Below are positions 1 through 61,587 of a DNA stretch of 61,587 nucleotides, one piece after another. Made by a program: the position numbers and the translations under genes. The DNA is from Candidatus Omnitrophota bacterium. GTDB lineage: Bacteria > Omnitrophota > Gorgyraeia > Zapsychrales > Fredricksoniimonadaceae. The DNA is taken from NCBI GenBank assembly GCA_015233165.1, contig JADFYF010000003.1:1-61587 (forward strand), written 5' to 3'. Within the stretch, counting starts at the first letter, position 1. Each line of letters starts with the position of its first letter. The notes beneath the pieces were generated by a model. That model saw only the letters and a program-made list of their open reading frames with translations, made no database searches and was not told the origin of the DNA.

Positions 1-793
1 TTTCGCGGATGATTTGGGAGCCCAAGTTGTTGATTCCCTCCCCCTTTGTGGGGAGGGTTAGGGAGGAGGGATTTTGCGAATCGACCCCTCCCCTAGCCCC
101 TCCCACAAGGGGAGGGGAATCCTGTTTTGTCATCGATAGGTAATCCTCCTCCAACATCACCTTCAAACTCGACTCAACCACATACGCCGTACCCACCTTC
201 GCATTTTCATAGACAACAGCTTTCTCGGGCACAATCCACACCTTATTAAACGTATTCACCGGAATATTGGTGGTCCCGTACTTCCTTGCCGCTTCTTCAT
301 AAATCCTCTTCCAGAATTTCTTTCCCACCTCATCTTCAGGGTAAATCAACGACGCTGTAATCTGCTTGAGCATGTAATCTTCCGCCAACAGGTCTCGACC
401 CATTTCGGTTTGACCGAAAGAGTCGGGGACGATTCTGTCTTTTTCGTAAGGAGACAGGTTGACCCAAAGATCTTTCTCGGGGGTGGTTAGACTGGCGAGG
501 AAATATTTGATTAATTTGGTGGATTCGGTTTTGAGGTAATCCTCCTTCGCCAAATTGCTTTCGCGTTTGGCTTCGGAGGACGTCCTGTCCCCTTGGTCCA
601 GGACAAATTCAAACCGAAACGGATTATCGGCATGAACCTTGATCCCTTTAAGAACGGGTGGATTAAACTCTGGACTCAGATGAACCATCACTCCGGGTTT
701 AGGTAAAGAAATCTCTTGAGCTGAAACACACATGGGAGCTATGGTGTTGAGGAGGAAGGCGACAAGAATAAGGGCAATCAATGGGGTTCTCAT
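1..793 (-). CDS. Hypothetical secreted protein; the 3' end runs off the window. It is absent from the ORF track because no stop codon is reached.
   Basis: Manual reverse-complement translation from the ATG at 791-793 stays open to position 1: MRTPLIALILVAFLLNTIAPMCVSAQEISLPKPGVMVHLSPEF... The N-terminus is hydrophobic and signal-peptide-like. No family recognised. Confidence 0.6.
   Translation of the reverse strand, partial: MRTPLIALILVAFLLNTIAPMCVSAQEISLPKPGVMVHLSPEFNPPVLKGIKVHADNPFRFEFVLDQGDRTSSEAKRESNLAKEDYLKTESTKLIKYFLASLTTPEKDLWVNLSPYEKDRIVPDSFGQTEMGRDLLAEDYMLKQITASLIYPEDEVGKKFWKRIYEEAARKYGTTNIPVNTFNKVWIVPEKAVVYENAKVGTAYVVESSLKVMLEEDYLSMTKQDSPPLVGGARGGVDSQNPSSLTLPTKGEGINNLGSQIIRE
34..122. 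repeat. GC-rich nested palindromic element embedded in-frame in the CDS at 1..793
   Basis: There are two local hairpins, ccctcccc-ctttgt-ggggaggg and cccctccc-acaa-ggggagggg. They are also imperfect inverted copies of each other. The element contrasts sharply with the AT-rich flanks. It translates as ...DSPPLVGGARGGVDSQNPSSLTLPTKGEGI... Confidence 0.7.
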
Positions 794-898
794 ATCTATA
801 TATAAGTATTGCACCAAAAACCAGTAAAACAAGGGCAGAAGCGGCTTCTTAGGAAAACGCTTTATAGTAAAAAATTATTGTCTTAAATAACAATTGGC

Positions 899-1501
899 TT
901 ATTGGGCAGGAATCTTATAAATCTCATCTAGAATCTTCTGAGAGGCCGCTTCGTAGCTGGGGCATTCTGTGACATCAAAAGGTTTTCCATAGGTGACGGT
1001 CACGTGGGTTCTTGTGAAAAACTTGGCTCCCGGGGGCATGGCTTTATTGGAATCTTTCACATAGACAGGAACAATGGGAACCTTGGATTTAAGAGCTACC
1101 AATCCTGCCCCTGCCTGAGGAGGCAAAGGCTTATCATCCAGACGTCTTGTCCCTTCAGGAAAAAGCAAAACAGGATACCCTTCTTTTAAAAAATGCAAGG
1201 TCTTCTTAAGAGCCCCAAAATCACCTTCCCCACGCTTAATGGGAAATGCCCAAAGCTTCTTCATCCACCAACCCATCAGTGGACTCTTAAAAAGTTCTGC
1301 TTTAGCAAGGAAATGAAGACGCCTAGGTGTAGAGATTCCTAAAATCACAGGGTCAAGATTACTGATGTGATTGCTTGCTAGAATATACGCACCCTTCTTA
1401 GGCACGTTATCCCAACCCTTAACCGTTCGGGGAAAGAAGACGAAACTTAAAAGCTTGGTGAAGTAGTAGGTGAAGTAATATATCATTTGATTAATAGTCA
1501 A
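899..1501 (-). CDS. plsC: 1-acyl-sn-glycerol-3-phosphate acyltransferase
   Basis: HX4D acyltransferase motif NHISNLD and FPEGTR motif; about 200 aa. Confidence 0.85.
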   Translation of the reverse strand: MTINQMIYYFTYYFTKLLSFVFFPRTVKGWDNVPKKGAYILASNHISNLDPVILGISTPRRLHFLAKAELFKSPLMGWWMKKLWAFPIKRGEGDFGALKKTLHFLKEGYPVLLFPEGTRRLDDKPLPPQAGAGLVALKSKVPIVPVYVKDSNKAMPPGAKFFTRTHVTVTYGKPFDVTECPSYEAASQKILDEIYKIPAQ

Positions 1502-1529
1502 TATATGTTAATATTTAATCAAACTTAGT

Positions 1530-1602
1530 ACCCCTGTAGCTTAATTGGATAAAGCCCCTTCCGACTAAATGGGCGATGCGGGTTCAAATCCCGCCAGGGG
1601 TA
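1530..1602 (+). tRNA. tRNA-like gene; anticodon and isotype not assignable by eye
   Basis: 73 nt. Acceptor stem ACCCCTG/CAGGGGT, D arm GCTT-AATTGGATA-AAGC, T arm GCGGG-TTCAAAT-CCCGC. The 22 nt between the D and T arms (CCCTTCCGACTAAATGGGCGAT) do not form a clean 5-bp stem with a 7-nt loop. Confidence 0.6.
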
Positions 1603-1607
1603 TTAAA

Positions 1608-1645
1608 GGTCTTAAAGAATAGCCCAGGAAGAATTCTTTAAGACC
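1608..1645 (+). terminator. 13-bp perfect stem-loop directly after the tRNA-like gene
   Basis: ggtcttaaagaat - 12-nt loop - attctttaagacc. There is no clear U-tract, so this could be a terminator or a processing hairpin. Confidence 0.45.
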
Positions 1646-1728
1646 ACTCTTAAAACAAAATTATTATTGCTAGCCCCTTAAATATATTGTATATTCTAAC
1701 AGTCGGGAGGGTGCTAAGTTACAGGGTT

Positions 1729-1762
1729 CAAAAAAGAGCTGCAAGTTTTGCAGCTCTTTTTA
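1729..1762 (-). terminator. Rho-independent terminator of the mutase gene
   Basis: On the minus strand: aaagagctgcaa-aact-ttgcagctcttt followed by a T-run. It abuts the stop codon at 1760-1762. Confidence 0.8.
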
Positions 1763-3178
1763 TTTAGGATCAATTAACTTGCGACCAAACTCCAGCAAAT
1801 CCTTGGCGCGTTTCAGCGACTTGGCTTCGGAATAGATGCGAACCAGGGGTTCTGTTCCTGAGGGACGGAACATCAGCCAATCCTCGTTAGCACAAACAAG
1901 TTTGACGCCATCAAAGTCCTTCATCTCGATAACCTTCTGACCCAACACGTCTTGAATCGTCTTGAGTTTATTCAGGTCAACCTTCTTAGCATCCATGGTG
2001 TAATCCAGGCGCTGATAATAGTAGCGGCCGAATTCTTTTTCCATATCTTCGACTAACTTCTTGAAATTCTTTTTGTTGTAGACCATCATCTCCAGAAGTA
2101 AAAGACCGGCTAAGGTGCCGTCACGTTCAGGGATATAGTTAGGTAGGCCCATTCCGCCTGCTTCTTCCCCGCCAGCGACGATAGGTTCAGAAACCATCAG
2201 ATCAGAAATGTATTTAAAACCAACCGGAGTCTCATAAAGTTTGCGATCCAACTTCTTGGCAATCTTATCAAGCATGGTTGTTCCGCAAAGGGTCTTGACG
2301 ATAGCCCCTTCAATCTTGCGATTACGTACCAGGTGCAAAATCAAAAGGCCCAGGATTTTCTGAGGACTGACAAATTCACCGCCGGGCATTACTGCCGCGA
2401 TACGATCCGCATCGCCATCGAGCACATGACCGAAATCAAACTTCTCCTTCTTCATGCGACTCATGATGACTTCTAAGCATTCTGGAATAGGTTCAGGTTT
2501 GCTGCCATCAAAGCTGGGATTCACATCTTCGCGCATCAGGGTCAACTTGATATTGGTGCCTTTAAGAATCTCACGCATCAAATCACGCCCGCTGCCGTGC
2601 ATAATATCCGATAAGACCTTATACTTTGCCGTCTTCATCTTCTTTAGATTGATGTAGCCACGCAGAAACTTCACGTAATCTTTCTTAAAATCATAGACAA
2701 CCACTAACCCCTTAGCCTTCGCCTCTGCAAAATCCGCGCGTTTCACTTCCGTCTGACCTAAATAATTCTCGACGGTATTTGTGATATCCTTAGGAGCAGC
2801 TCCCCCTTGGGCGGTTTTAATCTTAATCCCATTAAATTTGGCAGGATTATGGGAGGCGGTGATCATGATCCCGCAGACATTCTTTAATTGAACAACGCCA
2901 AAACTTAGCGCCGGCGTCGGAAGAGAAGTGTCGGAAAGATGAGTCTTAATGCCATTCGCCGCAAAGACTTCAGCAAAAGCCTGGGCATACTCCGCCGAGA
3001 GAAAACGATTATCATAACCCACCGAGGCTGATTTAACTGCAAATTTTGAATTGTCTTTCAGAATCCAATCTGCCACCGCCTGAGCGACGATACGGACATT
3101 CTTAAAGGTAAAGGTATCAGAGATAACCGCTCTCCAACCATCTGTTCCAAATTTGATTTCACTACGCAGGTCGCTCAT
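1760..3178 (-). CDS. Phosphoglucomutase/phosphomannomutase (alpha-D-phosphohexomutase family)
   Basis: Active-site loop TASHNPAKFNGIK, Mg loop DGDADR, sugar loop GEEAGG. AGGAG Shine-Dalgarno sequence upstream. Confidence 0.9.
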   Translation of the reverse strand: MSDLRSEIKFGTDGWRAVISDTFTFKNVRIVAQAVADWILKDNSKFAVKSASVGYDNRFLSAEYAQAFAEVFAANGIKTHLSDTSLPTPALSFGVVQLKNVCGIMITASHNPAKFNGIKIKTAQGGAAPKDITNTVENYLGQTEVKRADFAEAKAKGLVVVYDFKKDYVKFLRGYINLKKMKTAKYKVLSDIMHGSGRDLMREILKGTNIKLTLMREDVNPSFDGSKPEPIPECLEVIMSRMKKEKFDFGHVLDGDADRIAAVMPGGEFVSPQKILGLLILHLVRNRKIEGAIVKTLCGTTMLDKIAKKLDRKLYETPVGFKYISDLMVSEPIVAGGEEAGGMGLPNYIPERDGTLAGLLLLEMMVYNKKNFKKLVEDMEKEFGRYYYQRLDYTMDAKKVDLNKLKTIQDVLGQKVIEMKDFDGVKLVCANEDWLMFRPSGTEPLVRIYSEAKSLKRAKDLLEFGRKLIDPK

Positions 3179-3198
3179 GTTACTCCTTTGTTAATTTC

Positions 3199-3298
3199 GT
3201 CATTGCGAGAAACGCTTTTTGTGACGAAGCAATCTAATATGAGATTGCTTCAGTCTCTTCCTGCCTGCCGGCAGGCAGGTGCTCCTTCGCAATGACGC
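3199..3298. repeat. Composite GC-rich palindromic repeat cluster
   Basis: Outer inverted repeat cgtcattgcgag (3199-3210) / cttcgcaatgacg (3286-3298). Inner hairpin gaagcaatc (3227-3235) / gattgcttc (3244-3252). Perfect 20-nt palindrome cctgcctgccggcaggcagg (3261-3280). Confidence 0.8.
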
Positions 3299-3304
3299 TA
3301 ATTT

Positions 3305-3880
3305 TCAAATATACAATTGATGCCGACTAATATAACGAATGACGTTCTTAGGCGTCAAATACCAAATCGATTTTTTCAACTTCAAACGTTCACGGATATC
3401 GCTGGAAGAAATATCCACCGCCGGCATATTAATTTTCTGATGCGGCCAGCGTTTCGGATACGCCTTATCAAATCCCGGACGGTTCAATACCACCAGGGAC
3501 GCTAATTTCAGAATCCCTGCCGGGTCCTTCCAACGATGAAACGTTTTTAAATGATCCGCCCCCATCAGCAAGAAAAACTTTGCCTGAGGATGCTTGGCTT
3601 GCAATTCCTTAAGCGTGTCAATCGTGTAGGACACTCCCTCCCGCAACAACTCTCCTGTATAGATAGCAAACGCCTCATTGCCCTTGATCGCTGATTTGAC
3701 CATGGCCAGACGCTTATCCGAAGAAGGTAACTGGTGTCGGGATTTAAACGGTGAACAAAAGGCTGGGACGAAATAGACACAATCCAGCTTCAAAGACTCT
3801 ACTGCGCTTTGAGCCATCAGCAAATGACCAAAATGGATAGGGTCAAAACTCCCGCCTAATATGCCAATTTTCTTAATCAT
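3305..3880 (-). CDS. nadD: Nicotinate-nucleotide adenylyltransferase
   Basis: GGSFDPIHFGHL (HxGH-type) and ISSSDIR motifs; 191 aa. Confidence 0.9.
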   Translation of the reverse strand: MIKKIGILGGSFDPIHFGHLLMAQSAVESLKLDCVYFVPAFCSPFKSRHQLPSSDKRLAMVKSAIKGNEAFAIYTGELLREGVSYTIDTLKELQAKHPQAKFFLLMGADHLKTFHRWKDPAGILKLASLVVLNRPGFDKAYPKRWPHQKINMPAVDISSSDIRERLKLKKSIWYLTPKNVIRYISRHQLYI

Positions 3881-3885
3881 AGGGT

Positions 3886-3986
3886 AGATAGTGTGTACAT
3901 AGTGCTACAGGAAACTGACAGATAGTGAGACCATAGTGCTACAAGAAAATAGCCTCAAACACCTAGATAGTGCCCCCATAGTGCTA
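3886..3986. repeat. Three copies of a composite direct repeat, AGATAGTG-N4-CATAGTGCTA (six ATAGTG hexamers)
   Basis: AGATAGTG occurs at 3886, 3920 and 3965. CATAGTGCTA occurs at 3898, 3932 and 3977. The internal offset is exactly 12 nt in all three units. The array lies in the proA-nadD gap. Confidence 0.75.
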
Positions 3987-3998
3987 TATAAATGCTCT

Positions 3999-5258
3999 CT
4001 AGCCGCGGATTTGTCCGCTGCCATAAACCTCGTATTTATAGGACGTCAGGCCTTCTAACGCCATGGGCCCGCGCACATGCAACTTATCCGTGCTGATTCC
4101 CACTTCCGATCCAAAGCCAAACTCAAAACCATCCGTAAAGCGGGTGGAGGCGTTTACATAGACACAGGCGGAATCCACAGAATCTAAGAAGGCTTGCGCC
4201 TCCTTCTTGTTCTTGGTGATAATGGCATCCGAATGATGAGAGCCGTAGGTGTTGATATGCTCTATGGCCTCTGTCAGCCCATCCACTACCTTCACCGACA
4301 GAATCAAATCTAGATACTCTGTCCGCCAATCTTGTTCCGTCGCCTTATTCACGCCACCTTTGACAAGCGCGCGCGTCGCTTCATCGCCACGAATCTCACA
4401 GCCGCGAGCCTGCAGATCCACAATCATCGACGGCAGAAAATCACGTGCCACCTTGCGATCCACCAGCAAGGTCTCCATCGCATTGCAGACACCAGGTTTC
4501 TGAGTCTTCGCATTAATCACAATGTCACTGGCCATCTCTAGGTCAGCATTCTTGCTAACATAGACATGACAAATCCCCTGAAAATGTTTCACCACAGGAA
4601 TCTTGGTGTTAGCGGCCACAAAACGAATCAGCTCTTCCCCGCCGCGAGGGACAATCACGTCGACCAATTGATCCAACTTCAAGAGTTCATGAACAGCCTG
4701 ACGGTCAGTCGATTCAATGAGTTGCAGGGCATCTAAAGGAATCTTGGTCTTAGCCAGGACACTCTTAAGAATCTTGAAAATAGCTTTATTCGAATGAATC
4801 GCTTCCTTGCCACCTTTAAGAATGGCCGCATTGCCGGATTTCAAACACAACCCCGCGCAATCACTCGTCACATTCGGACGGGATTCATAGATAATACCGA
4901 CGACACCCAAAGGCACGCGCACCTTCTTAATCAACAACCCATTGGGACGTTTGATCGTTTCGAGAAGTTCACCGACAGGATCCTTCAGCTTAGAGGTTTC
5001 CACCAGGGAGTCTGCCATGGCTTTAATATTCTTAGGATTCAGCGTCAGACGATCCACCAGAGCCTTGCTGTATCCTTCGCCAGAAGCCGCTTTCAAATCC
5101 TTGGCATTCTCTTTGATCAGATAGGCCTGATTCTTCACCAGAGCTGCAGCCATCGCCTTTAGCGCAGCATTCTTCTCCTTAGACGATACCAAGGCAAAAG
5201 TGTAACTGGCTTTTCTGGCGGCTTTAGCTATTTTTAAAATGTGAGCGGATAAATTCAT
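3999..5258 (-). CDS. proA: Gamma-glutamyl phosphate reductase
   Basis: 419-aa aldehyde-dehydrogenase-like sequence with the typical ProA layout; adjacent to proB. Confidence 0.9.
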   Translation of the reverse strand: MNLSAHILKIAKAARKASYTFALVSSKEKNAALKAMAAALVKNQAYLIKENAKDLKAASGEGYSKALVDRLTLNPKNIKAMADSLVETSKLKDPVGELLETIKRPNGLLIKKVRVPLGVVGIIYESRPNVTSDCAGLCLKSGNAAILKGGKEAIHSNKAIFKILKSVLAKTKIPLDALQLIESTDRQAVHELLKLDQLVDVIVPRGGEELIRFVAANTKIPVVKHFQGICHVYVSKNADLEMASDIVINAKTQKPGVCNAMETLLVDRKVARDFLPSMIVDLQARGCEIRGDEATRALVKGGVNKATEQDWRTEYLDLILSVKVVDGLTEAIEHINTYGSHHSDAIITKNKKEAQAFLDSVDSACVYVNASTRFTDGFEFGFGSEVGISTDKLHVRGPMALEGLTSYKYEVYGSGQIRG

Positions 5259-6081
5259 GTTCAGAGTCCACGTTTAAAGTTTTGTTTTCTTTTTCCGTAA
5301 AACAAGTCCCGATACGTTCTCCGTCGACCAACTTCACCAGAACATTGGCAATGCTTCCGTTGGTAATGACACAGGGTGTGCCGGCATGGGTTGCAATTTT
5401 GACAGTGGCAATCTCAACAGCTTCAATCTTGGTTTTCATTCCTCCACGGGCCACCTGAGTATTCGCAGTCCCTGTGGATACCGTTTTGATTAAAGGAGTT
5501 ACTTCTTTAAATTCTCCCACCAGCATCTTCTTGTTCTGATCCCAGATGGCATCCACGTCAGAAAGAATAACCAACAAATCAGAATGAATCAGCTGTGATA
5601 CCAGGGCTGAAAGTTTATCATTATCACCAAATTTAATTTCTTCGGTGGAGATAGTATCGTTCTCGTTGATGATAGGAACGACACCTTGTTTTAAAATAGC
5701 GTTGAGCGTGTGTTTGGCATTCTGACAGCGAACGGAGTTATTAAAATCATCCCAGGTCAGAAGAACCTGAGCGCATTGCAATCCCACCTTCTTCAAAACC
5801 TCAGCCCACAATTTCATTAAAGCGGCTTGTCCGATAGCAGCCCGAGCCTGTAACTCAGCTAAATCCGAAGGACGTTTGCTTTCCTTAAGAACACCCATCC
5901 CAAGAACAATCGCCCCTGAAGATACAAGGACAACATCCACGTTTCGTTTACGTAATTCTTTGATTTGTTTAGCAAGAGAATAGAGATGCGTCGTTCTAGG
6001 TTGCATCTTGCCATCAGCAATCTGACTGGAACCTAATTTGACAACAACACGTTTGATGGGACGAGAAAAAGTCCGTTTCAT
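5224..6081 (-). CDS. proB: Glutamate 5-kinase (short form, no obvious PUA domain)
   Basis: Amino-acid kinase N-terminus VVKLGSS. 285 aa. Overlaps proA by 35 nt. Confidence 0.85.
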   Translation of the reverse strand: MKRTFSRPIKRVVVKLGSSQIADGKMQPRTTHLYSLAKQIKELRKRNVDVVLVSSGAIVLGMGVLKESKRPSDLAELQARAAIGQAALMKLWAEVLKKVGLQCAQVLLTWDDFNNSVRCQNAKHTLNAILKQGVVPIINENDTISTEEIKFGDNDKLSALVSQLIHSDLLVILSDVDAIWDQNKKMLVGEFKEVTPLIKTVSTGTANTQVARGGMKTKIEAVEIATVKIATHAGTPCVITNGSIANVLVKLVDGERIGTCFTEKENKTLNVDSEHEFIRSHFKNS

Positions 6082-7037
6082 AATAATTGGCGGATTTTTA
6101 CGACTAATTGATCTAGACCTTCTTTTTCCTTCGCTGAAACAGCAATAATATCTTTAGTATACTTACGCTTAAATCTAGTTAGATTCTTCTTGGCTTCCGG
6201 CAAATCCATTTTATTGGCCACTAAAATACGATGCTTCTGAGACAGATCTTCGCTGTATAAATCCAATTCCTTACACACTTGTTTATAATCTTCTAATGGA
6301 TCGCGGCCTTCTGATCCTGACATATCAATCACATGAACAAGAATCTTGGTACGTTCCGTATGTTTTAAAAACTGATGACCAAGCCCTTTTCCTTCATGAG
6401 CTCCTTCAATCAGTCCTGGCAAATCCGCAATTACAAATTTATTATCATCGTCGTCATCCACAATTCCCAAAACCGGAGCCTTGGTGGTAAAGGGATAATT
6501 GGCAATCTTAGACTTCACCTTAGAAATAGCGCAAATCATGGTCGACTTACCCGCATTAGGAAAACCAACCAGACCGACATCTGCAATGATCTTAAGTTCA
6601 AGACGAACCGTCTTCGTTTCCCCAGGTTGAGGAAGAGTCACCGTACGGTTTTTGTTATTCCCACGACCACCGACCCCACCCTTAGCGACAATAACCGTCT
6701 CACCATGAGTCGTCAAATCTCTAATCAGCAGTTCGTTATCATAATCCCAAATAACTGTTCCCACCGGCACAGGCAAGATACAATCGTCACCGTTCTTACC
6801 ACGCTTATTATTGGAACCCCCATGAGCTCCGCCCTTGGCGTCATAATGCTGTTTAAAACGATAATCTAAAAGGGTATGTAAATTGCGGTCAGCTAGAAAT
6901 ATCACATCACCGCCATTCCCCCCGTCGCCACCATTGGGTAGGGGATAACGGGTGTATTTGTCGCTATAATGGCTTTCACAACCTTTGCCACCGATACCGG
7001 CTTGAATGTGAATGCGGGCTTGATCTACAAAGGCCAT
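6078..7037 (-). CDS. obg: GTPase Obg/CgtA (short form, no C-terminal extension)
   Basis: Gly-rich Obg fold GGDGGNGGD; G1 GFPNAGKST, G3 DLPG, G4 NKMD. Confidence 0.92.
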   Translation of the reverse strand: MAFVDQARIHIQAGIGGKGCESHYSDKYTRYPLPNGGDGGNGGDVIFLADRNLHTLLDYRFKQHYDAKGGAHGGSNNKRGKNGDDCILPVPVGTVIWDYDNELLIRDLTTHGETVIVAKGGVGGRGNNKNRTVTLPQPGETKTVRLELKIIADVGLVGFPNAGKSTMICAISKVKSKIANYPFTTKAPVLGIVDDDDDNKFVIADLPGLIEGAHEGKGLGHQFLKHTERTKILVHVIDMSGSEGRDPLEDYKQVCKELDLYSEDLSQKHRILVANKMDLPEAKKNLTRFKRKYTKDIIAVSAKEKEGLDQLVVKIRQLL

Positions 7038-7038
7038 T

Positions 7039-7350
7039 TTAGGCTGAAATCTTAGCGATACGGACAGCAGTCAAATCTTCGCGATGACCGACCGTACGAG
7101 CAGAATCCTTGCGTTTGCGGTATTGATAAGCGATGGTCTTAGGACCGCGGTGATGTTTGAGAACTTCACCTTTGACTTCTACGTTCTTTAAGTATGGAGA
7201 ACCAATTTGAGTGGTTGTGCCATCAGAATAAAGCAGAACTTTATCTAAGATAATGGTCTGACCAGCGTCGAAACCTAAAAGATCTGGGTTAATAATTTCA
7301 CCTTCGGTCACTTTGTATTGGTGATTGCCTACCTGAACAACTGCGAACAT
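7039..7350 (-). CDS. rplU: 50S ribosomal protein L21
   Basis: MFAVVQVGNHQYKV... with an AAGGAG Shine-Dalgarno sequence just upstream of the ATG at 7348-7350. The 23 extra N-terminal codons in the track ORF are probably not translated. Confidence 0.9.
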   Translation of the reverse strand: MFAVVQVGNHQYKVTEGEIINPDLLGFDAGQTIILDKVLLYSDGTTTQIGSPYLKNVEVKGEVLKHHRGPKTIAYQYRKRKDSARTVGHREDLTAVRIAKISA

Positions 7351-7431
7351 ATGAAACTCCTTAATAGTTGAATCAATTTTTAAAGTGGAAATTATACACG
7401 CCATTAGGGTATACGTCAATCATTCTTCTTC

Positions 7432-7501
7432 GCTCAAATACTTTCGTGTTTGAGCTTCGAAGGAATTATTCCTGCGAAGCGTCCAAATGAAAATTTTGAC
7501 G
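7432..7501. repeat. Three consecutive hairpins downstream of rng and upstream of rplU
   Basis: gctcaaa/tttgagc (7432-7455), gcttcgaagg/cctgcgaagc (7454-7480), gcgtccaaa/ttttgacgc (7479-7501). They share the cgaagc-type motif seen in the other repeat clusters. Confidence 0.6.
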
Positions 7502-7511
7502 CGAAGCAGAA

Positions 7512-8849
7512 TCAATCAATCTTTACCCTCCCCCTGCCCTCGCAATAAGGGCAATCGTGAAACTTCAAAGACTCAATTGTCTTACCCGTACGAGCCCGCG
7601 TCATCTCCACCAACCCTAATTGGGAAATACGATTCACTTCTGTCTTGGCATGGTCCTTGGCTAATTCTTCACGTAGGCAGTGAAGAACCTTACGTTTATG
7701 ATCCTCACGGTTCATATCAATAAAGTCAATCACAATAATTCCCCCTAAATCACGTAGGCGTAGCTGTCTAGCAATCTCAGGGGCAGCCTCCATGTTAACT
7801 GCGAAAGAAGCATCTTCGGGCGTTCCTTTACTCTTAAAACGACCACTGTTCACATCAACAACAATCAAACCCTCCGTGGGTTCAATCACCAGATAAGCCC
7901 CCGATTTCAAATAAACCTTACTCTCGTAAATCTTTTCTAACTCTCCAGCTATATTCTTAGCCTTAAACAAAGGCTGTGGACCAGCATGATAATGAATCTT
8001 AGCTACAGCCTCTTTGCCTATTAAGGTCTCAGCAAACTTACGTAATTTAATGTATTCTTCCTGAGAATCAATAATGAGACTCACATCATCTTTAAGTAAA
8101 TCTCTGACAACCTTCCAAATCAAATCGTATTCCTTATAAACAAGAGCAGGTGCTTGCTTTTGTTTGGACAAATTACGAATACGTTCCCACATGGCTGTCA
8201 GGAATTTCGCATCGCGAGTGATTTCTTTCTCACCCTGCTCTACAGATGCTGTTCTGACTATAAACCCCCCACTTTTATAAAAATTAAAACTCTTTAAAAT
8301 CTCACGTAACCGATAACGCTCTTCAGGCTTTTCAATTTTCTTAGAAATACCATTGTGCTGATCCATCGGCATATAAACAACAAAACGTCCTGCCAAACTA
8401 ATGTGGGTCGTTAAACGAGGCCCTTTAGTTCCAAAGGGGTCCTTAACAACCTGAACTAAAACTTCCTGATCTTTTTTAAGAGGTAAATCTGTTTTACTTT
8501 TCTTAGCAGGAGCTTTCTCAGCAGCTTCCCCCTCCTTAGCCGCAGACTTTGGAATAAACATATTCAAAAGTTTTTGTGCGGCCGTCGGTTCTTGCTCAAT
8601 TTTTTCTATATCTTGCAGAAAAGGATTATCCGCATCTGTTAAATACAGAAATCCGTTTTTCTCCTGTCCAATATTAACGAAAGCTCCGTTAATTGACGGT
8701 AAAATAGACTCCACCTTCCCTTTATAAATATTACCCATCATGGATTGGTGACGTTCCAGCTCAATGTAGAAATCATCCAATTTACCACCAGACAAAATAG
8801 CAACCCGTCGTTCATCTTGTGTTACATGAATTAGAATTTCTTTTGGCAC
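7512..8849 (-). CDS. rng: Ribonuclease G/E family endoribonuclease
   Basis: S1 domain GNIYKGKVESILPSINGAFVNIG and an RNase E/G catalytic core; 445 aa. Confidence 0.85.
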   Translation of the reverse strand: MPKEILIHVTQDERRVAILSGGKLDDFYIELERHQSMMGNIYKGKVESILPSINGAFVNIGQEKNGFLYLTDADNPFLQDIEKIEQEPTAAQKLLNMFIPKSAAKEGEAAEKAPAKKSKTDLPLKKDQEVLVQVVKDPFGTKGPRLTTHISLAGRFVVYMPMDQHNGISKKIEKPEERYRLREILKSFNFYKSGGFIVRTASVEQGEKEITRDAKFLTAMWERIRNLSKQKQAPALVYKEYDLIWKVVRDLLKDDVSLIIDSQEEYIKLRKFAETLIGKEAVAKIHYHAGPQPLFKAKNIAGELEKIYESKVYLKSGAYLVIEPTEGLIVVDVNSGRFKSKGTPEDASFAVNMEAAPEIARQLRLRDLGGIIVIDFIDMNREDHKRKVLHCLREELAKDHAKTEVNRISQLGLVEMTRARTGKTIESLKFHDCPYCEGRGRVKID

Positions 8850-8938
8850 AGTTTATTCTCCTTCTCTCAAATAAGATTAATTTCCCCTCATGCCGGGAAT
8901 TTCCTTCAGTTACACCAACATGAGATCATAAGGCAGAA

Positions 8939-10375
8939 TTATTGGGAGGCCACCGGTGCAGAAGCTTTATTAGCTCCTATGGCATTTGCAGTGATAATAT
9001 GCGGTGTCAAGAAAATGATCAATTCTGTCTTTGTCTTATGATCATTGGACTTCTTAAATGCTTGACCGAAAAAAGGCATATCTCCCAAAAATGGAACCTT
9101 ACTCTTTGTTGTTTCTACAGTATCTTTGACTAAACCTGCAATAACCAGGGTTTGCCCATCACGAATCATGACCTTGGTTTTGGCCTCCTCGGTGCTAAGC
9201 TCAGGAATCTTAGCCGGTGTTGAGGGGTCTACTTGAACTAAAGCCGTGATTGCCGTAACCTTGGGATTCAAATCCAAGGTTACAAGTCCCGCATTATTAA
9301 TATGCGGGGTTACTTCAAAAATAACTCCAATATCAAGATAAGTATACCCAGACAACTGCATCTTCGCTTGCTCCTGATTGTAGGTATAACTTGGTAAAGG
9401 GTATTGAGAGCCTACTGTAATCTTAGCCGTTTGATTATCTAAGGTGACAATTCTGGGATTAGACAAAATATTTGTATCTGATCGTGTGCTTAATAATTCT
9501 AACGCTGCCGCTAAACCTGAAGTGTCCAGGGTTCCATAAGTAAATGGGGTTTTATTGGAAACACTTGGATCTCCGGGGGAAGGAATCGTAAAAGGGTCAA
9601 ACTTGTTATTAGATGTTGTATGAAATGGGAAGGTTGTAGGAATAATAGATCCGGAAGACTTTAAATTAACCGTCCAATCAACCCCCATATTCTCTGTATT
9701 ATTAAAATCTGTTTCAATAATCTTGGCCTCAATCAATACCTGAGGAGTTGGTGTGTCTAAATTATTTGTAACCTCTTCGATTAAATCGATATTGCTTTGC
9801 ACATCCCGAACAATTAACGTATTCGTCCGTTGATCAAAATTAATCTGCCCCCGGGAAGTCTTCATTTTACTGATGGAATCCACCACATCTGATGCCTTGG
9901 CAAAATTCAGCATAAATGTCCGCGTGGCTAGTGGTTCCTGATCCGCCAGTGTCTGTGCTTCTTCATGTCTCTTTTTGAGATTCTCTACCGTCGTTACTGT
10001 AATGATATTTCCTTTTCTTTCGTATCCATACCCATACGTCGAAAGAACAACTTCCAGGGCTTTTTGCCACGGCACATCATTAAGCTGAATGGTGACTGTT
10101 CCGACAACCTCAGGACCAACCACAATATTCATACTGCTCTTATAAGCCAAGACTTTCAGAACATTCTTAATATCCGCATCCTGAAAATCTAAACTAACCA
10201 CTCCTTCAGAAGTAGGCACGGCAACCGTTGTTGGAACGACTTCAGCAGAAACGGGAACCACGACAGTGGCGAGAGTTGTTGCGTTGGCTTGTTGTTGAGC
10301 AAGAACATTAACTGAACAAAATGTTACGACACCTAATAAAATAAGAGCACCGGACAAAAAGGTGTAACGACGCAT
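8939..10375 (-). CDS. pilQ: Type IV pilus secretin
   Basis: Signal peptide. Secretin C-domain with VPFLGDMPFFGQAFK...ELIIFLTPHII. Follows pilMNOP. Confidence 0.9.
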   Translation of the reverse strand: MRRYTFLSGALILLGVVTFCSVNVLAQQQANATTLATVVVPVSAEVVPTTVAVPTSEGVVSLDFQDADIKNVLKVLAYKSSMNIVVGPEVVGTVTIQLNDVPWQKALEVVLSTYGYGYERKGNIITVTTVENLKKRHEEAQTLADQEPLATRTFMLNFAKASDVVDSISKMKTSRGQINFDQRTNTLIVRDVQSNIDLIEEVTNNLDTPTPQVLIEAKIIETDFNNTENMGVDWTVNLKSSGSIIPTTFPFHTTSNNKFDPFTIPSPGDPSVSNKTPFTYGTLDTSGLAAALELLSTRSDTNILSNPRIVTLDNQTAKITVGSQYPLPSYTYNQEQAKMQLSGYTYLDIGVIFEVTPHINNAGLVTLDLNPKVTAITALVQVDPSTPAKIPELSTEEAKTKVMIRDGQTLVIAGLVKDTVETTKSKVPFLGDMPFFGQAFKKSNDHKTKTELIIFLTPHIITANAIGANKASAPVASQ

Positions 10376-10725
10376 TACAATCCCCCCTTTTTCAATCGCA
10401 CAGACAAATTTTCCTGTCCCTTAACTAAATCAACGTGATCATTAAAAATTGCAGCTACCGTATACGTTCCCACTTGATCCTTTACTTTCACAATCTTTCC
10501 GTTAATAATCGCCAAATTATGACCTGCTTTATCAATGACAACCCCTTCTAAATTCATATCCGTCGCTGTTATAGTCGAATCTGCTGATATGACTGTCCCG
10601 CTTGAAGAAATCAAAGGGCCAAAGGGATCTCTTTTGCCATGATCATCATAAACAAACGTCTTGACGTCCTCCGCGTAAACCAAACTCATACTTAAGAAAC
10701 TTAATAGGCATAAGAATTTTCTCAT
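10375..10725 (-). CDS. pilP: PilP-like pilus assembly protein
   Basis: 116-aa secreted protein positioned between pilO and pilQ; beta-rich C-terminus. The call rests mostly on position. Confidence 0.5.
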   Translation of the reverse strand: MRKFLCLLSFLSMSLVYAEDVKTFVYDDHGKRDPFGPLISSSGTVISADSTITATDMNLEGVVIDKAGHNLAIINGKIVKVKDQVGTYTVAAIFNDHVDLVKGQENLSVRLKKGGL

Positions 10726-11336
10726 TTTTTCTGCCCATCCGTATTCTTATCTGAAAGAACAACCTTCAAAGTTGCATTAATACTATGCAGCCGACTATCA
10801 CTGGTTCGATCTTCAATCGTTAAATTACTTAATGTAAAAAATAAATTGGATGATTCTAATTTATTAATAAAATGACCGAACATATGATAACCTGAAGTCG
10901 CTTGAATCACAATAGGTAAGGCATAATATTTGGTCGATTCAGAAGAAATTAAGGCCTGTTGAAACTCTGATTGAGGAGTGACTTGCTCAATCCTAACTTC
11001 ACATTCACTAGCGACACGAGAAACGTCTTCTACAACTGAAGAAACCTCCCCCAACGATCGAATCCTAGCATTGACTACCTCAAATTGAGATCGGGACAAT
11101 TTTAACCCATTGTTCATTTCACTGATGCGCTGTAAATTAGCTTTTAAATGATCCGTATTTTCCTGCATAGCCTGATTCTCACTATTAATTTTCTCAAAGG
11201 CTCTCCATTGAAAACCCAAAATCGTAAAAAAATCTAATAGAAAAAGCATCAATAAAACACTACCAAATACAGCATAACGGGCATTAACATCCCATTGATT
11301 AAACTTCTCTATGATCTGACTGAAATCAATTTTCAT
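10722..11336 (-). CDS. pilO: PilO-like pilus assembly protein
   Basis: Single TM segment plus coiled coil. Position between pilN and pilP; overlapping stop/start codons. Confidence 0.6.
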   Translation of the reverse strand: MKIDFSQIIEKFNQWDVNARYAVFGSVLLMLFLLDFFTILGFQWRAFEKINSENQAMQENTDHLKANLQRISEMNNGLKLSRSQFEVVNARIRSLGEVSSVVEDVSRVASECEVRIEQVTPQSEFQQALISSESTKYYALPIVIQATSGYHMFGHFINKLESSNLFFTLSNLTIEDRTSDSRLHSINATLKVVLSDKNTDGQKK

Positions 11337-11920
11337 TTTGTTTTTGCCGTAATTTTAAATTCAACAACCTCAGCAATTCCCTTTTTTATCCGACTAATGG
11401 AGTTGAGTTCAATAGCTATAAAATCTTTTGAAAAACCAACGTCTTTTTTAAGACTTGTAACAAAACTACCGACAACAGTAATTTCATCATGAAGCTTAGA
11501 ATAGGCACTACCCTCAATAATTAAAATTTTGTTATCCCATATAATTCTTCTAAACCAAATACCCTTAGGAGCAACATCACTTAAAATATTCAACTTCTGT
11601 GACCATACTAAAGCTTTCTTCGTTGTAATGTCACCAATCGTTGATAGTTTGGATCTTAAATCTTTAATCTCTTTACCTATAGAGTCCACGTTGTTCTTAT
11701 CCGGAACCATCCTCTGCCAGGTATCTTTATAGACAAGCTGTTGAATAAACTTAACAACATACCCGCCTATCAACACCAAATGAATAAATACTAAAAATGT
11801 TATAAAAATCCCGCCAACACCAAGAATAATTTCTTTGGGAAGATTAATAGATTTTAAAACCCCCACCCCGAGGTTCTCTTTCTTTCTTAAATGAATAGGA
11901 ACTAAATTAATTTCTATCAT
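11333..11920 (-). CDS. pilN: PilN-like pilus assembly protein
   Basis: N-terminal INLVP (INLLP-type) motif followed by one TM segment. Confidence 0.7.
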   Translation of the reverse strand: MIEINLVPIHLRKKENLGVGVLKSINLPKEIILGVGGIFITFLVFIHLVLIGGYVVKFIQQLVYKDTWQRMVPDKNNVDSIGKEIKDLRSKLSTIGDITTKKALVWSQKLNILSDVAPKGIWFRRIIWDNKILIIEGSAYSKLHDEITVVGSFVTSLKKDVGFSKDFIAIELNSISRIKKGIAEVVEFKITAKTK

Positions 11921-12969
11921 ACCTTTATTAACGCCAGTCCTATAGCAACACCCAATTGAGAGGAATATTTCTTAATGTCTGACTGAATAACATCAGGAGC
12001 TAGACGAAGATTAGCTAAAGGGTTCCAAATCTTAACAGGAATATTAAGACTTTTCTCAAAAATGCCTTCGATTCCTGCAAATGAGGAACCTCCCCCAACC
12101 AAAAACAGCTCTATAACAGGCGAGTTTCTTTCCGTCGTAAAGTAATCTAAAGATAAATGAATCTCTGCTGTCAAATTGTCAATGGAATCCTCACAGGCTT
12201 GCACCATTTCATTAAATTTATCTCCAGGAATTACTTTCAGTTCTTCTGCTCTAGCTAAAGAAACTCTCAACATATTCGCAATTTGTTGAGACATATCATG
12301 ACCACCCAGAAAAATATCTCTCGTGAATGAAGGTGAATTATTCCTATCAAGAATCATTAATGTACTGACTGAACCCCCAATGTCTAAAATAGCCCTAGCC
12401 CCCTCTGACTTTGAACCCTTCATTAATTTCTCAAAAGCATTAGCCGTTGCAATAGAATTGGTCGTCACATAACTTAATTCCATCCCCACTTCTTTAAACA
12501 TCTTTATACGGTCATCAACCAATTCTTTCTTAGCAGCAACGACCAACACAGAGGCTTTCTTCTCTTTACCTTGAGGATTAATAATATAACAATCGGTGTA
12601 AATTGCCTGCGGATCGAAAGGAAAATATTTATCAATTTCATAAATAAAAGACTTTCGAAGTTCTTCAATAGGCATGCGGGGCATATCTATATAACGAATC
12701 AAGGTGCCCTTCCCTGAAACAGACGAAATAGGAAATTGATCTTTAATATCCATACGAGCAACGACTCGCTTTATGGCCTCTTTAGCATCTGCTCCCTCAA
12801 TAGGTTCAAGAGCCCAATTTAATACTTCAAAATAATCCTTCCCACAGGCGATCTCTACTGCTTTGACAGAGCTTGTTCCAATATCAAAACCAATGACTGT
12901 TTTTCGGGATTGAGGAATAAATTGATCGATAAAATCTAGATATTTACTAAGAAATGATTGAAGTTGCAT
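11917..12969 (-). CDS. pilM: Type IV pilus assembly ATPase-fold protein PilM
   Basis: Actin-like fold with GFDIGTSSVKAVE. The start is probably the internal ATG at 12969 rather than 13017. Confidence 0.85.
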   Translation of the reverse strand: MQLQSFLSKYLDFIDQFIPQSRKTVIGFDIGTSSVKAVEIACGKDYFEVLNWALEPIEGADAKEAIKRVVARMDIKDQFPISSVSGKGTLIRYIDMPRMPIEELRKSFIYEIDKYFPFDPQAIYTDCYIINPQGKEKKASVLVVAAKKELVDDRIKMFKEVGMELSYVTTNSIATANAFEKLMKGSKSEGARAILDIGGSVSTLMILDRNNSPSFTRDIFLGGHDMSQQIANMLRVSLARAEELKVIPGDKFNEMVQACEDSIDNLTAEIHLSLDYFTTERNSPVIELFLVGGGSSFAGIEGIFEKSLNIPVKIWNPLANLRLAPDVIQSDIKKYSSQLGVAIGLALIKV

Positions 12970-13026
12970 ATAGTGCCATTGTAACAAAATTATTTTTCTT
13001 TGTAATAAAATAATCACTAATTATCA

Positions 13027-13062
13027 TAAAAAAGGCCCCGCTTTTTAAAAGCGGAGCCTTCT
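13027..13062 (-). terminator. Rho-independent terminator after the second pilin gene
   Basis: On the minus strand: ggctccgct-tttaaaa-agcggggcc followed by TTTTTT. Confidence 0.85.
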
Positions 13063-13085
13063 TTGAACTTGTTTTTCCTAACCCA

Positions 13086-13487
13086 TTATGGTGTTAAAAC
13101 GCCACCCGTTGCAATGGTATAGGTTGTAGTACCCGAAGTACCTACCGTCACAGGAGTTGCTGTGATTGTATAACCAGCAACAGCAAACGTACAGGCAAAG
13201 GTATAACCAGAAACGGTTGTACCGCAATAAGACTTATTTAAATAAGCCGGAGTTGCACCTGTTAAGGCTGCTTCGTTGGTTGGATAATTACCATTGTTAG
13301 ATGTCGCAAAAGATTCTGCGGCTGTAGATTCAGCGCGAAGAGTTGCCTTAGCTAAAGCATCGTTTGCGGACATCTTAGCACGTAGTAAGTTAGGAATAGC
13401 AATCGCTGCTAATAAAGCGATAATTGCGACTACGATCATAATTTCAACCAATGTGAATCCTTTTGATTTTGATGTCATGTTTCTCAT
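13086..13487 (-). CDS. Type IV pilin (prepilin N-terminal cleavage/methylation domain)
   Basis: KG/FTLVEIMIVVAIIALLAAIAIPNL. C-terminal Cys pair CGTTVSGYTFAC. Confidence 0.9.
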   Translation of the reverse strand: MRNMTSKSKGFTLVEIMIVVAIIALLAAIAIPNLLRAKMSANDALAKATLRAESTAAESFATSNNGNYPTNEAALTGATPAYLNKSYCGTTVSGYTFACTFAVAGYTITATPVTVGTSGTTTYTIATGGVLTP

Positions 13488-13685
13488 TTTATTCTCCTTA
13501 ATTTAATGGCATCCAGAGAATTTTGAGCTAAATCGAGTATGTATAAGTATGATAACAGACACTTCTCTCAAGCTCTTTACCTACTGGTATGCCCAATGTT
13601 TAAACTAACGATTTCCTCCTTTCTTTTTTTATTTTTCTTACTATTGCCTTAAACAATCAGGCAAATTATTTTAAAATCAATATTA

Positions 13686-14084
13686 TTAAGGAGTTAAAAC
13701 TCCTCCCGTAGTAATTGTATACGTTGTAGTTCCAGATGTTCCAACGGATACAGGAGTTGCTGTAATAGAGTAGCCTGTTGAACTAAAAGTACAGGCAAAA
13801 GTATATCCAGAAATTGTTGCCCCACAATAGGAGCTGTTTAAAAAAGCAGGGCTTGCCCCAGTTAACGAAGTTTCATTATTAGGATAAGTACTATTATTAG
13901 CAGATGCAAAAGATTCACTGGCGGTTGATATAGCCCGTAAGGTAGCCTTTGCTAAAGCATCATTGGAAGACATCTTGGCATGTACTAAATTGGGGATAGC
14001 AATCGCGGCTAGCAAGGCAATAATAGCAACCACGATCATAATTTCAACTAGAGTAAACCCTCGTTTAAAATGAAGATACTTCAT
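13686..14084 (-). CDS. Type IV pilin, tandem paralog
   Basis: RG/FTLVEIMIVVAIIALLAAIAIPNL. Cys pair CGATISGYTFAC. Same C-terminus, TGGVLTP, as the neighbouring pilin. Confidence 0.9.
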   Translation of the reverse strand: MKYLHFKRGFTLVEIMIVVAIIALLAAIAIPNLVHAKMSSNDALAKATLRAISTASESFASANNSTYPNNETSLTGASPAFLNSSYCGATISGYTFACTFSSTGYSITATPVSVGTSGTTTYTITTGGVLTP

Positions 14085-14256
14085 TTTATCTCCCTTAAAA
14101 GGATTTTTGAGTATTAACAGAGGGTTTTGAGCGGATGAGTATTACTTATGTATGAAGACGTTTATTATTCTCAACTTTAGCTCATTATCCCTACTCTTTC
14201 TCTTAAACCCTTTCTTTCGTTGACCTGTTCAATCTTAAACTACAACAACTACCTCT

Positions 14257-14285
14257 AAGATAGCATGCCAAAAGGCCCATGTCAA
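14257..14285 (-). promoter_or_regulatory. Sigma70-like promoter for the pilin genes
   Basis: Minus strand reads TTGACA (14285-14280) - 17 nt - TATCTT (14262-14257). This predicts a leader of roughly 170 nt. Confidence 0.5.
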
Positions 14286-14343
14286 ATTTTGAAGCAAAAT
14301 AGTTCAAGTATTTAATATAAAACTATTAATATCAATAACTTAT

Positions 14344-15369
14344 CTATTTTCTAAGTAAATCCTCCAATTCCACCTTGCGCTTATCCAGCCTTACCATTTC
14401 CTGCTGTAACTCCTGTAAATCAAACTTAAGGCTCTTTGTTTGAGATTTAAGTCTCTCCAATCCTGACTGCAGCCTAGACGTCTCTTCAACATCGGACTGC
14501 GTTAAACGTGCTTTTTTTGCTTTTTTCTGCAGTTGAACCACTAAAACCTTTAACTCATTTCTATTTTTTTCCAAATTACGTATACTTGACTCCAACTGAT
14601 CCATATCTTGCTCAGCCCCATCGATTGAAAGAGCTTTTGTGTTTGTAGGAGTGCCTAATTGAACAATTTCGTCCTGTAACTGGTTAATTTGTTTTTCCAA
14701 AACTTGCTTACGGGTAAGGTTTTCTTTATTTCCAGATATGATTGGGGGTAATTTATTTTGAAAATCCTGAATCTGCTCTTGTAAAAGAACTTGCCGTTCC
14801 TGACTTTCGGAGATCATTTTCAAGGCAGCCAACTTTTCCTTCTTTTTTTGTTGAACAATATCCAATAATTCCGGAGAATCCCCATCTAAAGTCACCGGTT
14901 TCCCTGGAACAAGAATACGCTCTATCTGAGCCTCTACCTTCTCCTGTTCTTTTTGCTTTGCTGTCAAACTATCCCCTTCAGTTTTAATCTGATCCTGAAG
15001 TTCTTTAATCTTGCTATCAGAATCAGCTATATTTTTCTCCAACTGTTCGATATGTTTTGCTTTAGCAATATTAGGTTGCTCCATTCTTAATTTAACACTA
15101 TTCAACTCCTCGCTGTCTTTGTTTACTTTCTGTAAGGTCATCTGCAAAACCTTTAACTGACCCTTAATCTGACTATTCTTTATTGCCATAGAATCATTGG
15201 AAGCTGACATCTCCACAGCGGTATTATTAAGTTCACTAAGGCTTTGGGTTAGTCCAGTAGAAATATACTCCTGGGTAGTTTTTTCCAAAGCATAAGAAAA
15301 AGACGGACTTAAAATAACTACGATAAAAATAAATTTAATTAAAATTTTCATAAATCTCCTTCCCTCCAA
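14344..15369 (-). CDS. Secreted coiled-coil protein (hypothetical)
   Basis: Signal peptide followed by about 300 aa of Q/E/K/L-rich heptad-like sequence. Lies between pilC and the pilins. Confidence 0.6.
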   Translation of the reverse strand: MEGRRFMKILIKFIFIVVILSPSFSYALEKTTQEYISTGLTQSLSELNNTAVEMSASNDSMAIKNSQIKGQLKVLQMTLQKVNKDSEELNSVKLRMEQPNIAKAKHIEQLEKNIADSDSKIKELQDQIKTEGDSLTAKQKEQEKVEAQIERILVPGKPVTLDGDSPELLDIVQQKKKEKLAALKMISESQERQVLLQEQIQDFQNKLPPIISGNKENLTRKQVLEKQINQLQDEIVQLGTPTNTKALSIDGAEQDMDQLESSIRNLEKNRNELKVLVVQLQKKAKKARLTQSDVEETSRLQSGLERLKSQTKSLKFDLQELQQEMVRLDKRKVELEDLLRK

Positions 15370-15390
15370 TACCAGGGATCCTTATTGGGA

Positions 15391-16608
15391 TTAATGCAAA
15401 GCTGATGTTAAATTTAAAATAGGCAAGAATAAAGCCACCACTATAAAACCAACCACAATACCTAACACAGCAATAATCAAAGGCTCAATCAGTTTAGTTA
15501 ATCCCTCAACAGCAGCATCCACCTGATCATCATAAAATTCAGCAACCTTAGCCATCATTTTCTCTAACTGTCCCGACTTCTCTCCAATCGCAATCATACG
15601 GGTCACCATCGGAGGGAAAACCTTACTTTTAGACAAAGGAACTGTAATGCTTTCGCCCTCTTTAACACTCAGCTTGATATCGTCAACCAATAGTTCAATA
15701 ACACGATTCCCGCAAGTCTTCCCGACGATATCTAGCGTTTCAAGAATAGATACCCCGCTAGAAGAAAGTGTCGAAAATGTCCGGCAAAAGCGACTGACAG
15801 ACACCTTACAAATTAAATCTCCGAATATGGGCAATTTCAAAGCCCAAGTGTCCATCTGTAGCTTCCCCTGATCTGTAGCCCGATATTTAATGCCACCAAC
15901 CACCAAGGAAATAATGACAACAACAAGTAAAAAGAACTGATGCTGCAATACATTACTAAAATCAATCAACATTTGAGTCATCGCTGGTAGCTTCGATCCT
16001 AAGGAGTCATAAATGGTCGCAAAGGTAGGAACAACTTTGATAATAAGCCCCATGGTAATGATCAAGGCCATACTGACAACAACAGCCGGATAAATCATAG
16101 CCGACTGCACCTTTTGTTTGAGCTTCTCAGATTTTTCCAAATATAAAGCCACTCGCTCCAAAATAGTATTTAAAATACCCCCTGACTCCCCCACCCGTAA
16201 CATATTAATGTAAAGTTGATCAAAAACCTTAGGATGCTTAGCAAAAGCTGATGAAAGACTACTTCCCAATTGAATGCTCTGACAAATTTCTGTAACCGTT
16301 TGTTTCAAATTCTCATTAGCAACCTGCTCTGCTAAAGCATCTAAGCACTGTAAAATAGGTATCCCTGCGTCCACCATGGTGGCAAATTGACGAGTAAAAA
16401 CAACAATATCTTCGGCCTTTATTTTCTTCCCCTTGTGAGCCTTGGGCTGATCTGACTTTGTAGCCGAATGCTTCTCTTCTTCAATAGTGACAATAATTAA
16501 GTTGCGTTTACGTAACTCCGCAACAATCATAGATTCATTATCAGCAGACATCTTGCCTTTAATGCTTTGTCCTTCCTGATCACGAGCTATATATTTATAA
16601 ATTGGCAT
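15391..16608 (-). CDS. pilC: Type IV pilus platform protein (GspF/PilC family)
   Basis: 405 aa with duplicated GspF-type cytoplasmic domains and three TM segments. Confidence 0.9.
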   Translation of the reverse strand: MPIYKYIARDQEGQSIKGKMSADNESMIVAELRKRNLIIVTIEEEKHSATKSDQPKAHKGKKIKAEDIVVFTRQFATMVDAGIPILQCLDALAEQVANENLKQTVTEICQSIQLGSSLSSAFAKHPKVFDQLYINMLRVGESGGILNTILERVALYLEKSEKLKQKVQSAMIYPAVVVSMALIITMGLIIKVVPTFATIYDSLGSKLPAMTQMLIDFSNVLQHQFFLLVVVIISLVVGGIKYRATDQGKLQMDTWALKLPIFGDLICKVSVSRFCRTFSTLSSSGVSILETLDIVGKTCGNRVIELLVDDIKLSVKEGESITVPLSKSKVFPPMVTRMIAIGEKSGQLEKMMAKVAEFYDDQVDAAVEGLTKLIEPLIIAVLGIVVGFIVVALFLPILNLTSALH

Positions 16609-16617
16609 AATTTGAAA

Positions 16618-17040
16618 TCAATAATGATGAGCGATCGCTTCTTCAATTTCAGATTTGGTGGATATAAATGTAGCGATACGGCACTTCGTTAAAGCTTCCA
16701 GTTCAGATTTCTTTTGTTCCGACAAAGGGTTAACCATAACAAGACTTAAAACACGTCCAATACGATCTAGAGGAATAATCTTCTCCTTTTGAGCCAACTC
16801 CTTTGGAATAAGCTCCAGAACCTTAGGATCTATCAAATATTTGTTAATAGCGATGTAGGGTAATTCACACTGTACGACTAAAGCTACGACAATATCTCTT
16901 TCTTCAATATAGCCAAGTTTAACGAGGATTTCACCAACAAGTCCACCCTCTTTCTTCTGAACTTCCAAAGCTTGATCTAATTGTTCCTGAGTAATGAGCT
17001 TACGTTTAATTAAGATCTCACCGATTAAAATCTTTTCCAT
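16618..17040 (-). CDS. Stand-alone GspE/MshE N-terminal (T2SSE_N / MshEN-like) domain protein
   Basis: Two 24-residue motifs separated by a 5-residue spacer: LIGEILIKRKLITQEQLDQALEVQ-KKEGG-LVGEILVKLGYIEERDIVVALVVQ. No ATPase domain. Confidence 0.7.
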   Translation of the reverse strand: MEKILIGEILIKRKLITQEQLDQALEVQKKEGGLVGEILVKLGYIEERDIVVALVVQCELPYIAINKYLIDPKVLELIPKELAQKEKIIPLDRIGRVLSLVMVNPLSEQKKSELEALTKCRIATFISTKSEIEEAIAHHY

Positions 17041-17055
17041 ACTGACTCCCCTGTT

Positions 17056-18759
17056 CTATTCGTCGTCAGACGAAGAAATACGGTAGACTTCCGTGAGTGT
17101 CGTCTCTCCCTGACACATCTTATCAAGACAATCATCGAAAAGCAATTTCATCCCTTGTTTTTCCTGAGCATAACGTGCAATCTCCGCAGAGGAAGCTCCC
17201 CGAAGCAACAGCTCCCTGACGTGATCATCAATCACAAGAATCTCAGTAATTCCCATACGCCCTAAATAGCCTGTATTCCGACAACGATTACACCCTTTAC
17301 CTTCGTAGAAAATAGTATCCGGCTTAATTTTATACTTAATCTTCTCCAAAGCTTTTTCGGGCACAATGACAGGAGCCTTACAATAAGGACAAATACGACG
17401 ACAAAGTCTCTGAGCACAAACTAAAAGCAAACTAGATGCCACTAAGAAAGGTTCCAGCCCCATATCCACCAAACGAGTCAAGGCTCCTGCAGCATCATTA
17501 GTATGCAAAGTAGACAACACCAGCTGTCCTGTTAAAGACGCCTTAATGGCAATATCGGCCGTTTCATTGTCTCGAATTTCACCCACCATGACAATATCTG
17601 GAGACTGACGCAACACCGATTTTAACCCCATAGCAAAATTAAAACCAATATCCTGCTTCACCTCAATCTGAGTCAATCCATCAATCAAGTATTCAACGGG
17701 ATCTTCAATCGTGATGATATTACGCTCTGAAGTGTTCAGTTTATTAATAATAGAATACAGCGTCGTAGACTTACCACTTCCTGTTGGACCCGTCACCAGC
17801 ACCATTCCAAAAGGCTTATGAACCGTTTCTTCCAATATTGTCATTGACCGTTTAGAAAAACCCAATTTATTTAACCCAACAGACAGATTGCTTTTATCCA
17901 AAATACGCATAACCACCTTTTGAGCAAAGGTTGTAGGCAACAAAGATAAACGAAAATCAATTTCTCCTGTAGGCATACGCATTTTAAAACGCCCATCCTG
18001 AGGCATCTGGAAAGATGTAATATCCACACGAGCCATGATTTTAATACGAACAATGACAGAGTTTTGACTTTCCACAGGTACAGTAAGGATATCCTGTAAA
18101 ATACCGTCGATTCTATACCGCACCCTCATCCCCTCCGCCGAAGGTTCCATATGAATATCCGACGCTCTTTGACGAATAGCTTCTTTAATAATCAGATTCA
18201 CCATTCTAATAATTGGCGCATGATCTCCTGAGTCCGAATCGATATTCATCTGTTGGAACTGCTCATCAATAATGGATAATTCCACATCAGGCATATTTTC
18301 CGTGACCTGAGCAATCGTTTGGGCAACCGAAGCATAATATTGATTCTGAATATTTAAAATCTGAGAATACGACGCCAACACCATCTCTATCGTCTTTCCT
18401 GTTAAGCTTCGCAGGTCATCTAAAATATAAACATTCAAAGGATCAGAAACAGCTACCGTCAAGGTCTCGGCAAAACTAGACAAAGGAACAATTCCATATT
18501 GGCGGGCAAATTTCTCAGGAACAATATCTCGAAGATTAGGATCTAAACGATACTTATTTAGATCAATGGATGGAATACGTAGTTCCTTGACCAACAATAT
18601 CAGCAAGTCCTGTTCCGAAATAATTCCCTGCTTGATGATTGCTCTAGTTAGCCCCATATTCTTATCCATACTGGCATAAACTAGGGCATCAAAATCCGAA
18701 GGATTGATACTAGGCAATTTACGAAGCGCTTTTAAAATTTTATCTCGGGTTGATTCCAT
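17056..18759 (-). CDS. PilB/GspE-family secretion ATPase, paralog 2
   Basis: Walker A GPTGSGKST, Walker B/Asp box DIVMVGEIRD, tetracysteine CPYCK...CNRC. Confidence 0.9.
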   Translation of the reverse strand: MESTRDKILKALRKLPSINPSDFDALVYASMDKNMGLTRAIIKQGIISEQDLLILLVKELRIPSIDLNKYRLDPNLRDIVPEKFARQYGIVPLSSFAETLTVAVSDPLNVYILDDLRSLTGKTIEMVLASYSQILNIQNQYYASVAQTIAQVTENMPDVELSIIDEQFQQMNIDSDSGDHAPIIRMVNLIIKEAIRQRASDIHMEPSAEGMRVRYRIDGILQDILTVPVESQNSVIVRIKIMARVDITSFQMPQDGRFKMRMPTGEIDFRLSLLPTTFAQKVVMRILDKSNLSVGLNKLGFSKRSMTILEETVHKPFGMVLVTGPTGSGKSTTLYSIINKLNTSERNIITIEDPVEYLIDGLTQIEVKQDIGFNFAMGLKSVLRQSPDIVMVGEIRDNETADIAIKASLTGQLVLSTLHTNDAAGALTRLVDMGLEPFLVASSLLLVCAQRLCRRICPYCKAPVIVPEKALEKIKYKIKPDTIFYEGKGCNRCRNTGYLGRMGITEILVIDDHVRELLLRGASSAEIARYAQEKQGMKLLFDDCLDKMCQGETTLTEVYRISSSDDE

Positions 18760-18760
18760 A

Positions 18761-20485
18761 TTAATCCGTTGCTGTTAAACGAACAACCTCTTCTAAGCTG
18801 GTTAACCCTCGACAAGCTTTAAACACAGCATCTTCTCTCATCGTCTTCATTCCCTGTTCACGAGCACAGGCCTTAATTTCCATTTCTGAAGCCCTAGACA
18901 GAATTAACTCTTTAATTTTTGCCGTTAAAGACAACGTTTCTGTTATCCCCACCCTACCTTTATACCCACTCTTAAAACACTTCTCACATCCCTTAGGCCT
19001 ATAAAATGTCATACAATGCCCTGGCATCAGCTGATCCACATGAAATTCTTCAATCGCTTCTTTTGGAAGAGTATACGCTTCACGACAATGAGAACAGATA
19101 CGTCTAACTAATCGCTGAGCAACAATCCCGATCACTGAAGAACAAATCAGGAATGGTTCTATCCCCATATTAATCATACGGGTAATAGAGCCTGCTGCTG
19201 TTGTCGTATGCAAGGAGGATAATACCAAATGTCCGGTTAAAGCCGCTTTAACAGCAATATCCAAGGTATCGGAATCACGAATTTCTCCGATGAGAATCAC
19301 ATCAGGATCTTGCCGCAGAATAGATCGCAGAGCTGCCGGAAAGGTCAAGCCCACTTCCGTACGGATATTCACCTGATTCAAACCCTTCATCTGAAATTCA
19401 ACAGGATCCTCAACAGTAATAATATTTTTCCCCGGACTATCAATGTGCTTCAAAATAGAGTACAAGGTTGTTGTCTTACCGCTGCCAGTTGGTCCACAGG
19501 CTAAAATCAACCCATGCGGCCTATGACAACATTCTTTTAAACGAATCAATGAGTCTGCTTCAAAACCCAGCTTATCAACGTCTAGCATATCCAAATTCTT
19601 ATCTAAGACGCGAAGAACAATCTTCTCCCCCAAGGCTGTCGGCAAAACATTCACGCGAAAATCGACTTCCTTTCCATGGGAGTCAATACTACGAAAACGA
19701 CCATCCTGAGGCAGGCGATGCTCAGCAATATCCAAATTAGAAATAACCTTAATACGAGAAATGATTGAAAAATGTAACGCTTTTGCCAAATGATCGGCTT
19801 CTCGAAGAAAACCATCGATCCGATAACGGATGCGCAATGAGTTCTGCATAGGTTCAATAAATATGTCACTTGCCTTTGCAATAATAGCCTGCTGAATAAT
19901 TGTATTAGTTAAAGTAATGATAGGAGCCTCATGAAAAAGACTTTCAACCTCCCTTTTATCCGACGGACCTGCCCCCTCTTTAACTAACTCCAAATCCTCA
20001 GACTCCTTAATATCCTTAAGGATTTCTTCTAAATTATCCTTAGCATCTTCTCCTGCGGAGTAAAACTTATCGATGGTGAGTTTAATATCCTTAGTCCTAG
20101 CCATCACAACATTAATCGACAGACCGCTGACCGCCCGAACATTATCGATAGCAACAACATTCATAGGATCAACAATGGCGATCGTTAATTGATCTCCGAT
20201 TTTTGATAAAGGAATTAATTGATAGGACAAAGCGACAGATTTTGGAACCAACTTAACTAATTCTGGATCGATTTTGAACAAAGATAAATTAATGATAGGA
20301 ATTTTAAGAGCTTCACTGAGGGCTACAGATAAAACATCTTCAGAAATGAGTTTAAGCTTAAGAAGAACGTTGCTTAACTCTCCCCCAAAAGACTTTTGCT
20401 CATTTAAGGCTCGATCGATGTCAGAGGCAGATACAAGATTGTCACGCAGCAGAATTTCTTTGAGACATTTGTTTAAAGGGACCAT
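18761..20485 (-). CDS. pilB: Type IV pilus assembly ATPase
   Basis: Walker A GPTGSGKTT, DVILIGEIRD, tetracysteine CSHC...CEKC, T2SSE_N-type N-terminus. Confidence 0.9.
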   Translation of the reverse strand: MVPLNKCLKEILLRDNLVSASDIDRALNEQKSFGGELSNVLLKLKLISEDVLSVALSEALKIPIINLSLFKIDPELVKLVPKSVALSYQLIPLSKIGDQLTIAIVDPMNVVAIDNVRAVSGLSINVVMARTKDIKLTIDKFYSAGEDAKDNLEEILKDIKESEDLELVKEGAGPSDKREVESLFHEAPIITLTNTIIQQAIIAKASDIFIEPMQNSLRIRYRIDGFLREADHLAKALHFSIISRIKVISNLDIAEHRLPQDGRFRSIDSHGKEVDFRVNVLPTALGEKIVLRVLDKNLDMLDVDKLGFEADSLIRLKECCHRPHGLILACGPTGSGKTTTLYSILKHIDSPGKNIITVEDPVEFQMKGLNQVNIRTEVGLTFPAALRSILRQDPDVILIGEIRDSDTLDIAVKAALTGHLVLSSLHTTTAAGSITRMINMGIEPFLICSSVIGIVAQRLVRRICSHCREAYTLPKEAIEEFHVDQLMPGHCMTFYRPKGCEKCFKSGYKGRVGITETLSLTAKIKELILSRASEMEIKACAREQGMKTMREDAVFKACRGLTSLEEVVRLTATD

Positions 20486-20506
20486 GGATTCTTCGTGAAA
20501 GAGGCA

Positions 20507-20956
20507 TTAGACAGCTTCATAATAACGCTTAATTGCTGCTTTAATATCCGTAGCTGTACTGACAAACGCTTGCACCATACACGCCGTTGCCGACTCGACA
20601 TCTTCCAAGGCCTTCGTGTTCAAAGGGTTAGCCATGGCTAGGGTCAAACTCTTACCAATCTTATCAATAGGAACTAAGCAATGTCTTTTGCAAAGCTCTA
20701 CAGGAACAGTTGTTAAAACTTCAGGGGCAATTTCATAGTTACCTAACGGTAAAAAAGGAAACCCATACTGAGAGGTAAGCGCCTGCACGATAATCTCTTC
20801 AGTGGCATATCTAAGCTCAACTAAGGCTTCTCCAAAAAGAATATTCTTTTCCTTCTGGACCTTGAGAGCCTCCTCCAATTGACCATGGGTAATCAAACCC
20901 CTTTCAATCAAAATTTCCCCTAATTGCTTATTAACAACCTTACGAAAGTTTTTCAT
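20507..20956 (-). CDS. Stand-alone GspE/MshE N-terminal (MshEN-like) domain protein
   Basis: QLGEILIERGLITHGQLEEALKVQ-KEKNI-LFGEALVELRYATEEIIVQALTSQ. 149 aa, no ATPase domain. Confidence 0.7.
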   Translation of the reverse strand: MKNFRKVVNKQLGEILIERGLITHGQLEEALKVQKEKNILFGEALVELRYATEEIIVQALTSQYGFPFLPLGNYEIAPEVLTTVPVELCKRHCLVPIDKIGKSLTLAMANPLNTKALEDVESATACMVQAFVSTATDIKAAIKRYYEAV

Positions 20957-21024
20957 AGCCTTAGAATTTTAACACAAAAACATCTGTTTTCGATAAAAAT
21001 GAAATCAATTTTCACGAGTATCTT

Positions 21025-22161
21025 CTAAAAAACAGTCCTTCTTCTACCTAGGTTTAAAAGAAACCCAAGCATAATTGCAAAAATCAAAAAAGAAGTGCGT
21101 CCATAACTAATTAAGGGAAGAGGAACCCCAACGACAGGACATAAACCAATATTCATTCCGATATTAATAATCACCTGCATGGCTAAGATAGAAATAATCC
21201 CGATCGTCACCAATTGACCAAAACGATCCTTGTTGTGATAAGCAATCATAAAGCCACAATAAATGATAGCCACGTAACAATACAACAAAAATAGGGAACC
21301 CAAAAGACCCCATTCTTCCCCAATCACTGAAAAGATAAAATCCGTATGTCTTTCTGTTAGAAAATTAAGCTGATTCTGTGTCCCAGCCAGCCACCCTTTG
21401 CCTAACAACTGTCCTGAACCGACAGCAATTTTAGACTGCGTAATTGTATACCCTGCTCCTGTGGGATCATGATTAGGATTTAAGAAAACTGTAAGCCTAT
21501 CTCTCTGATAAGGTTTTAAAAAATGCCAGCCTAAAGGCATTAAAGCCAAAAGAATACCCATAAAAATTAAGAAAATTCTATGTGAAACCCCACTAGCATA
21601 AACCATGATGATAAAAATTCCGAAAACCAAAATTGCCGTCCCTAAATCCGGTTGTTTAAAAATCAAAAGAGCAGAAATTCCTACACCTCCCAAGGGCAAA
21701 AGAAGATCATCCCATAATCCCATTAATGAACTCCCGAAATCAAAGGCCAGTTTAGGATGTTGCTGACTAAGATAACGACCTAAAAACAAAATAACAGCTA
21801 ACTTGCTGAGTTCTGAAGGCTGAAATCTAAAACCCAAAATAGAAAACCATCGCGTTGCACCTAAGGCATGATGGCCTAAAAAAAAGACTAAGACTAAAAA
21901 TAAAACACTAAAACCATATATAAAATACGCGAAATCAAAAAACTTGCGATAATCAATAAAACTTAAAACAAACATCACAAATAAACCAAAAAGAGCAAAA
22001 AAGAACTGGTCATAAAACACCTCTTGCCCAACCCTAGTATTGTTATAGGAAGCACTATACAAGGCGGCCAATCCTAAGGCCATGATGAAGATGGTGTGAA
22101 TCCAGATAATCTTAGATATATCACGTTGAGCAATCATAAGGCGGTCATTATAACACAACAA
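21025..22161 (-). CDS. rodA: FtsW/RodA/SpoVE-family peptidoglycan polymerase
   Basis: Polytopic membrane protein with a conserved GEEWGLLGS-type region; 378 aa. Confidence 0.8.
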   Translation of the reverse strand: MLCYNDRLMIAQRDISKIIWIHTIFIMALGLAALYSASYNNTRVGQEVFYDQFFFALFGLFVMFVLSFIDYRKFFDFAYFIYGFSVLFLVLVFFLGHHALGATRWFSILGFRFQPSELSKLAVILFLGRYLSQQHPKLAFDFGSSLMGLWDDLLLPLGGVGISALLIFKQPDLGTAILVFGIFIIMVYASGVSHRIFLIFMGILLALMPLGWHFLKPYQRDRLTVFLNPNHDPTGAGYTITQSKIAVGSGQLLGKGWLAGTQNQLNFLTERHTDFIFSVIGEEWGLLGSLFLLYCYVAIIYCGFMIAYHNKDRFGQLVTIGIISILAMQVIINIGMNIGLCPVVGVPLPLISYGRTSFLIFAIMLGFLLNLGRRRTVF

Positions 22162-22216
22162 CTATCCATTAGTGGCCTCGACTAAAAGGTCCTAAGAAGA
22201 ATTCTTAAAACAGTTT

Positions 22217-22666
22217 TTATTGAAAATATCGGTCTAAACTAAATGCCTTAACCTTGATCGGTTGACTGATAAGCCAGATGATGGATAACAGGGTAAAACT
22301 ATCGAAGAGAATAATATGCTGCGGCAAAATGTGAATAGACTCACCAAAACAGCCACACTGATCCATCGGCAAATGTCTAAGGAGAGCCTGTCCTACAATA
22401 AAAATAAATCCAGCAAACAATAACAATGCCCCTTTTAAAGCCCATTGTGTCCATAAACCTAGAAGCATAAAGAGCCCTACCATAAGTTCTACCCAAGGAA
22501 CAGAAATAGCGACTATCTTTTCTAACCAAGTAGGAAAGAATTCATAAGCTTGAAGGACATATAAGAAATTCTGATAAGGACTAAGAAGTTTCTCAAAGCC
22601 TGAGGCAAGAAGGACAATACCGATAATAATACGAAGGAATACAACCATATTATTTAGATTTAACAA
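22217..22666 (-). CDS. MauE/DoxX-like membrane protein
   Basis: Four TM segments and a CGCF motif. Overlaps the upstream DsbA-like gene by 17 nt. Confidence 0.55.
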   Translation of the reverse strand: MLNLNNMVVFLRIIIGIVLLASGFEKLLSPYQNFLYVLQAYEFFPTWLEKIVAISVPWVELMVGLFMLLGLWTQWALKGALLLFAGFIFIVGQALLRHLPMDQCGCFGESIHILPQHIILFDSFTLLSIIWLISQPIKVKAFSLDRYFQ

Positions 22667-23270
22667 AATAAGCCTCTAACTCATCTACCAGAGACTTACC
22701 ACCCACCACCATTTTCTTATTAATAAAATAAGTTGGTGTTGATTGAACGCTTAAAGAACGCCCCATATTCTTCTCACTCATAATAGTTTTAGAAACATCT
22801 TCCAAAGAAAGACATGTCTTTAATTTGCCCATATCCATTCCTGCCCCTTTAGCTAACTGATCAAAAATTCCTTCCGCATTAACCAATGGGCTCCACTGAG
22901 CCTGTTGAGCCATAAGAGGATCAAAAAATGGCCAAAACTTCCCCTGGCGAGCAGAGCACTCGACATAGGAAGCAACCTGCAATGCATGATGATGAATATT
23001 CATTAAAGGATAATATTTAACTTCTAAACGAATATCGCCAGGATGGGCCTCTATATATTCTTTAAGCTTTCCTGCTCCGTAGGCACAGGCCGGACATTCA
23101 AAATCAATAAACTCAACAATATTAATCTTGGCCGTCTGAGGACCTTTCGTACGGGCTGCAACAGGATCAATGACAACCGCAGAATTAAACTGAATCCATT
23201 TAACAATCAAAACCACCGCAACGACTGAAATAATGATGAGTACTGTTAGATTTTTCTTAGATAGAGACAT
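22650..23270 (-). CDS. DsbA-family thiol:disulfide oxidoreductase
   Basis: N-terminal TM anchor and a thioredoxin-fold CPAC active site. Confidence 0.8.
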   Translation of the reverse strand: MSLSKKNLTVLIIISVVAVVLIVKWIQFNSAVVIDPVAARTKGPQTAKINIVEFIDFECPACAYGAGKLKEYIEAHPGDIRLEVKYYPLMNIHHHALQVASYVECSARQGKFWPFFDPLMAQQAQWSPLVNAEGIFDQLAKGAGMDMGKLKTCLSLEDVSKTIMSEKNMGRSLSVQSTPTYFINKKMVVGGKSLVDELEAYFVKSK

Positions 23271-23286
23271 CGTTTGTTCACCTATT

Positions 23287-24783
23287 TTAGATTCTTTTTG
23301 AAAGACGAGTCACCTTAAATAATTTAGCAGCTAATGAAGATTTCAGAGCTTTGCCTTCAAATCGCCATTTCCAATTATTAACCTTAGTTGCGGGAGTATT
23401 CATACGAGCATCTGCTCCCAAACCTAATATATCTACCAATGGAACGATAACCATATTCGCTTTTGATTTCATCAAAACCTCAATCATCTGCCAATGCAAT
23501 TGACGAGGATTAGGCTTCAAATCAAGTACAGCTTTAATATTAGCCCTCTCGTGCTCCTTAGACTCCTGATAATACCAACCTTGAACCGTATTATTATCAT
23601 GGGTCCCTGTGTACGCCACACAATTCGCCGGATAATTTTTAGGCACATGAGGATTTTTCTTAGGGTCTCCATTAAAACCAAACAACATAACCCTCATCCC
23701 TGGAAAACGAAATTGGTTCATTAATTTAACAACATCACTGCTTGCTTCTCCCAGATCCTCGGCAATCAAAGGCAGGGTTTTAAATTGTTTTTGCAAGGCT
23801 TTAAAAAAATCATCTCCTGGCCCCTTAACCCACTGACCAAAGACAGCTAATTTTTCATGGGAAGGAATCTGCCAAAAAGACGAAAATCCACGAAAATGAT
23901 CAATACGTAAACAATCAAATAAAGACAAGTTATTTTTAATACGATTCACCCACCAAATATACTTGGCCTTCTTTAATTTGGCCCAATCATAAACAGGATT
24001 TCCCCAACGCTGACCGGTTTTCGAAAAATAATCTGGAGGACATCCGCTAACAAACTTCAATCGACCATCTTTATCTAATTTAAAATACTGACGATTGCAC
24101 CAAACATCAGCGCTGTCAAAATTTACATAAATAGGAATATCTCCCACAATAGAAATACCTCTTTCATTGGCATAGGTCTTTAACTTATGCCATTGATAGA
24201 AAAACAAAAACTGAATAAATTTGACCTCTTCAATTTTCTTAGCATGTTTCTTGTTAAAATCCGCCAAGGCTTTAGGCTGGCGGTTCTTAAACGCGGCAGG
24301 CCATTGATCCCAACACTCTCCTGCAAAAACCTCCTTAGCCACTAGAAAAGTCGCAAAATCATTCAGCCAATTTCTTTGTTCCGCCACAAACAATTCATAA
24401 GCACCATTATAAGATTTGTCAGAAAATCTTTTAAAAGCTCGTTCAAACACCTTCTGTTTAAAAGCAGAAACCTTAACAAAATCCACTTGATCTTGCTCTG
24501 TTTCTGCAACTCGTTTAACATGAGAAGGTTTAATTAGCCCATCCATGACTAATAAGTCAGGACTTATAAATAAAGGGTTCCCAGCAAAAGCAGAAAAACA
24601 ACTATAAGGAGAATGCCCATTAATGCCATCGGTAGGATTAATCGGTAGAATCTGCCAATAAGTCTGACCTGCACTTTTAAGAAAATCAACAAAGGCATAA
24701 GCATGAGGACCTAAATCGCCAATACCATAAACGGAGGGTAAAGAACTAATATGAAGCAATACGCCACTGGATCTTAATCTCAT
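23287..24783 (-). CDS. malQ: 4-alpha-glucanotransferase (GH77 amylomaltase)
   Basis: RIDHFRG, AEDLG and TGTHDN catalytic-region motifs. Confidence 0.9.
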   Translation of the reverse strand: MRLRSSGVLLHISSLPSVYGIGDLGPHAYAFVDFLKSAGQTYWQILPINPTDGINGHSPYSCFSAFAGNPLFISPDLLVMDGLIKPSHVKRVAETEQDQVDFVKVSAFKQKVFERAFKRFSDKSYNGAYELFVAEQRNWLNDFATFLVAKEVFAGECWDQWPAAFKNRQPKALADFNKKHAKKIEEVKFIQFLFFYQWHKLKTYANERGISIVGDIPIYVNFDSADVWCNRQYFKLDKDGRLKFVSGCPPDYFSKTGQRWGNPVYDWAKLKKAKYIWWVNRIKNNLSLFDCLRIDHFRGFSSFWQIPSHEKLAVFGQWVKGPGDDFFKALQKQFKTLPLIAEDLGEASSDVVKLMNQFRFPGMRVMLFGFNGDPKKNPHVPKNYPANCVAYTGTHDNNTVQGWYYQESKEHERANIKAVLDLKPNPRQLHWQMIEVLMKSKANMVIVPLVDILGLGADARMNTPATKVNNWKWRFEGKALKSSLAAKLFKVTRLSKRI

Positions 24784-27233
24784 ACCAACATAGCTCCATC
24801 CACTAAAGAACCCTTATATTTAACCTGAAGTATATCACCCAATCGTTCGAACCAAAAAACCCACCTTGAGGCTAACTCATCCTTATCTTTTTGACTTAGA
24901 ATATCCGGATAAATCTTACGAACCATGGAGAAATAAACATTCTGGGTCAACCATAAATCTAAATCTAAATTTAGTTGTTCTAGCAATTCCAAGGTTAGCG
25001 CAATTCTTTCCATCAATACAATATCCTCAGGATGATCTTCCAACTTTTGCATCAGATGACTTAATCGCTTACTCGCCAAGAAACCAAAATTAGCCTGATC
25101 CCTTTTAAAAGCCCAACGCTTCATCTCTTGAACCAAGGTTCTCATTTTTTCGACGGGCAAATCATCACTTTCAATAAAAGCTACTAAATCCCGATTCAAA
25201 ACAAATTCAACAACAGTTGTTAACATTCTCGGTAATGGTAAACGACTGTCATTCTTAATCTGCATCAAAGGATAGTGATAGGAGTAAATCTGTCTAAAAG
25301 AATGTTCCATATCTTCAATAGTAGAGTGCAAAACGTGATTCAGAACTTTTTCTTGCTCCTGCTTGAACAAATCCCAAAGAGAGTAATTGCGAGCACCAAA
25401 ATACTGATTGATCAAAACAATCATATCAGGCACATTACTCTCTGAAAAAGCTTCAATGAGAGGGTTATACATTTTCTCAAAAGTATCCCCCTTTAAATAA
25501 TCCACCCCACCAATAAAATTATGGTCTCCTAAATGTAAAACAGTAAAACAAATATGAGCTTTCTCACCAGTAATATTCGAGAACACCCATCCATATCCCA
25601 AAGCCAGACGTAACCGCCCCGCTTCTTTAATCTCATAATGTTCACTCTTAATCGTATAGCAATACATCTGTAACTTTGAAGGATACTTCTCAAACAAAGA
25701 ACTTACCGCATAATGAGCACCAACTCTAAGCAAATCTACAACCGATGGCTTGACCATTGTTTTATAGATATGTGCCCCATCCTTGTATTCAGACGCATTG
25801 CTGAAAGCCTGCTCTAACAACTTCACAAATCCTCCCTCCAAATCAACACCTGTTACCTCATTGGCCAATTGAATGGATCGGGCGGCGTATTTAAGAATCT
25901 GGATCGTCTCAATCCCTGAAATATCCGAAAAAAACCATCCGCAAGATGTATACATCAAAAGGGCATTGTACTGCATCTCTAAAAGTTTCAATAACCGAAT
26001 ACGCTCCTCTTCATTCAAAACCTTGGGAATATGTTTCTTAATAAACCTGCGCACATTATCTTCACTACGGTCTAAAATTAAATCGATATATTGATCACGT
26101 AAAATCCATGCATCTACACCATAGAAATCAATATGTTGCTGATAAAGTTTAATCAATTGATCCCGAAGGCCATCTAATGCGTTACGAAGAGGCTGACGCC
26201 AATTTTGATTCCATCCTAATTGTCCACCGGTCGAACACCCGCAATTAGAACGCCAGCGTTCAACACCATGAGCACAGCTCCAGGAAGAATTCTCAACAAT
26301 ATTAACTTCATAACAAGAAGGATGTTTCTCTAAAAACTCACCATAAATTGTTAACCGACCAGACTTATGTGTTTGAATATATTGCAAGCAATACGCTAAG
26401 GCCATGTCACCAAACTTATGATGATGCCCATAGCTTTCTCCATCCGTCGCAATATTCACCAATTGAGCCTGTGAAACATCCTGCTTAAAAGCATTCGTCA
26501 GCTTATTTGCAAAATTCTCCCCATTATTTAAAAAACCTTCAAAAGCCACCCCTTGGGATAGAATTCCATCATAAAAGAAAATATTAATCGTACGACCTGA
26601 TGGCAGACGGCACAGATAAGCAATCTTAGAATCAACCTTTTGCCCCTGCACATTCTGCCACATGCCGTTTTGATCAAGAGGTCTAACCTCCTTAGCTTGA
26701 TTCGGTGCCAAAATAGTAAACTTAATACCGTATTCCGCCAGGATATCCAGCGTTTCTAAATCAACGGCCGTCTCAGCTAGCCACATGCCCTCGGGTTTAC
26801 GTCTAAAACGATATTCAAAATCTTTAATCCCCCAAAGAACCTGCGTACGCTTATCACGTGTATTCGCCAAAGGCATAATCATATGGCTAAAGACTTGCGC
26901 TATGGCGCTGCCGTGACCGGAGAAATTCTTTTGACTCAAATGATCTGCTTCTAAAATAGCTTCATAAGCTTCAGGAGATTTTTGTTCTAACCAGGAAAGT
27001 AACGTAGGGCCATAATTGAAGCTAATCTTGGAATAATTGTTAACAATATCAACAATCTTCTGACTACCATCTAAAATACGAGAAAATGCATTACGTGCGT
27101 AACACTCCGTATTAACTCGTTCATTCCAATTGTGATAAGGATGAGCAGACTCCTGAAGCTCAACTTCATCAAGCCACGGATTTTCTCTAGGAGGCTGATA
27201 AAAATGACCATGAATACAAATATAACGATTCAT
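24780..27233 (-). CDS. Glycoside hydrolase family 57 protein with a long C-terminal extension
   Basis: N-terminus ICIHGHFYQPPRENPW is typical of GH57. 817 aa. Confidence 0.85.
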   Translation of the reverse strand: MNRYICIHGHFYQPPRENPWLDEVELQESAHPYHNWNERVNTECYARNAFSRILDGSQKIVDIVNNYSKISFNYGPTLLSWLEQKSPEAYEAILEADHLSQKNFSGHGSAIAQVFSHMIMPLANTRDKRTQVLWGIKDFEYRFRRKPEGMWLAETAVDLETLDILAEYGIKFTILAPNQAKEVRPLDQNGMWQNVQGQKVDSKIAYLCRLPSGRTINIFFYDGILSQGVAFEGFLNNGENFANKLTNAFKQDVSQAQLVNIATDGESYGHHHKFGDMALAYCLQYIQTHKSGRLTIYGEFLEKHPSCYEVNIVENSSWSCAHGVERWRSNCGCSTGGQLGWNQNWRQPLRNALDGLRDQLIKLYQQHIDFYGVDAWILRDQYIDLILDRSEDNVRRFIKKHIPKVLNEEERIRLLKLLEMQYNALLMYTSCGWFFSDISGIETIQILKYAARSIQLANEVTGVDLEGGFVKLLEQAFSNASEYKDGAHIYKTMVKPSVVDLLRVGAHYAVSSLFEKYPSKLQMYCYTIKSEHYEIKEAGRLRLALGYGWVFSNITGEKAHICFTVLHLGDHNFIGGVDYLKGDTFEKMYNPLIEAFSESNVPDMIVLINQYFGARNYSLWDLFKQEQEKVLNHVLHSTIEDMEHSFRQIYSYHYPLMQIKNDSRLPLPRMLTTVVEFVLNRDLVAFIESDDLPVEKMRTLVQEMKRWAFKRDQANFGFLASKRLSHLMQKLEDHPEDIVLMERIALTLELLEQLNLDLDLWLTQNVYFSMVRKIYPDILSQKDKDELASRWVFWFERLGDILQVKYKGSLVDGAMLV

Positions 27234-27254
27234 AAATTAATCTATCCTGAAGAA

Positions 27255-27557
27255 CTATCTTTTCACTCTTTTTTGAGTCTTAGCAGGTGTACTAGGTATG
27301 GCACCTTGAATGTCATTATTCATGTTATACATTAAACTATTAAAAGACTGTATTTCCGTATCTACTAATGATACGAAGGTGCGGCGATTCTTGATGGAAT
27401 AATTAATCTTATCCTCACGGGCTAGCCAACCCAAAGCCTGAAAAACAACCTGTTCATTTTCTTTCAGGTCTTGGGCCAGCTTAGAAACACCGTACTCCCC
27501 ATTTTGACCCAAAAATCTCCATGTTTTTCCTGCTACTTCAATTATTTTCTCTTTCAT
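27255..27557 (-). CDS. Small winged-helix-like protein (hypothetical)
   Basis: 100 aa with KLAQDLKENEQVVFQALGWLAREDKI, which resembles wHTH-type proteins. Overlaps the glgB stop by 20 nt. Confidence 0.45.
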   Translation of the reverse strand: MKEKIIEVAGKTWRFLGQNGEYGVSKLAQDLKENEQVVFQALGWLAREDKINYSIKNRRTFVSLVDTEIQSFNSLMYNMNNDIQGAIPSTPAKTQKRVKR

Positions 27558-29538
27558 AATCCTCTCCTTGTGATTTGCCTTCCCTTTTTACCGTCAAAAA
27601 AGGCTCAACCTCCGGTTGAAGAAATAATATTCCTAACGGTGGAATTGTCAATGACAATGAAAAAGGGCGACCATGAAATGACTTCGTCGAGGCCTTCTGC
27701 CCACCGGAATTACCCTGAAAACTTCCGCCATAACATGAGGCATCACTGTTTAAAATTTCTTTCCAAAATCCACCCTCTGGAACTCCAATAGAATAGTTGT
27801 TCCATGTCATAGGAGTAAAATTACAAACAACCACAACTTGAGATTTATTATTCGCTGACTTTCGAATGAAACTAATGACTCCTTGTTTATAATCACTTAA
27901 ATCAATCCATTCAAACCCTTCCGGAGAAAAATCCCTCTCATATAAAGCGGGTTCTGTTTTATAAAGATAATTCAAATCCTTCATCCATTGGTGAACACCC
28001 TGATGAGGACCGTACTGCAAAAGATGCCAATCAATACTGTTCTCATGGTCCCACTCCGTCCACTGAGCAAATTCAGAACCCATAAAAATCAGCTTCTTCC
28101 CCGGATGCGCATACATATACCCTAACAACAGTCTCAAGTTAGCCAATTTCTGCCAATCATCCCCAGGCATCTTAGCTGCTAAAGACCCCTTACCGTGAGC
28201 AACTTCATCATGAGATAAGGATAGTAAGAAATTCTCTGTAAAGGCATAATAAAAAGAAAAGGTTAACTCATTGTGATGATATTTACGATAAACGGGATCC
28301 TTCGTCATGTATACAAGCGTATCGTGCATCCAACCCATATTCCATTTCATCCCAAAACCAAGGCCACCGACATTGGTAGGGCGTGAAACCCCTCCCCATG
28401 CGGTTGATTCTTCGGCAATCATCTGAGTATCTGGAAAATTCGCATAAATAACTTCATTAAGCTGACGTAGAAAAGAAATAGCCTCTAAGTTCTCACGTCC
28501 GCCGTATTTATTAGGAATCCACTCAAATTGTTTACGAGAATAATCCAAATACAACATGGAAGCAACAGCATCGACGCGAAGAGCATCAATATGAAACTTC
28601 TCCATCCAAAACATGGCCGAAGAAATGAGAAATTCTCTGACTTCATTACGGCCATAATTAAAAATGGCACTCTTCCAATCTGGATGAAACCCTGTTTTAG
28701 GATCTGCGTGTTCAAATAAATAAGTACCATCAAAATAGGATAAACCATGCCCATCTGTCGGAAAATGTGAAGGCACCCAATCTAAAATGACACCGATACC
28801 ATTCTGATGCAAGCAATCTACCAAATGCATAAAATCCTGTGGAGTTCCATAACGACTCGTCGTCGAGAAATATCCTAAAACCTGATACCCCCAGGAGCCG
28901 TAAAAGGGATGCTCCATCACAGGTAAAAACTCCACATGAGTAAAATTCATATCTTTTAAATACTTAGGTAGGTGTACAGCGAGTTCCTGATAGGTCATCG
29001 AACGATTATTATCTTCGATTACCCTTTTCCAAGAACCCAAATGCATTTCGTAAATAGACATCGGAGCATTTAAATCGTTCTTCTTATAACGTTCCTGCAT
29101 CCAGCTCTTATCTTCCCATGGATACTCCAAATCCCAGACAACAGAAGCTGTCCGAGGAGCAATTTCATTATAACAGGCAAAAGGGTCCTGTTTCTCTACT
29201 TGATAAGACCCATGGTTGGAAACGATAAAGAATTTATATAAATCTCCTTTAACAACACCAGGAATAAACCCTTCCCAAATGCCGGAAGAATCCCACCGGG
29301 AACTTAAAGGATGCTCGTCACGGTGCCAATGATTGAAACTACCAATAACAGACACCTTCTTGGCGTTGGGCGCCCAAACAGCGAAATGAACTCCAACAAT
29401 TCCATCAACAACAAGGGAATGTGCACCTAATTTCTCGTAAAGTTTAAAGTGATTTCCTTCTTTAAATAGATAGGAATCGTGCTCGGTAAAGAAAGGGGCA
29501 GGAATAACTTGAGCGTCTTGCTTAAGGGCTTGATTCAT
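27538..29538 (-). CDS. glgB: 1,4-alpha-glucan branching enzyme (GH13)
   Basis: GH13 regions DALRVDAVASMLY, AEEST, LSHDEV; 666 aa. Confidence 0.92.
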   Translation of the reverse strand: MNQALKQDAQVIPAPFFTEHDSYLFKEGNHFKLYEKLGAHSLVVDGIVGVHFAVWAPNAKKVSVIGSFNHWHRDEHPLSSRWDSSGIWEGFIPGVVKGDLYKFFIVSNHGSYQVEKQDPFACYNEIAPRTASVVWDLEYPWEDKSWMQERYKKNDLNAPMSIYEMHLGSWKRVIEDNNRSMTYQELAVHLPKYLKDMNFTHVEFLPVMEHPFYGSWGYQVLGYFSTTSRYGTPQDFMHLVDCLHQNGIGVILDWVPSHFPTDGHGLSYFDGTYLFEHADPKTGFHPDWKSAIFNYGRNEVREFLISSAMFWMEKFHIDALRVDAVASMLYLDYSRKQFEWIPNKYGGRENLEAISFLRQLNEVIYANFPDTQMIAEESTAWGGVSRPTNVGGLGFGMKWNMGWMHDTLVYMTKDPVYRKYHHNELTFSFYYAFTENFLLSLSHDEVAHGKGSLAAKMPGDDWQKLANLRLLLGYMYAHPGKKLIFMGSEFAQWTEWDHENSIDWHLLQYGPHQGVHQWMKDLNYLYKTEPALYERDFSPEGFEWIDLSDYKQGVISFIRKSANNKSQVVVVCNFTPMTWNNYSIGVPEGGFWKEILNSDASCYGGSFQGNSGGQKASTKSFHGRPFSLSLTIPPLGILFLQPEVEPFLTVKREGKSQGEDYERENN

Positions 29539-29617
29539 AGGCGTTTATTATATAGTTGTTACGAAGGAGCTTCAATACAATTAACAGAAGAATTAACGAT
29601 GAATGAGAATTTCTGAA

Positions 29618-30583
29618 TTAAAGAGCGCTTGTTTTGACAAGTGCTACAGCACCCAAAATAACAGCGTCATCCCCCAAGGCAGACTGAATAATACGACAGG
29701 TATTAAACCCTTTGAAAAACGGATCCGCTTTAACAGCCTTTTCAATAATAGGCAGCATAAAGAATCCACAAGCCTTAATAACACCACCGCCAAAAACAAT
29801 CGCCTGAGGATTAAAGGTGTGATTGATCGATATGGAAGCCTGCCCCAAAATAGTCGCAGTTTGTTTTAAAACAGTTTTAACAACCAAATCGTTCTTTTGT
29901 AAAGCTTCTTTTAATACCCTACTTTTAATAGTGGTTAAACTGCCGTTATTCAATTCTTTAACAATACTTTTTTCCCCACTCTTAATGAGCGCGCGAATAT
30001 CTCTCTCAATAGCCCAACGGCTGGTTAAAGCCTCCAAACAACCGTGATTACCGCAATGACACAATGGTCCAGAGACCTGCATAATCATATGACCCAACTC
30101 TGTTGCGGCTCCCTGAAGCCCTAAAAGCAATTTACCGTTAATCAAAACAGCTCCCCCCACACCCGTGCCAGGAGCAATCGCCACCACATGACTTAATCCA
30201 CGCGCCGCTCCCAACCATGCCTCACCTAATAAACCAGCATTGACATCATTGGTCATGACAATCTTCATTCTATATTTCTTTTTTAAATGAGCACTTAAAG
30301 GAAACCCTGAAAGATTAATGTTCGGGGCTGCCAATATATGGTGATTATCAGTATCCACAATCCCAGGAATACCAAGACCAATCCCTTTAATTTGTGAAGT
30401 TTTAATACCCAAAGCATCCTGCAGTTCTGCTATTAAATCCACTAAACACACTAAAATAGATTTCGGGGTAGCTCTAACAGGAGAAGCCATTTTGGCACGA
30501 GTAAGGATCTTTCCTCTAGATGTTACAATAGCTCCAGCGATCTTGGTACCGCCAATATCAATCCCAATGTAATAGTCGTTCAT
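29618..30583 (-). CDS. ROK-family glucokinase
   Basis: GIDIGGTKI ATP motif and ROK zinc motif CHCGNHGCLE. Confidence 0.85.
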   Translation of the reverse strand: MNDYYIGIDIGGTKIAGAIVTSRGKILTRAKMASPVRATPKSILVCLVDLIAELQDALGIKTSQIKGIGLGIPGIVDTDNHHILAAPNINLSGFPLSAHLKKKYRMKIVMTNDVNAGLLGEAWLGAARGLSHVVAIAPGTGVGGAVLINGKLLLGLQGAATELGHMIMQVSGPLCHCGNHGCLEALTSRWAIERDIRALIKSGEKSIVKELNNGSLTTIKSRVLKEALQKNDLVVKTVLKQTATILGQASISINHTFNPQAIVFGGGVIKACGFFMLPIIEKAVKADPFFKGFNTCRIIQSALGDDAVILGAVALVKTSAL

Positions 30584-30588
30584 AATAA

Positions 30589-32607
30589 TTATCGAGTATA
30601 ATGGTTAATAAAATATTCCTGTGTTGCAAAAGCCGCCTTTTGATTCAACAAACGCGCATATGTCTGGTCACTTTTCAAAACCCTCGTCTTAAGAGTATCC
30701 TTCAAATAACTATCTAGAACAAATTGTAAATGCGTTTTTATTTCAGGCTTGGTGATCTCAAAGAGAAGCTCAACCCTACGATCAAAATTACGGGTCATCC
30801 AATCCGCTGAAGAAAGGAATATCCTCGGAGATCCATTATTATTGAATTGAAAAATACGGGAATGTTCCAGGAACTGACCTACAATACTTCTGACCTCAAT
30901 ATTTTCGCTTAAACCCTCAACGCCAGGAACTAAACAACAAATCCCCCTAACAATAAGCTTAATCTTAACTCCTGCTTGGGAGGCAACATAAAGCTTCTCG
31001 ATCATTTGAACATCTTCCAGGGAATTAAATTTGGCAACAATCGATCCATTCTTATGCTTGCCGTGCTCTTCAATCTCTCGATCAATTAACTCAAAGAAAT
31101 ACTTACGTAAATCATAGGGAGAGGAAATAATCCTCTTCCATGGACTAGGTTGAGAGTATCCTGTAATAACATTAAATACGTCAGCAACGTCACGGGCAAA
31201 ATCATCATTGGCTGTAAAATAACCAATATCAGTGTAAATACGAGCCGTCTTTTCATTGTAATTCCCCGTAGATAAATGAACATATCGACGAATACGCCCC
31301 TCTTCTCTTCGGACAATCAAGGTCATTTTGGAATGAATCTTTAATCCCGCAATTCCATAAATCACATGACAACCAGCCTGTTCCAATTCACGAGCCCATT
31401 GAATATTCTTTTCCTCTTCAAAACGTGCCTTGATTTCTACAACAACCGTCACCTGTTTACGGCGCTTTGCCGCTTCCATCAAAGCCTTGATAATATTGGA
31501 ATCTTCATTCGTACGATACAGCGTCATTTTAATAGCTAGAACATCGGGATCCTTAGCTGCTGTCTGAATTAAGTCTTCTGTTGGGAAGAAAGATTGGTAG
31601 GGCATATGAATAATGAAATCTTCTTCTTTAATCTTATCAAAGATATTCTCATAAGGAGTCTTTGAAGGAACATAACTGTTGAATTTCACTCCTGGACTAT
31701 CAATACTACTAGCCATTTCAAAAAAGAAAGCTAAATCTAAATCAGAAGGTAGAAAAACAATCTCTTCTTTGGCAAAACTTAACCCCTGACACAATGTAGA
31801 AACCAACTCTTCATTAGCCCCCTGCCCCATCTGGACATAGACCGTCTTTGCGCTGGTCCGCTTCTTAAGCTCTTTCTCCATGGCCTTAAGCAAGTTGGGG
31901 GCAAATTCTTCGTCAAAAGCAATTTCGCTGTCTCGCAACAGGCGAAACTCCGAGGAGGACTGAATCTTATATCCTTTAAAGAACTCCTTAAGATTATCCT
32001 TAATTACATAGTCAATAAGGATAAAATGAAACTCCTCCCCTTCTGAGGGAAGCCTCAAAAGTCTTGGAACGGATTTAGGTATAGGAATAATTGCTAAATG
32101 ATTCTTATCTGTACGAACGATAGAAACAGCCAAAGCTATTGTTTTTGATGGCAGTATCGGAAAAGGATGCCCTTGATCGACGGCCATGGGAGTTATGATC
32201 GGATACAGAGTTGTATCAAAATAACGTTTAACAAATTTCTTCTGCCCCTCATTCAGCTCCTCAGAAGTCTTTAGAAAGATCTTATTCTTCTCCAAATCCG
32301 TTTTGATTGATCCCGTATAAATATCATATAAATCTTTAACAAGACTATCGGCTTTAAGCTTAATCTCGCCAAAAATATCCCCAGGTGTAAAACCGAACTG
32401 ATCTTTACGATTATAACCAGCCTCCAGAATCTTCTTCACTCCGGCAACACGCACCATATAAAACTCATCTAGATTGCTGACAAAAATACTTAAAAACTTT
32501 AGACGTTCCAGCAATGGATTGCGCCCATCCGCAGATTCCTCGAGTACTCTTCGGTTAAATTCCAACCAACTTAAATCTCTATGAATAAATTTATCTTTTA
32601 ATTCCAT
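30589..32607 (-). CDS. ppk: Polyphosphate kinase 1
   Basis: 672 aa. Autophosphorylation-His region LKIHSKMTLI and the PPK1 domain order. Confidence 0.92.
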   Translation of the reverse strand: MELKDKFIHRDLSWLEFNRRVLEESADGRNPLLERLKFLSIFVSNLDEFYMVRVAGVKKILEAGYNRKDQFGFTPGDIFGEIKLKADSLVKDLYDIYTGSIKTDLEKNKIFLKTSEELNEGQKKFVKRYFDTTLYPIITPMAVDQGHPFPILPSKTIALAVSIVRTDKNHLAIIPIPKSVPRLLRLPSEGEEFHFILIDYVIKDNLKEFFKGYKIQSSSEFRLLRDSEIAFDEEFAPNLLKAMEKELKKRTSAKTVYVQMGQGANEELVSTLCQGLSFAKEEIVFLPSDLDLAFFFEMASSIDSPGVKFNSYVPSKTPYENIFDKIKEEDFIIHMPYQSFFPTEDLIQTAAKDPDVLAIKMTLYRTNEDSNIIKALMEAAKRRKQVTVVVEIKARFEEEKNIQWARELEQAGCHVIYGIAGLKIHSKMTLIVRREEGRIRRYVHLSTGNYNEKTARIYTDIGYFTANDDFARDVADVFNVITGYSQPSPWKRIISSPYDLRKYFFELIDREIEEHGKHKNGSIVAKFNSLEDVQMIEKLYVASQAGVKIKLIVRGICCLVPGVEGLSENIEVRSIVGQFLEHSRIFQFNNNGSPRIFLSSADWMTRNFDRRVELLFEITKPEIKTHLQFVLDSYLKDTLKTRVLKSDQTYARLLNQKAAFATQEYFINHYTR

Positions 32608-32608
32608 A

Positions 32609-34144
32609 TTAATCCTGATTCTTTACCGTTAAGGTTAATTTGTTTCCTGTAATTTCCTCAAACAATTCTCTCTTCTCTAAGAAATTCTCCTTCTCCAATA
32701 AGAAATTATCGTTCGTAAAAACAACTATTGTCGCATCTCCCGACGCATTAAACTTAATCTCCATACGTTTAGCCTTCTGCTTATGAGAGCGATCTAAGGC
32801 ATTAGCAATACGCAACAAAGCGCTTAGCTTTTGAACTAAAATTTGCTGATTAGAAGACAGGGAGCTGTAAACCAAATGCGTCTTCAAAGGGGCCGAACGC
32901 CTGTGATAACGGGCAATACAGGCAATGATATTAATCTCATCCTCTGTTAAACGAAACAAACTAGAAGAACTAATGATATATTCACTGTGCTTATGATGAG
33001 CTCGATTATTGATAAACATCCCTAAATCATGAAAATAGGCCGCCAAAATCAAATACAGACGATCCTGCTGGGTTAATCCCAGAATATCCTTAAACGCATC
33101 AAAAAGCTTCTCGGTGATAAAAGCAACATGTTTAAGATGCTCTAAATCCATCCCGTATTTACGACACATGAAATGGGCCACAGAAATTAATTGGCTTAAC
33201 TTGTCCGTCTTCTCTGTTGCCTCTAAACGAAACAACTGATTGGCCATAATGGCTTCTGATAAAGAGGCTTCCAGAATATAAACATGCTCATTCTTAGTAA
33301 GTTTAAGAAGTGTATTAAGGATAATGGCAAAACCTATAATCGTCGTCGATATATCTGCAGGAATATTATAGGTACGGGCAATATTTTCCGGATTCATTTC
33401 TCTAAGTCGAGATAGGAACTCTTGAGCCTCTGAAGATTTAAACTTAAAAAAATCTGAATCACGACGCTTATTAGGCAAAATATTCTGAATAAAAACAGAA
33501 TAGTTCTCATCAATAAGAATAATGTCATCAATAACTAATCCGGGGTTATTCTTCTTAAGAAATAAAATCTCATTCTCGATATACTCCTCAGTAGCCTCAT
33601 GAATCTCCTGCATGGAGCCCTCTAAATTCTCCATAAACTGAGATAAGCGCAAGGTCCCAATAGGAAAACCGATATTCATCAGCGTTAACCCGCGGGCCAT
33701 CACCGACATATCCAAACTTCCCGCTCCCAATTCCGCGATCAAAAGATTCTTCTCTCCCACCGGATAGGTCTTCTGTAATTTATGATAAAGATAATAATCA
33801 ATGTAATAAACAACATCGCCAACGTTTAAGACATCAATCTTAAAACCCGTCTTACGTAAAACTGTATCTAAGAAAATATCTTGGTTACGGGCTTCACGAA
33901 CCGCCGTGGTAGCAATAACCGAGACCTCTTTTACATCATATTCTTTAAGGGTTTCCTTGTATTTCTGTAAAACTAAGGCGGTTTGATTGATAATCGTCTG
34001 CGGAATACGACTTTTAAGAAAAGCATGCCGCCCCAAAGGGACGTTATTTCTTAACGACTCAATAATCTTAACATCCTCCCCATGACGCTCCCCGATGAGA
34101 AGCTTGGTTGAAGATGAACCTATATCAATAACTCCAACACGCAT
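32609..34144 (-). CDS. ppx: Exopolyphosphatase (Ppx/GppA) with a C-terminal HD domain
   Basis: IDIGSSSTKL actin-like ATPase fold; HDLG HD motif. 1-nt gap to ppk. Confidence 0.88.
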   Translation of the reverse strand: MRVGVIDIGSSSTKLLIGERHGEDVKIIESLRNNVPLGRHAFLKSRIPQTIINQTALVLQKYKETLKEYDVKEVSVIATTAVREARNQDIFLDTVLRKTGFKIDVLNVGDVVYYIDYYLYHKLQKTYPVGEKNLLIAELGAGSLDMSVMARGLTLMNIGFPIGTLRLSQFMENLEGSMQEIHEATEEYIENEILFLKKNNPGLVIDDIILIDENYSVFIQNILPNKRRDSDFFKFKSSEAQEFLSRLREMNPENIARTYNIPADISTTIIGFAIILNTLLKLTKNEHVYILEASLSEAIMANQLFRLEATEKTDKLSQLISVAHFMCRKYGMDLEHLKHVAFITEKLFDAFKDILGLTQQDRLYLILAAYFHDLGMFINNRAHHKHSEYIISSSSLFRLTEDEINIIACIARYHRRSAPLKTHLVYSSLSSNQQILVQKLSALLRIANALDRSHKQKAKRMEIKFNASGDATIVVFTNDNFLLEKENFLEKRELFEEITGNKLTLTVKNQD

Positions 34145-34213
34145 AAGAGGCCTTTCCGTAACAATGCTCTAAATTATAACACATCCTATCCTCGTCTGTA
34201 ATGATACTTTTCC

Positions 34214-35422
34214 TTACCAAATAATAGGCTCAGCGCCCAAATCCCCCTTTAAAATCACACCAGCTATCCCTAAAGCAATAAATATTAAGAAAATTAAGAA
34301 CGAATATTGGAGTACCCCATAGAACATGCGATTGAGCTTCTTGATCCATAAAATAGCCTCTACTGTACAAAATAAAAGCATCGGAGCAAAAAATAAATAA
34401 ATGCGAGGGACCCCAAATGGAATCTTCTTAAAAGCACTTAAAACAAAACACTCTAAAAGAACACAACCAGCAACACTGCCAATGCTTGTAAACCGAAACC
34501 CGTCTTTCTTAAAAGTTGGAAATGCCATGAACAATAATCGTAGCAACCCCATTCCAATGAAAAATCTTGCCACCATTCGAATCCATTTGGGCTTATCAAC
34601 AAACCAATGACAGATTAAATTATTAATCCCCTCTTGTAAACTTCTGAAGAACTCCCTCGGAGAGTCAAAACTAATAATATAGTTCTTCCAGTAAACAATC
34701 ATTAAGTGGGCGTTACTTAGACGGAAATCATAATAATAAACCATCGATAAACAAACTATGCAGAACAACAAATAAACAATCATCAAGGGACGCCAACAGG
34801 ATTCTCGTCTGGCATCCATCCACAGATTATATAAAGGCAAAGGCATAAAGAAAAACGCTGCATAGGATAATACCCCTAACATAGAAAGGACTACTAACAT
34901 CATCCCATACATCCAACGAGACCATCTCTCCTGAATACTCTTTTGATGATACAAAAACAATAAAAATATCGCCCCCACTAAGACATCCATCGAATATTGC
35001 TTTAACTCAGCAGCATAATAGATCAAAGGGGCTGATGCCGTCCAACATAATACAAATGTCAAAACCCCTACCATCGACGACATTTGTCTTTTGACCAAGA
35101 ATATCCAAATTAAAAAAGCCATCACCATCATCACAAAAGGAAAAAAACGTAAGGCCAAAAGATGCCCATTAAAAACACTGGAAAAGAGGCCAATACCATA
35201 AAGATAAACTCTGGGAAACTCCTGATCATGAGAAAGCCCTTGATGAAACATTCGATCTAAGGAGCCATTAGTAATATTGGCATAGACACAGGCTTCATCA
35301 TTCCAAAGAGGCCTTTGATTAAAATAATGAAGCACGGCCATAAACAGATACCATCCGATCACAAATAAAACTACTAAAGAAAGTTTCTTCATCAAAATTG
35401 TCCCGTAATATCTCTCATACAA
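34214..35422 (-). CDS. Polytopic membrane protein, possibly a PMT/ArnT-like glycosyltransferase
   Basis: At least 9 hydrophobic segments. First loop motif PLWNDEA resembles the DE motif of GT39/GT83 enzymes. This is a weak call. Confidence 0.35.
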   Translation of the reverse strand: MYERYYGTILMKKLSLVVLFVIGWYLFMAVLHYFNQRPLWNDEACVYANITNGSLDRMFHQGLSHDQEFPRVYLYGIGLFSSVFNGHLLALRFFPFVMMVMAFLIWIFLVKRQMSSMVGVLTFVLCWTASAPLIYYAAELKQYSMDVLVGAIFLLFLYHQKSIQERWSRWMYGMMLVVLSMLGVLSYAAFFFMPLPLYNLWMDARRESCWRPLMIVYLLFCIVCLSMVYYYDFRLSNAHLMIVYWKNYIISFDSPREFFRSLQEGINNLICHWFVDKPKWIRMVARFFIGMGLLRLLFMAFPTFKKDGFRFTSIGSVAGCVLLECFVLSAFKKIPFGVPRIYLFFAPMLLFCTVEAILWIKKLNRMFYGVLQYSFLIFLIFIALGIAGVILKGDLGAEPIIW

Positions 35423-35423
35423 A

Positions 35424-35462
35424 CAAAAAAACCGTCCACCAGCGTCTCACGCTGATGAACGG
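35424..35462 (-). terminator. Rho-independent terminator ending the ParA-to-slyD operon
   Basis: On the minus strand: ccgttcatcagcg-tgaga-cgctggtggacgg followed by TTTTTTT. Confidence 0.85.
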
Positions 35463-35499
35463 GGTAAAAAGTAACCATCATCACTACACGCATCATTTC

Positions 35500-35970
35500 T
35501 TAATGATGACATCCACCTGTACCGTGGACATGTCCATGAGCGACTTCATCAACAGAGGCTATTCTCCGTTCCACAATCTCAACAGCAAAGGTTAAGTCCT
35601 GACCGGCTAGAGGATGATTCCCATCGAGGGTAATGTCATCTCCTTCAATATGAATCACAGACACAGGAAAACTTTCCTTGCCATTCCCCGCCTCAAAGAC
35701 ATCCCCCATATTAATCTGAGGAGTCGGCAACTTACTACGGGATACTTTATAAACCAAGGTTTGATTATAAGCACCATAGGCTTCCTTAGAAGGAATCGTC
35801 ACTGTCTTTTTTTCAGCAGGTTTCATCTGCATCAAGACATTCTCCAAACCAGGGATAATCTGACCAGATTCAGTTATAAAGATTAGAGGGTGGCCTTCGC
35901 CGGATGCATCGATCACCTTTTGATCTTTATCTGTTAACGTATAATTAAATGAAATTACTTCTTTAGACAC
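35500..35970 (-). CDS. slyD: FKBP-type peptidyl-prolyl isomerase SlyD with a His/Cys tail
   Basis: FKBP plus IF-domain layout. Tail HGHVHGTGGCHH. Confidence 0.88.
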   Translation of the reverse strand: MSKEVISFNYTLTDKDQKVIDASGEGHPLIFITESGQIIPGLENVLMQMKPAEKKTVTIPSKEAYGAYNQTLVYKVSRSKLPTPQINMGDVFEAGNGKESFPVSVIHIEGDDITLDGNHPLAGQDLTFAVEIVERRIASVDEVAHGHVHGTGGCHH

Positions 35971-36019
35971 ACGACCCCTCTTTCTCTACCTTCTGGCAGA
36001 CAAACTGCTTAATTAATAA

Positions 36020-36199
36020 TTACTTCTTCATCATAGGACAGGTCTTTTGCTCACCAGCAAAGGGACAATGGCCTGAACCAAAAATATATCCACAGGCAAA
36101 AATAAGCAACGCTAAGACGACACCTATAATGATTTTCTTAATCCCACAACAACTGCTTTTACCTGTACTGCAACATCCCTCTTTTTTCTCTTCACTCAT
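36020..36199 (-). CDS. 59-aa Cys-rich single-TM protein (unannotated, below the ORF-track cutoff)
   Basis: Hand translation: MSEEKKEGCCSTGKSSCCGIKKIIIGVVLALLIFACGYIFGSGHCPFAGEQKTCPMMKK. A strong Shine-Dalgarno sequence (caGGAGGatgct) lies before the ATG at 36197-36199. Confidence 0.6.
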   Translation of the reverse strand: MSEEKKEGCCSTGKSSCCGIKKIIIGVVLALLIFACGYIFGSGHCPFAGEQKTCPMMKK

Positions 36200-36231
36200 A
36201 GCATCCTCCTGATTAGATTGAATTTAAATTT

Positions 36232-36684
36232 CTATGGATTGGGCGTCTTCTTAAAATCATACGTCACAATACGTAGTTTCTTTGGATCAGAAATTAAAAT
36301 AGCCGGCTCCTTCTGATGTTCCATCGCCTCTTGAAGGGCATACTGAAGCTCGTCTGGGCTACCAATAAATTTAGGTTTAGGATGCTGCCAATTTTGTTGA
36401 AAATCGATAACCACACGCTGAACAGCATTATTGTAACTCATTTTACTAAGCTTCTGTTGTCCATCGTCTACAACCACAGGAGAAATCATTGGCCCTTGGG
36501 GCACAACATTAATCATTCCAATCGGAACAACCACAATCTTCTGACCTGTTTTCTGATAATCTTCAAAAGAACTAAACCTCTTCCCTCCAGAATAAATCTC
36601 GATGGCGGCCTGGGCAGATGAAGCTGATAGGATCAACAAGATTAAAACAAATACCTTCTTTGACATCTTCATTCCTTTAAACAT
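36232..36684 (-). CDS. Hypothetical secreted protein
   Basis: Signal peptide ...LSASSAQA. No recognisable domain. Its start codon overlaps the upstream gene's stop codon by 1 nt. Confidence 0.6.
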   Translation of the reverse strand: MFKGMKMSKKVFVLILLILSASSAQAAIEIYSGGKRFSSFEDYQKTGQKIVVVPIGMINVVPQGPMISPVVVDDGQQKLSKMSYNNAVQRVVIDFQQNWQHPKPKFIGSPDELQYALQEAMEHQKEPAILISDPKKLRIVTYDFKKTPNP

Positions 36685-37103
36685 TAATGCTCTCTCGCCT
36701 GTAAAATACGCCCAACAAACTCCTGTTCAAAAAGACCTTCCATCTTCTTAAGTTCTTTAGAACCTAAAAAATATTCAATAGCCTCTTCAATGGCTGTCAG
36801 CCTATTCTTTAAATATAGATACTGTGGATGAAGAATAACACCTTTGTCATCAGAGAATTTTTGTTTAATCTCATCTCGTCTTTTATGAGCGATATAGACT
36901 TCAAATTCTTCAACCTGTTGCTGATAGTCTTTAAGCAATGCCCCTTTAGGCTTTGCCAACTTATTCACGGTTTTTAATAGACGCTCATCAACCATCAACT
37001 GAGTAGTTTTACGTTCAATTCTCTCAAAAGACTCCCGCGTCGTTTTATATGCCCAAAGCAAATAACGGCGAATAAGATCTTTATGTAAAGCGCTAAGTTT
37101 CAT
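36684..37103 (-). CDS. Hypothetical helical protein
   Basis: 139 aa, charged and helical. Translationally coupled on both sides. Confidence 0.55.
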   Translation of the reverse strand: MKLSALHKDLIRRYLLWAYKTTRESFERIERKTTQLMVDERLLKTVNKLAKPKGALLKDYQQQVEEFEVYIAHKRRDEIKQKFSDDKGVILHPQYLYLKNRLTAIEEAIEYFLGSKELKKMEGLFEQEFVGRILQAREH

Positions 37104-37282
37104 TATTGAAATTTGATAGTATTATCGACGTCATGAATCATGTTAATTGTGCTATTGAGCGTTCTATTAACAGATTCTGACATAGGGCCTGAGTTTGGTT
37201 TCAAAATAACCAAAAATACGAGGACGACTGCCACAACAAGCAGGATATATTCAATAAGATTTTGTCCTTTTGCATTATTCAT
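37103..37282 (-). CDS. 59-aa Flp-like (class III signal peptide) small protein, unannotated
   Basis: Hand translation: MNNAKGQNLIEYILLVVAVVLVFLVILKPNSGPMSESVNRTLNSTINMIHDVDNTIKFQ. This matches the Flp G/XXXXEY motif followed by a hydrophobic helix. Its stop TAA overlaps the next ATG (TAATG). Confidence 0.5.
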   Translation of the reverse strand: MNNAKGQNLIEYILLVVAVVLVFLVILKPNSGPMSESVNRTLNSTINMIHDVDNTIKFQ

Positions 37283-37303
37283 AATACAAATATACCATAT
37301 CCT

Positions 37304-37783
37304 TTATTTATAAACAACATCCTCGATGGTTACCGGCTTATCCACCTTCAGTCCTATGATTTGCCCTTTTTTAGCCACCTTGACATCCTGACTCTCAATC
37401 TGCATAGACCAAACCTTCTGTACAAACTTACTCTTCTGCCCCACAATCGTTAATTTATCCCCAATAAGAACGGTACCATGAGTAATTTTGACAACACAGA
37501 CGTTAATCCGTTCAAAATAATGAGTAATCTCTCCCACACGAATCAAGGCTGGATCTAACTCAAGTTTCTTAATCTTAGGCGCTGCAGCAACCTTTAGAGG
37601 CTTAATAGGCTTCTCGATCTTCTTTGTCTTAATCGTTTTAACTGCTGACGATTTCTTAACAATCTTCTTGACCACCTGCCGCTTAGCGACCTTCTTACGA
37701 CGGGCTGTAGATTTCTTTTTCGGAGGGGTTTTAATCCAAAATACTTCTTTAAGAACATCAGATAATTGATTAAGGATGGACAT
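37304..37783 (-). CDS. Lys-rich disordered N-terminus plus an EF-Tu domain-2-like beta-barrel protein
   Basis: PPKKKSTARRKKVAKRQVVKKIVKK...KIKK, then RVGEITHYFERINVCVVKITHGTVLIGDKL..., which resembles translation-factor-like barrel proteins. Confidence 0.5.
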   Translation of the reverse strand: MSILNQLSDVLKEVFWIKTPPKKKSTARRKKVAKRQVVKKIVKKSSAVKTIKTKKIEKPIKPLKVAAAPKIKKLELDPALIRVGEITHYFERINVCVVKITHGTVLIGDKLTIVGQKSKFVQKVWSMQIESQDVKVAKKGQIIGLKVDKPVTIEDVVYK

Positions 37784-37807
37784 TTTTAACTCACGACCTA
37801 AGGCTTA

Positions 37808-38125
37808 TTACAAGGATATCTTATCGGCCCAATTAGACACTAGAGGTAACCGTACAAATTCTCCTTTAAGAACAGCAATCAAGCCCCAAAAAGATAAGAC
37901 TAGGAGGATAAAGGTCAAAGGTGCCAATAAAACCGGAATAACAATACTCACAATCCAGATGGCAACTTCAGCAACAAAAATAACCAACCCCTGCTTGCCA
38001 TGAGCCAAAACGAATGGATTGTTCTTTTTTAATATTAACGGAAGTATGCAGAGAATGGATAGGTACGAAAGAAGAGCATAAATTTTTCCATCGAGAATGT
38101 CTTCTTTGGAAAAACCATTCAACAT
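37808..38125 (-). CDS. Small membrane protein (DUF4870-like)
   Basis: YALLSYLSILCILPLILKK...HGKQGLVIF pattern with 3 TM segments. Confidence 0.5.
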   Translation of the reverse strand: MLNGFSKEDILDGKIYALLSYLSILCILPLILKKNNPFVLAHGKQGLVIFVAEVAIWIVSIVIPVLLAPLTFILLVLSFWGLIAVLKGEFVRLPLVSNWADKISL

Positions 38126-39282
38126 TAAGCCTTAACCTCAATAAGAGAATTAATATCTCCAAAAGAATTGCGTTCAGTGTTTTTGTTTTCAGGATCTTCC
38201 TGCCATTTACCATCAACGATAAATTGATACTTATAAGTACCCGGCTTAAGTGACATACGTAATTTCCAGACACCCTGATCATTCGTCATACGGCACTTTT
38301 CATCTAAGGACCAATCATTGAATGACCCCGTTACAAAAACAGACTGAGCTGTTGGAGCTTTTAAAGCAAAGTTGGCCAATCCCACAAATTCCGCTGTTTC
38401 TTTAGCGACCAACTCTTCCATACGGACAGAAGGTTCATAGGCCGCCTGATCTTGAGCGACAACAGGTTTAACAAGAGCTCTCTCAACAGCTTTCTCTAAT
38501 TTAACGGGTTCAGCCACAGACAGAGGTTTATCTAACATGAGAAGTTCCCGGGCTAAACTTAAATAATCTTTTGAACCACGGCAATATTTATCATACTTTA
38601 AAACAGACTCTCCCATCACCGCTGATTCCTTCAGCTTAACGTTGACATGAACAATGGTATCATAAAGAAGCTTTCCAAATTTCTCTTTCATTTTAGCAAG
38701 CATGGAAAAAGAATGGCGCAGGCGAGAATCAAACATCGTAATCAAAATTCTCTGAGAAACAGGATGATTCAGTCGGTCACGAATCAAATTAATAATATCT
38801 GTAATGTGATCCACACCCTGCATTGAAAAACGACTCGTCTCGACGGGGATAATCACCTGATCCGAAGCACGGATAGAGTTGACGGTTAAGAACCCTAAGC
38901 TGGGAGGACAATCAATAAGAATATAATCGTACTGATCTTTAATCTCAGAGAGAATCTCAACCAACTTCAATTCACGACCAATTTCATCCGCTAATTCTTG
39001 TTCCAGAGTTCCTAACAAAACATTGGAAGGAATAATATCAAAATTCTTATCCGCGCGTTTGATAATTTCTTTGATCTTTAATTTACGAGGCGTTAATTTG
39101 GAAATAACATTATAAAGACTATAGCTGTCGTCGATATTAAGACCTAATGTAGCATGAGCCTGAGGATCTAAATCAATCAGAAGAGTTTTCTTGCCATTGT
39201 ATCCAAGAGTTGAAGCTAAATTAATTGCAGTTGTTGTCTTACCGCATCCACCCTTTTGATTGGCTATGGAAAAAATTTTCAT
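38125..39282 (-). CDS. ParA/MinD-type ATPase fused to a C-terminal AMPK-beta/CBM48-like glycogen-binding module
   Basis: Deviant Walker A NQKGGCGKTTTAINLA. The C-terminus VFVTGSFNDWSLDEKCRMTNDQGVWKLRMSLKPGTYKYQFIVDGKWQEDPEN parallels the AMPK-beta GBD pattern GSFNNW...G.H.YKF.VDG.W..DP. Confidence 0.8.
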   Translation of the reverse strand: MKIFSIANQKGGCGKTTTAINLASTLGYNGKKTLLIDLDPQAHATLGLNIDDSYSLYNVISKLTPRKLKIKEIIKRADKNFDIIPSNVLLGTLEQELADEIGRELKLVEILSEIKDQYDYILIDCPPSLGFLTVNSIRASDQVIIPVETSRFSMQGVDHITDIINLIRDRLNHPVSQRILITMFDSRLRHSFSMLAKMKEKFGKLLYDTIVHVNVKLKESAVMGESVLKYDKYCRGSKDYLSLARELLMLDKPLSVAEPVKLEKAVERALVKPVVAQDQAAYEPSVRMEELVAKETAEFVGLANFALKAPTAQSVFVTGSFNDWSLDEKCRMTNDQGVWKLRMSLKPGTYKYQFIVDGKWQEDPENKNTERNSFGDINSLIEVKA

Positions 39283-39303
39283 AAACCTTATTCCTCTGAT
39301 TAA

Positions 39304-39882
39304 TTAGAGATTAGAAAACGAAACATCGTCGATAAAAACTACACCCTTTTTAAAATCCACATTCCACGCTTCCAGCACAAAAGAAACATCTGTCACTGTG
39401 CTCCAGTCCGTCAAGTTCAGCTTATCTAAAGAGATACTAACCTTCTGCCAACCGCCCTGCACATTTTGAATATAATACGTGGCTTTTTCATTGAGCTGAT
39501 TTCCAACCACCATTTTGACGATACCCGGATAAGCTTCTTTAGATCCTCGGATCGTTAAATTTAAATGACTATATTTAGACGCATCCTTTTTAGGTATTGT
39601 GATTGAAAAAGTTTTTGCCGACGGAAACGGATCATTAAGATCATAAGCAATACGAATCGGATTATTGGTCAAAGAATAAAAAACTTGATTATTAAAAACC
39701 ACCCGACGAGTTAAGAAAGCTGTAAACCCATACACCGTCGATATTAAAATGACAGTCGTGATAACAACATTAATAACCATCCACGACTGATTGAGAGTCT
39801 TCTTTTTCTTTTCTTCGACAATATCTTGACGCTTACCAAGGTAAACCTTGGCTAGGTGGTCATAAATCTCATCACGTGTCAT
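39304..39882 (-). CDS. Membrane-anchored protein with a beta-sandwich-like ectodomain (hypothetical)
   Basis: One TM segment (MVINVVITTVILISTVYGF), then a beta-rich region ending VVFIDDVSFSN. First gene of the operon. Confidence 0.5.
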   Translation of the reverse strand: MTRDEIYDHLAKVYLGKRQDIVEEKKKKTLNQSWMVINVVITTVILISTVYGFTAFLTRRVVFNNQVFYSLTNNPIRIAYDLNDPFPSAKTFSITIPKKDASKYSHLNLTIRGSKEAYPGIVKMVVGNQLNEKATYYIQNVQGGWQKVSISLDKLNLTDWSTVTDVSFVLEAWNVDFKKGVVFIDDVSFSNL

Positions 39883-40051
39883 GCGTTACAATCACTCACT
39901 TCTATTTAAAAGAAATTATTAACAATCTCTAACTGATTCATTTGTAATAACTTAGTGTTACAAAAATATATTAACAAAGAAAAATGAAATGCAAAATATT
40001 ATCTAAGAAATTTTTGATCAAGAGAAATGATAGCTCGACGAGAGATAAAGA

Positions 40052-40087
40052 AAAACCCCGCGTTCTGTGAAGAACGTGGGGTTTTTC
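40052..40087 (-). terminator. Rho-independent terminator of the porin gene
   Basis: aaaaaccccgcgttc-tgtga-agaacgtggggttttt; T-runs on both strands. Confidence 0.85.
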
Positions 40088-40113
40088 TTAACAACAAGTT
40101 ATTTTCTAATGAA

Positions 40114-41508
40114 TTAGAAATTAACTCCAACTGAAGCGATCGCTTGTTTTGCAACGCCATCGTTAGCCGCTGTGAATGCACGACCTGGAACAAACCAGCC
40201 TAGGTTTAAACCGAACTTCACGTCTTCGGTATAAGCATAGGATACGTTAGCATCAAATTCATTACCTAATTCTTTATTTGATGTAACTTGAGGAGTAAAC
40301 GTATTTGTAGCAGCATCTGGTTGCATTAAATAACTACTGCCTAAAGTAGTGATACCAGCTTCGGTGCCAGCCGTTAATTTCTGAGCAGCCCAAAGACCAT
40401 TCCAGCTTAAGCTGGTGGTAACATCAGCGATAGGATTAGCAGAAACAGTTGCGTTCAAGATCTGCAAATTCGATAATTTGAAAATGGAATTGAAGATTGT
40501 TCCACCATTTTGATTTTCGAACATTGGATCCCAAGCGCTATTCTTGTAATTGTTATCACCCGTAGCACTCTTATCACCAGAAACATAGGTATAAGAAGCG
40601 CTGACGGTTGGCTTGTATTTAGCTAACTTTTCGCATTGTAATGCATAGCTAACCATACCCTGTAAAGCTAAACCATCACGCTTCTGGTTAAGAGTACCGG
40701 TAGGATTGCTGTTACCACGTTGCAAAGCACCTTCCACTTGCACATTCAACCCTTTAACAGGATTGGTGCTAGCGCGTAAACCAGGAGCAAAAAGATGATC
40801 AGAAGGAGTTCTAGCAGAACCTGCGGTTAGAGCACCTTTTCCTGTGTTTTTACCAAACACATAGGCTTCAACCACGGTATTCATAGCATCACCCAACTGA
40901 TAGTTAGCATTGATACCATAAGCATCGGTATTATCTTTTTGAGCACCAAGTCCCTTAACATTACCCTGAGCAACCTTACCCATGAAAATATCGATGGTCA
41001 AAGGCTTGTAATCCAAGGTAACTCTGACAGCGTCAAGTGATGATCTCATCGATAAGTCATTAGCAACGTTATCTAATGCTCCACCATTAGCGCCACCTGG
41101 ACCTGTTGCATCAAAAACCAGGCTATTACCAAAGGCAAAAACCTGACGACCAACGGTCACAGTTAACGGAGAATATAAAAACTCACGCATTGTGACATAA
41201 GCTAAATACACATCAACCGCATCGGTATTAGTCCCTATTGGAGAAATACTACCCCAGACGCGTTCGTTGATCAAACCGACCGTTGTAGACACATTGTCGC
41301 TTAAATCAGCGTCAACACGGAGGCCTGTTTGTGTTAAAAACAGACTTTGTCTGGAATGATCCCCCACGAATCTTTGATTAAAATTGAAGTCTTGACGATT
41401 TACATAGGTACTATCGACGAAACCGCTGACCTTCACGTTCTGAACGGCAGCGAAAGCTGGAGCAGCCATAAGGAAGGCAACAGCTAAAGCTAATACTAAT
41501 TTTTTCAT
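40114..41508 (-). CDS. Outer-membrane beta-barrel porin-like protein
   Basis: Signal peptide ...APAFA, alternating beta-strand pattern, C-terminal ...VGVNF. Confidence 0.65.
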   Translation of the reverse strand: MKKLVLALAVAFLMAAPAFAAVQNVKVSGFVDSTYVNRQDFNFNQRFVGDHSRQSLFLTQTGLRVDADLSDNVSTTVGLINERVWGSISPIGTNTDAVDVYLAYVTMREFLYSPLTVTVGRQVFAFGNSLVFDATGPGGANGGALDNVANDLSMRSSLDAVRVTLDYKPLTIDIFMGKVAQGNVKGLGAQKDNTDAYGINANYQLGDAMNTVVEAYVFGKNTGKGALTAGSARTPSDHLFAPGLRASTNPVKGLNVQVEGALQRGNSNPTGTLNQKRDGLALQGMVSYALQCEKLAKYKPTVSASYTYVSGDKSATGDNNYKNSAWDPMFENQNGGTIFNSIFKLSNLQILNATVSANPIADVTTSLSWNGLWAAQKLTAGTEAGITTLGSSYLMQPDAATNTFTPQVTSNKELGNEFDANVSYAYTEDVKFGLNLGWFVPGRAFTAANDGVAKQAIASVGVNF

Positions 41509-41666
41509 TGTAATCTCCCAATTAATTTAGGATTGAATTTTATATATATCTAGGTGTCTGGCCTAGGAATTTGTCAATCAGACCCCTTGTTGATGATTCG
41601 CGACCGTTTTAGCTCATCCCTCCTTTCTCAGTCCTCATTAAATCATCAGGGTGGAAAACTTCTTGC

Positions 41667-41717
41667 ATTTTGCCATTAGCCTAAGGCCATGTCAAGAAAA
41701 TTTAATAAAATTTTAAT
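41667..41717 (-). promoter_or_regulatory. Promoter with 11-bp-phased TTAA/TTGAC repeats (candidate Pho box)
   Basis: Minus strand: TTAAA (41716), TTAAA (41705), TTGACA (41695-41690) spaced 11 bp apart, then 17 nt, then CAAAAT (41672-41667). Confidence 0.45.
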
Positions 41718-41738
41718 AGTCGTCAACACCATGCATTT

Positions 41739-41769
41739 CCCCGCTCATCAATAAACACATTGAGCGGGG
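41739..41769 (-). terminator. Hairpin downstream of phoU
   Basis: ccccgctca - 13-nt loop - tgagcgggg. There is no good U-tract on the minus strand. Confidence 0.4.
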
Positions 41770-41819
41770 TTATTCTATATCAGATGAAATGTATCTTGTT
41801 GGTGATAAAAGAGTTGCGG

Positions 41820-42473
41820 CTAATCGTGCGGATGATGCTTCACATCGCGGCCTTCAACGATGTAAATAACCTCTTCAGAGATATTGGTGGCTAAATCCGC
41901 GATGCGTTCAAGGTTATGAGCAATACGCATCAATTGCAGGCAACGGGGAATCACATCTATCTTACCCCGCATCAATTCCGTTAAATCCTTAAGAATCTTA
42001 TCTCCGGCATCATCCACAATGCTGTCCCGTTCACAGACAGCCTGAGCCAGGGTGACATCTTCATTAACAAAGGCATTAATACTGTCTTTGAGCATACGAA
42101 CTGAATTCTCTCCCATTAGCCTTAAATCGTCCGAAGACGTCATGACAGGATTTTGAAGAAGAAAAACACCGCTTTCGCAGATATTCACCGCATGATCCGC
42201 CATACGTTCAAGATCCTTGTTCATTTTAATGATCATAATAACCATCCGAAGGTCTCGCGCCACAGGCTCATACTGAGCAATCAGCTCTACGCACATTTTC
42301 TCAATATCACGATCATAATCATTCACTCTGGGCTCATACGTATTGATCACCTCTTCTAACAGGCCAGAGTTTCTATCCAGAAGGCCCCGGATACTCTTAC
42401 CAATCATGTCTTCAACAAGAGAAGCATCTTGAATTAATTTATGCTTGAGCTCTACAATTCTATCTTTAAACAT
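41820..42473 (-). CDS. phoU: Phosphate signalling protein PhoU
   Basis: Duplicated PhoU repeats; 217 aa; follows pstB. Confidence 0.9.
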   Translation of the reverse strand: MFKDRIVELKHKLIQDASLVEDMIGKSIRGLLDRNSGLLEEVINTYEPRVNDYDRDIEKMCVELIAQYEPVARDLRMVIMIIKMNKDLERMADHAVNICESGVFLLQNPVMTSSDDLRLMGENSVRMLKDSINAFVNEDVTLAQAVCERDSIVDDAGDKILKDLTELMRGKIDVIPRCLQLMRIAHNLERIADLATNISEEVIYIVEGRDVKHHPHD

Positions 42474-42503
42474 AACACTCCTTATAAAACGACACGCCTA
42501 TGA

Positions 42504-43259
42504 TTAACCGAACTTTCCTGATAAATAGTCCTCGGTCCGTCGGTCTTTAGGAACCGTGAAGATCTTCTTTGTCAAATCGTATTCTATCAAATTACCTAAA
42601 TAAAGGTAAGCAGTATAATCGGAAACTCTGGCCGCCTGCTGCATATTGTGCGTTACAATGACGATGGTATAATTGGCCTTCAAATGATGCATCAATTCTT
42701 CGATATGCCCTGTCGCAATAGGATCCAGGGCTGAACAGGGCTCATCCATCAACAAGATATCCGGCTTCACAGGCAATAATCGTGCGATACACAAACGCTG
42801 TTGCTGCTCCAGGGAGAGGTTTAATGCCGATGTATTGAGCTTATCCTTAAGACCATCCCACAAATCAACGGCTTTTAAAGACTTCTCTATAATATCTCCG
42901 TATTCCTTAGGAGCCGCACTCCTATGAATCTTAACGCTAAAAAGAACATTCTCTGCCACTGATAAAGGGAAAGGATTAGGTCTTTGAAAAACCATCCCCA
43001 CCTTCTTACGCAACTCAACTAAATCCATCCCCGGATCATTGACATTCTTACCATCAACAATAACCTCTCCATTAACCGAAACGTCCTCGAGCAGATCATT
43101 CATCCGATTATAGGCTCGTAACAAGGTGGATTTACCGCAACCCGAAGGGCCAATCATCGACGTAATCATATTCTTAGGGATATCAATATTCACATCCTTA
43201 AGAGCGTGGAAGGTTCCATAAAAAAGATTAAAATTCCTCGTCTGAATAATCGCGCTCAT
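42504..43259 (-). CDS. pstB: Phosphate ABC transporter ATP-binding protein
   Basis: Walker [10 protein letters not shown], signature LSLEQQQRL, C-terminus RTEDYLSGKFG. Confidence 0.92.
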   Translation of the reverse strand: MSAIIQTRNFNLFYGTFHALKDVNIDIPKNMITSMIGPSGCGKSTLLRAYNRMNDLLEDVSVNGEVIVDGKNVNDPGMDLVELRKKVGMVFQRPNPFPLSVAENVLFSVKIHRSAAPKEYGDIIEKSLKAVDLWDGLKDKLNTSALNLSLEQQQRLCIARLLPVKPDILLMDEPCSALDPIATGHIEELMHHLKANYTIVIVTHNMQQAARVSDYTAYLYLGNLIEYDLTKKIFTVPKDRRTEDYLSGKFG

Positions 43260-44017
43260 TAACCAAATCTCCCTGAAATATAATCATCTGTGCGACGATC
43301 AGAAGGAGATGTGAACAGTTTTCTAGTGTCATCCACCTCGACTAATTGCCCCATCAAGAAAAATGCTGTTCGATCCGCCACTCGCGCGGCCTGCTTTGTG
43401 TTATTTGTTACCAAAATCTGAGTATACTTTTCCTTGAAACGAACCATGGCTTCTTCAATTTTCGCCGTCGATATAGGATCCAGCGCAGAGCAGGGTTCAT
43501 CATAAAGTATAATCTCAGGGTCAACAGCTAAGGTCCTTGCTAAACACAATCTCTGCTGCTGGCCTCCGGAAAGCTTCATCCCGTGCTCCCCTAAACGATC
43601 CTTCACCTCATCCCACAAATAAGCGGCTTGCAAAGAACGCTCTACCGCCTCAGCAATCTTGTTCTTGTCTTTAATGCCATGACGTCTTAAACCATAAGCC
43701 ACATTTTCAAGAACTGTCATAGGCAGAACCGTCGGCAAAGCAAAAACCATCCCCACCTTCTTACGTAACTTTTCTACGTCGATATCTGAATAAATGTTAA
43801 CCCCATTGACCGTTAACGTTCCCTTAAAATGGAAAGACGCATACATATCATTAAAACGATTCAGACAACGCAGGAAGGTTGTCTTACCGCTATTCGACGG
43901 CCCAATGATACTTAAAATCTCATTTCCATAAACTTCCAAAGAAAGAGCTTTAAGAACCTCGTGAGTTCCATATCGGACATTCAAATCCAAAGCCTGTACC
44001 TTCACTGTTTTTACCAT
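43259..44017 (-). CDS. pstB: Second PstB-like ATP-binding protein
   Basis: Walker [20 protein letters not shown]-terminus RTDDYISGRFG. Confidence 0.85.
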   Translation of the reverse strand: MVKTVKVQALDLNVRYGTHEVLKALSLEVYGNEILSIIGPSNSGKTTFLRCLNRFNDMYASFHFKGTLTVNGVNIYSDIDVEKLRKKVGMVFALPTVLPMTVLENVAYGLRRHGIKDKNKIAEAVERSLQAAYLWDEVKDRLGEHGMKLSGGQQQRLCLARTLAVDPEIILYDEPCSALDPISTAKIEEAMVRFKEKYTQILVTNNTKQAARVADRTAFFLMGQLVEVDDTRKLFTSPSDRRTDDYISGRFG

Positions 44018-44862
44018 TTTCTCTTTTTTCTAAAATGCGCCCGCACAATAATAGCGATGAGATTCAACGACAACACAATCATCAAAAGCACCAGGGCTGT
44101 TCCATAGCGAACTTCCAACTTAATATTCGGAACCTGGGTGGAGATCACATACAAGTGATACGGTAACGCCATCGCCTGATCAAAGATGGACTTAGGCAGA
44201 CGAGGCAGATAGAACGCAGCTACCGTAAATAAAATTGGGGCTGTCTCCCCTGCCGCTCTGGAAACTGCCAAAATCATACCGGTCAATATACCGGGTAAGG
44301 CATGCGGCAAAACCACATGGCGAATCGTATCCCACTTAGAAACCCCCAGCGAATAACTCACCTGACGAAAAGACTGCGGAACGCTGTCTAACGCTTCTCT
44401 GGTGGTTGTAATAATAATCGGCAACACCATAATCGCCAAGGTCATCGAACCTGCCAATAGCGAGGATCCGAACTTCAAGAATACAACAAAAATGCCTAAA
44501 CCAAACAAACCGTACACAACAGACGGAACACCTGCCAGGTTGATGATCGCCAACTTAACCATACGCGTCAGGAAGTTGTCCTTGGCATACTCCGATAAAT
44601 AAATCGCTGAAAGAATTCCCAACGGTAAGGCAAAGACCAGGGTTCCAAAGACCAAGTACAAGGTTCCGACAATCGCTGGAAAAATCCCCCCTTCACGCAT
44701 GCCTTTTCTTGGCATTTGAGATAAGAACTCCCAGGAGATCGCATGCCAACCTTCTTTAACGATAAAGAACAGAATGCAAATAACAGGCAACACAACAATC
44801 GCTGTTGCTATAAACAGAAGTGTAAAGGCAATTCTCTCTCTGAAATAAGGGTTCTTGATCAT
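44011..44862 (-). CDS. pstA: Phosphate ABC transporter permease PstA
   Basis: 6-TM permease, second permease in the pstSCAB order. Confidence 0.88.
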   Translation of the reverse strand: MIKNPYFRERIAFTLLFIATAIVVLPVICILFFIVKEGWHAISWEFLSQMPRKGMREGGIFPAIVGTLYLVFGTLVFALPLGILSAIYLSEYAKDNFLTRMVKLAIINLAGVPSVVYGLFGLGIFVVFLKFGSSLLAGSMTLAIMVLPIIITTTREALDSVPQSFRQVSYSLGVSKWDTIRHVVLPHALPGILTGMILAVSRAAGETAPILFTVAAFYLPRLPKSIFDQAMALPYHLYVISTQVPNIKLEVRYGTALVLLMIVLSLNLIAIIVRAHFRKKRKW

Positions 44863-45743
44863 TTGGCCTTACGGTGCACGGCAAAATCGGCAATCAGGTT
44901 AATACAAAAGGTAATAATAAAAAGGACAATACCAATAGCAAACAACGAATAGTAATGATCACTTCCCCGAACCGTCTCCCCCATCTCAGCGGCGACCGTC
45001 GCGGTTAATGTTCTTACAGGCTGAAAGATGTTATCTGGAATCCTAGCCGCATTTCCTGTAATCATCATCACCGCCATCGTTTCTCCGATGACACGACCAA
45101 TCCCTAACATCACAGCCGCTACGATCCCTGAAGAAGCGGCTGGCAGAATAACTCTCCAGATGGATTGCCAACGCGTCGCTCCTAACGCCAGAGCTGCTTC
45201 CTTATATCTCTTAGGAACAGCATTGAGAGCATCTTCGGCAATGCTGACGATGGTGGGCATCGCCATGAAGCCTAACATCAGCGCTCCGGAAAAAGCTGTT
45301 AGTCCCGTCGATAAATGAAAGGTGTTTTTTACCCAGGGAACCAGGGTCATCATGCCAATAAAACCTAAAACAACACTTGGGATGGCCGCTAAGACTTCAA
45401 TCCCGGATTTTAGAATCTCTCGCACCCGAGGAGGGGCCACTTCTGAAATGTAAACGGCACTGGCAATCCCAATAGGAACAGCAATAACCGTAGCCCCTAG
45501 CGTTACATACAGAGACCCGACAATCAGAGACAGGATTCCAAAAAAAGGAGGCGTTGAGATGGGATACCATTTCTGACCCAACAAAAAGTCAAAAATAGAG
45601 ATATTCTTAAAAAGGGAGAACCCTTCCTTAGCCAAGAAAAGGAAAATAAGGCAAACAAAAATAATCGAAGCGATGCCGCTCATATAGATGCATCGCTCGA
45701 TGATCCATTCCTGCAGACGTTTTTGGCTGAAACTCTTTTGCAT
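44859..45743 (-). CDS. pstC: Phosphate ABC transporter permease PstC
   Basis: First permease after pstS; typical PstC length. Confidence 0.88.
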   Translation of the reverse strand: MQKSFSQKRLQEWIIERCIYMSGIASIIFVCLIFLFLAKEGFSLFKNISIFDFLLGQKWYPISTPPFFGILSLIVGSLYVTLGATVIAVPIGIASAVYISEVAPPRVREILKSGIEVLAAIPSVVLGFIGMMTLVPWVKNTFHLSTGLTAFSGALMLGFMAMPTIVSIAEDALNAVPKRYKEAALALGATRWQSIWRVILPAASSGIVAAVMLGIGRVIGETMAVMMITGNAARIPDNIFQPVRTLTATVAAEMGETVRGSDHYYSLFAIGIVLFIITFCINLIADFAVHRKAK

Positions 45744-45745
45744 TC

Positions 45746-46597
45746 TTATTTCACAGGTACAAAATCTGTATCTTTCACAATTTCCTGCCCCGGAGCGCTA
45801 AATACAAAGTCCACAAAATCCTTAACTAACCCCTGAGGTTGACCATTCGTATAAAATAATAAAGGTCGGGAGATATAATATTTGTTAGAAACCACATTTG
45901 CAAGCGTGGGAAGATAATATTGACTGGCCGCATCCTTAGCCACTGCAATCGCTTTTTGCGCTTTGGAAATATAACCCATTCCATAATAGCCAATCGCGCT
46001 GGAATTTTGAGCCACTTCGTCGGCAATCGCCTGAGAAGAAGACATCAGCAAAGCCCCTGAATCAAATTCAATAGTAGACTTAGCATCGCCCTTACGCAAC
46101 ACATGTTCCTTAAAATAAACATGCGTACCAGAGTTAACTTCACGGGAAAGAAGAACGATCGGACCATCCTTACCGCCAACTTCTTTCCAGTTTTTAATCT
46201 TACCTGTAAAAATATCTGCCAATTGATCAATGGTTAATTTCTCAACGGAATTCGAAGGATTAACGACGACGGCTAAACCATCTAAGCCTACCTTATATTC
46301 GACGGGAACAATGCCCTTGGTTTTAGCTTGAGCTATTTCTTCGGCCTTGATGGAACGTGAAGACTCCGCAATATCACAGGTCCCACTCATTAAAGCAGCA
46401 ATCCCCGTCCCCGACCCCCCACCGGTGACAGCGATGAGAGCATCCTTATGATTTTGCATATAAGCTTCAGCCCAGGCTTGACCCAAATTCACCATGGTAT
46501 CTGAACCTTTAATTTGAATAGAATTATTTGCCGCCCAAACAGTGTTACAAGAAATGAGTAAGGCTGTAATGAAAACTACTGATCTGACGATACGCAT
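45746..46597 (-). CDS. pstS: Phosphate-binding protein (PstS family, short type)
   Basis: Signal peptide, GSDTM..., GGGSGTG phosphate-binding loops. Confidence 0.85.
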   Translation of the reverse strand: MRIVRSVVFITALLISCNTVWAANNSIQIKGSDTMVNLGQAWAEAYMQNHKDALIAVTGGGSGTGIAALMSGTCDIAESSRSIKAEEIAQAKTKGIVPVEYKVGLDGLAVVVNPSNSVEKLTIDQLADIFTGKIKNWKEVGGKDGPIVLLSREVNSGTHVYFKEHVLRKGDAKSTIEFDSGALLMSSSQAIADEVAQNSSAIGYYGMGYISKAQKAIAVAKDAASQYYLPTLANVVSNKYYISRPLLFYTNGQPQGLVKDFVDFVFSAPGQEIVKDTDFVPVK

Positions 46598-46649
46598 AAC
46601 ATCTCCTTAACTAGATGAATTGGTTTACCTTTATAATATAAAAATTATA

Positions 46650-46677
46650 TTAAGATTAGGTTAAGGAGATATTAAGG
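46650..46677 (-). promoter_or_regulatory. Three TTAAG repeats at exact 11-bp phasing (candidate Pho box) before pstS
   Basis: TTAAG occurs at 46650, 46661 and 46672. On the minus strand the last repeat abuts TATAAT. Confidence 0.5.
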
Positions 46678-46682
46678 TTGTG

Positions 46683-47342
46683 TTAAGAGGAGCTGTGGTG
46701 ATGATGCTTGATATCTTCGCCCTGGACGATATAGATCACTTCTTCGGCGATATTGGTGGATAAATCAGCAATACGTTCCAGGTTATGGGCGATTCTCATA
46801 ATATGAAGAGACTGGGCAATAGAACTTTTCTTGGATTGCATGAGAACTGTTAAACGTTTAAGGATTCGGTCTCCGGCATCATCAACACTGTTGTCGCGAT
46901 TACAAACGTCATTCGCCAAAACAACATCTTCTAAGGCAAAAGCTTTGATAGAATCCTTAAACATAGCAATAGCCCCCTCCGCCATCACCCTGACTTCATT
47001 ATTCGTATCTTCGAAAGAATTTGAAACCAGAAAAAGTCCGCTTTGACAAACATTCACCGCATGATCCGCTGTTCGTTCTAAATCTTTATTCATTTTAATA
47101 ATCATTAATGCTAAACGAAGATCTCGGGCCACCGGATCAAACTGAGCGATCAACTCAACACAAAACTTCTCAATCATTCGATCATCATCATTAACCTTGG
47201 GCTCCTGCTCCTCCATGACCTTCTTAAGAAGAACCTCATCCCTGGCATAAATGCCCTGAAGACTTTTTTCCAACATATCCTCAACCAATGCCGCTTCAGA
47301 TAAGAGATGCGTTTTTAATTCATACATTTTTTGAGGCAACAT
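46683..47342 (-). CDS. phoU: PhoU, second copy
   Basis: Collinear and highly similar to the PhoU at 41820..42473. Confidence 0.9.
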   Translation of the reverse strand: MLPQKMYELKTHLLSEAALVEDMLEKSLQGIYARDEVLLKKVMEEQEPKVNDDDRMIEKFCVELIAQFDPVARDLRLALMIIKMNKDLERTADHAVNVCQSGLFLVSNSFEDTNNEVRVMAEGAIAMFKDSIKAFALEDVVLANDVCNRDNSVDDAGDRILKRLTVLMQSKKSSIAQSLHIMRIAHNLERIADLSTNIAEEVIYIVQGEDIKHHHHSSS

Positions 47343-47360
47343 AACACTTCTCCTTGGGGT

Positions 47361-48182
47361 CTAACCGAAACGACCGGTAATATAATCTTCTGTGAGTTTG
47401 TTAGAGGGGTTAGTAAAGAAGTTGCTGGTGATATTAAACTCCACCAATTCACCTTGCATAATAAAAGCTGTCTTATCTGACACACGAGCCGCCTGCTGCA
47501 TATTATGCGTGACAATCAAAATAGTGTACTCCTTCTTTAAATCTTCCATCAATTCTTCGATCCTCGACGTGGCAATAGGATCCAGAGCGGAACAGGGTTC
47601 ATCCATCAGAAGAATCTTGGGATTAACCGCCAAGGCCCGGGCAATACACAACCGTTGCTGTTGCCCCCCGGATAAAGACAACGCTGAACGATGTAAGGAA
47701 TCTTTTACTTCTTCCCACAAGGCTGCACGACGTAAACACTTCTCCACTACAGACTCTAATATATGCTTATCCTTAACCCCAATCAGTCTTAATCCATAAG
47801 CGATGTTGTCATAAATCGTCTTCGGAAATGGCGTTGATTTCTGAAAAACCATCCCTACCTGTCGACGCAACGACACCACATCCGTGTCTTTATCATAAAT
47901 ATTCACCCCATCAATCAGAATTTCCCCCTCTACCTTTGTCTTAGCAATCAAATCATTCATGCGATTAAACGTCCGAAGCAAGGTGGACTTGCCACATCCG
48001 GAGGGACCGATTAAAGCCACCACCCCGCAGGCAGGAATATCCATTGAAACATTTTTTAAAGCCAGACGGGTGCCATAATAAAAATTCAGATCTTTAACCT
48101 GAATTAACACCTTTGACTCAACCTCTTCCTGTTTCAGAATTCTTGACGCTGTACGCTTAGGTTCTGGTACCTGGTACTGCAT
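47361..48182 (-). CDS. pstB: Phosphate ABC transporter ATP-binding protein
   Basis: [19 protein letters not shown]-terminus [10 protein letters not shown]. Confidence 0.92.
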
Positions 48183-48191
48183 AAAATCCCC

Positions 48192-49121
48192 CTACTGACC
48201 GTTGAGAAATCGATGACGTCGGTTCATAAAATAATTGGCTAACAAGTTAATCGAAAAGATAACAACAATCAAAACAATCGCCCCCGCCCAGGCCTGACGA
48301 TGCCAATCCTCAAAAGGTGAAATGGCATAAGAAAAAATCTGCAAAGGCAAGGCTGCAATCGGCTGCATAAGATTGTGATTCCAAAACCTGTTACCAAAGG
48401 CTGTAAACAACAACGGAGCCGTCTCTCCTGCCACCCGGGCTAAGGCCACCATGATTCCTGTCATGATCCCCCCGATGGAAGAAGGCAGAACAATATCCAC
48501 AATCACCCTCCATTTTGGGGCCCCCAGAGCCAGCCCTGCTTCCCGCAATTGATTAGGAACCATCCTGACAAACTGTTCCGTCGTACGGGTCACCATCGGA
48601 ATCATCATGATGCCTAAGGCAAATCCACCGGAAAGCACAGAGAAAGTCTTCATCGGAAGAACACAGATCACATAGGCAAAGATACCAAAGACAATCGATG
48701 GGATTCCGTTCATGACGTCGATCGTAAAGCGCACCACCTGAGCAAAACGATAATCGGCATATTCATTCAGATAAATACCCGCAGCTAATCCAATCGGCAC
48801 CCCAAAAAGTACCGCTAAAAAAAGCAGCGTCAATGTTCCTGTAATCGCATTAGCCATCCCACCACCTACTTCTCCGACGGGCTTTGGCAGATGAATAAAG
48901 AAATTCACATTAATGGAGGAAACGCCGTTGATCACCAGATGCGTGAGAATACTAAAAAGAATAAAAAGAAGAACAAAAGCGCACAGAAAAAGAACGTAGA
49001 CAATCGCCTGATCCATAAAATATCGTTTGGCTTTTGTTCTCTGAAACGCCTTATCAAAATCCATTGTCTGCATAGAATTCTTCTTTACACTGTTACTGAT
49101 TCTCTGGTTGTCACTGACCAA
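48192..49121 (-). CDS. pstA: Phosphate ABC transporter permease PstA
   Basis: Permease in the pstSCAB order. The true start may be an internal Met at about 49073. Confidence 0.85.
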   Translation of the reverse strand: MVSDNQRISNSVKKNSMQTMDFDKAFQRTKAKRYFMDQAIVYVLFLCAFVLLFILFSILTHLVINGVSSINVNFFIHLPKPVGEVGGGMANAITGTLTLLFLAVLFGVPIGLAAGIYLNEYADYRFAQVVRFTIDVMNGIPSIVFGIFAYVICVLPMKTFSVLSGGFALGIMMIPMVTRTTEQFVRMVPNQLREAGLALGAPKWRVIVDIVLPSSIGGIMTGIMVALARVAGETAPLLFTAFGNRFWNHNLMQPIAALPLQIFSYAISPFEDWHRQAWAGAIVLIVVIFSINLLANYFMNRRHRFLNGQ

Positions 49122-50050
49122 ATCAAAAGCCTTGCCAACGCATTGACCACAATCGATACCACAAACAAAACCAATCCCATTTCAATCAAGGCTGACAAAT
49201 ATGTTTTACTGGTCGCTTCGCTAAATTCATTAGCCACCACACTGGCTAAGGTATAACCGGGCGAGAATAACGACGATGTAATGCTGGGATTGTTTCCAAT
49301 AATCATGGTCACCGCCATCGTCTCTCCGATGGCCCGGCCCAACGCCAGAATAATCGCTCCAAAAATCCCAGCCTGAGCATGGCTTAGAATAATCAGCTGA
49401 ATAGTTTCCCATCTCGTCGCGCCTAAGGCATAGGAGGATTCCTTATACACCGAAGGAATAGCCAGAATCACTTCCCGGGAAATAGAAATAATGAAAGGAA
49501 CAATAATGATCGCCAGAATGATGCTGGCCGATAAGAATCCCACCCCATAGTTGGGTCCCTGAAAGAACGGCAGAAATCCTAAATATTTACCCAAGAAGGG
49601 CTGTACATGCGTACGCATCAAAGGAACAAGAACAAAGATCCCCCACAAACCGTAAATGACACTGGGAATCGCAGCGAGGAGATCAACAAAAATGGAAATG
49701 ACTTTAGAAACTTTCGCCGGCGCATATTCGGCTAAATAAATGGCAGAACCAACACCAATAGGAATCGCCATCAAAAGAGCCAAGAAAGATGTCACACAGG
49801 TTCCGAAGATAAAAGGCAAAGCCCCAAAATCTTCAGCGACGGGATCCCAAGTGCGATTAGAAAGAAACTTAAAACCAAATTTATGAATAGAGAGGCCCGA
49901 AGAACTAACCAATTGATAGAGAATTCCTGCCACCAGAAGAAGAATCAGGCACGGGAATACAGCGAGAAAATATTTAAAAACAAGATCAGAGGTGTCTTTG
50001 CGCATAAAATCATCAGGGGCAGGAAGGCGTATTAAGCCCCCTGCCCCCAA
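49085..50050 (-). CDS. pstC: Phosphate ABC transporter permease PstC
   Basis: Permease following pstS. The start may be an internal Met at about 50005. Confidence 0.85.
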   Translation of the reverse strand: MGAGGLIRLPAPDDFMRKDTSDLVFKYFLAVFPCLILLLVAGILYQLVSSSGLSIHKFGFKFLSNRTWDPVAEDFGALPFIFGTCVTSFLALLMAIPIGVGSAIYLAEYAPAKVSKVISIFVDLLAAIPSVIYGLWGIFVLVPLMRTHVQPFLGKYLGFLPFFQGPNYGVGFLSASIILAIIIVPFIISISREVILAIPSVYKESSYALGATRWETIQLIILSHAQAGIFGAIILALGRAIGETMAVTMIIGNNPSITSSLFSPGYTLASVVANEFSEATSKTYLSALIEMGLVLFVVSIVVNALARLLIWSVTTRESVTV

Positions 50051-50061
50051 TCTTCAATCGT

Positions 50062-51069
50062 TTAATATTTAACAGCCTTGAGTTTTTCCTGAATCATGCT
50101 GACCACATTGGCTGGAAGCGGAGCGTAATCTAAAGCTTCCGTATACTTCTGCCCGTCAGTAATAGCCCACTTGATAAAATTCACAATAGCTTCACCCTTG
50201 GCATGGTCATCCATCTCTTTGTAAATCAAAAGCCATGTAAAACTAGAAATAGGATAAGCTTCAGGATTCGAGCTATTAACAATGGATACACGAAAATCAG
50301 GAGCAATGCTGACACCTTCTGCAGCCTTAGTCACACTCTCAATCTTAGGTTCAATGTAATTGCCACTGCTGTTTTTCATATGGGCATAGGTCAGATCGTT
50401 TTGTTTGGCATAGGCCAATTCGACGTAACCAATGGCTCCTGGTGTCTGCTTCTCTAAACCAGCGACACCTTCGTTACCCTTACCGCCTAAACCTACAGGC
50501 CAATTCACGGACGTTCCCTTACCAACCTTGCCCTTCCAGGCAGGACTGACAGAACTTAAGTAATCCACGAAAATATAGGTGGTTCCGCTGCCATCAGAAC
50601 GATGAATGACAACAATGCTTTGATCTGGCAAATTCACACCAGGATTTTCAGCGACGATACGCGCATCATTCCATTTGGTAATCTTTCCTAAGAAGATATC
50701 CGCTAAAATATCCCCTGTTAACTTAAGACCCGTTTTAACACCCTGGAGGTTGTAAGCCACAACAACAGCTCCCATCACCGTCGGGATATGATAAATACGA
50801 CCAGGAGCTTCGTTAAGCTGATCCTGAGTCATCGGGCCATCGGACGCTCCGAAATCGACGGTTTTAGCAGTGATCTGTTTAATGCCGCCGCCGGAGCCGA
50901 TGGACTGATAATTAAAGGTCATACCTGGATTCATCTTGGCATATTCATCAAACCATTTCGAATAAATGGGATACGGGAAGGTTGCTCCTGCCCCGTTAAT
51001 CAGGGTCGCATCAGCCCATGCCACGGATGCCAAGGATACCGCAAAAATGAATGCTAACAATTTCTTCAT
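50062..51069 (-). CDS. pstS: Phosphate-binding protein PstS (long type)
   Basis: Signal peptide; GAGATFPYPIY and SIGSGGG loops typical of PstS. Confidence 0.9.
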   Translation of the reverse strand: MKKLLAFIFAVSLASVAWADATLINGAGATFPYPIYSKWFDEYAKMNPGMTFNYQSIGSGGGIKQITAKTVDFGASDGPMTQDQLNEAPGRIYHIPTVMGAVVVAYNLQGVKTGLKLTGDILADIFLGKITKWNDARIVAENPGVNLPDQSIVVIHRSDGSGTTYIFVDYLSSVSPAWKGKVGKGTSVNWPVGLGGKGNEGVAGLEKQTPGAIGYVELAYAKQNDLTYAHMKNSSGNYIEPKIESVTKAAEGVSIAPDFRVSIVNSSNPEAYPISSFTWLLIYKEMDDHAKGEAIVNFIKWAITDGQKYTEALDYAPLPANVVSMIQEKLKAVKY

Positions 51070-51088
51070 AAAGGCTTCCTTTCTTTAA

Positions 51089-52423
51089 TTAAAATTTCCA
51101 GTTAATATCGTATTGAACTAAGTGCGTTGGGATCTTTGACGCTGCCCCCACATCAATACGACGAGTTTTATCATATTCAATCTTAAAAGACATATTCTTA
51201 GCTAAACCAACTTCTACGCCAGTTTCAATACCTTTGACACCGGTAGCTCCCCCTTGAAAATCTGAATCAGGGAAAATATCTAACCAGGCATCTTTTCCTA
51301 ATACCTTATAGGCTCCATACGCTCTCCAGGTACCAAATCCATTGACCTTGGAATTTCCAATATAGGTACCAGCCATCCAGGCCACATTCTTATCCGGAGC
51401 GCTAGGATTACGGGTATATTCTCCAAAAACACCGACGCGAGGAATATAAATCGGAGCAGGAAGCATTTCACCAAACGGATCATTGATTCCAATATCAATA
51501 GCCCCCATAGGAGCGCTGTAATCATATTTCAACCCATTGGAACCATTAGCGGCATTGAGCGTATTATTGACGTTACCATTCAGAAATCCACTCTTGATAT
51601 TGCCATAGCCTATATAGGTAAAGGCAGCCTTGATATCCAACTTATCATTAGGTTTGATCGTAGCAATGAATTGCGGAGCAAACATAAAAGGATCGCTGGT
51701 ACTAGGATTAAATTCCCCTAAGGTGAAAAGATTTCCTACAGCTGTTAACGTAATCATGCTGTTGAGTTTATAATTATAGGTAACAGAAGCCCCTTCCGGA
51801 GTAATGTCATTATCAAACAAGAATTCCATGGGTTCATAAAAAACAGAATTCTCTAACTTACCCACCGCTACGCTCAAATTATCCGTAAACATATACTGAC
51901 CATAGGCCTTATTGAGAACGATGTACGGCTTAGTAAAAACACTATTCCCCGCTGAAGTTCCATTCACATAGGTGCTGTTCGTATAATTATTGGAACGGGC
52001 ATTACTCGATGCTGAGGTTGCCCCTGTTCCACCGTCGGTCGCAATACCAATAACAACCTTGGCTTTATCATTGATCTTGGTTTCAAAGTTCAAGCGGGCT
52101 CTCATACGGGCACGAACTCTTTCTCCCTGAGCCGTCGCAGCAGCGCCAGGATTTTCTGAGCGTTCTGTTTGAAGACGACCACGGAAATCCCCGGTAATTT
52201 TGAAGTTCTGAACCCAATCAGGAACCTGTTTCTTGGAACCTTCTTCTATGGTACTTTTTTCCTGATAAGCAATCTCACCCTTTAACTGGGTCGCTTCCTT
52301 ATCGGTTAAAATTCCTTTTTCAACCAGCTTCTGAACAAGTGAATCCACCGTACTTGCGGCGAAACTCATTCCTTGCCAGGCCAGAAGAACACTTAAGGCC
52401 AATATTGATACTTTCTTTCCCAT
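51089..52423 (-). CDS. Outer-membrane porin-like protein heading the second pst operon
   Basis: Signal peptide, N-terminal helical segment, beta-barrel pattern, C-terminal ...YDINWKF. Confidence 0.65.
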   Translation of the reverse strand: MGKKVSILALSVLLAWQGMSFAASTVDSLVQKLVEKGILTDKEATQLKGEIAYQEKSTIEEGSKKQVPDWVQNFKITGDFRGRLQTERSENPGAAATAQGERVRARMRARLNFETKINDKAKVVIGIATDGGTGATSASSNARSNNYTNSTYVNGTSAGNSVFTKPYIVLNKAYGQYMFTDNLSVAVGKLENSVFYEPMEFLFDNDITPEGASVTYNYKLNSMITLTAVGNLFTLGEFNPSTSDPFMFAPQFIATIKPNDKLDIKAAFTYIGYGNIKSGFLNGNVNNTLNAANGSNGLKYDYSAPMGAIDIGINDPFGEMLPAPIYIPRVGVFGEYTRNPSAPDKNVAWMAGTYIGNSKVNGFGTWRAYGAYKVLGKDAWLDIFPDSDFQGGATGVKGIETGVEVGLAKNMSFKIEYDKTRRIDVGAASKIPTHLVQYDINWKF

Positions 52424-52501
52424 GACTCCTCCTCCATTTGTTTGTTCTTAAAATCTTGGTAATACTACGGTTTTAGATGTGACTAATATAAAATAGGAAT
52501 G

Positions 52502-52517
52502 TTAAGCTTAGATTAAG
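52502..52517 (-). promoter_or_regulatory. Two TTAAG repeats 11 bp apart (candidate Pho box) upstream of the porin/pst operon
   Basis: TTAAG at 52502 and 52513. On the minus strand TATATT follows about 15 nt after the proximal repeat. Confidence 0.45.
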
Positions 52518-52677
52518 GCTAGATAAAGTGTTCATAAAGCCCTAAACAATCTCTACTTGAAGCTGAAAAATTAATTCCACGATAAATTGAAATAAACTCG
52601 GCGTCATAGATACCCTCCTGGTGGTTACAGAAGAAAGTATAAATGACTTGTATTAAGGAGAGGTGAAGGAGAGAAAA

Positions 52678-53121
52678 TTATTGGGTTAAGAGAAACTTGA
52701 AGATATTATCACGGGTCACAATACCTACAGGCGTTTTATATTCATCGACAATGGGAATACAACCATATTTATAGGAAACAACGACTTTAACAGCTTCCGC
52801 TAAGGTGCTTTCAGGTTTAAGAGTCAGCACATCCTTGATCATAACATTTTTCAAAATAAAACCATTCAGCATATCCGTATCATAATACCAACTGCCGTCT
52901 TCTAATTTCCGAGGGGAATGAATCTGATATAAACTGCGTTGGGTAATTAAACCTACCAATCCTCCGGAACCATTAACAACCGGTAAATGACGAATGTCAT
53001 AAAAATCAAACTTATCATTCACAGCGCTAAAATCTGCTGATTCTGAAATCGTAATCACCGGGGAACTCATGACTGTTTTAAGTGGGATGGTCTGAAGAAT
53101 TTCTTTTATCATTAAGGTCAT
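52678..53121 (-). CDS. CBS domain pair protein
   Basis: 147 aa with two CBS-like repeats (HLPVV...GLIT, IPIVD...GIVT). Confidence 0.8.
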   Translation of the reverse strand: MTLMIKEILQTIPLKTVMSSPVITISESADFSAVNDKFDFYDIRHLPVVNGSGGLVGLITQRSLYQIHSPRKLEDGSWYYDTDMLNGFILKNVMIKDVLTLKPESTLAEAVKVVVSYKYGCIPIVDEYKTPVGIVTRDNIFKFLLTQ

Positions 53122-53180
53122 TATAGAAAGTCTTTAGAAAGCCTCAAGGGAATTCTTTTAAAATGTTCTTTATAAAGCAG

Positions 53181-53305
53181 TTCGACGCTTCTGCGAAGTG
53201 CAAAAGCGTCGAATTGAATTTCTATTGTCACCCCCGAATGTCTTAGTCGGGGGTCCAGAGTTAGCTAACGTTCTAGATTCCCGACAAAAACATTCGGGAA
53301 TGACA
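53181..53305. repeat. Cluster of three GC-rich hairpin repeats
   Basis: ttcgacgctt/aagcgtcgaa (53181-53213), cccccga/tcggggg (53231-53253), attcccga/tcgggaat (53277-53301), with gtca/tgac flanks. Confidence 0.75.
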
Positions 53306-53308
53306 GAA

Positions 53309-53872
53309 CTACTTAGCAGGTGCAGGTGTTGTTGGAACCGCAGGCATTGCGGCAGAGGCTGCAGGAACGGCTGGCGCATCTGTAATATCTAAAACCTTGA
53401 TTTTAAAACTTAACTTCTTACCTGCTAAAGGATGATTAAAGTCCAAGGTAACCTTATCACCATTAATCGCTGAAATCATCGCTGGAAAACTTTCGCCATT
53501 AGGAGACTCCGCCTGTAAAACCATCCCTACCTTAGGTTCAGGAGACTTAGGCATGCTGCTTTTGGGGAATTCTTTGAATGCTTTTTGATCAACTTCTCCA
53601 TAGGCATCCTTAGGCTCCACTTCGATCACCTTCTCTTCGCCCACCTTCATTCCTTCAATACCCTTTTCTAATCCAGGGATAATGGAGTGATCCCCATAAA
53701 CAATCTCTAATGGCTGCTTGCCGACAGATGTTTCCACCTGTTCGTTATTGACTGTCAGAGTATAATCCATTTTCACCTTTTTACCGGCACCAACAACAGC
53801 ATCCGCGGCGAAACTTACAGAAGCAACTCCTACTAATGCAACAGCTACAGCAACCATCTTCATCGTATTCAT
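53309..53872 (-). CDS. Secreted SlyD-like FKBP peptidyl-prolyl isomerase with a Pro/Ala-rich tail
   Basis: The start at 53872 (MNTMKMVAVAVALVGVASVSFA) has an AAGGA Shine-Dalgarno sequence. FKBP core ...IIPGLEKGIEGMKVGE...DFNHPLAGKKL. Confidence 0.8.
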   Translation of the reverse strand: MNTMKMVAVAVALVGVASVSFAADAVVGAGKKVKMDYTLTVNNEQVETSVGKQPLEIVYGDHSIIPGLEKGIEGMKVGEEKVIEVEPKDAYGEVDQKAFKEFPKSSMPKSPEPKVGMVLQAESPNGESFPAMISAINGDKVTLDFNHPLAGKKLSFKIKVLDITDAPAVPAASAAMPAVPTTPAPAK

Positions 53873-53912
53873 ATATTTTCCTTTGGTTAATGTTGAAATA
53901 TTTTTCATAGTA

Positions 53913-54731
53913 TCATCGTTTCCTGTTTTGTACAGCGCGAAACAACCAAGATATGCCAAAGCATAAACCACAGCATAAAACAATACTAGCCCCCGAGGAG
54001 AAACCAAAATAATAAGAACAGTAAACACCCGCTATGCAACAGGCCACCGTCATTGAAACGGCCGTGATCATCAAAGGAATCAGCTGATTGACCACCAATC
54101 TGGCTGCTGCCGTCGGGACAATTAACAAGGCATTCGTTAAGATAGCTCCTGTTGCCTGTATCCCCGTGACAACACTCAGCGAAAGCAAAATCAACAAGAG
54201 CAAACGTAAGCCCTCTACATTAATTCCGATCGTCTGAGCATAATCCCGATCAACACAAAACAATTGAAGCTCTTTATGACACAACACTAGCGCAAGAACA
54301 ATCACTACCGTAATGGTCCCAATCAACCACAAATCGCCATTACTAACCCCAAGGATGTTCCCAAAAAGCATGGACGACATATCTCGATACGACTTAGAAG
54401 CGCTAATCAAAAGAACCCCCAGGGCAAACATGATCGTCGGCATCATACCTGTTGCTGTGTCTTCGGAAATCTTATCATCCTTCGACAAAAATCCAATCAT
54501 CAAGGCCGTAAACAAGACCGCAATCAGGGCTCCTAAAAACAGATTGGCCCCGCACATAAACGCAATCACAATACCAGGTAAGGCGCTGTGAGTGAGGGCA
54601 TGACCGATGTTAGATATGCGACGAAGAACCACGTAAACACCCAGAAAGGAACAGCTTACTCCCACCAGAACGGAAGCTAACAAGGCGCGTTGAATAAAAA
54701 CATACTGTAAAGGTTCTAGGATGCCGTGCAT
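53913..54731 (-). CDS. Metal ABC transporter permease (ABC-3, ZnuB/MntB type)
   Basis: 272 aa with about 8 TM segments; family-typical layout next to the ATPase and SBP genes. Confidence 0.85.
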   Translation of the reverse strand: MHGILEPLQYVFIQRALLASVLVGVSCSFLGVYVVLRRISNIGHALTHSALPGIVIAFMCGANLFLGALIAVLFTALMIGFLSKDDKISEDTATGMMPTIMFALGVLLISASKSYRDMSSMLFGNILGVSNGDLWLIGTITVVIVLALVLCHKELQLFCVDRDYAQTIGINVEGLRLLLLILLSLSVVTGIQATGAILTNALLIVPTAAARLVVNQLIPLMITAVSMTVACCIAGVYCSYYFGFSSGASIVLCCGLCFGISWLFRAVQNRKR

Positions 54732-55438
54732 ATTTCTCCATCCTTCAAATAAACAGCATTGTCGTAAAGACCTTCTTCTTGTTTAAAATAATGAGTCGCC
54801 ACAATCGTCGTCTTCCCCTGGGCTTTTTGCTCATTGAGCACTCGCTGAACAATATGACGGGTCTGCACGTCCACGGCATTCAAAGGCTCGTCTAAGAGAA
54901 GCAGGTCTGCATCCTGAGCCAAAGCTCTGGCAATCAGAACCCTCTGCTGTTGCCCGCCGGAGAGCTGGGCAATCTGTCGATGAGCTAAATCTTCAATACT
55001 TAAACTTTTTAAAGCTTCCCAGGCTTTATCATAATCCTTCTTTTCTAAAGACCTCAGCCATCCTAAATAGACATACCGTCCCGTCGTCACCAGATCCAGA
55101 ACACTTAAAGGAAATTCCCAGTCAATACCGCTGCGCTGAGGCAGGTAGACAACTCGCTGATGACAAGCCCCCAGAGGCTGACCAAAAATCTCCACCTTAC
55201 CTGAAGAATTCTTAAGGAGATTAGCCGCCACCTTAAACAAGGTCGACTTCCCTGCTCCATTAGGACCTACCAGGGCCGTCGAACTCCCTCGTGTTACAGA
55301 CAAAGAGATATTCTTTAAAGCAACCCTGTCTGCCACATCCTCGTAGGACGCGCTGACATCTTGCATCCACAAAGCTGGTGCCTTAGGATTAGGAGTACTG
55401 TGACGGTGTTGACAATAGGAAATAAACATAAAAAACAA
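54716..55438 (-). CDS. Metal ABC transporter ATP-binding protein (ZnuC type)
   Basis: Walker A GPNGAGKST, signature LSGGQQQRV, Walker B LLLLDEP. Confidence 0.88.
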   Translation of the reverse strand: MFFMFISYCQHRHSTPNPKAPALWMQDVSASYEDVADRVALKNISLSVTRGSSTALVGPNGAGKSTLFKVAANLLKNSSGKVEIFGQPLGACHQRVVYLPQRSGIDWEFPLSVLDLVTTGRYVYLGWLRSLEKKDYDKAWEALKSLSIEDLAHRQIAQLSGGQQQRVLIARALAQDADLLLLDEPLNAVDVQTRHIVQRVLNEQKAQGKTTIVATHYFKQEEGLYDNAVYLKDGEICTAS

Positions 55439-55456
55439 TTCAAATCATTGATTAAC

Positions 55457-55494
55457 GACGCCATAAACCTGCCTGCCGGCAGGCAGGTGGCGTC
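55457..55494. repeat. Second copy of the 20-nt palindrome inside a longer hairpin, between the SBP and ATPase genes
   Basis: gacgcca-taaa-cctgcctgccggcaggcagg-tggcgtc. The 20-mer at 55468-55487 is identical to 3261-3280. Confidence 0.85.
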
Positions 55495-55495
55495 T

Positions 55496-56410
55496 CTACG
55501 TTTTTAACATTGATACGATCGTTTGCACATTATACCGAATCATCTTGATATAGGTCTCTGCAGGACTTCCCTTACTTCCAAGAGCATCCGTATATAAGGA
55601 AGGGGCCAGTTCAATATTAGCTTCCTTGGCTAAGGAAGTGATCACCTTGGAATTTTGAATGTTCTCGGCAAAAACAGCATGAACCCCTGTTTTCTTAATC
55701 TTAGCGATCAATTGAGCCATATCTCGGGCCGAAGGGTCTTCAGCTTCCGTGGTCGCTGAATCAAAAGCCGCCCCCACCAAAACAAATTGATACCTCTCGC
55801 AAAAATAACCAAGGCTATCATGATTCGTCACCAATTGACGCTGAGCCTTAGAAATCTGTGACGTCGCCCTTAAAATCCAACTGTCTAATTCCTGCAATTG
55901 AGCCAAATACATCTGAGTATTTTTCTCATAGATTTGCGCGTTGGCTGGATCCTGATTCTTAAGCGTTCGACTCAAACGTTTCACCATCCCTATCACATAA
56001 TGCACATTATGCCAGACATGGGGATCCATATCCTGATGATGCTCTCGACCTAATCGAAGAATCGTCAACGGCTGTTCGATAACCCCGCTCGTCAAGGCCA
56101 CCCTCTTGGCACGTGACTGAGATGCTGCAAATAATTTATCCATCCAATGCTCAAGCCCAAGGCCGATTTCAAAAACAATATCCGCCTTGGATAAAAGAAC
56201 ATTATCTAAAGGAGTTGGTTCAAAGGTGTGGACATCGCTATTAGGACCAACTAAGACGGTGAGATCCACCAAATCGCCAGCGACATTTCTCACCCAATCC
56301 TCGACAATACTGTTTGTTGCCACCACCTTTAGTTTTTCTGAAGCGCGTGCAACAACAGGAACAAAAAAACACAACAGACTAATGAGAAGAACAAACCAAA
56401 ACGTCTTCAT
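55496..56410 (-). CDS. Metal ABC transporter substrate-binding protein (ZnuA/TroA family)
   Basis: Signal peptide from the internal Met (MKTFWFVLLISLL...ARA). DPHVWHN motif. Confidence 0.85.
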   Translation of the reverse strand: MKTFWFVLLISLLCFFVPVVARASEKLKVVATNSIVEDWVRNVAGDLVDLTVLVGPNSDVHTFEPTPLDNVLLSKADIVFEIGLGLEHWMDKLFAASQSRAKRVALTSGVIEQPLTILRLGREHHQDMDPHVWHNVHYVIGMVKRLSRTLKNQDPANAQIYEKNTQMYLAQLQELDSWILRATSQISKAQRQLVTNHDSLGYFCERYQFVLVGAAFDSATTEAEDPSARDMAQLIAKIKKTGVHAVFAENIQNSKVITSLAKEANIELAPSLYTDALGSKGSPAETYIKMIRYNVQTIVSMLKT

Positions 56411-56651
56411 GGCACTCCTTGCATTCTTTCTTATTGTGATGCTTAGCCAATTCATTCCAGTGCTTCTTGCGATGAGGCGTTAAAACCCCTGTTCCACGAC
56501 AAAAAGGACAGACGCTATCTAAGGCCTCCAAAATAGCCACTCGGATAAACTCAGAGCGATTGGGAACTCCTTTTAATAATTTTACAATGGCCTTATCAAC
56601 TTTAAACGTAAGAACCTCAACATCTTTGAGTTCTTTAGGGGGCATCATCAT
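56379..56651 (-). CDS. Ribbon-helix-helix (CopG/Arc-like) protein with a Cys/His-rich C-terminus
   Basis: NRSEFIRVAILEAL RHH signature, then CPFCRGTG...HRKKHW...HHNKKECKECHEDVLVCSSH. Confidence 0.65.
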   Translation of the reverse strand: MMMPPKELKDVEVLTFKVDKAIVKLLKGVPNRSEFIRVAILEALDSVCPFCRGTGVLTPHRKKHWNELAKHHNKKECKECHEDVLVCSSH

Positions 56652-56679
56652 ATCTCCTTAGCCAACACACAGGCTTAAA

Positions 56680-56727
56680 GTATTACTTAGTAATACGAGA
56701 GTATACGAAAATTATGAATTTTGTCAA
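56680..56727 (-). promoter_or_regulatory. Sigma70 promoter plus palindromic operator upstream of the RHH/metal ABC operon
   Basis: Minus strand: TTGACA (56727-56722) - 16 nt - TATACT (56705-56700), followed by the palindrome gtattac-tta-gtaatac (56680-56696). Confidence 0.6.
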
Positions 56728-56732
56728 AAGAT

Positions 56733-57917
56733 TTAAAACCGCTGTTTATATTGGAGATAGATTTCCGACTCGTTGTCTTTCTGGGGCTGAGAAGACCCTA
56801 CGCCGGAAGAAGAGGATTCACTGTCCACTGGAAGAAACTTCCTAGCGACATTTAATGAGAATTTATCCGTTACATTCATCTGTCCCTCGAGAGTTCTAGA
56901 ATACGCCTGGGTGCGATCCTTCCCTAACTGAGACTGCCTTTCTTCAACTTCCATACCAACATTAAAAGTGTCCGTCAACTTCTTGCGTAACCCTATCCCC
57001 TGAGAACTGTCGATCCCCGACCAACTCTTTCCTGTCGCCAAGGCAATCATAATCTGTTCTTCCGACATCGGCGGGTCTGAATTAAAAACCAGCTTAGGCT
57101 TTTGAAAAGTTCCTTTAATAGCTAAATCAATCGCAATATCCTCAACCTTGCTGGAACCATGAATATCCAGAAGAAAATCACTGACATCCCCTTTAAAATT
57201 TACCTTACTGGTGGCTAGGTCAATGAGGACCTTCTCCACCTTAACTAAAGCGGATTCCATAATAATAAAACCTGTCATGGAGGGAACAGCACCTAAAGAA
57301 TTAATCGTCAAGTCTAAATGACTAAAACCATCACTAAGCTGGGTATTCTTAAACGCAAACTTGTCGACAAGAAAACTTCCCGTCAAGCGAGGAGAATTCA
57401 CAGGTCCTTCTACGACTAAATCCACATTACTGATAGAGCCATAAATATTCTTAGCAAGCTCATCATACCCCAAGGAAGATACAACCTGTTTCGCATCAAC
57501 ACCATGAGCGTAACAAGCTCCCTTTATTTTATTTTGAATAACTGTACCATGAAAAATAATCGGATCGGATAAGGGAAGAAATAGCGTCGCATTATTAATT
57601 CTTAAAGATGTTTGATCCCAATGAATCAAGGGAACCTGAATAGAAAGATCCTGAATACGAATAATCCCGTTTTTTAGATTGGGGATATGACTGATCGTCA
57701 CTCCTTTAAAAAGAAGCCCCTTCTCAATAGTCCCCTCATAACTACCGACGCTGATATTGCAGGAAGGAATAAAGCTTTCAATCAGACAGGTTGAAGCTAA
57801 CCTAGCCCCCCAGGTGGTTGTTAAAAAAACGTAGGCGGTCACACAAATAATAATCGATACCCAACACAAAAACATGAGCAATGAAAAAAGGAAACGTTTT
57901 AAATGATTTTTTCTCAT
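56733..57917 (-). CDS. Membrane-anchored beta-rich protein, possibly AsmA/TamB-like
   Basis: N-terminal TM anchor, long beta-rich body, C-terminal ...YLQYKQRF. The family call is tentative. Confidence 0.35.
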   Translation of the reverse strand: MRKNHLKRFLFSLLMFLCWVSIIICVTAYVFLTTTWGARLASTCLIESFIPSCNISVGSYEGTIEKGLLFKGVTISHIPNLKNGIIRIQDLSIQVPLIHWDQTSLRINNATLFLPLSDPIIFHGTVIQNKIKGACYAHGVDAKQVVSSLGYDELAKNIYGSISNVDLVVEGPVNSPRLTGSFLVDKFAFKNTQLSDGFSHLDLTINSLGAVPSMTGFIIMESALVKVEKVLIDLATSKVNFKGDVSDFLLDIHGSSKVEDIAIDLAIKGTFQKPKLVFNSDPPMSEEQIMIALATGKSWSGIDSSQGIGLRKKLTDTFNVGMEVEERQSQLGKDRTQAYSRTLEGQMNVTDKFSLNVARKFLPVDSESSSSGVGSSQPQKDNESEIYLQYKQRF

Positions 57918-57923
57918 GAATAA

Positions 57924-58514
57924 TTATTTTAAAGAGGAAATAATTTCAATAACTCCCTTGCGGATCATCATAACCCCGATCGCTGCCAGCAGCAAAGCCA
58001 TCACCTTAGACAAAGCTCTTGAACCACTAGTTCCAAGTAAACGAATCAAAATATCTGAGAAGAAAAAGACAACCGCAACAATCGCAATATTAGAAAGCAC
58101 CGCAATTAAAGCAATCCCGCTGCCAAATTGATTCGTCAACATCAAAGCCATCGTTAAAACCGCAGGCCCAACAATCAAAGGGGTCCCAATAGGCACCGCT
58201 CCGATATCCACACTTTTAGGATTACGGGTCGCTGACTCCTGCCCTAGCATATCTACCATCGATAGACAAAATAAAATCACCCCTCCAGCTATCATAAAAT
58301 CACCCATGCTGATGCCTAAAAAATTAAAAATAGCCTTCCCTAAAAAAATAAAACCTATAGCAACCAAGGACGCTGTCATCAACGACTGGATAATAATTCT
58401 ACGTTTCTGGTCTATCGTTAAATCCTGAGTCAGACCAGAAAAAATCGCCAAAATCCCTATAGGATCCATGGCAAAAAACATCGGTATAAAAGCAAGCAGT
58501 ATTTGATCCGTCAT
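57924..58514 (-). CDS. MarC-family (UPF0056) membrane protein
   Basis: AFIPMFFAMDPIGILAIFSGLT motif. The start at 58514 has a GAGGAA Shine-Dalgarno sequence. Confidence 0.8.
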   Translation of the reverse strand: MTDQILLAFIPMFFAMDPIGILAIFSGLTQDLTIDQKRRIIIQSLMTASLVAIGFIFLGKAIFNFLGISMGDFMIAGGVILFCLSMVDMLGQESATRNPKSVDIGAVPIGTPLIVGPAVLTMALMLTNQFGSGIALIAVLSNIAIVAVVFFFSDILIRLLGTSGSRALSKVMALLLAAIGVMMIRKGVIEIISSLK

Positions 58515-58608
58515 ATTTATTTCCTCAATCACTATTATAACATACCCCAAAGAAAAACCCCGCCTACACCTAAACAATGTAAGCAGGGCTTGTTCTTAAG
58601 GTCGAAAA

Positions 58609-58911
58609 CTATTGCTTCTTCCCTACAGGAGTCCCTTGTTCTGCTGCTACTTCAGCTTCCATTAATTTGGTATATTTCTCAGGATCCTTGTTAAAATCCT
58701 TTTCGCACATCGAACAGCACAAATTATAGATTTTTCCCTTATAGGTCACCTTATGAGGCTTCATGCCATTTTTGCCAACTTCTTCATGGCTGATGGGACA
58801 TGTTTTATTTTGAACTTCAACCATAGCAACATCAGCAGCAAAAGATTTCCCTAACAAACCTACGACTAAAACCAAGGATAGTAATAGAACTTTTTTCATG
58901 ACACCCTCCAA
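58609..58911 (-). CDS. Secreted YHS/TRASH-like metal-binding domain protein
   Basis: Signal peptide; CPISHEEV...YKGKIYNLCCSMCEKDFNKDPEKY. Confidence 0.7.
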   Translation of the reverse strand: MEGVMKKVLLLSLVLVVGLLGKSFAADVAMVEVQNKTCPISHEEVGKNGMKPHKVTYKGKIYNLCCSMCEKDFNKDPEKYTKLMEAEVAAEQGTPVGKKQ

Positions 58912-58982
58912 ATTGATTAAATGAATTTATGTAGTTTACCTTAATTTCACAGCCATAATCAAATATTTATCCTTCTTTATCA

Positions 58983-59007
58983 CAAGAAATTAGTTTTTCA
59001 TTTCTTG
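58983..59007. promoter_or_regulatory. Inverted repeat in the divergent YHS/NRAMP promoter region
   Basis: caagaaat - 9 nt - atttcttg. It overlaps a TTGCAA -35-like hexamer. Confidence 0.4.
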
Positions 59008-59011
59008 CAAC

Positions 59012-60310
59012 TTGCACCTCCTTTATTATATGATGTCCTCACCTATGAACTTGATCGACAAAATAAAAGAAAATAAAATCGTTAGAAATGTGGGATTCTT
59101 CCTGGCCATTCTTGGTCCTGGCATTATCACCGGCAGCGTTGACAATGATGCCGGAGGTATCACCACCTATTCTGTCGCCGGCGCCTCCTATGGCTATGGT
59201 CTCATCTGGACGTTGATCCCCTGCTTTATCGCCCTGATGGTCGTCCAGGAAATGAACCTGCGCATGGGAGTTTTTACAGGCAAAGGTCTGGCGGATCTTA
59301 TCCGCGAAAACTTCGGCGTTAAAATCACCTTCTGGATTTTCCTCGGTCTTCTGATTGCTGATCTGGGCAATACCGCTACCGAATTTGCCGGTATTGCGGG
59401 CAGTATGTCTATCTTTGGCATCAGCAAATACATTTCTGTTCCTCTGACTGGTATCAGCGTCTGGCTTCTTGTCACCAAAGGTAACTATAAAATCACTGAA
59501 CGTATTTTCTTAATATTTAGCGTCTGTCTTCTGTCCTATATCGTTTCAGCCATCTCTGCCAAACCCGATTGGCATCAAGTGGCCATGTCCTTTGTCAAAC
59601 CTGAGATCGAATGGAACAAAGAGTATTTCGGAATGGTCTTGGGACTCATTGGTACGACCATTGCTCCCTGGATGCAATTCTATATGCAATCCGCCGTTAT
59701 CGAAAAAGGTACCCATGAGGATGATTACAAATTAGCCATGCTTGATGTTACCGTCGGATGCGTTGCTACTATTGTTGTTGCCTTATTTATCATCGTCTCG
59801 TGCGCGACAACCTTGCATCAAAACAATATTGTCATTAATGAAGCCAAGGATGCAGCCATTTCACTCAAACCTTTCGCTGGAGCCCTAGCCGCCGAAGTCT
59901 TTGCCTTTGGTCTATTTGTTGCCTCTGTCTTTTCCGCGACCATCCTTCCGTTAGCAACCGCCTTTTATATCTGCGAAGCCTTTGGATTTGAAGCCGGCGT
60001 TGATAAACGCGTCGAAGATGCCCCTCAATTCTATATGCTCTTTGCCTTTATTCTCATCATTGGTATGGGAATAGTTCTTATCCCTAATGCTCCTTTAATC
60101 CCCATTACCATATGGACTCAAATTATCAATGCCATTCTCCTGCCTGTCGTTCTTATCTCCATGATTCTCATGGTGAATAATCCTGAGATCATGGGAGACA
60201 AGGTCAATAATAAATTCCAGAATACTATTGGCTGGACAACGACGACGGTCTTAATCATCCTGACCGTCTTCTTATTAGGCAGCACCCTTCAGAGTTTACT
60301 CCCTCACTAA
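59012..60310 (+). CDS. SLC11/NRAMP-family transporter with NRMT-like (Mg2+-type) site substitutions
   Basis: The TM1 motif reads DNDAGG where canonical MntH has DPGN. The TM6 motif reads GTTIAPW where canonical MntH has GA..MPH. The start codon is uncertain (59012-59045). Confidence 0.8.
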   Translation: MHLLYYMMSSPMNLIDKIKENKIVRNVGFFLAILGPGIITGSVDNDAGGITTYSVAGASYGYGLIWTLIPCFIALMVVQEMNLRMGVFTGKGLADLIRENFGVKITFWIFLGLLIADLGNTATEFAGIAGSMSIFGISKYISVPLTGISVWLLVTKGNYKITERIFLIFSVCLLSYIVSAISAKPDWHQVAMSFVKPEIEWNKEYFGMVLGLIGTTIAPWMQFYMQSAVIEKGTHEDDYKLAMLDVTVGCVATIVVALFIIVSCATTLHQNNIVINEAKDAAISLKPFAGALAAEVFAFGLFVASVFSATILPLATAFYICEAFGFEAGVDKRVEDAPQFYMLFAFILIIGMGIVLIPNAPLIPITIWTQIINAILLPVVLISMILMVNNPEIMGDKVNNKFQNTIGWTTTTVLIILTVFLLGSTLQSLLPH

Positions 60311-61587
60311 TTTAGTTGTTCTTTTCTTCCAGATATAATAAACCACCGGATAGATTAGTAGCTCCAGAACAAAGGATGTGATTAAACCTCCCACCATGGG
60401 AGCTGCAATGCGTTTCATCACATCGGATCCACTGCCATCCGACCACATAATCGGTAAAAGCCCCAGCAAAGCGGCCATCACCGTCATCATCTTTGGCCGA
60501 ACACGACGAACAGCTCCGTGCACCACGGCTTCCCGAAGATCACTCTCATTGTTCATCCGTTTAGCAGCCACGGCATCCTGATAAGAGATATCCAGAAATA
60601 GAAGCATCAGAACACCTGTTTCAGCGTCGAGCCCCATCAAGGCAATCATCCCCACCCAGACGGCAATCGAGACGTTGTAACCTAACGCCCACAACAACCA
60701 GACAGCCCCAATCAGCGAGAATGGAACAGCCATCAGAACAATGGCGGTCTTAGCCATGGAACGCGTATTGAAATACAGCAACAAAGAGATAATCAAGATC
60801 GTCAGAGGCAGAACTACCTTCAGACGCTCCTTAACCCGAAGCATATTCTCAAACTGCCCGCTCCAAATCAGACTATAGCCTTGCGGCGTCTTTAGATGAG
60901 CAGCCACCACCTTCTTGGCCTCCTCGACATAACTACCCACATCCCGACCTGCCACGTCGACATAGACATAACCTGCCAGCATGCCGTTTTCATTACGAAT
61001 CATCGCCGGACCTGTTCTTAGAACAATATCGGCAATCAAAGCGAGTGGAATCTGAGCGCCCGACGGTGTTGCGACCAACACGTGTTTCAACTTCTCAACA
61101 TCCTCCCTTGTCTCCTTAGGATAACGCACACTGATCCCATAGCGCGCCCGCCCTTCGATAGCGGTAGTCACATTCTCCCCGCCAATCGCCGACGAGATAA
61201 CCATCGAAGCATCGGCCACGGATAAACCATACCTTGCCAGCGCTTCTCGTTTCAAGTCAAAGTCGACGAAGTATCCTCCGGCCGTACGCTCGGCGTAGAC
61301 ACTTCTGGTCCCCGGAACATCTTTAATGATATGCTCAATCTGAACAGCAATCGATTCAATCGTCTTGATATCTTCTCCCATGACCTTGATCCCCACCGGC
61401 GTGCGAATCCCTGTGGAGAGCATATCAATACGATTCTTAATCGGCATCGTCCAGGCATTCGTTGTTCCTGGAATCTTCATCGCCCGATCCATCTGTTCAA
61501 TAAGCTCTTCATGAGTGATCGTCTTACCATTCACCTTACGCCACTGATCCTGAGGTTTCAGTTTGACCATGGTTTCCATCATGGAAA
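60296..61587 (-). CDS. CusA/CzcA-family heavy-metal RND efflux pump, C-terminal part (5' end outside the window)
   Basis: ...TMVKLKPQDQWRK...PIKNRIDMLSTGIRTPVGIKVMGED... is collinear with the CusA central and C-terminal region. The frame is still open at the window edge. Confidence 0.88.
   Translation of the reverse strand, partial: SMMETMVKLKPQDQWRKVNGKTITHEELIEQMDRAMKIPGTTNAWTMPIKNRIDMLSTGIRTPVGIKVMGEDIKTIESIAVQIEHIIKDVPGTRSVYAERTAGGYFVDFDLKREALARYGLSVADASMVISSAIGGENVTTAIEGRARYGISVRYPKETREDVEKLKHVLVATPSGAQIPLALIADIVLRTGPAMIRNENGMLAGYVYVDVAGRDVGSYVEEAKKVVAAHLKTPQGYSLIWSGQFENMLRVKERLKVVLPLTILIISLLLYFNTRSMAKTAIVLMAVPFSLIGAVWLLWALGYNVSIAVWVGMIALMGLDAETGVLMLLFLDISYQDAVAAKRMNNESDLREAVVHGAVRRVRPKMMTVMAALLGLLPIMWSDGSGSDVMKRIAAPMVGGLITSFVLELLIYPVVYYIWKKRTTKLVRE

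What the first reader, a model, noticed from the sequence alone, without database searches (positions are those of the whole stretch)
16618..20956. Two tandem PilB-type ATPases bracketed by two stand-alone MshEN-like domain proteins
The gene order on the minus strand is: 149-aa protein, PilB (574 aa), PilB paralog (567 aa), 140-aa protein, PilC. Both small proteins consist only of the GspE/MshE N-terminal fold. Each carries the tandem 24-residue motif with a 5-residue spacer described for the c-di-GMP-binding MshEN domain (xLGxxLLxxGLLxxxxLxxxLxxQ). An example is QLGEILIERGLITHGQLEEALKVQ-KEKNI-LFGEALVELRYATEEIIVQALTSQ. The equivalent N-terminal regions of the two ATPases are more degenerate: CLKEILLRDNLVSASDIDRALNEQ in PilB, and only a partial match in the paralog. 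This suggests that second-messenger sensing may be split off into separate subunits, one per ATPase. The leading Arg of the published motif is not conserved in either small protein, so binding is not assured. No PilT-type retraction ATPase is in the window.
Basis: partly seen in the sequence, partly recalled or inferred. Interest (0 to 1): 0.7.

Follow-up and report, generated by a model that had tools for sequence, protein, structure and literature searches.

The report
Free-standing c-di-GMP sensor domains beside pilus motors

Summary
On the minus strand lie a 149-aa MshEN-only protein, PilB1 (574 aa), PilB2 (567 aa), a 140-aa MshEN-only protein and PilC. This is the head of a complete T4aP cluster: pilins, PilMNO and a secretin.

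The small ORFs are real genes. Each has hundreds of full-length homologues of 140-155 aa, and every named one is Candidatus Omnitrophota. The gene order recurs in more than 20 species.

All 24 MshENa and 15 MshENb orthologues tabulated keep Gly3 and Gln24 in both 24-residue motifs. None of about 40 adjacent PilB N-domains keeps the motif-I glycine, whose mutation abolishes binding in Vibrio MshE.

The missing leading Arg is not disqualifying. Published Thermus PilF GSPII-B work shows that Leu there gives 2 nM binding.

In divergent Omnitrophota the same operon carries GGDEF and HD-GYP genes, which ties it independently to c-di-GMP.

"One per ATPase" is not supported, because MshENb is absent or replaced in some lineages that keep both ATPases.

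Binding and partners are untested.

Verdict: a new variant of a known kind, namely MshEN-mediated c-di-GMP control of a pilus motor, here apparently acting in trans. It is moderately interesting.

The parts
20507..20956 (-). MshENa: 149-aa stand-alone MshEN/GSPII domain protein (four-helix MshEN_N subdomain plus T2SSE_N1-like subdomain)
   Evidence: Pfam MshEN 66.8 bits. NF053729 55.8 bits against a cut-off of 38. 986 homologues of about 149 aa at 70-84% identity, all named ones Omnitrophota. AF2 pLDDT 87.7; Foldseek top hits are PilF GSPII-A and MshE-c-di-GMP.
20768..20926 (-). 53-residue tandem motif of MshENa (residues 11-63): QLG...Q / KEKNI / LFG...Q
   Evidence: L2, G3, G10, L17, L21 and Q24 of motif I, and L1, G3, L21 and Q24 of motif II, are invariant or nearly so in the orthologues.
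18761..20485 (-). PilB1: PilB/GspE-type ATPase, 574 aa, with an N-terminal MshEN domain that lacks Gly3 in both motifs (K9, S38) and Gln24 in motif II (A59)
   Evidence: T2SSE 437 bits, MshEN 70 bits. TIGR02538 617.7 bits, below the equivalog cut-off of 675.65. Walker A/B, Asp box, His box and 2xCxxC intact. Motif table.
17056..18759 (-). PilB2: paralogous PilB/GspE-type ATPase, 567 aa, 46% identical to PilB1 over the ATPase part. Its start lies 1 nt after the PilB1 stop. Its N-domain shows no recognisable c-di-GMP motif.
16618..17040 (-). MshENb: 140-aa stand-alone MshEN/GSPII domain protein, 43% identical to MshENa
   Evidence: Pfam MshEN 63.9 bits. NF053729 60.4 bits. 726 homologues of 140-151 aa, named ones Omnitrophota. 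AF2 pLDDT 81.7; Foldseek top hits are MshE-c-di-GMP (5htl) and PilF GSPII-B K167L (8pe0).
16870..17028 (-). 53-residue tandem motif of MshENb (residues 5-57): LIG...Q / KKEGG / LVG...Q
   Evidence: It fits the extended consensus (R/K/L)LGxx(LVI)(LVI)xxG..L...L..Q, apart from I/V at position 2 and K at position 10 of motif I.
15391..16608 (-). PilC platform protein (405 aa)
   Evidence: T2SSF 225 bits. PilC and GspF models score about 400 bits, all below their equivalog cut-offs (700, 700, 424).
14344..15369 (-). 341-aa coiled-coil protein with an N-terminal hydrophobic segment. It holds a conserved position after PilC but a poorly conserved sequence (25-37% identity).
   Evidence: No Pfam hit. 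Positional conservation.
13686..14084 (-). Type IV pilin (132 aa)
   Evidence: N_methyl motif.
13086..13487 (-). Type IV pilin paralogue (133 aa)
   Evidence: N_methyl motif.
8939..13017 (-). PilM (11917-13017), PilN (11333-11920), PilO (10722-11336), a 116-aa ORF in the PilP position (10375-10725) and a PilQ-type secretin (8939-10375)
   Evidence: Pfam PilM_2, PilN, PilO, Secretin/Secretin_N/STN.

Best explanation
The locus is the motor end of a type IVa pilus operon of a Candidatus Omnitrophota bacterium. It encodes two catalytically intact, probably co-translated PilB-type ATPases and two free-standing MshEN (GSPII) domain proteins, MshENa and MshENb.

Shown:
- The small proteins are real, phylum-wide, strongly constrained genes locked into this operon.
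- They have the complete MshEN fold.
- They retain the residues that contact c-di-GMP in solved MshEN and GSPII-B complexes, whereas the ATPases' own N-domains have lost the motif-I glycine.

Inferred:
- MshENa and MshENb are trans-acting c-di-GMP receptor subunits. They would be the split equivalent of the extra in-cis GSPII-B and GSPII-C domains of Thermus PilF, or of the (MshEN)2-4-PilB fusions in other phyla.
- Through their T2SSE_N1-like C-subdomain they dock on the motor or stator (PilB1/PilB2, PilM or PilC). This is the module that binds GspL in T2SS, and the PilF N-terminus binds PilM.
- The docking would couple the local c-di-GMP level to pilus extension.

The sign of the effect (activation or relief of inhibition) and the direct partner are unknown.
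For: Real genes:
- 986 and 726 full-length homologues, and 3010 with a broader profile.
- The order RodA-MshENa-PilB1-PilB2-(MshENb)-PilC recurs in more than 20 Omnitrophota species.
- Synonymous sites are saturated while dN is 0.14-0.23, similar to PilB and PilC.
- The small proteins are 70-83% identical among orthologues, against 39-65% (PilB1) and 30-65% (PilB2) for the ATPases' own N-domains.

Operon structure: gaps of 21, 1, 15 and 9 nt between the genes.

Fold: AF2 models plus Foldseek hits to MshE-c-di-GMP, PilF GSPII-A and GSPII-B at probability 1.00.

Motif:
- NF053729 is passed by 18/18 MshENa and 18/18 MshENb.
- Gly3 and Gln24 are present in both motifs in 24/24 and 15/15 orthologues, but 0/21 PilB1 and 0/20 PilB2 have Gly at motif-I position 3.
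- In VcMshE, G11L gives no detectable binding, G40I a 72-fold loss and Q61A a 12-fold loss (Wang 2016, Supplementary Table 1).
- Because the PilB N-domains keep the same fold without these residues, the invariance in the small proteins is not explained by folding alone.
- Leu or Lys at position 1 is compatible with 2-6 nM binding (PMC11731258).

Association with c-di-GMP genes inside the same operon:
- REC-HD-GYP in the MshENb slot (L025).
- HAMP-GAF-GGDEF upstream of MshENa (L028, L030, L032).
- An intact REC-GGEEF, a REC-HD-GYP and AGDEF-STAND-HEAT proteins between PilB2 and MshENb (L029, L031).

Precedent for extra MshEN domains attached to PilB: (MshEN)2, 3 and 4-T2SSE fusions (Wang 2016, Supplementary Table 4; P0241 and P0242 from Nitrospirota).
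Against: - No binding or interaction has been measured.
- A motif match does not guarantee binding. PilF GSPII-A stayed a non-binder even after its consensus was restored, because of an Ncap-stabilised, elongated helix alpha1 and inter-subdomain contacts (PMC12002112).
- The MshENa model is closest to GSPII-A (TM 0.87) and is predicted with a long alpha1 spanning residues 2-18, although residues 1-6 have low confidence and no ideal Ncap motif is evident.
- MshENa has an invariant Gln at motif-I position 1, which is outside both the published set (R/K/L) and the relaxed set [RKPN].
- Reintroducing Ser at motif-II position 1 abolished binding in the resurrected GSPII-A construct.
- Motif II of MshENa has R/K at position 10 instead of Gly.
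- The profile NF053729 also accepts 17/19 PilB1 N-termini.
- PilF GSPII-C binds with Glu at motif-II position 3, so loss of Gly in motif II alone is not decisive (and PMC11731258).
- The window has no GGDEF, EAL or HD-GYP gene, and the close relatives L001-L024 have none in the cluster.
- Two of the operon-linked GGDEF types are degenerate (GDHEF, GDHSF).
Confidence: 0.55

Rival explanations
1. The small proteins are c-di-GMP-independent structural or adaptor subunits. They would be extra GSPII/N1 domains that bridge the PilB1-PilB2 motor to the PilM ring or PilC, like the non-binding GSPII-A of PilF or the N1 domain of GspE that binds GspL. On this view the conserved motif residues serve protein-protein contacts.
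For: The best Foldseek match of MshENa is the non-binder GSPII-A. The Arg residues of the original motif are absent. Many GSPII domains do not bind c-di-GMP (PMC12002112; XpsE in Wang 2016). No c-di-GMP enzyme lies in the window or in the closest relatives' clusters.
Against: Gly3 and Gln24 are kept in both motifs in every orthologue, while the same fold in PilB1 and PilB2 has lost them. All 36 tested members pass NF053729. L/L at position 1 matches the highest-affinity GSPII-B variant. GGDEF and HD-GYP genes are repeatedly embedded next to these genes in other lineages.
Confidence: 0.25
2. The small proteins bind c-di-GMP but do not act on the pilus ATPases. They might instead be a local c-di-GMP buffer or sink, or adaptors for another target such as the GGDEF-STAND-HEAT protein or a transcription factor.
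For: Isolated MshEN_N domains bind the ligand on their own, and MshEN is fused to many unrelated outputs (Supplementary Table 4; the MshEN-DnaA-like protein P0288).
Against: The position between and beside pilB1, pilB2 and pilC is strictly conserved across the phylum, with gaps of 1-21 nt. The full T2SSE_N1-like C-subdomain is retained; this is the part that mediates motor-stator contacts in T2SS and T4P. Natural (MshEN)n-PilB fusions exist.
Confidence: 0.1
3. The small proteins sense a different nucleotide, for example 3'3'-cGAMP or another cyclic dinucleotide, because position 1 of motif I is Gln or Leu rather than Arg.
For: VcMshEN binds cGAMP weakly (Wang 2016, figure legend).
Against: The backbone-amide recognition of guanine O6/N7 by Gly3 and the following residue is preserved. 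The enzymes linked to the operon are GGDEF and HD-GYP, i.e. c-di-GMP enzymes.
Confidence: 0.05
4. The small ORFs are fragments of a disrupted longer ATPase gene, or annotation artefacts.
For: None was found. JGI's automatic name 'type IV pilus assembly protein PilB' for these 149-aa proteins reflects only domain similarity.
Against: Hundreds of homologues have the same length and the same stop codon. They occur in more than 20 species and are under purifying selection. They have their own start codons with SD-like sequences. Both adjacent PilBs are full-length with their own N-domains.
Confidence: 0.01

Closest known systems
Vibrio cholerae MshE N-terminal domain (MshEN, PDB 5HTL) and other c-di-GMP-binding PilB/GspE N-domains (M. 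xanthus PilB, C. perfringens PilB2, C. thermophilum PilB)
   Same: Same two-subdomain fold. Same tandem 24-residue motifs with a 5-residue spacer. Same association with a T4P extension ATPase. Matches by sequence and by structure.
   Different: In those systems the domain is covalently attached to the ATPase. Here it is a separate polypeptide, the covalently attached copies lack the motif-I glycine, and position 1 is Q/L or L/L instead of R/R.
Thermus thermophilus PilF with three tandem GSPII domains (A non-binding; B at 6 nM; C at about 0.3 uM), and the (MshEN)2-4-T2SSE fusions of Clostridia, Deinococcus-Thermus and Nitrospirota
   Same: Several MshEN/GSPII domains per pilus motor, a mix of binding and non-binding copies, and Leu or Lys at position 1 in the high-affinity copy. 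The PilF N-terminal region contacts PilM.
   Different: Those domains are in cis on one ATPase. Here four domains are spread over four proteins (two free and two on paralogous ATPases), with the free ones predicted to bind.
FimX-PilZ-PilB (Xanthomonas, Pseudomonas): trans-acting c-di-GMP receptor complex that binds the PilB N-terminal domain
   Same: The concept is the same: c-di-GMP is sensed by a separate protein that acts on an extension ATPase whose own N-domain does not bind the ligand (PMC8389850; 7lko among the Foldseek hits).
   Different: Those receptors have a different fold (degenerate EAL plus a PilZ adaptor) and are encoded elsewhere in the genome. Here the putative receptor is a copy of the ATPase's own N-domain, encoded in the operon.
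Pseudomonas aeruginosa PA3740 (MshEN_N plus a highly diverged T2SSE_N1; binds c-di-GMP and affects swarming) and cyanobacterial (MshEN_N)2 proteins such as cce_1044
   Same: MshEN-type c-di-GMP receptors that lack an ATPase or other enzymatic output domain (Wang 2016 and its Supplementary Table 4).
   Different: They are not encoded between pilB genes, their C-subdomain is diverged or absent, and no link to a tandem PilB pair is described.
Acinetobacter baylyi PilB/TfpB: two extension ATPases serving one T4P machine
   Same: Two PilB-family ATPases apparently serving a single PilC/PilMNOQ system.
   Different: TfpB is phylogenetically distinct and is not a tandem neighbour. Here the paralogues are adjacent, 1 nt apart, and conserved as a pair across a phylum. 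NF053534 (TfpB) scores 443 and 470 bits, far below its cut-off of 850.

Membership tests
MshEN / GSPII domain (Pfam PF05157; c-di-GMP-binding subtype NCBIfam NF053729) | Profile match to the T2SSE_N1-type C-subdomain (PF05157) above the gathering score | tested here: met
   66.8 bits (149 aa) and 63.9 bits (140 aa) against a cut-off of 23.1.
MshEN / GSPII domain (Pfam PF05157; c-di-GMP-binding subtype NCBIfam NF053729) | 53-residue c-di-GMP motif model NF053729 above its cut-off of 38 bits | tested here: met
   55.8 and 60.4 bits. 18/18 and 18/18 orthologues pass at E<=1e-9. Caveat: 17/19 PilB1 N-termini also pass, with weaker scores.
MshEN / GSPII domain (Pfam PF05157; c-di-GMP-binding subtype NCBIfam NF053729) | Two 24-residue motifs separated by 5 residues, with L2, G3, L17, L21 and Q24 in each | tested here: met
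   MshENa residues 11-34 / 35-39 / 40-63 and MshENb residues 5-28 / 29-33 / 34-57. G3 and Q24 are present in both motifs in all orthologues. Positions 2 and 17 hold conservative hydrophobic residues (F/I/V, I) in some motifs.
MshEN / GSPII domain (Pfam PF05157; c-di-GMP-binding subtype NCBIfam NF053729) | Position 1 of each motif is R, extended to R/K/L by PMC11731258 | tested here: inconclusive
   MshENb is L/L, which is within the extended consensus. MshENa is Q/L: motif II is within it, and the invariant Gln of motif I is not in the published set.
MshEN / GSPII domain (Pfam PF05157; c-di-GMP-binding subtype NCBIfam NF053729) | Four-helix N-subdomain plus alpha/beta C-subdomain | tested here: met
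   AF2 secondary structure shows 4 helices followed by an alpha/beta unit. Foldseek probability is 1.00 to 5htl, 8pdk, 8pe0 and 9g1w. The relative subdomain orientation in MshENb is uncertain (pTM 0.54).
MshEN / GSPII domain (Pfam PF05157; c-di-GMP-binding subtype NCBIfam NF053729) | Measured binding of c-di-GMP | not testable with these tools
   Needs ITC, DRaCALA or DSF on purified protein.
Type IVa pilus assembly ATPase PilB (TIGR02538 equivalog) | Score above the equivalog cut-off of 675.65 | tested here: not met
   PilB1 scores 617.7 and PilB2 589.5. The GspE model scores 566 and 576 against a cut-off of 630. Both are PilB/GspE-family ATPases, but neither reaches a curated equivalog threshold.
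Type IVa pilus assembly ATPase PilB (TIGR02538 equivalog) | T2SSE ATPase core with Walker A, Asp box, Walker B with catalytic Glu, His box and a tetracysteine Zn site, plus an N-terminal N1 (GSPII) domain | tested here: met
   All motifs are present in both proteins. T2SSE scores 437 and 435 bits, with MshEN domains alongside. The context of PilC, pilins, PilMNO and a secretin fits.
Multi-GSPII extension ATPase of the Thermus PilF type | Two or more GSPII domains on the same polypeptide as the ATPase | tested here: not met
   Each PilB has one N-domain. The extra domains are separate ORFs with conserved stop codons in all relatives.
PilT-type retraction ATPase | T2SSE core without an N1 domain, about 350 aa, with the AIRNLIRE motif | tested here: not met
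   There is none in the window. One with AIRSLIRE lies inside the homologous operon of L032, so the phylum does possess PilT.

The most novel reading that the evidence does not exclude
Omnitrophota may run their type IVa pilus with a hetero-oligomeric PilB1-PilB2 motor whose own N-domains are blind to c-di-GMP. Two detachable MshEN subunits would then act as a c-di-GMP-dependent clutch. By occupying or vacating PilM/PilC docking sites they would decide which ATPase engages, or whether the motor runs in extension or reverse. This would be a new mode of motor control, and in lineages without PilT it could substitute for a dedicated retraction ATPase.
Probability: 0.1. Interest if true: 0.8.

Novelty: new variant of a known kind. 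Interest (0 to 1): 0.55.

Why it matters
How the N1/GSPII domain of extension ATPases couples c-di-GMP to pilus assembly is still unresolved. The domain is flexible and poorly resolved in structures, and the review says its functional role is poorly understood. A natural system in which the ligand-binding copy is a separate 140-150-aa protein would let binding, docking and ATPase regulation be dissected with separate components.

The finding also adds a defined and very abundant architecture, thousands of database members, to the short list of widespread c-di-GMP receptors. It gives a first handle on second-messenger control of the T4aP that is thought to mediate host attachment in the uncultivated, largely ultra-small Omnitrophota.

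The conserved tandem PilB pair bears on the open question of why some systems need two extension ATPases.

Tried and rejected
(1) Rosetta-stone fusion. The Verrucomicrobiota locus L027 seemed to encode MshEN fused to PilC. Inspection showed MshEN plus the N2 part of a PilB paralogue joined in frame to the C-terminal half of PilC. This is most likely a deletion or MAG misassembly, so it was not used as evidence.

(2) dN/dS. Synonymous sites are saturated (NG86 gave undefined dS for the small genes). Only the qualitative statement of strong purifying selection is made.

(3) c-di-GMP genes in the window. A regex and a tblastn with GGDEF and HD-GYP domains from related loci found nothing.

(4) Using NF053729 alone to separate binders from non-binders. 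It also accepts most PilB1 N-termini, so the argument rests on specific residues with published mutational data.

(5) Taxonomic origin of distant stand-alone MshEN clusters. The listing of cluster members returned almost no names. The profile search showed that all named members are Omnitrophota, so occurrence outside the phylum remains open.

(6) Promoter and terminator scan. Counts were at chance level and only a weak promoter-like site lies upstream of MshENa. It was not used.

(7) Complex prediction of small protein plus ATPase, PilM or PilC. It is not possible with the single-chain predictor available.

(8) Literature searches for a described stand-alone MshEN next to pilB found none. The Omnitrophota papers mention T4aP but not these genes or c-di-GMP.

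Full report
**1. Observation**

- A 149-aa ORF at 20507-20956, called MshENa here.
- A 574-aa ORF at 18761-20485, PilB1.
- A 567-aa ORF at 17056-18759, PilB2.
- A 140-aa ORF at 16618-17040, MshENb.
- A 405-aa ORF at 15391-16608, PilC.

Pfam finds only the MshEN domain (PF05157) in the two small proteins. It finds MshEN + T2SSE in the two large ones and T2SSF in the 405-aa protein.

The genes are packed with gaps of 21, 1, 15 and 9 nt. The small genes have ATG starts preceded by SD-like AAGG and GGGGAG.

Downstream follow a coiled-coil protein, two pilins, PilM, PilN, PilO, a small ORF and a secretin. This is therefore the head of a complete T4aP cluster.

A tblastn of the ATPase core and of both small proteins against the whole 61.6-kb window finds only these four genes. 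There is no PilT and no further MshEN copy.

Both PilBs carry intact Walker A, Asp box, Walker B with catalytic Glu, His box and two CxxC pairs. They are 46% identical over the ATPase part.

**2. The small ORFs are real, conserved genes of one phylum**

A search with MshENa returned 986 proteins. The 120 listed are nearly all 149-150 aa (range 146-157) and 71-84% identical to the query, and every named one is Candidatus Omnitrophota/Omnitrophica.

A search with MshENb returned 726 proteins of about 140-151 aa from the same phylum.

A profile of more distant stand-alone members returned 3010 proteins. Again every named hit is Omnitrophota.

In 23 genome loci and several metagenome contigs the order RodA-MshENa-PilB1-PilB2-(MshENb)-PilC recurs, always with separate reading frames.

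Synonymous sites between the window and its closest relatives are saturated, while dN is only 0.14-0.23, like PilB and PilC.

Among orthologues the free proteins are 70-83% identical. The N-terminal 150 residues of PilB1 and PilB2 are only 39-65% and 30-65% identical.

The refutation condition "fragments of a disrupted ATPase gene in relatives" is therefore not met.

**3. Fold**

AlphaFold2 models show four helices followed by an alpha/beta unit (MshENa pLDDT 87.7 and pTM 0.80; MshENb pLDDT 81.7 and pTM 0.54).

Foldseek against the PDB gives probability 1.00 to several structures:
- the MshE-c-di-GMP complex (5htl);
- PilF GSPII-B in its c-di-GMP-bound state (8pdk, 8pe0);
- PilF GSPII-A (9g1w);
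- the Xanthomonas PilB N-domain (7lko);
- XpsE-N (2d27, 2d28).

For MshENa the best match is the non-binding GSPII-A (TM 0.87). Its helix alpha1 is modelled from residue 2 to residue 18, although residues 1-6 are below pLDDT 50.

For MshENb the best matches are 5htl and the K167L GSPII-B complex, and alpha1 begins at the Ile-Gly of the motif.

**4. Contact residues**

An alignment of all four domain classes from up to 25 Omnitrophota loci, with reference sequences taken from the PDB alignments, gives a categorical pattern.
- MshENa: Gly at position 3 and Gln at position 24 of both motifs in 24/24. Position 1 is Q (rarely T, Y or H) in motif I and L in motif II.
- MshENb: Gly/Gly and Gln/Gln in 15/15. 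Position 1 is L in motif I and L, I, F or V in motif II.
- PilB1: motif-I position 3 is K (or I, T) in 21/21. Motif-II position 3 is S, N or T. Motif-II position 24 is A, S or G.
- PilB2: motif-I position 3 is L, F, I or R in about 20/20, and motif-II position 24 is E (R in L025).

The published measurements make these differences meaningful.
- In VcMshEN, G11L gives no detectable binding, G40I a 72-fold loss, Q61A a 12-fold loss and L10A a 36-fold loss (Supplementary Table 1 of PMC5013675).
PilF GSPII-B has K167/L196 and binds at 6 nM.
- Its K167L variant binds at 2 nM and was crystallised with the ligand.
- The authors extended the consensus to (R/K/L)LG... (PMC11731258).

MshENb is exactly L/L. 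MshENa shares the L of motif II, and its invariant Gln in motif I is untested.

The PilB N-domains keep the same fold without Gly3 and Gln24. The invariance of these residues in the free proteins therefore points to a ligand constraint rather than a folding one.

**5. Cautions on binding**

The NCBIfam motif model NF053729 is passed by 18/18 MshENa and 18/18 MshENb. It is also passed by 17/19 isolated PilB1 N-termini (the window's at 38.8 bits against a cut-off of 38) and by 3/19 PilB2 N-termini. Profile membership therefore does not separate PilB1.

PilF GSPII-C binds although motif II has Glu at position 3, so only the motif-I glycine argument is strong.

PilF GSPII-A shows that a near-perfect motif can still be inactive, because of an Ncap-locked, elongated alpha1 and tight subdomain contacts. 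In that background, Ser at motif-II position 1 abolished binding (PMC12002112).

Apo GSPII-B also has an elongated alpha1, which unfolds on binding. MshENa shows no ideal Ncap sequence. Its predicted long helix is therefore a warning, not a disproof.

**6. Independent link to c-di-GMP**

The window itself has no GGDEF, EAL or HD-GYP gene. Its close relatives have RodA directly upstream of MshENa.

In more divergent Omnitrophota, where MshENa/b are 52-65% identical to the window's, the same operon is a hotspot for c-di-GMP genes.
- L025 has a REC-like-HD-GYP protein (HD_5, 1e-34; HHERFDGTGYP) exactly in the MshENb slot.
- L028 and L030 have HAMP-GAF-GGDEF between RodA and MshENa. The active site is degenerate (GDHEF, GDHSF), and L030 has an RSVD I-site.
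- L029 has a 1375-aa GGDEF(AGDEF + RxxD)-STAND-HEAT protein between PilB2 and MshENb.
- L031 has an intact REC-GGEEF cyclase with an I-site, a REC-HD-GYP and the GGDEF-STAND-HEAT protein between PilB2 and MshENb.
- L032 has HAMP-GAF-GGDEF, a PilT-like ATPase (352 aa, AIRSLIRE) and GGDEF-STAND-HEAT upstream of MshENa-PilB1-PilB2-PilC.

This shows that the phylum uses c-di-GMP and repeatedly places its turnover genes beside these receptor-like proteins.

**7. What is not supported**

"One per ATPase" is not supported.
- MshENb is absent from a subclade (L001, L008, L014), with only about 70 nt between pilB2 and pilC.
- It is absent from L032 and from the contig that carries P0249.
- It is replaced by an HD-GYP protein in L025.
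- Both ATPases persist in all of these lineages.

In the P0249 lineage the MshENa-position protein carries two MshEN_N subdomains. MshENa is the constant partner and MshENb is accessory.

**8. Mechanism**

Shown: an operon-encoded set of four MshEN domains for one T4aP machine. Two are free and motif-intact. Two are fused to paralogous, catalytically intact ATPases and lack the motif-I glycine.

Inferred from established knowledge:
- In GspE the N1 subdomain binds the cytoplasmic, actin-like domain of GspL (2bh1 and 4pht appear among the Foldseek hits).
- The N-terminal GSPII region of PilF binds PilM.
- c-di-GMP binding to MshE and PilB N-domains promotes extension.
- Natural fusions with 2-4 MshEN domains on one PilB exist (P0241 and P0242 from Nitrospirota).

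The most economical reading is that MshENa and MshENb are the detached equivalents of such extra domains. They would be trans-acting c-di-GMP receptors that dock on the motor or stator and tune extension by a PilB1/PilB2 motor. The 1-nt spacing of pilB1 and pilB2 and their conservation as a pair suggest a mixed or cooperating motor.

I put about 0.55 on this overall. That breaks down to about 0.7 that MshENb binds c-di-GMP, about 0.5-0.55 for MshENa, and about 0.5 that the target is the pilus motor or stator.

**9. Comparison with the known, and novelty**

c-di-GMP control of T4P and T2SS ATPases through MshEN in cis is well known. Multi-GSPII ATPases, MshEN fusions to many outputs, and ATPase-less receptors such as PA3740 or (MshEN_N)2 proteins are also described. 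Trans-acting receptors of another fold (FimX-PilZ) are known too.

The exhaustive representative search shows that single-domain MshEN proteins and tandem-MshEN proteins are common in sequence databases (17,631 hits at E<=1e-3).

I found no description of three things:
- a full-length free-standing MshEN protein encoded inside a pil operon;
- the reciprocal pattern of free copies intact and ATPase copies degenerate;
- the phylum-wide tandem PilB pair.

I therefore class the finding as a new variant of a known kind. It is of moderate interest, readily testable in vitro, and relevant to an uncultivated phylum whose pili are thought to mediate host attachment.

Noticed in passing
L031:1858-7968; L029:3873-8000; L032:1317-7983; L028:2332-3768; L030:2549-3964; L025:11959-13035: In divergent Omnitrophota the homologous pilus operon carries c-di-GMP genes. 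These are an intact REC-GGEEF cyclase, REC-HD-GYP phosphodiesterases, HAMP-GAF-GGDEF proteins with degenerate GDHEF/GDHSF sites, and a conserved giant GGDEF(AGDEF + I-site)-STAND ATPase-HEAT protein of about 1370 aa with unknown role.
   Followed up: partly
L032:2793-3851: A PilT-like ATPase (352 aa, Walker A GATGSGKST, AIRSLIRE motif) sits inside the homologous operon of one Omnitrophota lineage. The phylum therefore has retraction ATPases, even though none is in this window.
   Followed up: partly
L027:7995-9686: In a Verrucomicrobiota MAG, one ORF joins the MshEN and N2 domains of a PilB paralogue in frame to the C-terminal half of PilC. This is probably a deletion or assembly artefact rather than a natural fusion.
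   Followed up: partly
L022:11896-12378: The MshENb orthologue of this species has a 23-residue insertion (KKDRSLRMNTQGPASLDDKLEND) in place of the 5-residue spacer between the two motifs. This would test how strict the spacer length is.
   Followed up: no
proteins P0288 and P0308: Unusual MshEN architectures turned up in the representative search. One is MshEN fused to a DnaA-like AAA+ module (named DnaA by JGI). The other is a coiled-coil + TM + MshEN protein. The protein encoded just after pilC in this window is also an N-terminally anchored coiled-coil protein.
   Followed up: no
window 14344-15369 (-): A 341-aa coiled-coil protein with an N-terminal hydrophobic segment and no Pfam hit. 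A gene of this kind always follows pilC in close relatives, but its sequence is only 25-37% identical, which is much faster evolution than the rest of the operon.
   Followed up: partly
window 38125-39282 (-): A ParA/MinD-type ATPase (AAA_31, 187 bits) is fused to a C-terminal glycogen-binding module (AMPK1_CBM/CBM48). This is an unusual combination. It lies in a window that also encodes GH57, GH77, a branching enzyme and a ROK kinase.
   Followed up: no
window 23287-35422 and 41820-52423 (-): The neighbourhood is dominated by storage and phosphate genes: glycogen enzymes (GH57 at 24780-27233, GH77 at 23287-24783, branching enzyme at 27538-29538), polyphosphate kinase and Ppx (30589-34144), and two Pst-type phosphate ABC transporter sets with PhoU and porins (41820-52423).
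   Followed up: partly
window 18761-20485 and 17056-18759 (-): Neither PilB reaches the curated equivalog cut-off of the PilB, GspE or TfpB models (617.7 and 589.5 against 675.65; 566 and 576 against 630; 443 and 470 against 850). The tandem pair is a distinct lineage-specific branch of the family.
   Followed up: partly

Follow-up and report, generated by a model that had tools for sequence, protein, structure and literature searches.

What does a ParA-type ATPase do when a glycogen-binding module is fused to its C-terminus and no parB gene lies beside it? The question is raised by a locus in a Candidatus Omnitrophota bacterium (GCA_015233165.1, contig JADFYF010000003.1, positions 1 to 61,587 of the forward strand); the window below is this whole stretch of 61,587 nt. 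A sequence-only reading of this DNA had proposed a system that positions storage granules. A literature search found no description of a ParA-CBM48 fusion.

The 385-residue fusion protein (38125..39282, minus strand) consists of a deviant-Walker-A ParA ATPase, a linker and an AMPK-β-type CBM48. The ParA/Soj-type ATPase domain, with the Walker A sequence KGGCGKTT, spans residues 1-251 (38530..39282, minus strand), of which residues 1-173 match AAA_31/ParA (PF13614, E 3.2e-55). Among solved structures M. xanthus ParA ranks first (8RAY, E 1e-49), followed by the Soj proteins of H. pylori and T. thermophilus; target-normalised Foldseek TM scores against Soj/ParA are 0.92-0.94 (about 0.93), and identity to genuine chromosomal ParAs from other phyla is 41-46%. 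The variable linker (residues 252-300; 38383..38529, minus strand) is poorly conserved, has low AF2 pLDDT (45-74 over about residues 251-300, with the low-confidence stretch at about 252-285) and ranges from 4 to 175 residues across the family, with a median of 33. The C-terminal module (residues 301-385 and the stop codon; 38125..38382, minus strand) matches AMPK1_CBM (PF16561) over residues 312-384 (E 7.3e-17; 61.8 bits, cut-off 26.8) and CBM_48 (E 1.9e-7). Both domains score above the curated Pfam cut-offs, and both the ATPase and the CBM48, a predicted β-sandwich, reach AF2 pLDDT > 90. Profile searches and structure prediction thus bear out the initial description of a ParA with a C-terminal AMPK-β glycogen-binding module.

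The sugar-contact site of this module is well preserved. The C-terminus aligns to the glycogen-binding domain of rat AMPK β1 (1Z0N/1Z0M, E 1e-9, ∼40% identity) and resembles the AMPK-β/CBM48 group, which also includes SEX4, PTST and the N-terminal module of GlgB, in its two-tryptophan platform and asparagine. In the window's fusion the equivalents of AMPK β1 W100, W133 and N150 are identical and that of L146 is phenylalanine. Unlike in AMPK-β, the K126 equivalent is glutamine in the window's clade, with a lysine two residues earlier, and the module sits on a P-loop positioning ATPase rather than on a kinase scaffold or a glucan-active enzyme. Across 93 diverse fusions of only 32-43% identity, the W100 equivalent is present in all 93 and the W133 equivalent in 90, while the basic position is K/R in 91 and the asparagine position N/D in 87. 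Judging by this alignment, strong selection acts on the residues that contact glucan.

The full fusion occurs in at least 62 Omnitrophota species representatives at 57-84% identity, and the ParA+CBM48 architecture in 132 of the 150 best representatives of 50%-identity clusters. Identity reaches 87% among relatives, and the gene is single copy per locus except in one MAG. Such conservation and copy number also fit an essential housekeeping role, for example chromosome segregation.

On sequence comparison, chromosomal Soj/ParA proteins are the nearest relatives of the ATPase, yet it belongs to a separate, coherent subfamily that spans several candidate phyla. It shares with the chromosomal proteins of M. 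xanthus (8RAY), B. subtilis and T. thermophilus the deviant Walker A with its signature lysine, the motif-2 aspartates, Walker B and the non-specific DNA-binding positions (B. subtilis R189 is R187 in the fusion, and M. xanthus R238 is K216). In contrast to these proteins, it carries an extra linker and CBM48, has cysteine for the canonical valine of KGGVGKTT throughout the subfamily, and replaces the motif-2 asparagine (N64) with histidine. The ParB-contact residues D110 and V116, which canonical ParAs keep unchanged or conserve functionally, are also replaced across the fusion family: D110 is lost and V116 is glutamine. The roles of the residues compared here are taken from PMC12462528.

The claim that no ParB-like gene is adjacent extends beyond the window. 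A Bacillus Spo0J query with a threshold of E<1e-3 found no ParB either in the window or in 10 kb around 65 related clade-1 loci, where the fusion, unlike chromosomal ParA/Soj, stands among unrelated partners. In sister clades, the gene after the fusion starts with KKLG(K/R)G(L/I)E(D/E)I in seven of seven contexts (for example, KKLGKGLEDI). By its sequence, this start is a ParA-binding motif like that of ParB, although the proteins that bear it are not ParBs, and it shows that the fusion family works with dedicated partners.

Nine minus-strand ORFs fill positions 35500-39882, neighbours overlapping by 1 nt or spaced by 21-49 nt, in agreement with the tightly coupled string noted earlier. The further description as a nine-gene operon holds in part: hairpin terminators flank the string on either side, but only a core of six to seven genes is conserved across the 65 related loci. 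The core comprises protein A, the fusion, a DUF4870 protein, protein D, a Flp-like peptide and helical protein F; SlyD, a Cys-rich peptide and a 150-aa protein are lineage-specific. The string is preceded by the proposed AT-rich leader (39883..40060, minus strand), which lies between the two terminators, with GC at 0.345 for 39001-40000. A sigma-70-type consensus scan found no minus-strand match in 39883..40060 and overall gave no more promoters than shuffled sequence did, so the leader is only presumed to hold the promoter. The second hairpin and T-run, at 40061-40076, lies 3′ of an upstream outer-membrane β-barrel gene of the Alginate_exp/Porin_4 type (40114..41508, minus strand; PF13372, E 9e-15).

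Protein A (39304..39882, minus strand; 192 aa), a candidate partner or anchor for the ATPase, lies directly upstream of the ParA gene in 61 of the 65 loci. AF2 predicts a cytoplasmic N-terminal helix (residues 4-15), one TM helix (32-61) and a periplasmic CBM-like jelly roll (68-190) at pLDDT of about 80-92; the N-terminal helix, MTRDEIYDHLAKVYLGK, is near-invariant. The top Foldseek matches of the outer domain are CBM11, CBM8, CBM28 and CBM4, with BcsB also among the matches, and both predictions agree with the membrane-anchored β-sandwich first described. Profile matches are weak (CBM11 structure 1V0A, E 0.03; CIA30 and CBM_11 in Pfam). Protein C (37808..38125, minus strand; 105 aa), a small multi-pass membrane protein, directly follows the ParA gene in 55 of 65 loci. 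It had been called DUF4870-like, and a match to DUF4870/MamF_MmsF exists but is weak (PF09685, E 0.035), as is the precomputed PF09685 match of its homologue in L001.

Protein D (37304..37783, minus strand; 159 aa) is a candidate ParB analogue or adaptor, with an N-terminal amphipathic helix, a Lys/Arg-rich disordered tail and a C-terminal β-barrel. It is found in 58/65 related loci and in a clade whose fusion is 52% identical (L088). Its barrel appears EF-Tu-domain-II-like: 38 of 50 family members match PF03144 (best E 4e-7), and the profile matches SelB/eIF5B domain II at E 0.03. Protein E (37103..37282, minus strand; 59 aa) bears the Flp-type pilin-like motif KG/QNLIEY and was found in 30/65 loci, probably an undercount for so short a peptide. 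Its assignment as Flp-like stands at the family level (motif G/QNxIEY), where Q6 and E10 never vary, Y11 is conserved to at least 90%, and 18 of 26 members match Class_IIIsignal and 11 match Flp_Fap. Protein F (36684..37103, minus strand; 139 aa), a conserved helical cytoplasmic protein of 43/65 loci, has 19 invariant positions in its family alignment and found no family in a Pfam search. Most of the conserved neighbours, namely protein A, the Flp-like peptide, the DUF4870 protein and the porin, belong to the envelope, and a cytoplasmic granule-partition model needs none of them.

Genes for glycogen and polyphosphate had been reported close by, and the window does hold ppx (32609-34144), ppk1 (30589-32607), a ROK kinase gene (29618-30583), glgB (27538-29538), a GH57 gene (24780-27233) and malQ (23287-24783). 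However, this closeness is lineage-specific: of the 65 related loci only the five closest have such genes within 10 kb, and the other 60 have no glycogen gene within that distance. In four of four clade-2 loci, a GH57 branching enzyme and DUF4912 lie four genes further downstream, and in the 52% clade a GH57 enzyme stands two genes upstream of the fusion with a protein A homologue between. Glycogen synthesis is predicted for Omnitrophota MAGs (PMC8542988).

The conserved fusion, kept glucan residues, missing parB, changed ParB contacts, and the partners and GH57 enzymes of the sister clades together make a cargo-type orphan ParA a reasonable reading. We tentatively prefer, at somewhat less than even confidence, an orphan ParA-type positioning system with a glucan-holding CBM48 over an ordinary ParABS chromosome partitioner. 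The fusion ATPase descends from chromosomal Soj/ParA and has diverged at the ParB-contact site. To judge from its retained residues, it probably still dimerises with ATP and binds nucleoid DNA non-specifically. The ATP dimer on the nucleoid would hold α-glucan (glycogen) particles through its two CBM48 modules on flexible linkers, until operon partners trigger ATP hydrolysis and release; the candidate triggers are protein A, through its invariant N-terminal helix, and/or protein D, through its own N-terminal helix and polybasic tail. In this way glycogen might be distributed across the nucleoid, divided between daughter cells or passed to an envelope site. DNA binding, glucan binding, an activating partner and the positioning outcome are each what we infer.

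This arrangement recalls McdA/McdB, which positions carboxysomes, and ParC/ParP, PomXYZ and PpfA, systems in which an orphan ParA-type ATPase sits beside small family-specific partners, presumably uses the nucleoid as matrix and moves a cargo other than DNA. In known ParA systems, however, the activator of the ATPase sits on the cargo. There the ATPase is recruited and activated by a cargo-borne adaptor, whereas the fusion carries the putative cargo-binding module itself, so the origin of a gradient or ratchet is hard to see. The proposed cargo is also a polysaccharide, and the fusion is much nearer Soj than McdA (E 1e-49 versus 1e-14). Positioning of glycogen by the fusion is plausible. For the original storage-granule claim, the conserved fusion, its glucan residues and the absence of an adjacent parB speak in favour, while the rarity of nearby glycogen genes and the envelope partners speak against. 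More broadly, a conserved fusion with its own non-ParB partners suggests an undescribed placement of storage sugar or of an envelope complex in the cell.

The fusion might instead be the cell's own chromosome-partitioning ParA, served by a non-canonical or distantly encoded ParB, its CBM48 acting as an AMPK-like sensor that couples segregation or replication control to glycogen or energy state. Identity to chromosomal ParAs, Soj/ParA as top structural matches, retained DNA-binding residues and a core gene at 57-87% identity with one copy per locus in all but one MAG would all suit this role, as would the position of the cluster just upstream of rpsO-pnp-ftsK-rodZ in many relatives. Nonetheless, family-wide replacement of D110 and V116, no parB within 10 kb in 65 loci, non-ParB partners bearing the activating peptide in sister clades, and a coherent multi-phylum subfamily marked by distinct Walker A and motif-2 signatures make it unlikely. 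A different doubt concerns the module itself, which could have lost carbohydrate binding and serve protein-protein contact or dimerisation in an orphan ParA that is ordinary in other respects. AMPK1_CBM-like folds do occur in non-glycan proteins (the T9SS plug protein family NF052315 matches the fusion at E 4e-9), the K126 equivalent is glutamine in the window's clade, and most clade-1 loci have no nearby glycogen genes. Yet near-invariant platform tryptophans across such divergent fusions, the likewise kept basic and Asn positions, and GH57 enzymes recurring in two other clades leave a module without carbohydrate binding very improbable.

The envelope genes invite another explanation, in which the ATPase positions or regulates an envelope machine as BcsQ (cellulose) or TadZ/CpaE (Tad pilus) do. 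Its cargo would be a membrane complex close to the outer-membrane porin, made up of protein A, the Flp-like peptide and the DUF4870 protein, with the CBM48 and the periplasmic CBM-like domain of protein A handling polysaccharide on either side of the inner membrane. The parallels are several: a ParA/MinD ATPase encoded with membrane proteins (four of the six to seven conserved genes are envelope proteins) and an outer-membrane barrel, a periplasmic carbohydrate-binding subunit, and a Flp pilin as in Tad. The cytoplasmic helix of protein A suits docking to a ParA/MinD ATPase, its jelly roll matches CBM11, CBM4 and BcsB, and in a sister clade a type IV pilin-like gene stands in its place. The porin keeps its position, ∼2.2 kb upstream of the core, in 56/65 loci and in L088; its own terminator, however, cuts it off from the operon. 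Although Pfam BcsQ matches at E 8.5e-10, the similarity is distant (Foldseek TM 0.76-0.79 for BcsQ and TadZ/CpaE) and the ATPase is far nearer Soj. The fusion lacks a receiver-like domain, its locus has neither BcsA/BcsR/BcsE nor TadABC, and the core is not accompanied by any conserved synthase, glycosyltransferase or secretion ATPase. The CBM48 site, moreover, matches binders of α-glucan, a cytoplasmic store. We therefore consider an envelope machine improbable.

The tail of the string is less conserved than its core. Protein G (36232..36684, minus strand; 150 aa), which reads as a secreted or periplasmic protein with a signal-like N-terminus, occurs in only 16/65 related loci at 24-50% identity, and protein H (36020..36199, minus strand; 59 aa), a Cys-rich micro-protein with one TM helix, in 6/65. 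The last gene (35500..35970, minus strand) encodes a peptidyl-prolyl isomerase of the SlyD-type FKBP group whose tail is rich in His and Cys, as had been recognised (FKBP_C, E 4e-14; PRK10737, E 3.5e-28, a match short of the equivalog cut-off). Nine of the 65 loci have a SlyD, mostly at another place, and it is last in the operon only in the closest relatives. Just after slyD, the strong terminator that had been predicted is present at 35422..35462 (minus strand), with its hairpin at 35462-35432, a 14-bp stem of 8 GC pairs followed by the T-run TTTTTTTGTT.

The 385-aa product encoded on the minus strand at 38125-39282, in which a ParA ATPase is joined by a linker to a C-terminal CBM48 module of the AMPK-beta type, is a member of a large, old protein family and no local accident. 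Its database relatives number in the thousands. The best 120 are all full-length, 70-87% identical and built from the same domain set, and those that carry a name all come from Candidatus Omnitrophota. A scan of one genome per species recovered the complete fusion, 57-84% identical, from at least 62 Omnitrophota-type MAGs. Next in rank came ordinary chromosomal Soj proteins from Bacilli and Flavobacteriia, 41-44% identical over residues 2-249; one such locus (L066) shows the classic noc-soj-spo0J order. When 1.84 billion cluster representatives were searched exhaustively with phmmer, 132 of the best 150 hits had ParA with a C-terminal CBM48. The hosts are Omnitrophota, other PVC-group MAGs and Schekmanbacteria, with named members of the distant clades listed under Omnitrophota, 'PVC group bacterium' and Candidatus Schekmanbacteria. 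Among 93 aligned family members, the linker measures between 4 and 175 residues. The fusion itself, first noticed in a single sequence, is thus widely conserved. In databases these proteins go by 'AAA family ATPase' or 'chromosome partitioning protein', and the full-text literature searched, which leaves most subscription journals outside its reach, contained no account of ParA joined to CBM48, nor of a glycogen ParA system. One MAG (nzgw314) carries two copies of a cluster of protein A, the fusion, the DUF4870-like protein C and protein D on two contigs (L035 and L065), with ParA 67% and 64% identical to the window's; these may be true paralogues or reflect a mixed bin.

The sequence-only reading had likened the C-terminus to the AMPK-beta glycogen-binding domain, and both profiles and alignment bear this out. 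The fusion scores above threshold against both ParA (AAA_31/ParA, PF13614, E 3e-55) and CBM48 models: its C-terminus matches AMPK1_CBM (PF16561) at 61.8 bits (E 7e-17; gathering score 26.8) and CBM_48 (PF02922) at 31.7 bits, against a cut-off of 22.4. The last 72 residues align to the glycogen-binding domain of rat AMPK beta1 (1Z0N/1Z0M) at ∼40% identity (E 1e-9). An AF2 model (71 homologues, mean pLDDT 90) predicts the ATPase (residues 1-251) with confidence and the linker with little, and makes residues 302-383 an all-beta domain at pLDDT 91-97; a Foldseek search with the whole model gave ParA matches only. We take W100, K126, W133, L146 and N150 to be the carbohydrate-contact residues of AMPK beta1, as in the 1Z0M cyclodextrin complex. 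Their counterparts in the window protein are W324, Q353 (with K351), W360, F374 and N378. W100, W133 and N150 are therefore retained, Phe stands for L146 and Gln for K126; a conserved Lys precedes this Gln by two residues in the same strand. Among 93 fusions that are 32-43% identical to the window protein, the two Trp positions are kept in 93 and 90, the basic K/R position in 91 and the N/D position in 87; the L146 position is mostly aromatic (F/Y in 65/93). By these residues, the carbohydrate-contact set of a CBM48/AMPK-beta domain appears to be present.

The ATPase domain has the features of the ParA/MinD deviant Walker A family, namely the Walker A motif xKGGxxK[ST] with its signature Lys, the motif-2 Asp residues and the Walker B Asp; K10, K15, D37, D39 and D124 do not vary among 93 family members. 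Of the solved structures, chromosomal ParA from Myxococcus xanthus (8RAY, E 1e-49) comes closest and Soj of H. pylori and T. thermophilus come next, whereas McdA, MinD, FleN and BcsQ lie far behind as structural relatives. The roles of individual ParA residues have been established for the M. xanthus protein, whose numbering gives a canonical ParB-binding site of Y81, E82, D110, V/I116 and E117 plus a hydrophobic pocket (PMC12462528). When 19 canonical ParAs were set beside 64 sequences from the window's clade and 92 diverse fusions, this site proved not to be conserved in the fusion family. D110 has become Leu and V116 Gln in all 64 clade sequences. Across the wider family, mostly small or hydrophobic residues take the place of D110, with none acidic among the four commonest, and Gln occupies the V116 position in 69/92. 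E117 is retained in the window's clade and in 36/92 of the wider family, and Y81 and most pocket leucines are retained. The catalytic core is kept as well. Besides the changes at D110 and V116, two further features set the family apart: the Walker A Cys (KGGCGKTT; 86/92 diverse fusions and 63/63 clade sequences) and a His in place of the motif-2 Asn (89/92).

R187, which corresponds to B. subtilis R189, is kept in 85/92 family members and throughout the window's clade. K216 aligns to M. xanthus R238 (K/R in 69/92), and the equivalent of R235 is lost. Basic residues of the kind used for non-specific DNA binding thus seem to be in place at the B. subtilis R189 and M. xanthus R238 positions, and with the catalytic core, R187 and the basic K216 retained, such binding by the fusion is plausible. 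The missing ParB-like neighbour remarked on in the window proved to be a wider trait: tblastn with a Bacillus Spo0J query found no ParB at E<1e-3 in the window, nor within ∼10 kb in 65 related loci of the same clade, whose sequences run to 21 kb. We conclude that the ATPase represents a subfamily of its own, derived from Soj, which does without a canonical ParB encoded nearby.

The fusion lies in a string of nine ORFs on the minus strand at 35500-39882, joined by 1-nt overlaps or 21-49 nt gaps, exactly where the sequence-only reading had placed it. Both of the borders it proposed, an AT-rich leader and a strong terminator, are visible. An intrinsic-terminator-like hairpin follows the upstream porin gene (40076-40061, then GGGGTTTTT), the leader is AT-rich, and a strong intrinsic-terminator-like hairpin follows the last gene (35462-35432, 14 bp, then TTTTTTTGTT). 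One flank holds ppx, ppk1, a ROK kinase gene, glgB, a GH57 enzyme gene and malQ; the other holds the porin and two pst operons.

As an operon of nine, the arrangement is conserved in its core but not at its downstream end. When the window proteins were compared with the 65 related loci by tblastn, the fusion was found in all 65, protein A in 61, protein D in 58, the porin in 56, the DUF4870 protein in 55 and the helical protein F in 43. The Flp-like peptide (protein E) was found in 30, a count that is probably too low for so short a sequence. The 150-aa protein G (16/65), the Cys-rich peptide H (6/65) and SlyD (9/65, mostly elsewhere) lie outside the conserved core. In the clade of L088, ∼52% identical, only A, the fusion and D are left of this core, and a GH57 enzyme gene sits between porin and A. 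The glycogen and polyphosphate genes noted near the operon are indeed present in the window (ppx, ppk1, glgB, GH57, malQ), but of the 65 loci only the five most closely related have them within 10 kb, and we reject the linkage as a general property of the clade. In most other relatives the cluster is followed by rpsO-pnp-ftsK-rodZ.

Protein A, proposed to be a membrane-anchored beta-sandwich protein, has the predicted form of a short N-terminal helix, a TM helix and a jelly-roll domain. In a model built from database homologues only, the best structural matches of this domain by Foldseek are CBM11, CBM8, CBM28 and CBM4, and also BcsB; profiles lend weak support to a CBM-like nature. Its N-terminus, M(T/N)(R/K)(D/E)(E/D)IYDHLA(K/Q)VYLGK, is nearly invariant, while identity elsewhere falls to 43%. 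Protein D combines an amphipathic N-terminal helix, a Lys/Arg-rich tail of variable length and a C-terminal beta-barrel like domain II of translation GTPases. The invariant helix of A and the helix and polybasic tail of D make these two proteins candidate activators. Hydrophobic residues in the helix of A are spaced as in a ParB motif read backwards, and a loose phi-x-D-x-L-x-x-V-[YF] pattern is common to A and D; both likenesses are at most suggestive.

Among the other members, the DUF4870-like protein does match its namesake, if weakly. The Flp-like peptide has the G/xxxxEY processing motif and following hydrophobic helix of Flp/Fap pilins in the form KG/QNLIEYILLV (family motif G/QNxIEY), in which Q6 and E10 do not vary and Y11 is kept in at least 90% of sequences; 11/26 family members match Flp_Fap and 18/26 Class_IIIsignal, all below the gathering score. 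The product of the last gene gives SlyD-type FKBP matches: FKBP_C at 53 bits, above cut-off, and PRK10737 at 98.8 bits, below the equivalog cut-off of 174. Its C-terminus is a tail rich in His and Cys, HGHVHGTGGCHH. Just before it, a 59-aa ORF contains CCSTGKSSCCG and one TM helix. The two (35500-36199) may form a metal-handling pair, and neither is conserved with the ParA core.

More distant fusion lineages offer a different kind of partner. In 7/7 sister-clade loci examined (L084, L085, L089, L091; L086/L087; L092; L090), the gene directly after the fusion starts, as in the peptide KKLGKGLEDISYLF, with KKLG(K/R)G(L/I)E(D/E)I..F(L/I)S. This closely resembles ParB's ParA-binding motif, LG(R/K)GLxxLI (PMC12462528), and the rest of these proteins is unrelated to ParB. 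The 'LG(K/R)GL' activating peptide would thus have moved onto unrelated proteins, and its presence suggests that the family works with dedicated activators. Four of these loci also encode, four genes on, a DUF4912 protein together with a GH57 branching enzyme. The fusion family is therefore repeatedly, though not universally, linked to glycogen enzymes. The ∼305-aa partners continue after the motif into an apparent degenerate P-loop/ParA-like fold (L084 9107-10704; also L085, L089, L091, L086, L092 and L090), and the next gene resembles a NucS/PD-(D/E)xK nuclease domain with an acidic tail. The DUF4912 proteins (L084 11601-14415, L085, L089 and L091) have a Lys-rich N-terminal tail reminiscent of protein D and adjoin the branching enzyme, which has a BE_C domain; a literature search turned up nothing that connects DUF4912 with glycogen.

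Our preferred, if tentative, reading is an orphan ParA positioning system in which the ATPase carries a glucan-binding module in cis. ATP dimers on the nucleoid would hold glycogen, and operon-encoded partners would trigger its release. Of the earlier granule-positioning hypothesis, the fusion and its putative glucan site have proved conserved, while a role in granule partition is something we still only infer. Three considerations keep this reading short of an even chance: the envelope nature of A, C and E and the conserved porin are left unexplained, most of the window's clade lacks any linkage to glycogen genes, and an ATPase bound to its cargo would not obviously make the gradients on which known systems rely. 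In the window's clade, the fusion may link glycogen to an envelope complex. It is somewhat more doubtful still that the whole undescribed family of Soj-derived ParAs recognises a polysaccharide storage particle directly through CBM48, with clade-specific activators.

The alternatives seem less probable. A chromosomal ParA with a glycogen-sensing domain would keep to the function of its closest structural relative; the parB pairing of a canonical ParABS ParA is absent from the window and the 65 related loci, and we regard this explanation as unlikely. The BcsB-like match of A and the Flp-like peptide bring to mind a localiser like BcsQ or TadZ that would serve an envelope polysaccharide or pilus complex. 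The conserved neighbours include no BcsA/BcsE/BcsR or TadABC synthase or secretion ATPase such as these localisers are encoded with, nor does the operon hold tad genes, and we give this reading similarly little credence. Least probable is a CBM-like domain that no longer binds sugar: although Gln has replaced K126 in the window protein, the conservation of two surface tryptophans over such distance argues for a ligand-binding function, the ligand being most simply an alpha-glucan. An anti-phage defence role was rejected, as PADLOC gave no significant hits.

ParA/MinD ATPases are a general bacterial means of placing large objects, among them chromosomes, plasmids, carboxysomes, chemoreceptor arrays, flagella and division sites. 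To our knowledge, all of these cargos are reached via an adaptor protein, and how bacteria distribute glycogen is essentially unknown. What we propose as new among positioning ATPases is the ParA-CBM48 architecture, with glycogen as its cargo: a glucan-binding site conserved across a widespread ParA subfamily would put glycogen forward as a candidate. If true, this would be the first ParA/MinD system to have a cargo other than DNA or a protein assembly, and the ATPase would for the first time act as cargo receptor itself. In McdAB-like systems, by contrast, a cargo-bound adaptor recruits and stimulates the ATPase. An ATPase that binds its own cargo bears on gradient and ratchet models. The new type of cargo and the adaptor-less architecture should interest specialists, the more so as the claims lend themselves to work in vitro: the proteins are small and soluble, making the central claims, which concern glucan binding, DNA binding and activation by peptides from protein A, protein D or the sister-clade partner, heterologously testable even though the hosts are uncultured.

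The wider surroundings add several minor observations. The stretch 41820-52423 contains a tandem pair of pst-type operons for phosphate ABC transporters, PhoU-like genes included, and a Porin_5 porin at 51089-52423. Together with downstream ppk1 and ppx, they put the ParA operon inside a phosphate/polyphosphate neighbourhood that relatives keep in part (pst in ∼20/65 loci, ppx and ppk1 in ∼5/65). The glycogen gene group includes an 817-aa GH57 enzyme fused to DUF3536 (24780-27233), and phosphoglucomutase is encoded at the far end of the window (1760-3178). A type IV pilus cluster running from ∼8939 (secretin) to 20956 contains two full PilB-type T2SSE ATPases (16618-20956), each preceded by a stand-alone ORF with little beyond an MshEN (c-di-GMP-binding) domain. 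Finally, a second FKBP-type isomerase, with an FKBP26 IF domain, adjoins a znuA/ABC-3 zinc-uptake cluster (53309-56455); its ORF and the beginning of the ABC-3 permease ORF share ∼115 nt, which makes it likely that one start codon or the other has been miscalled.
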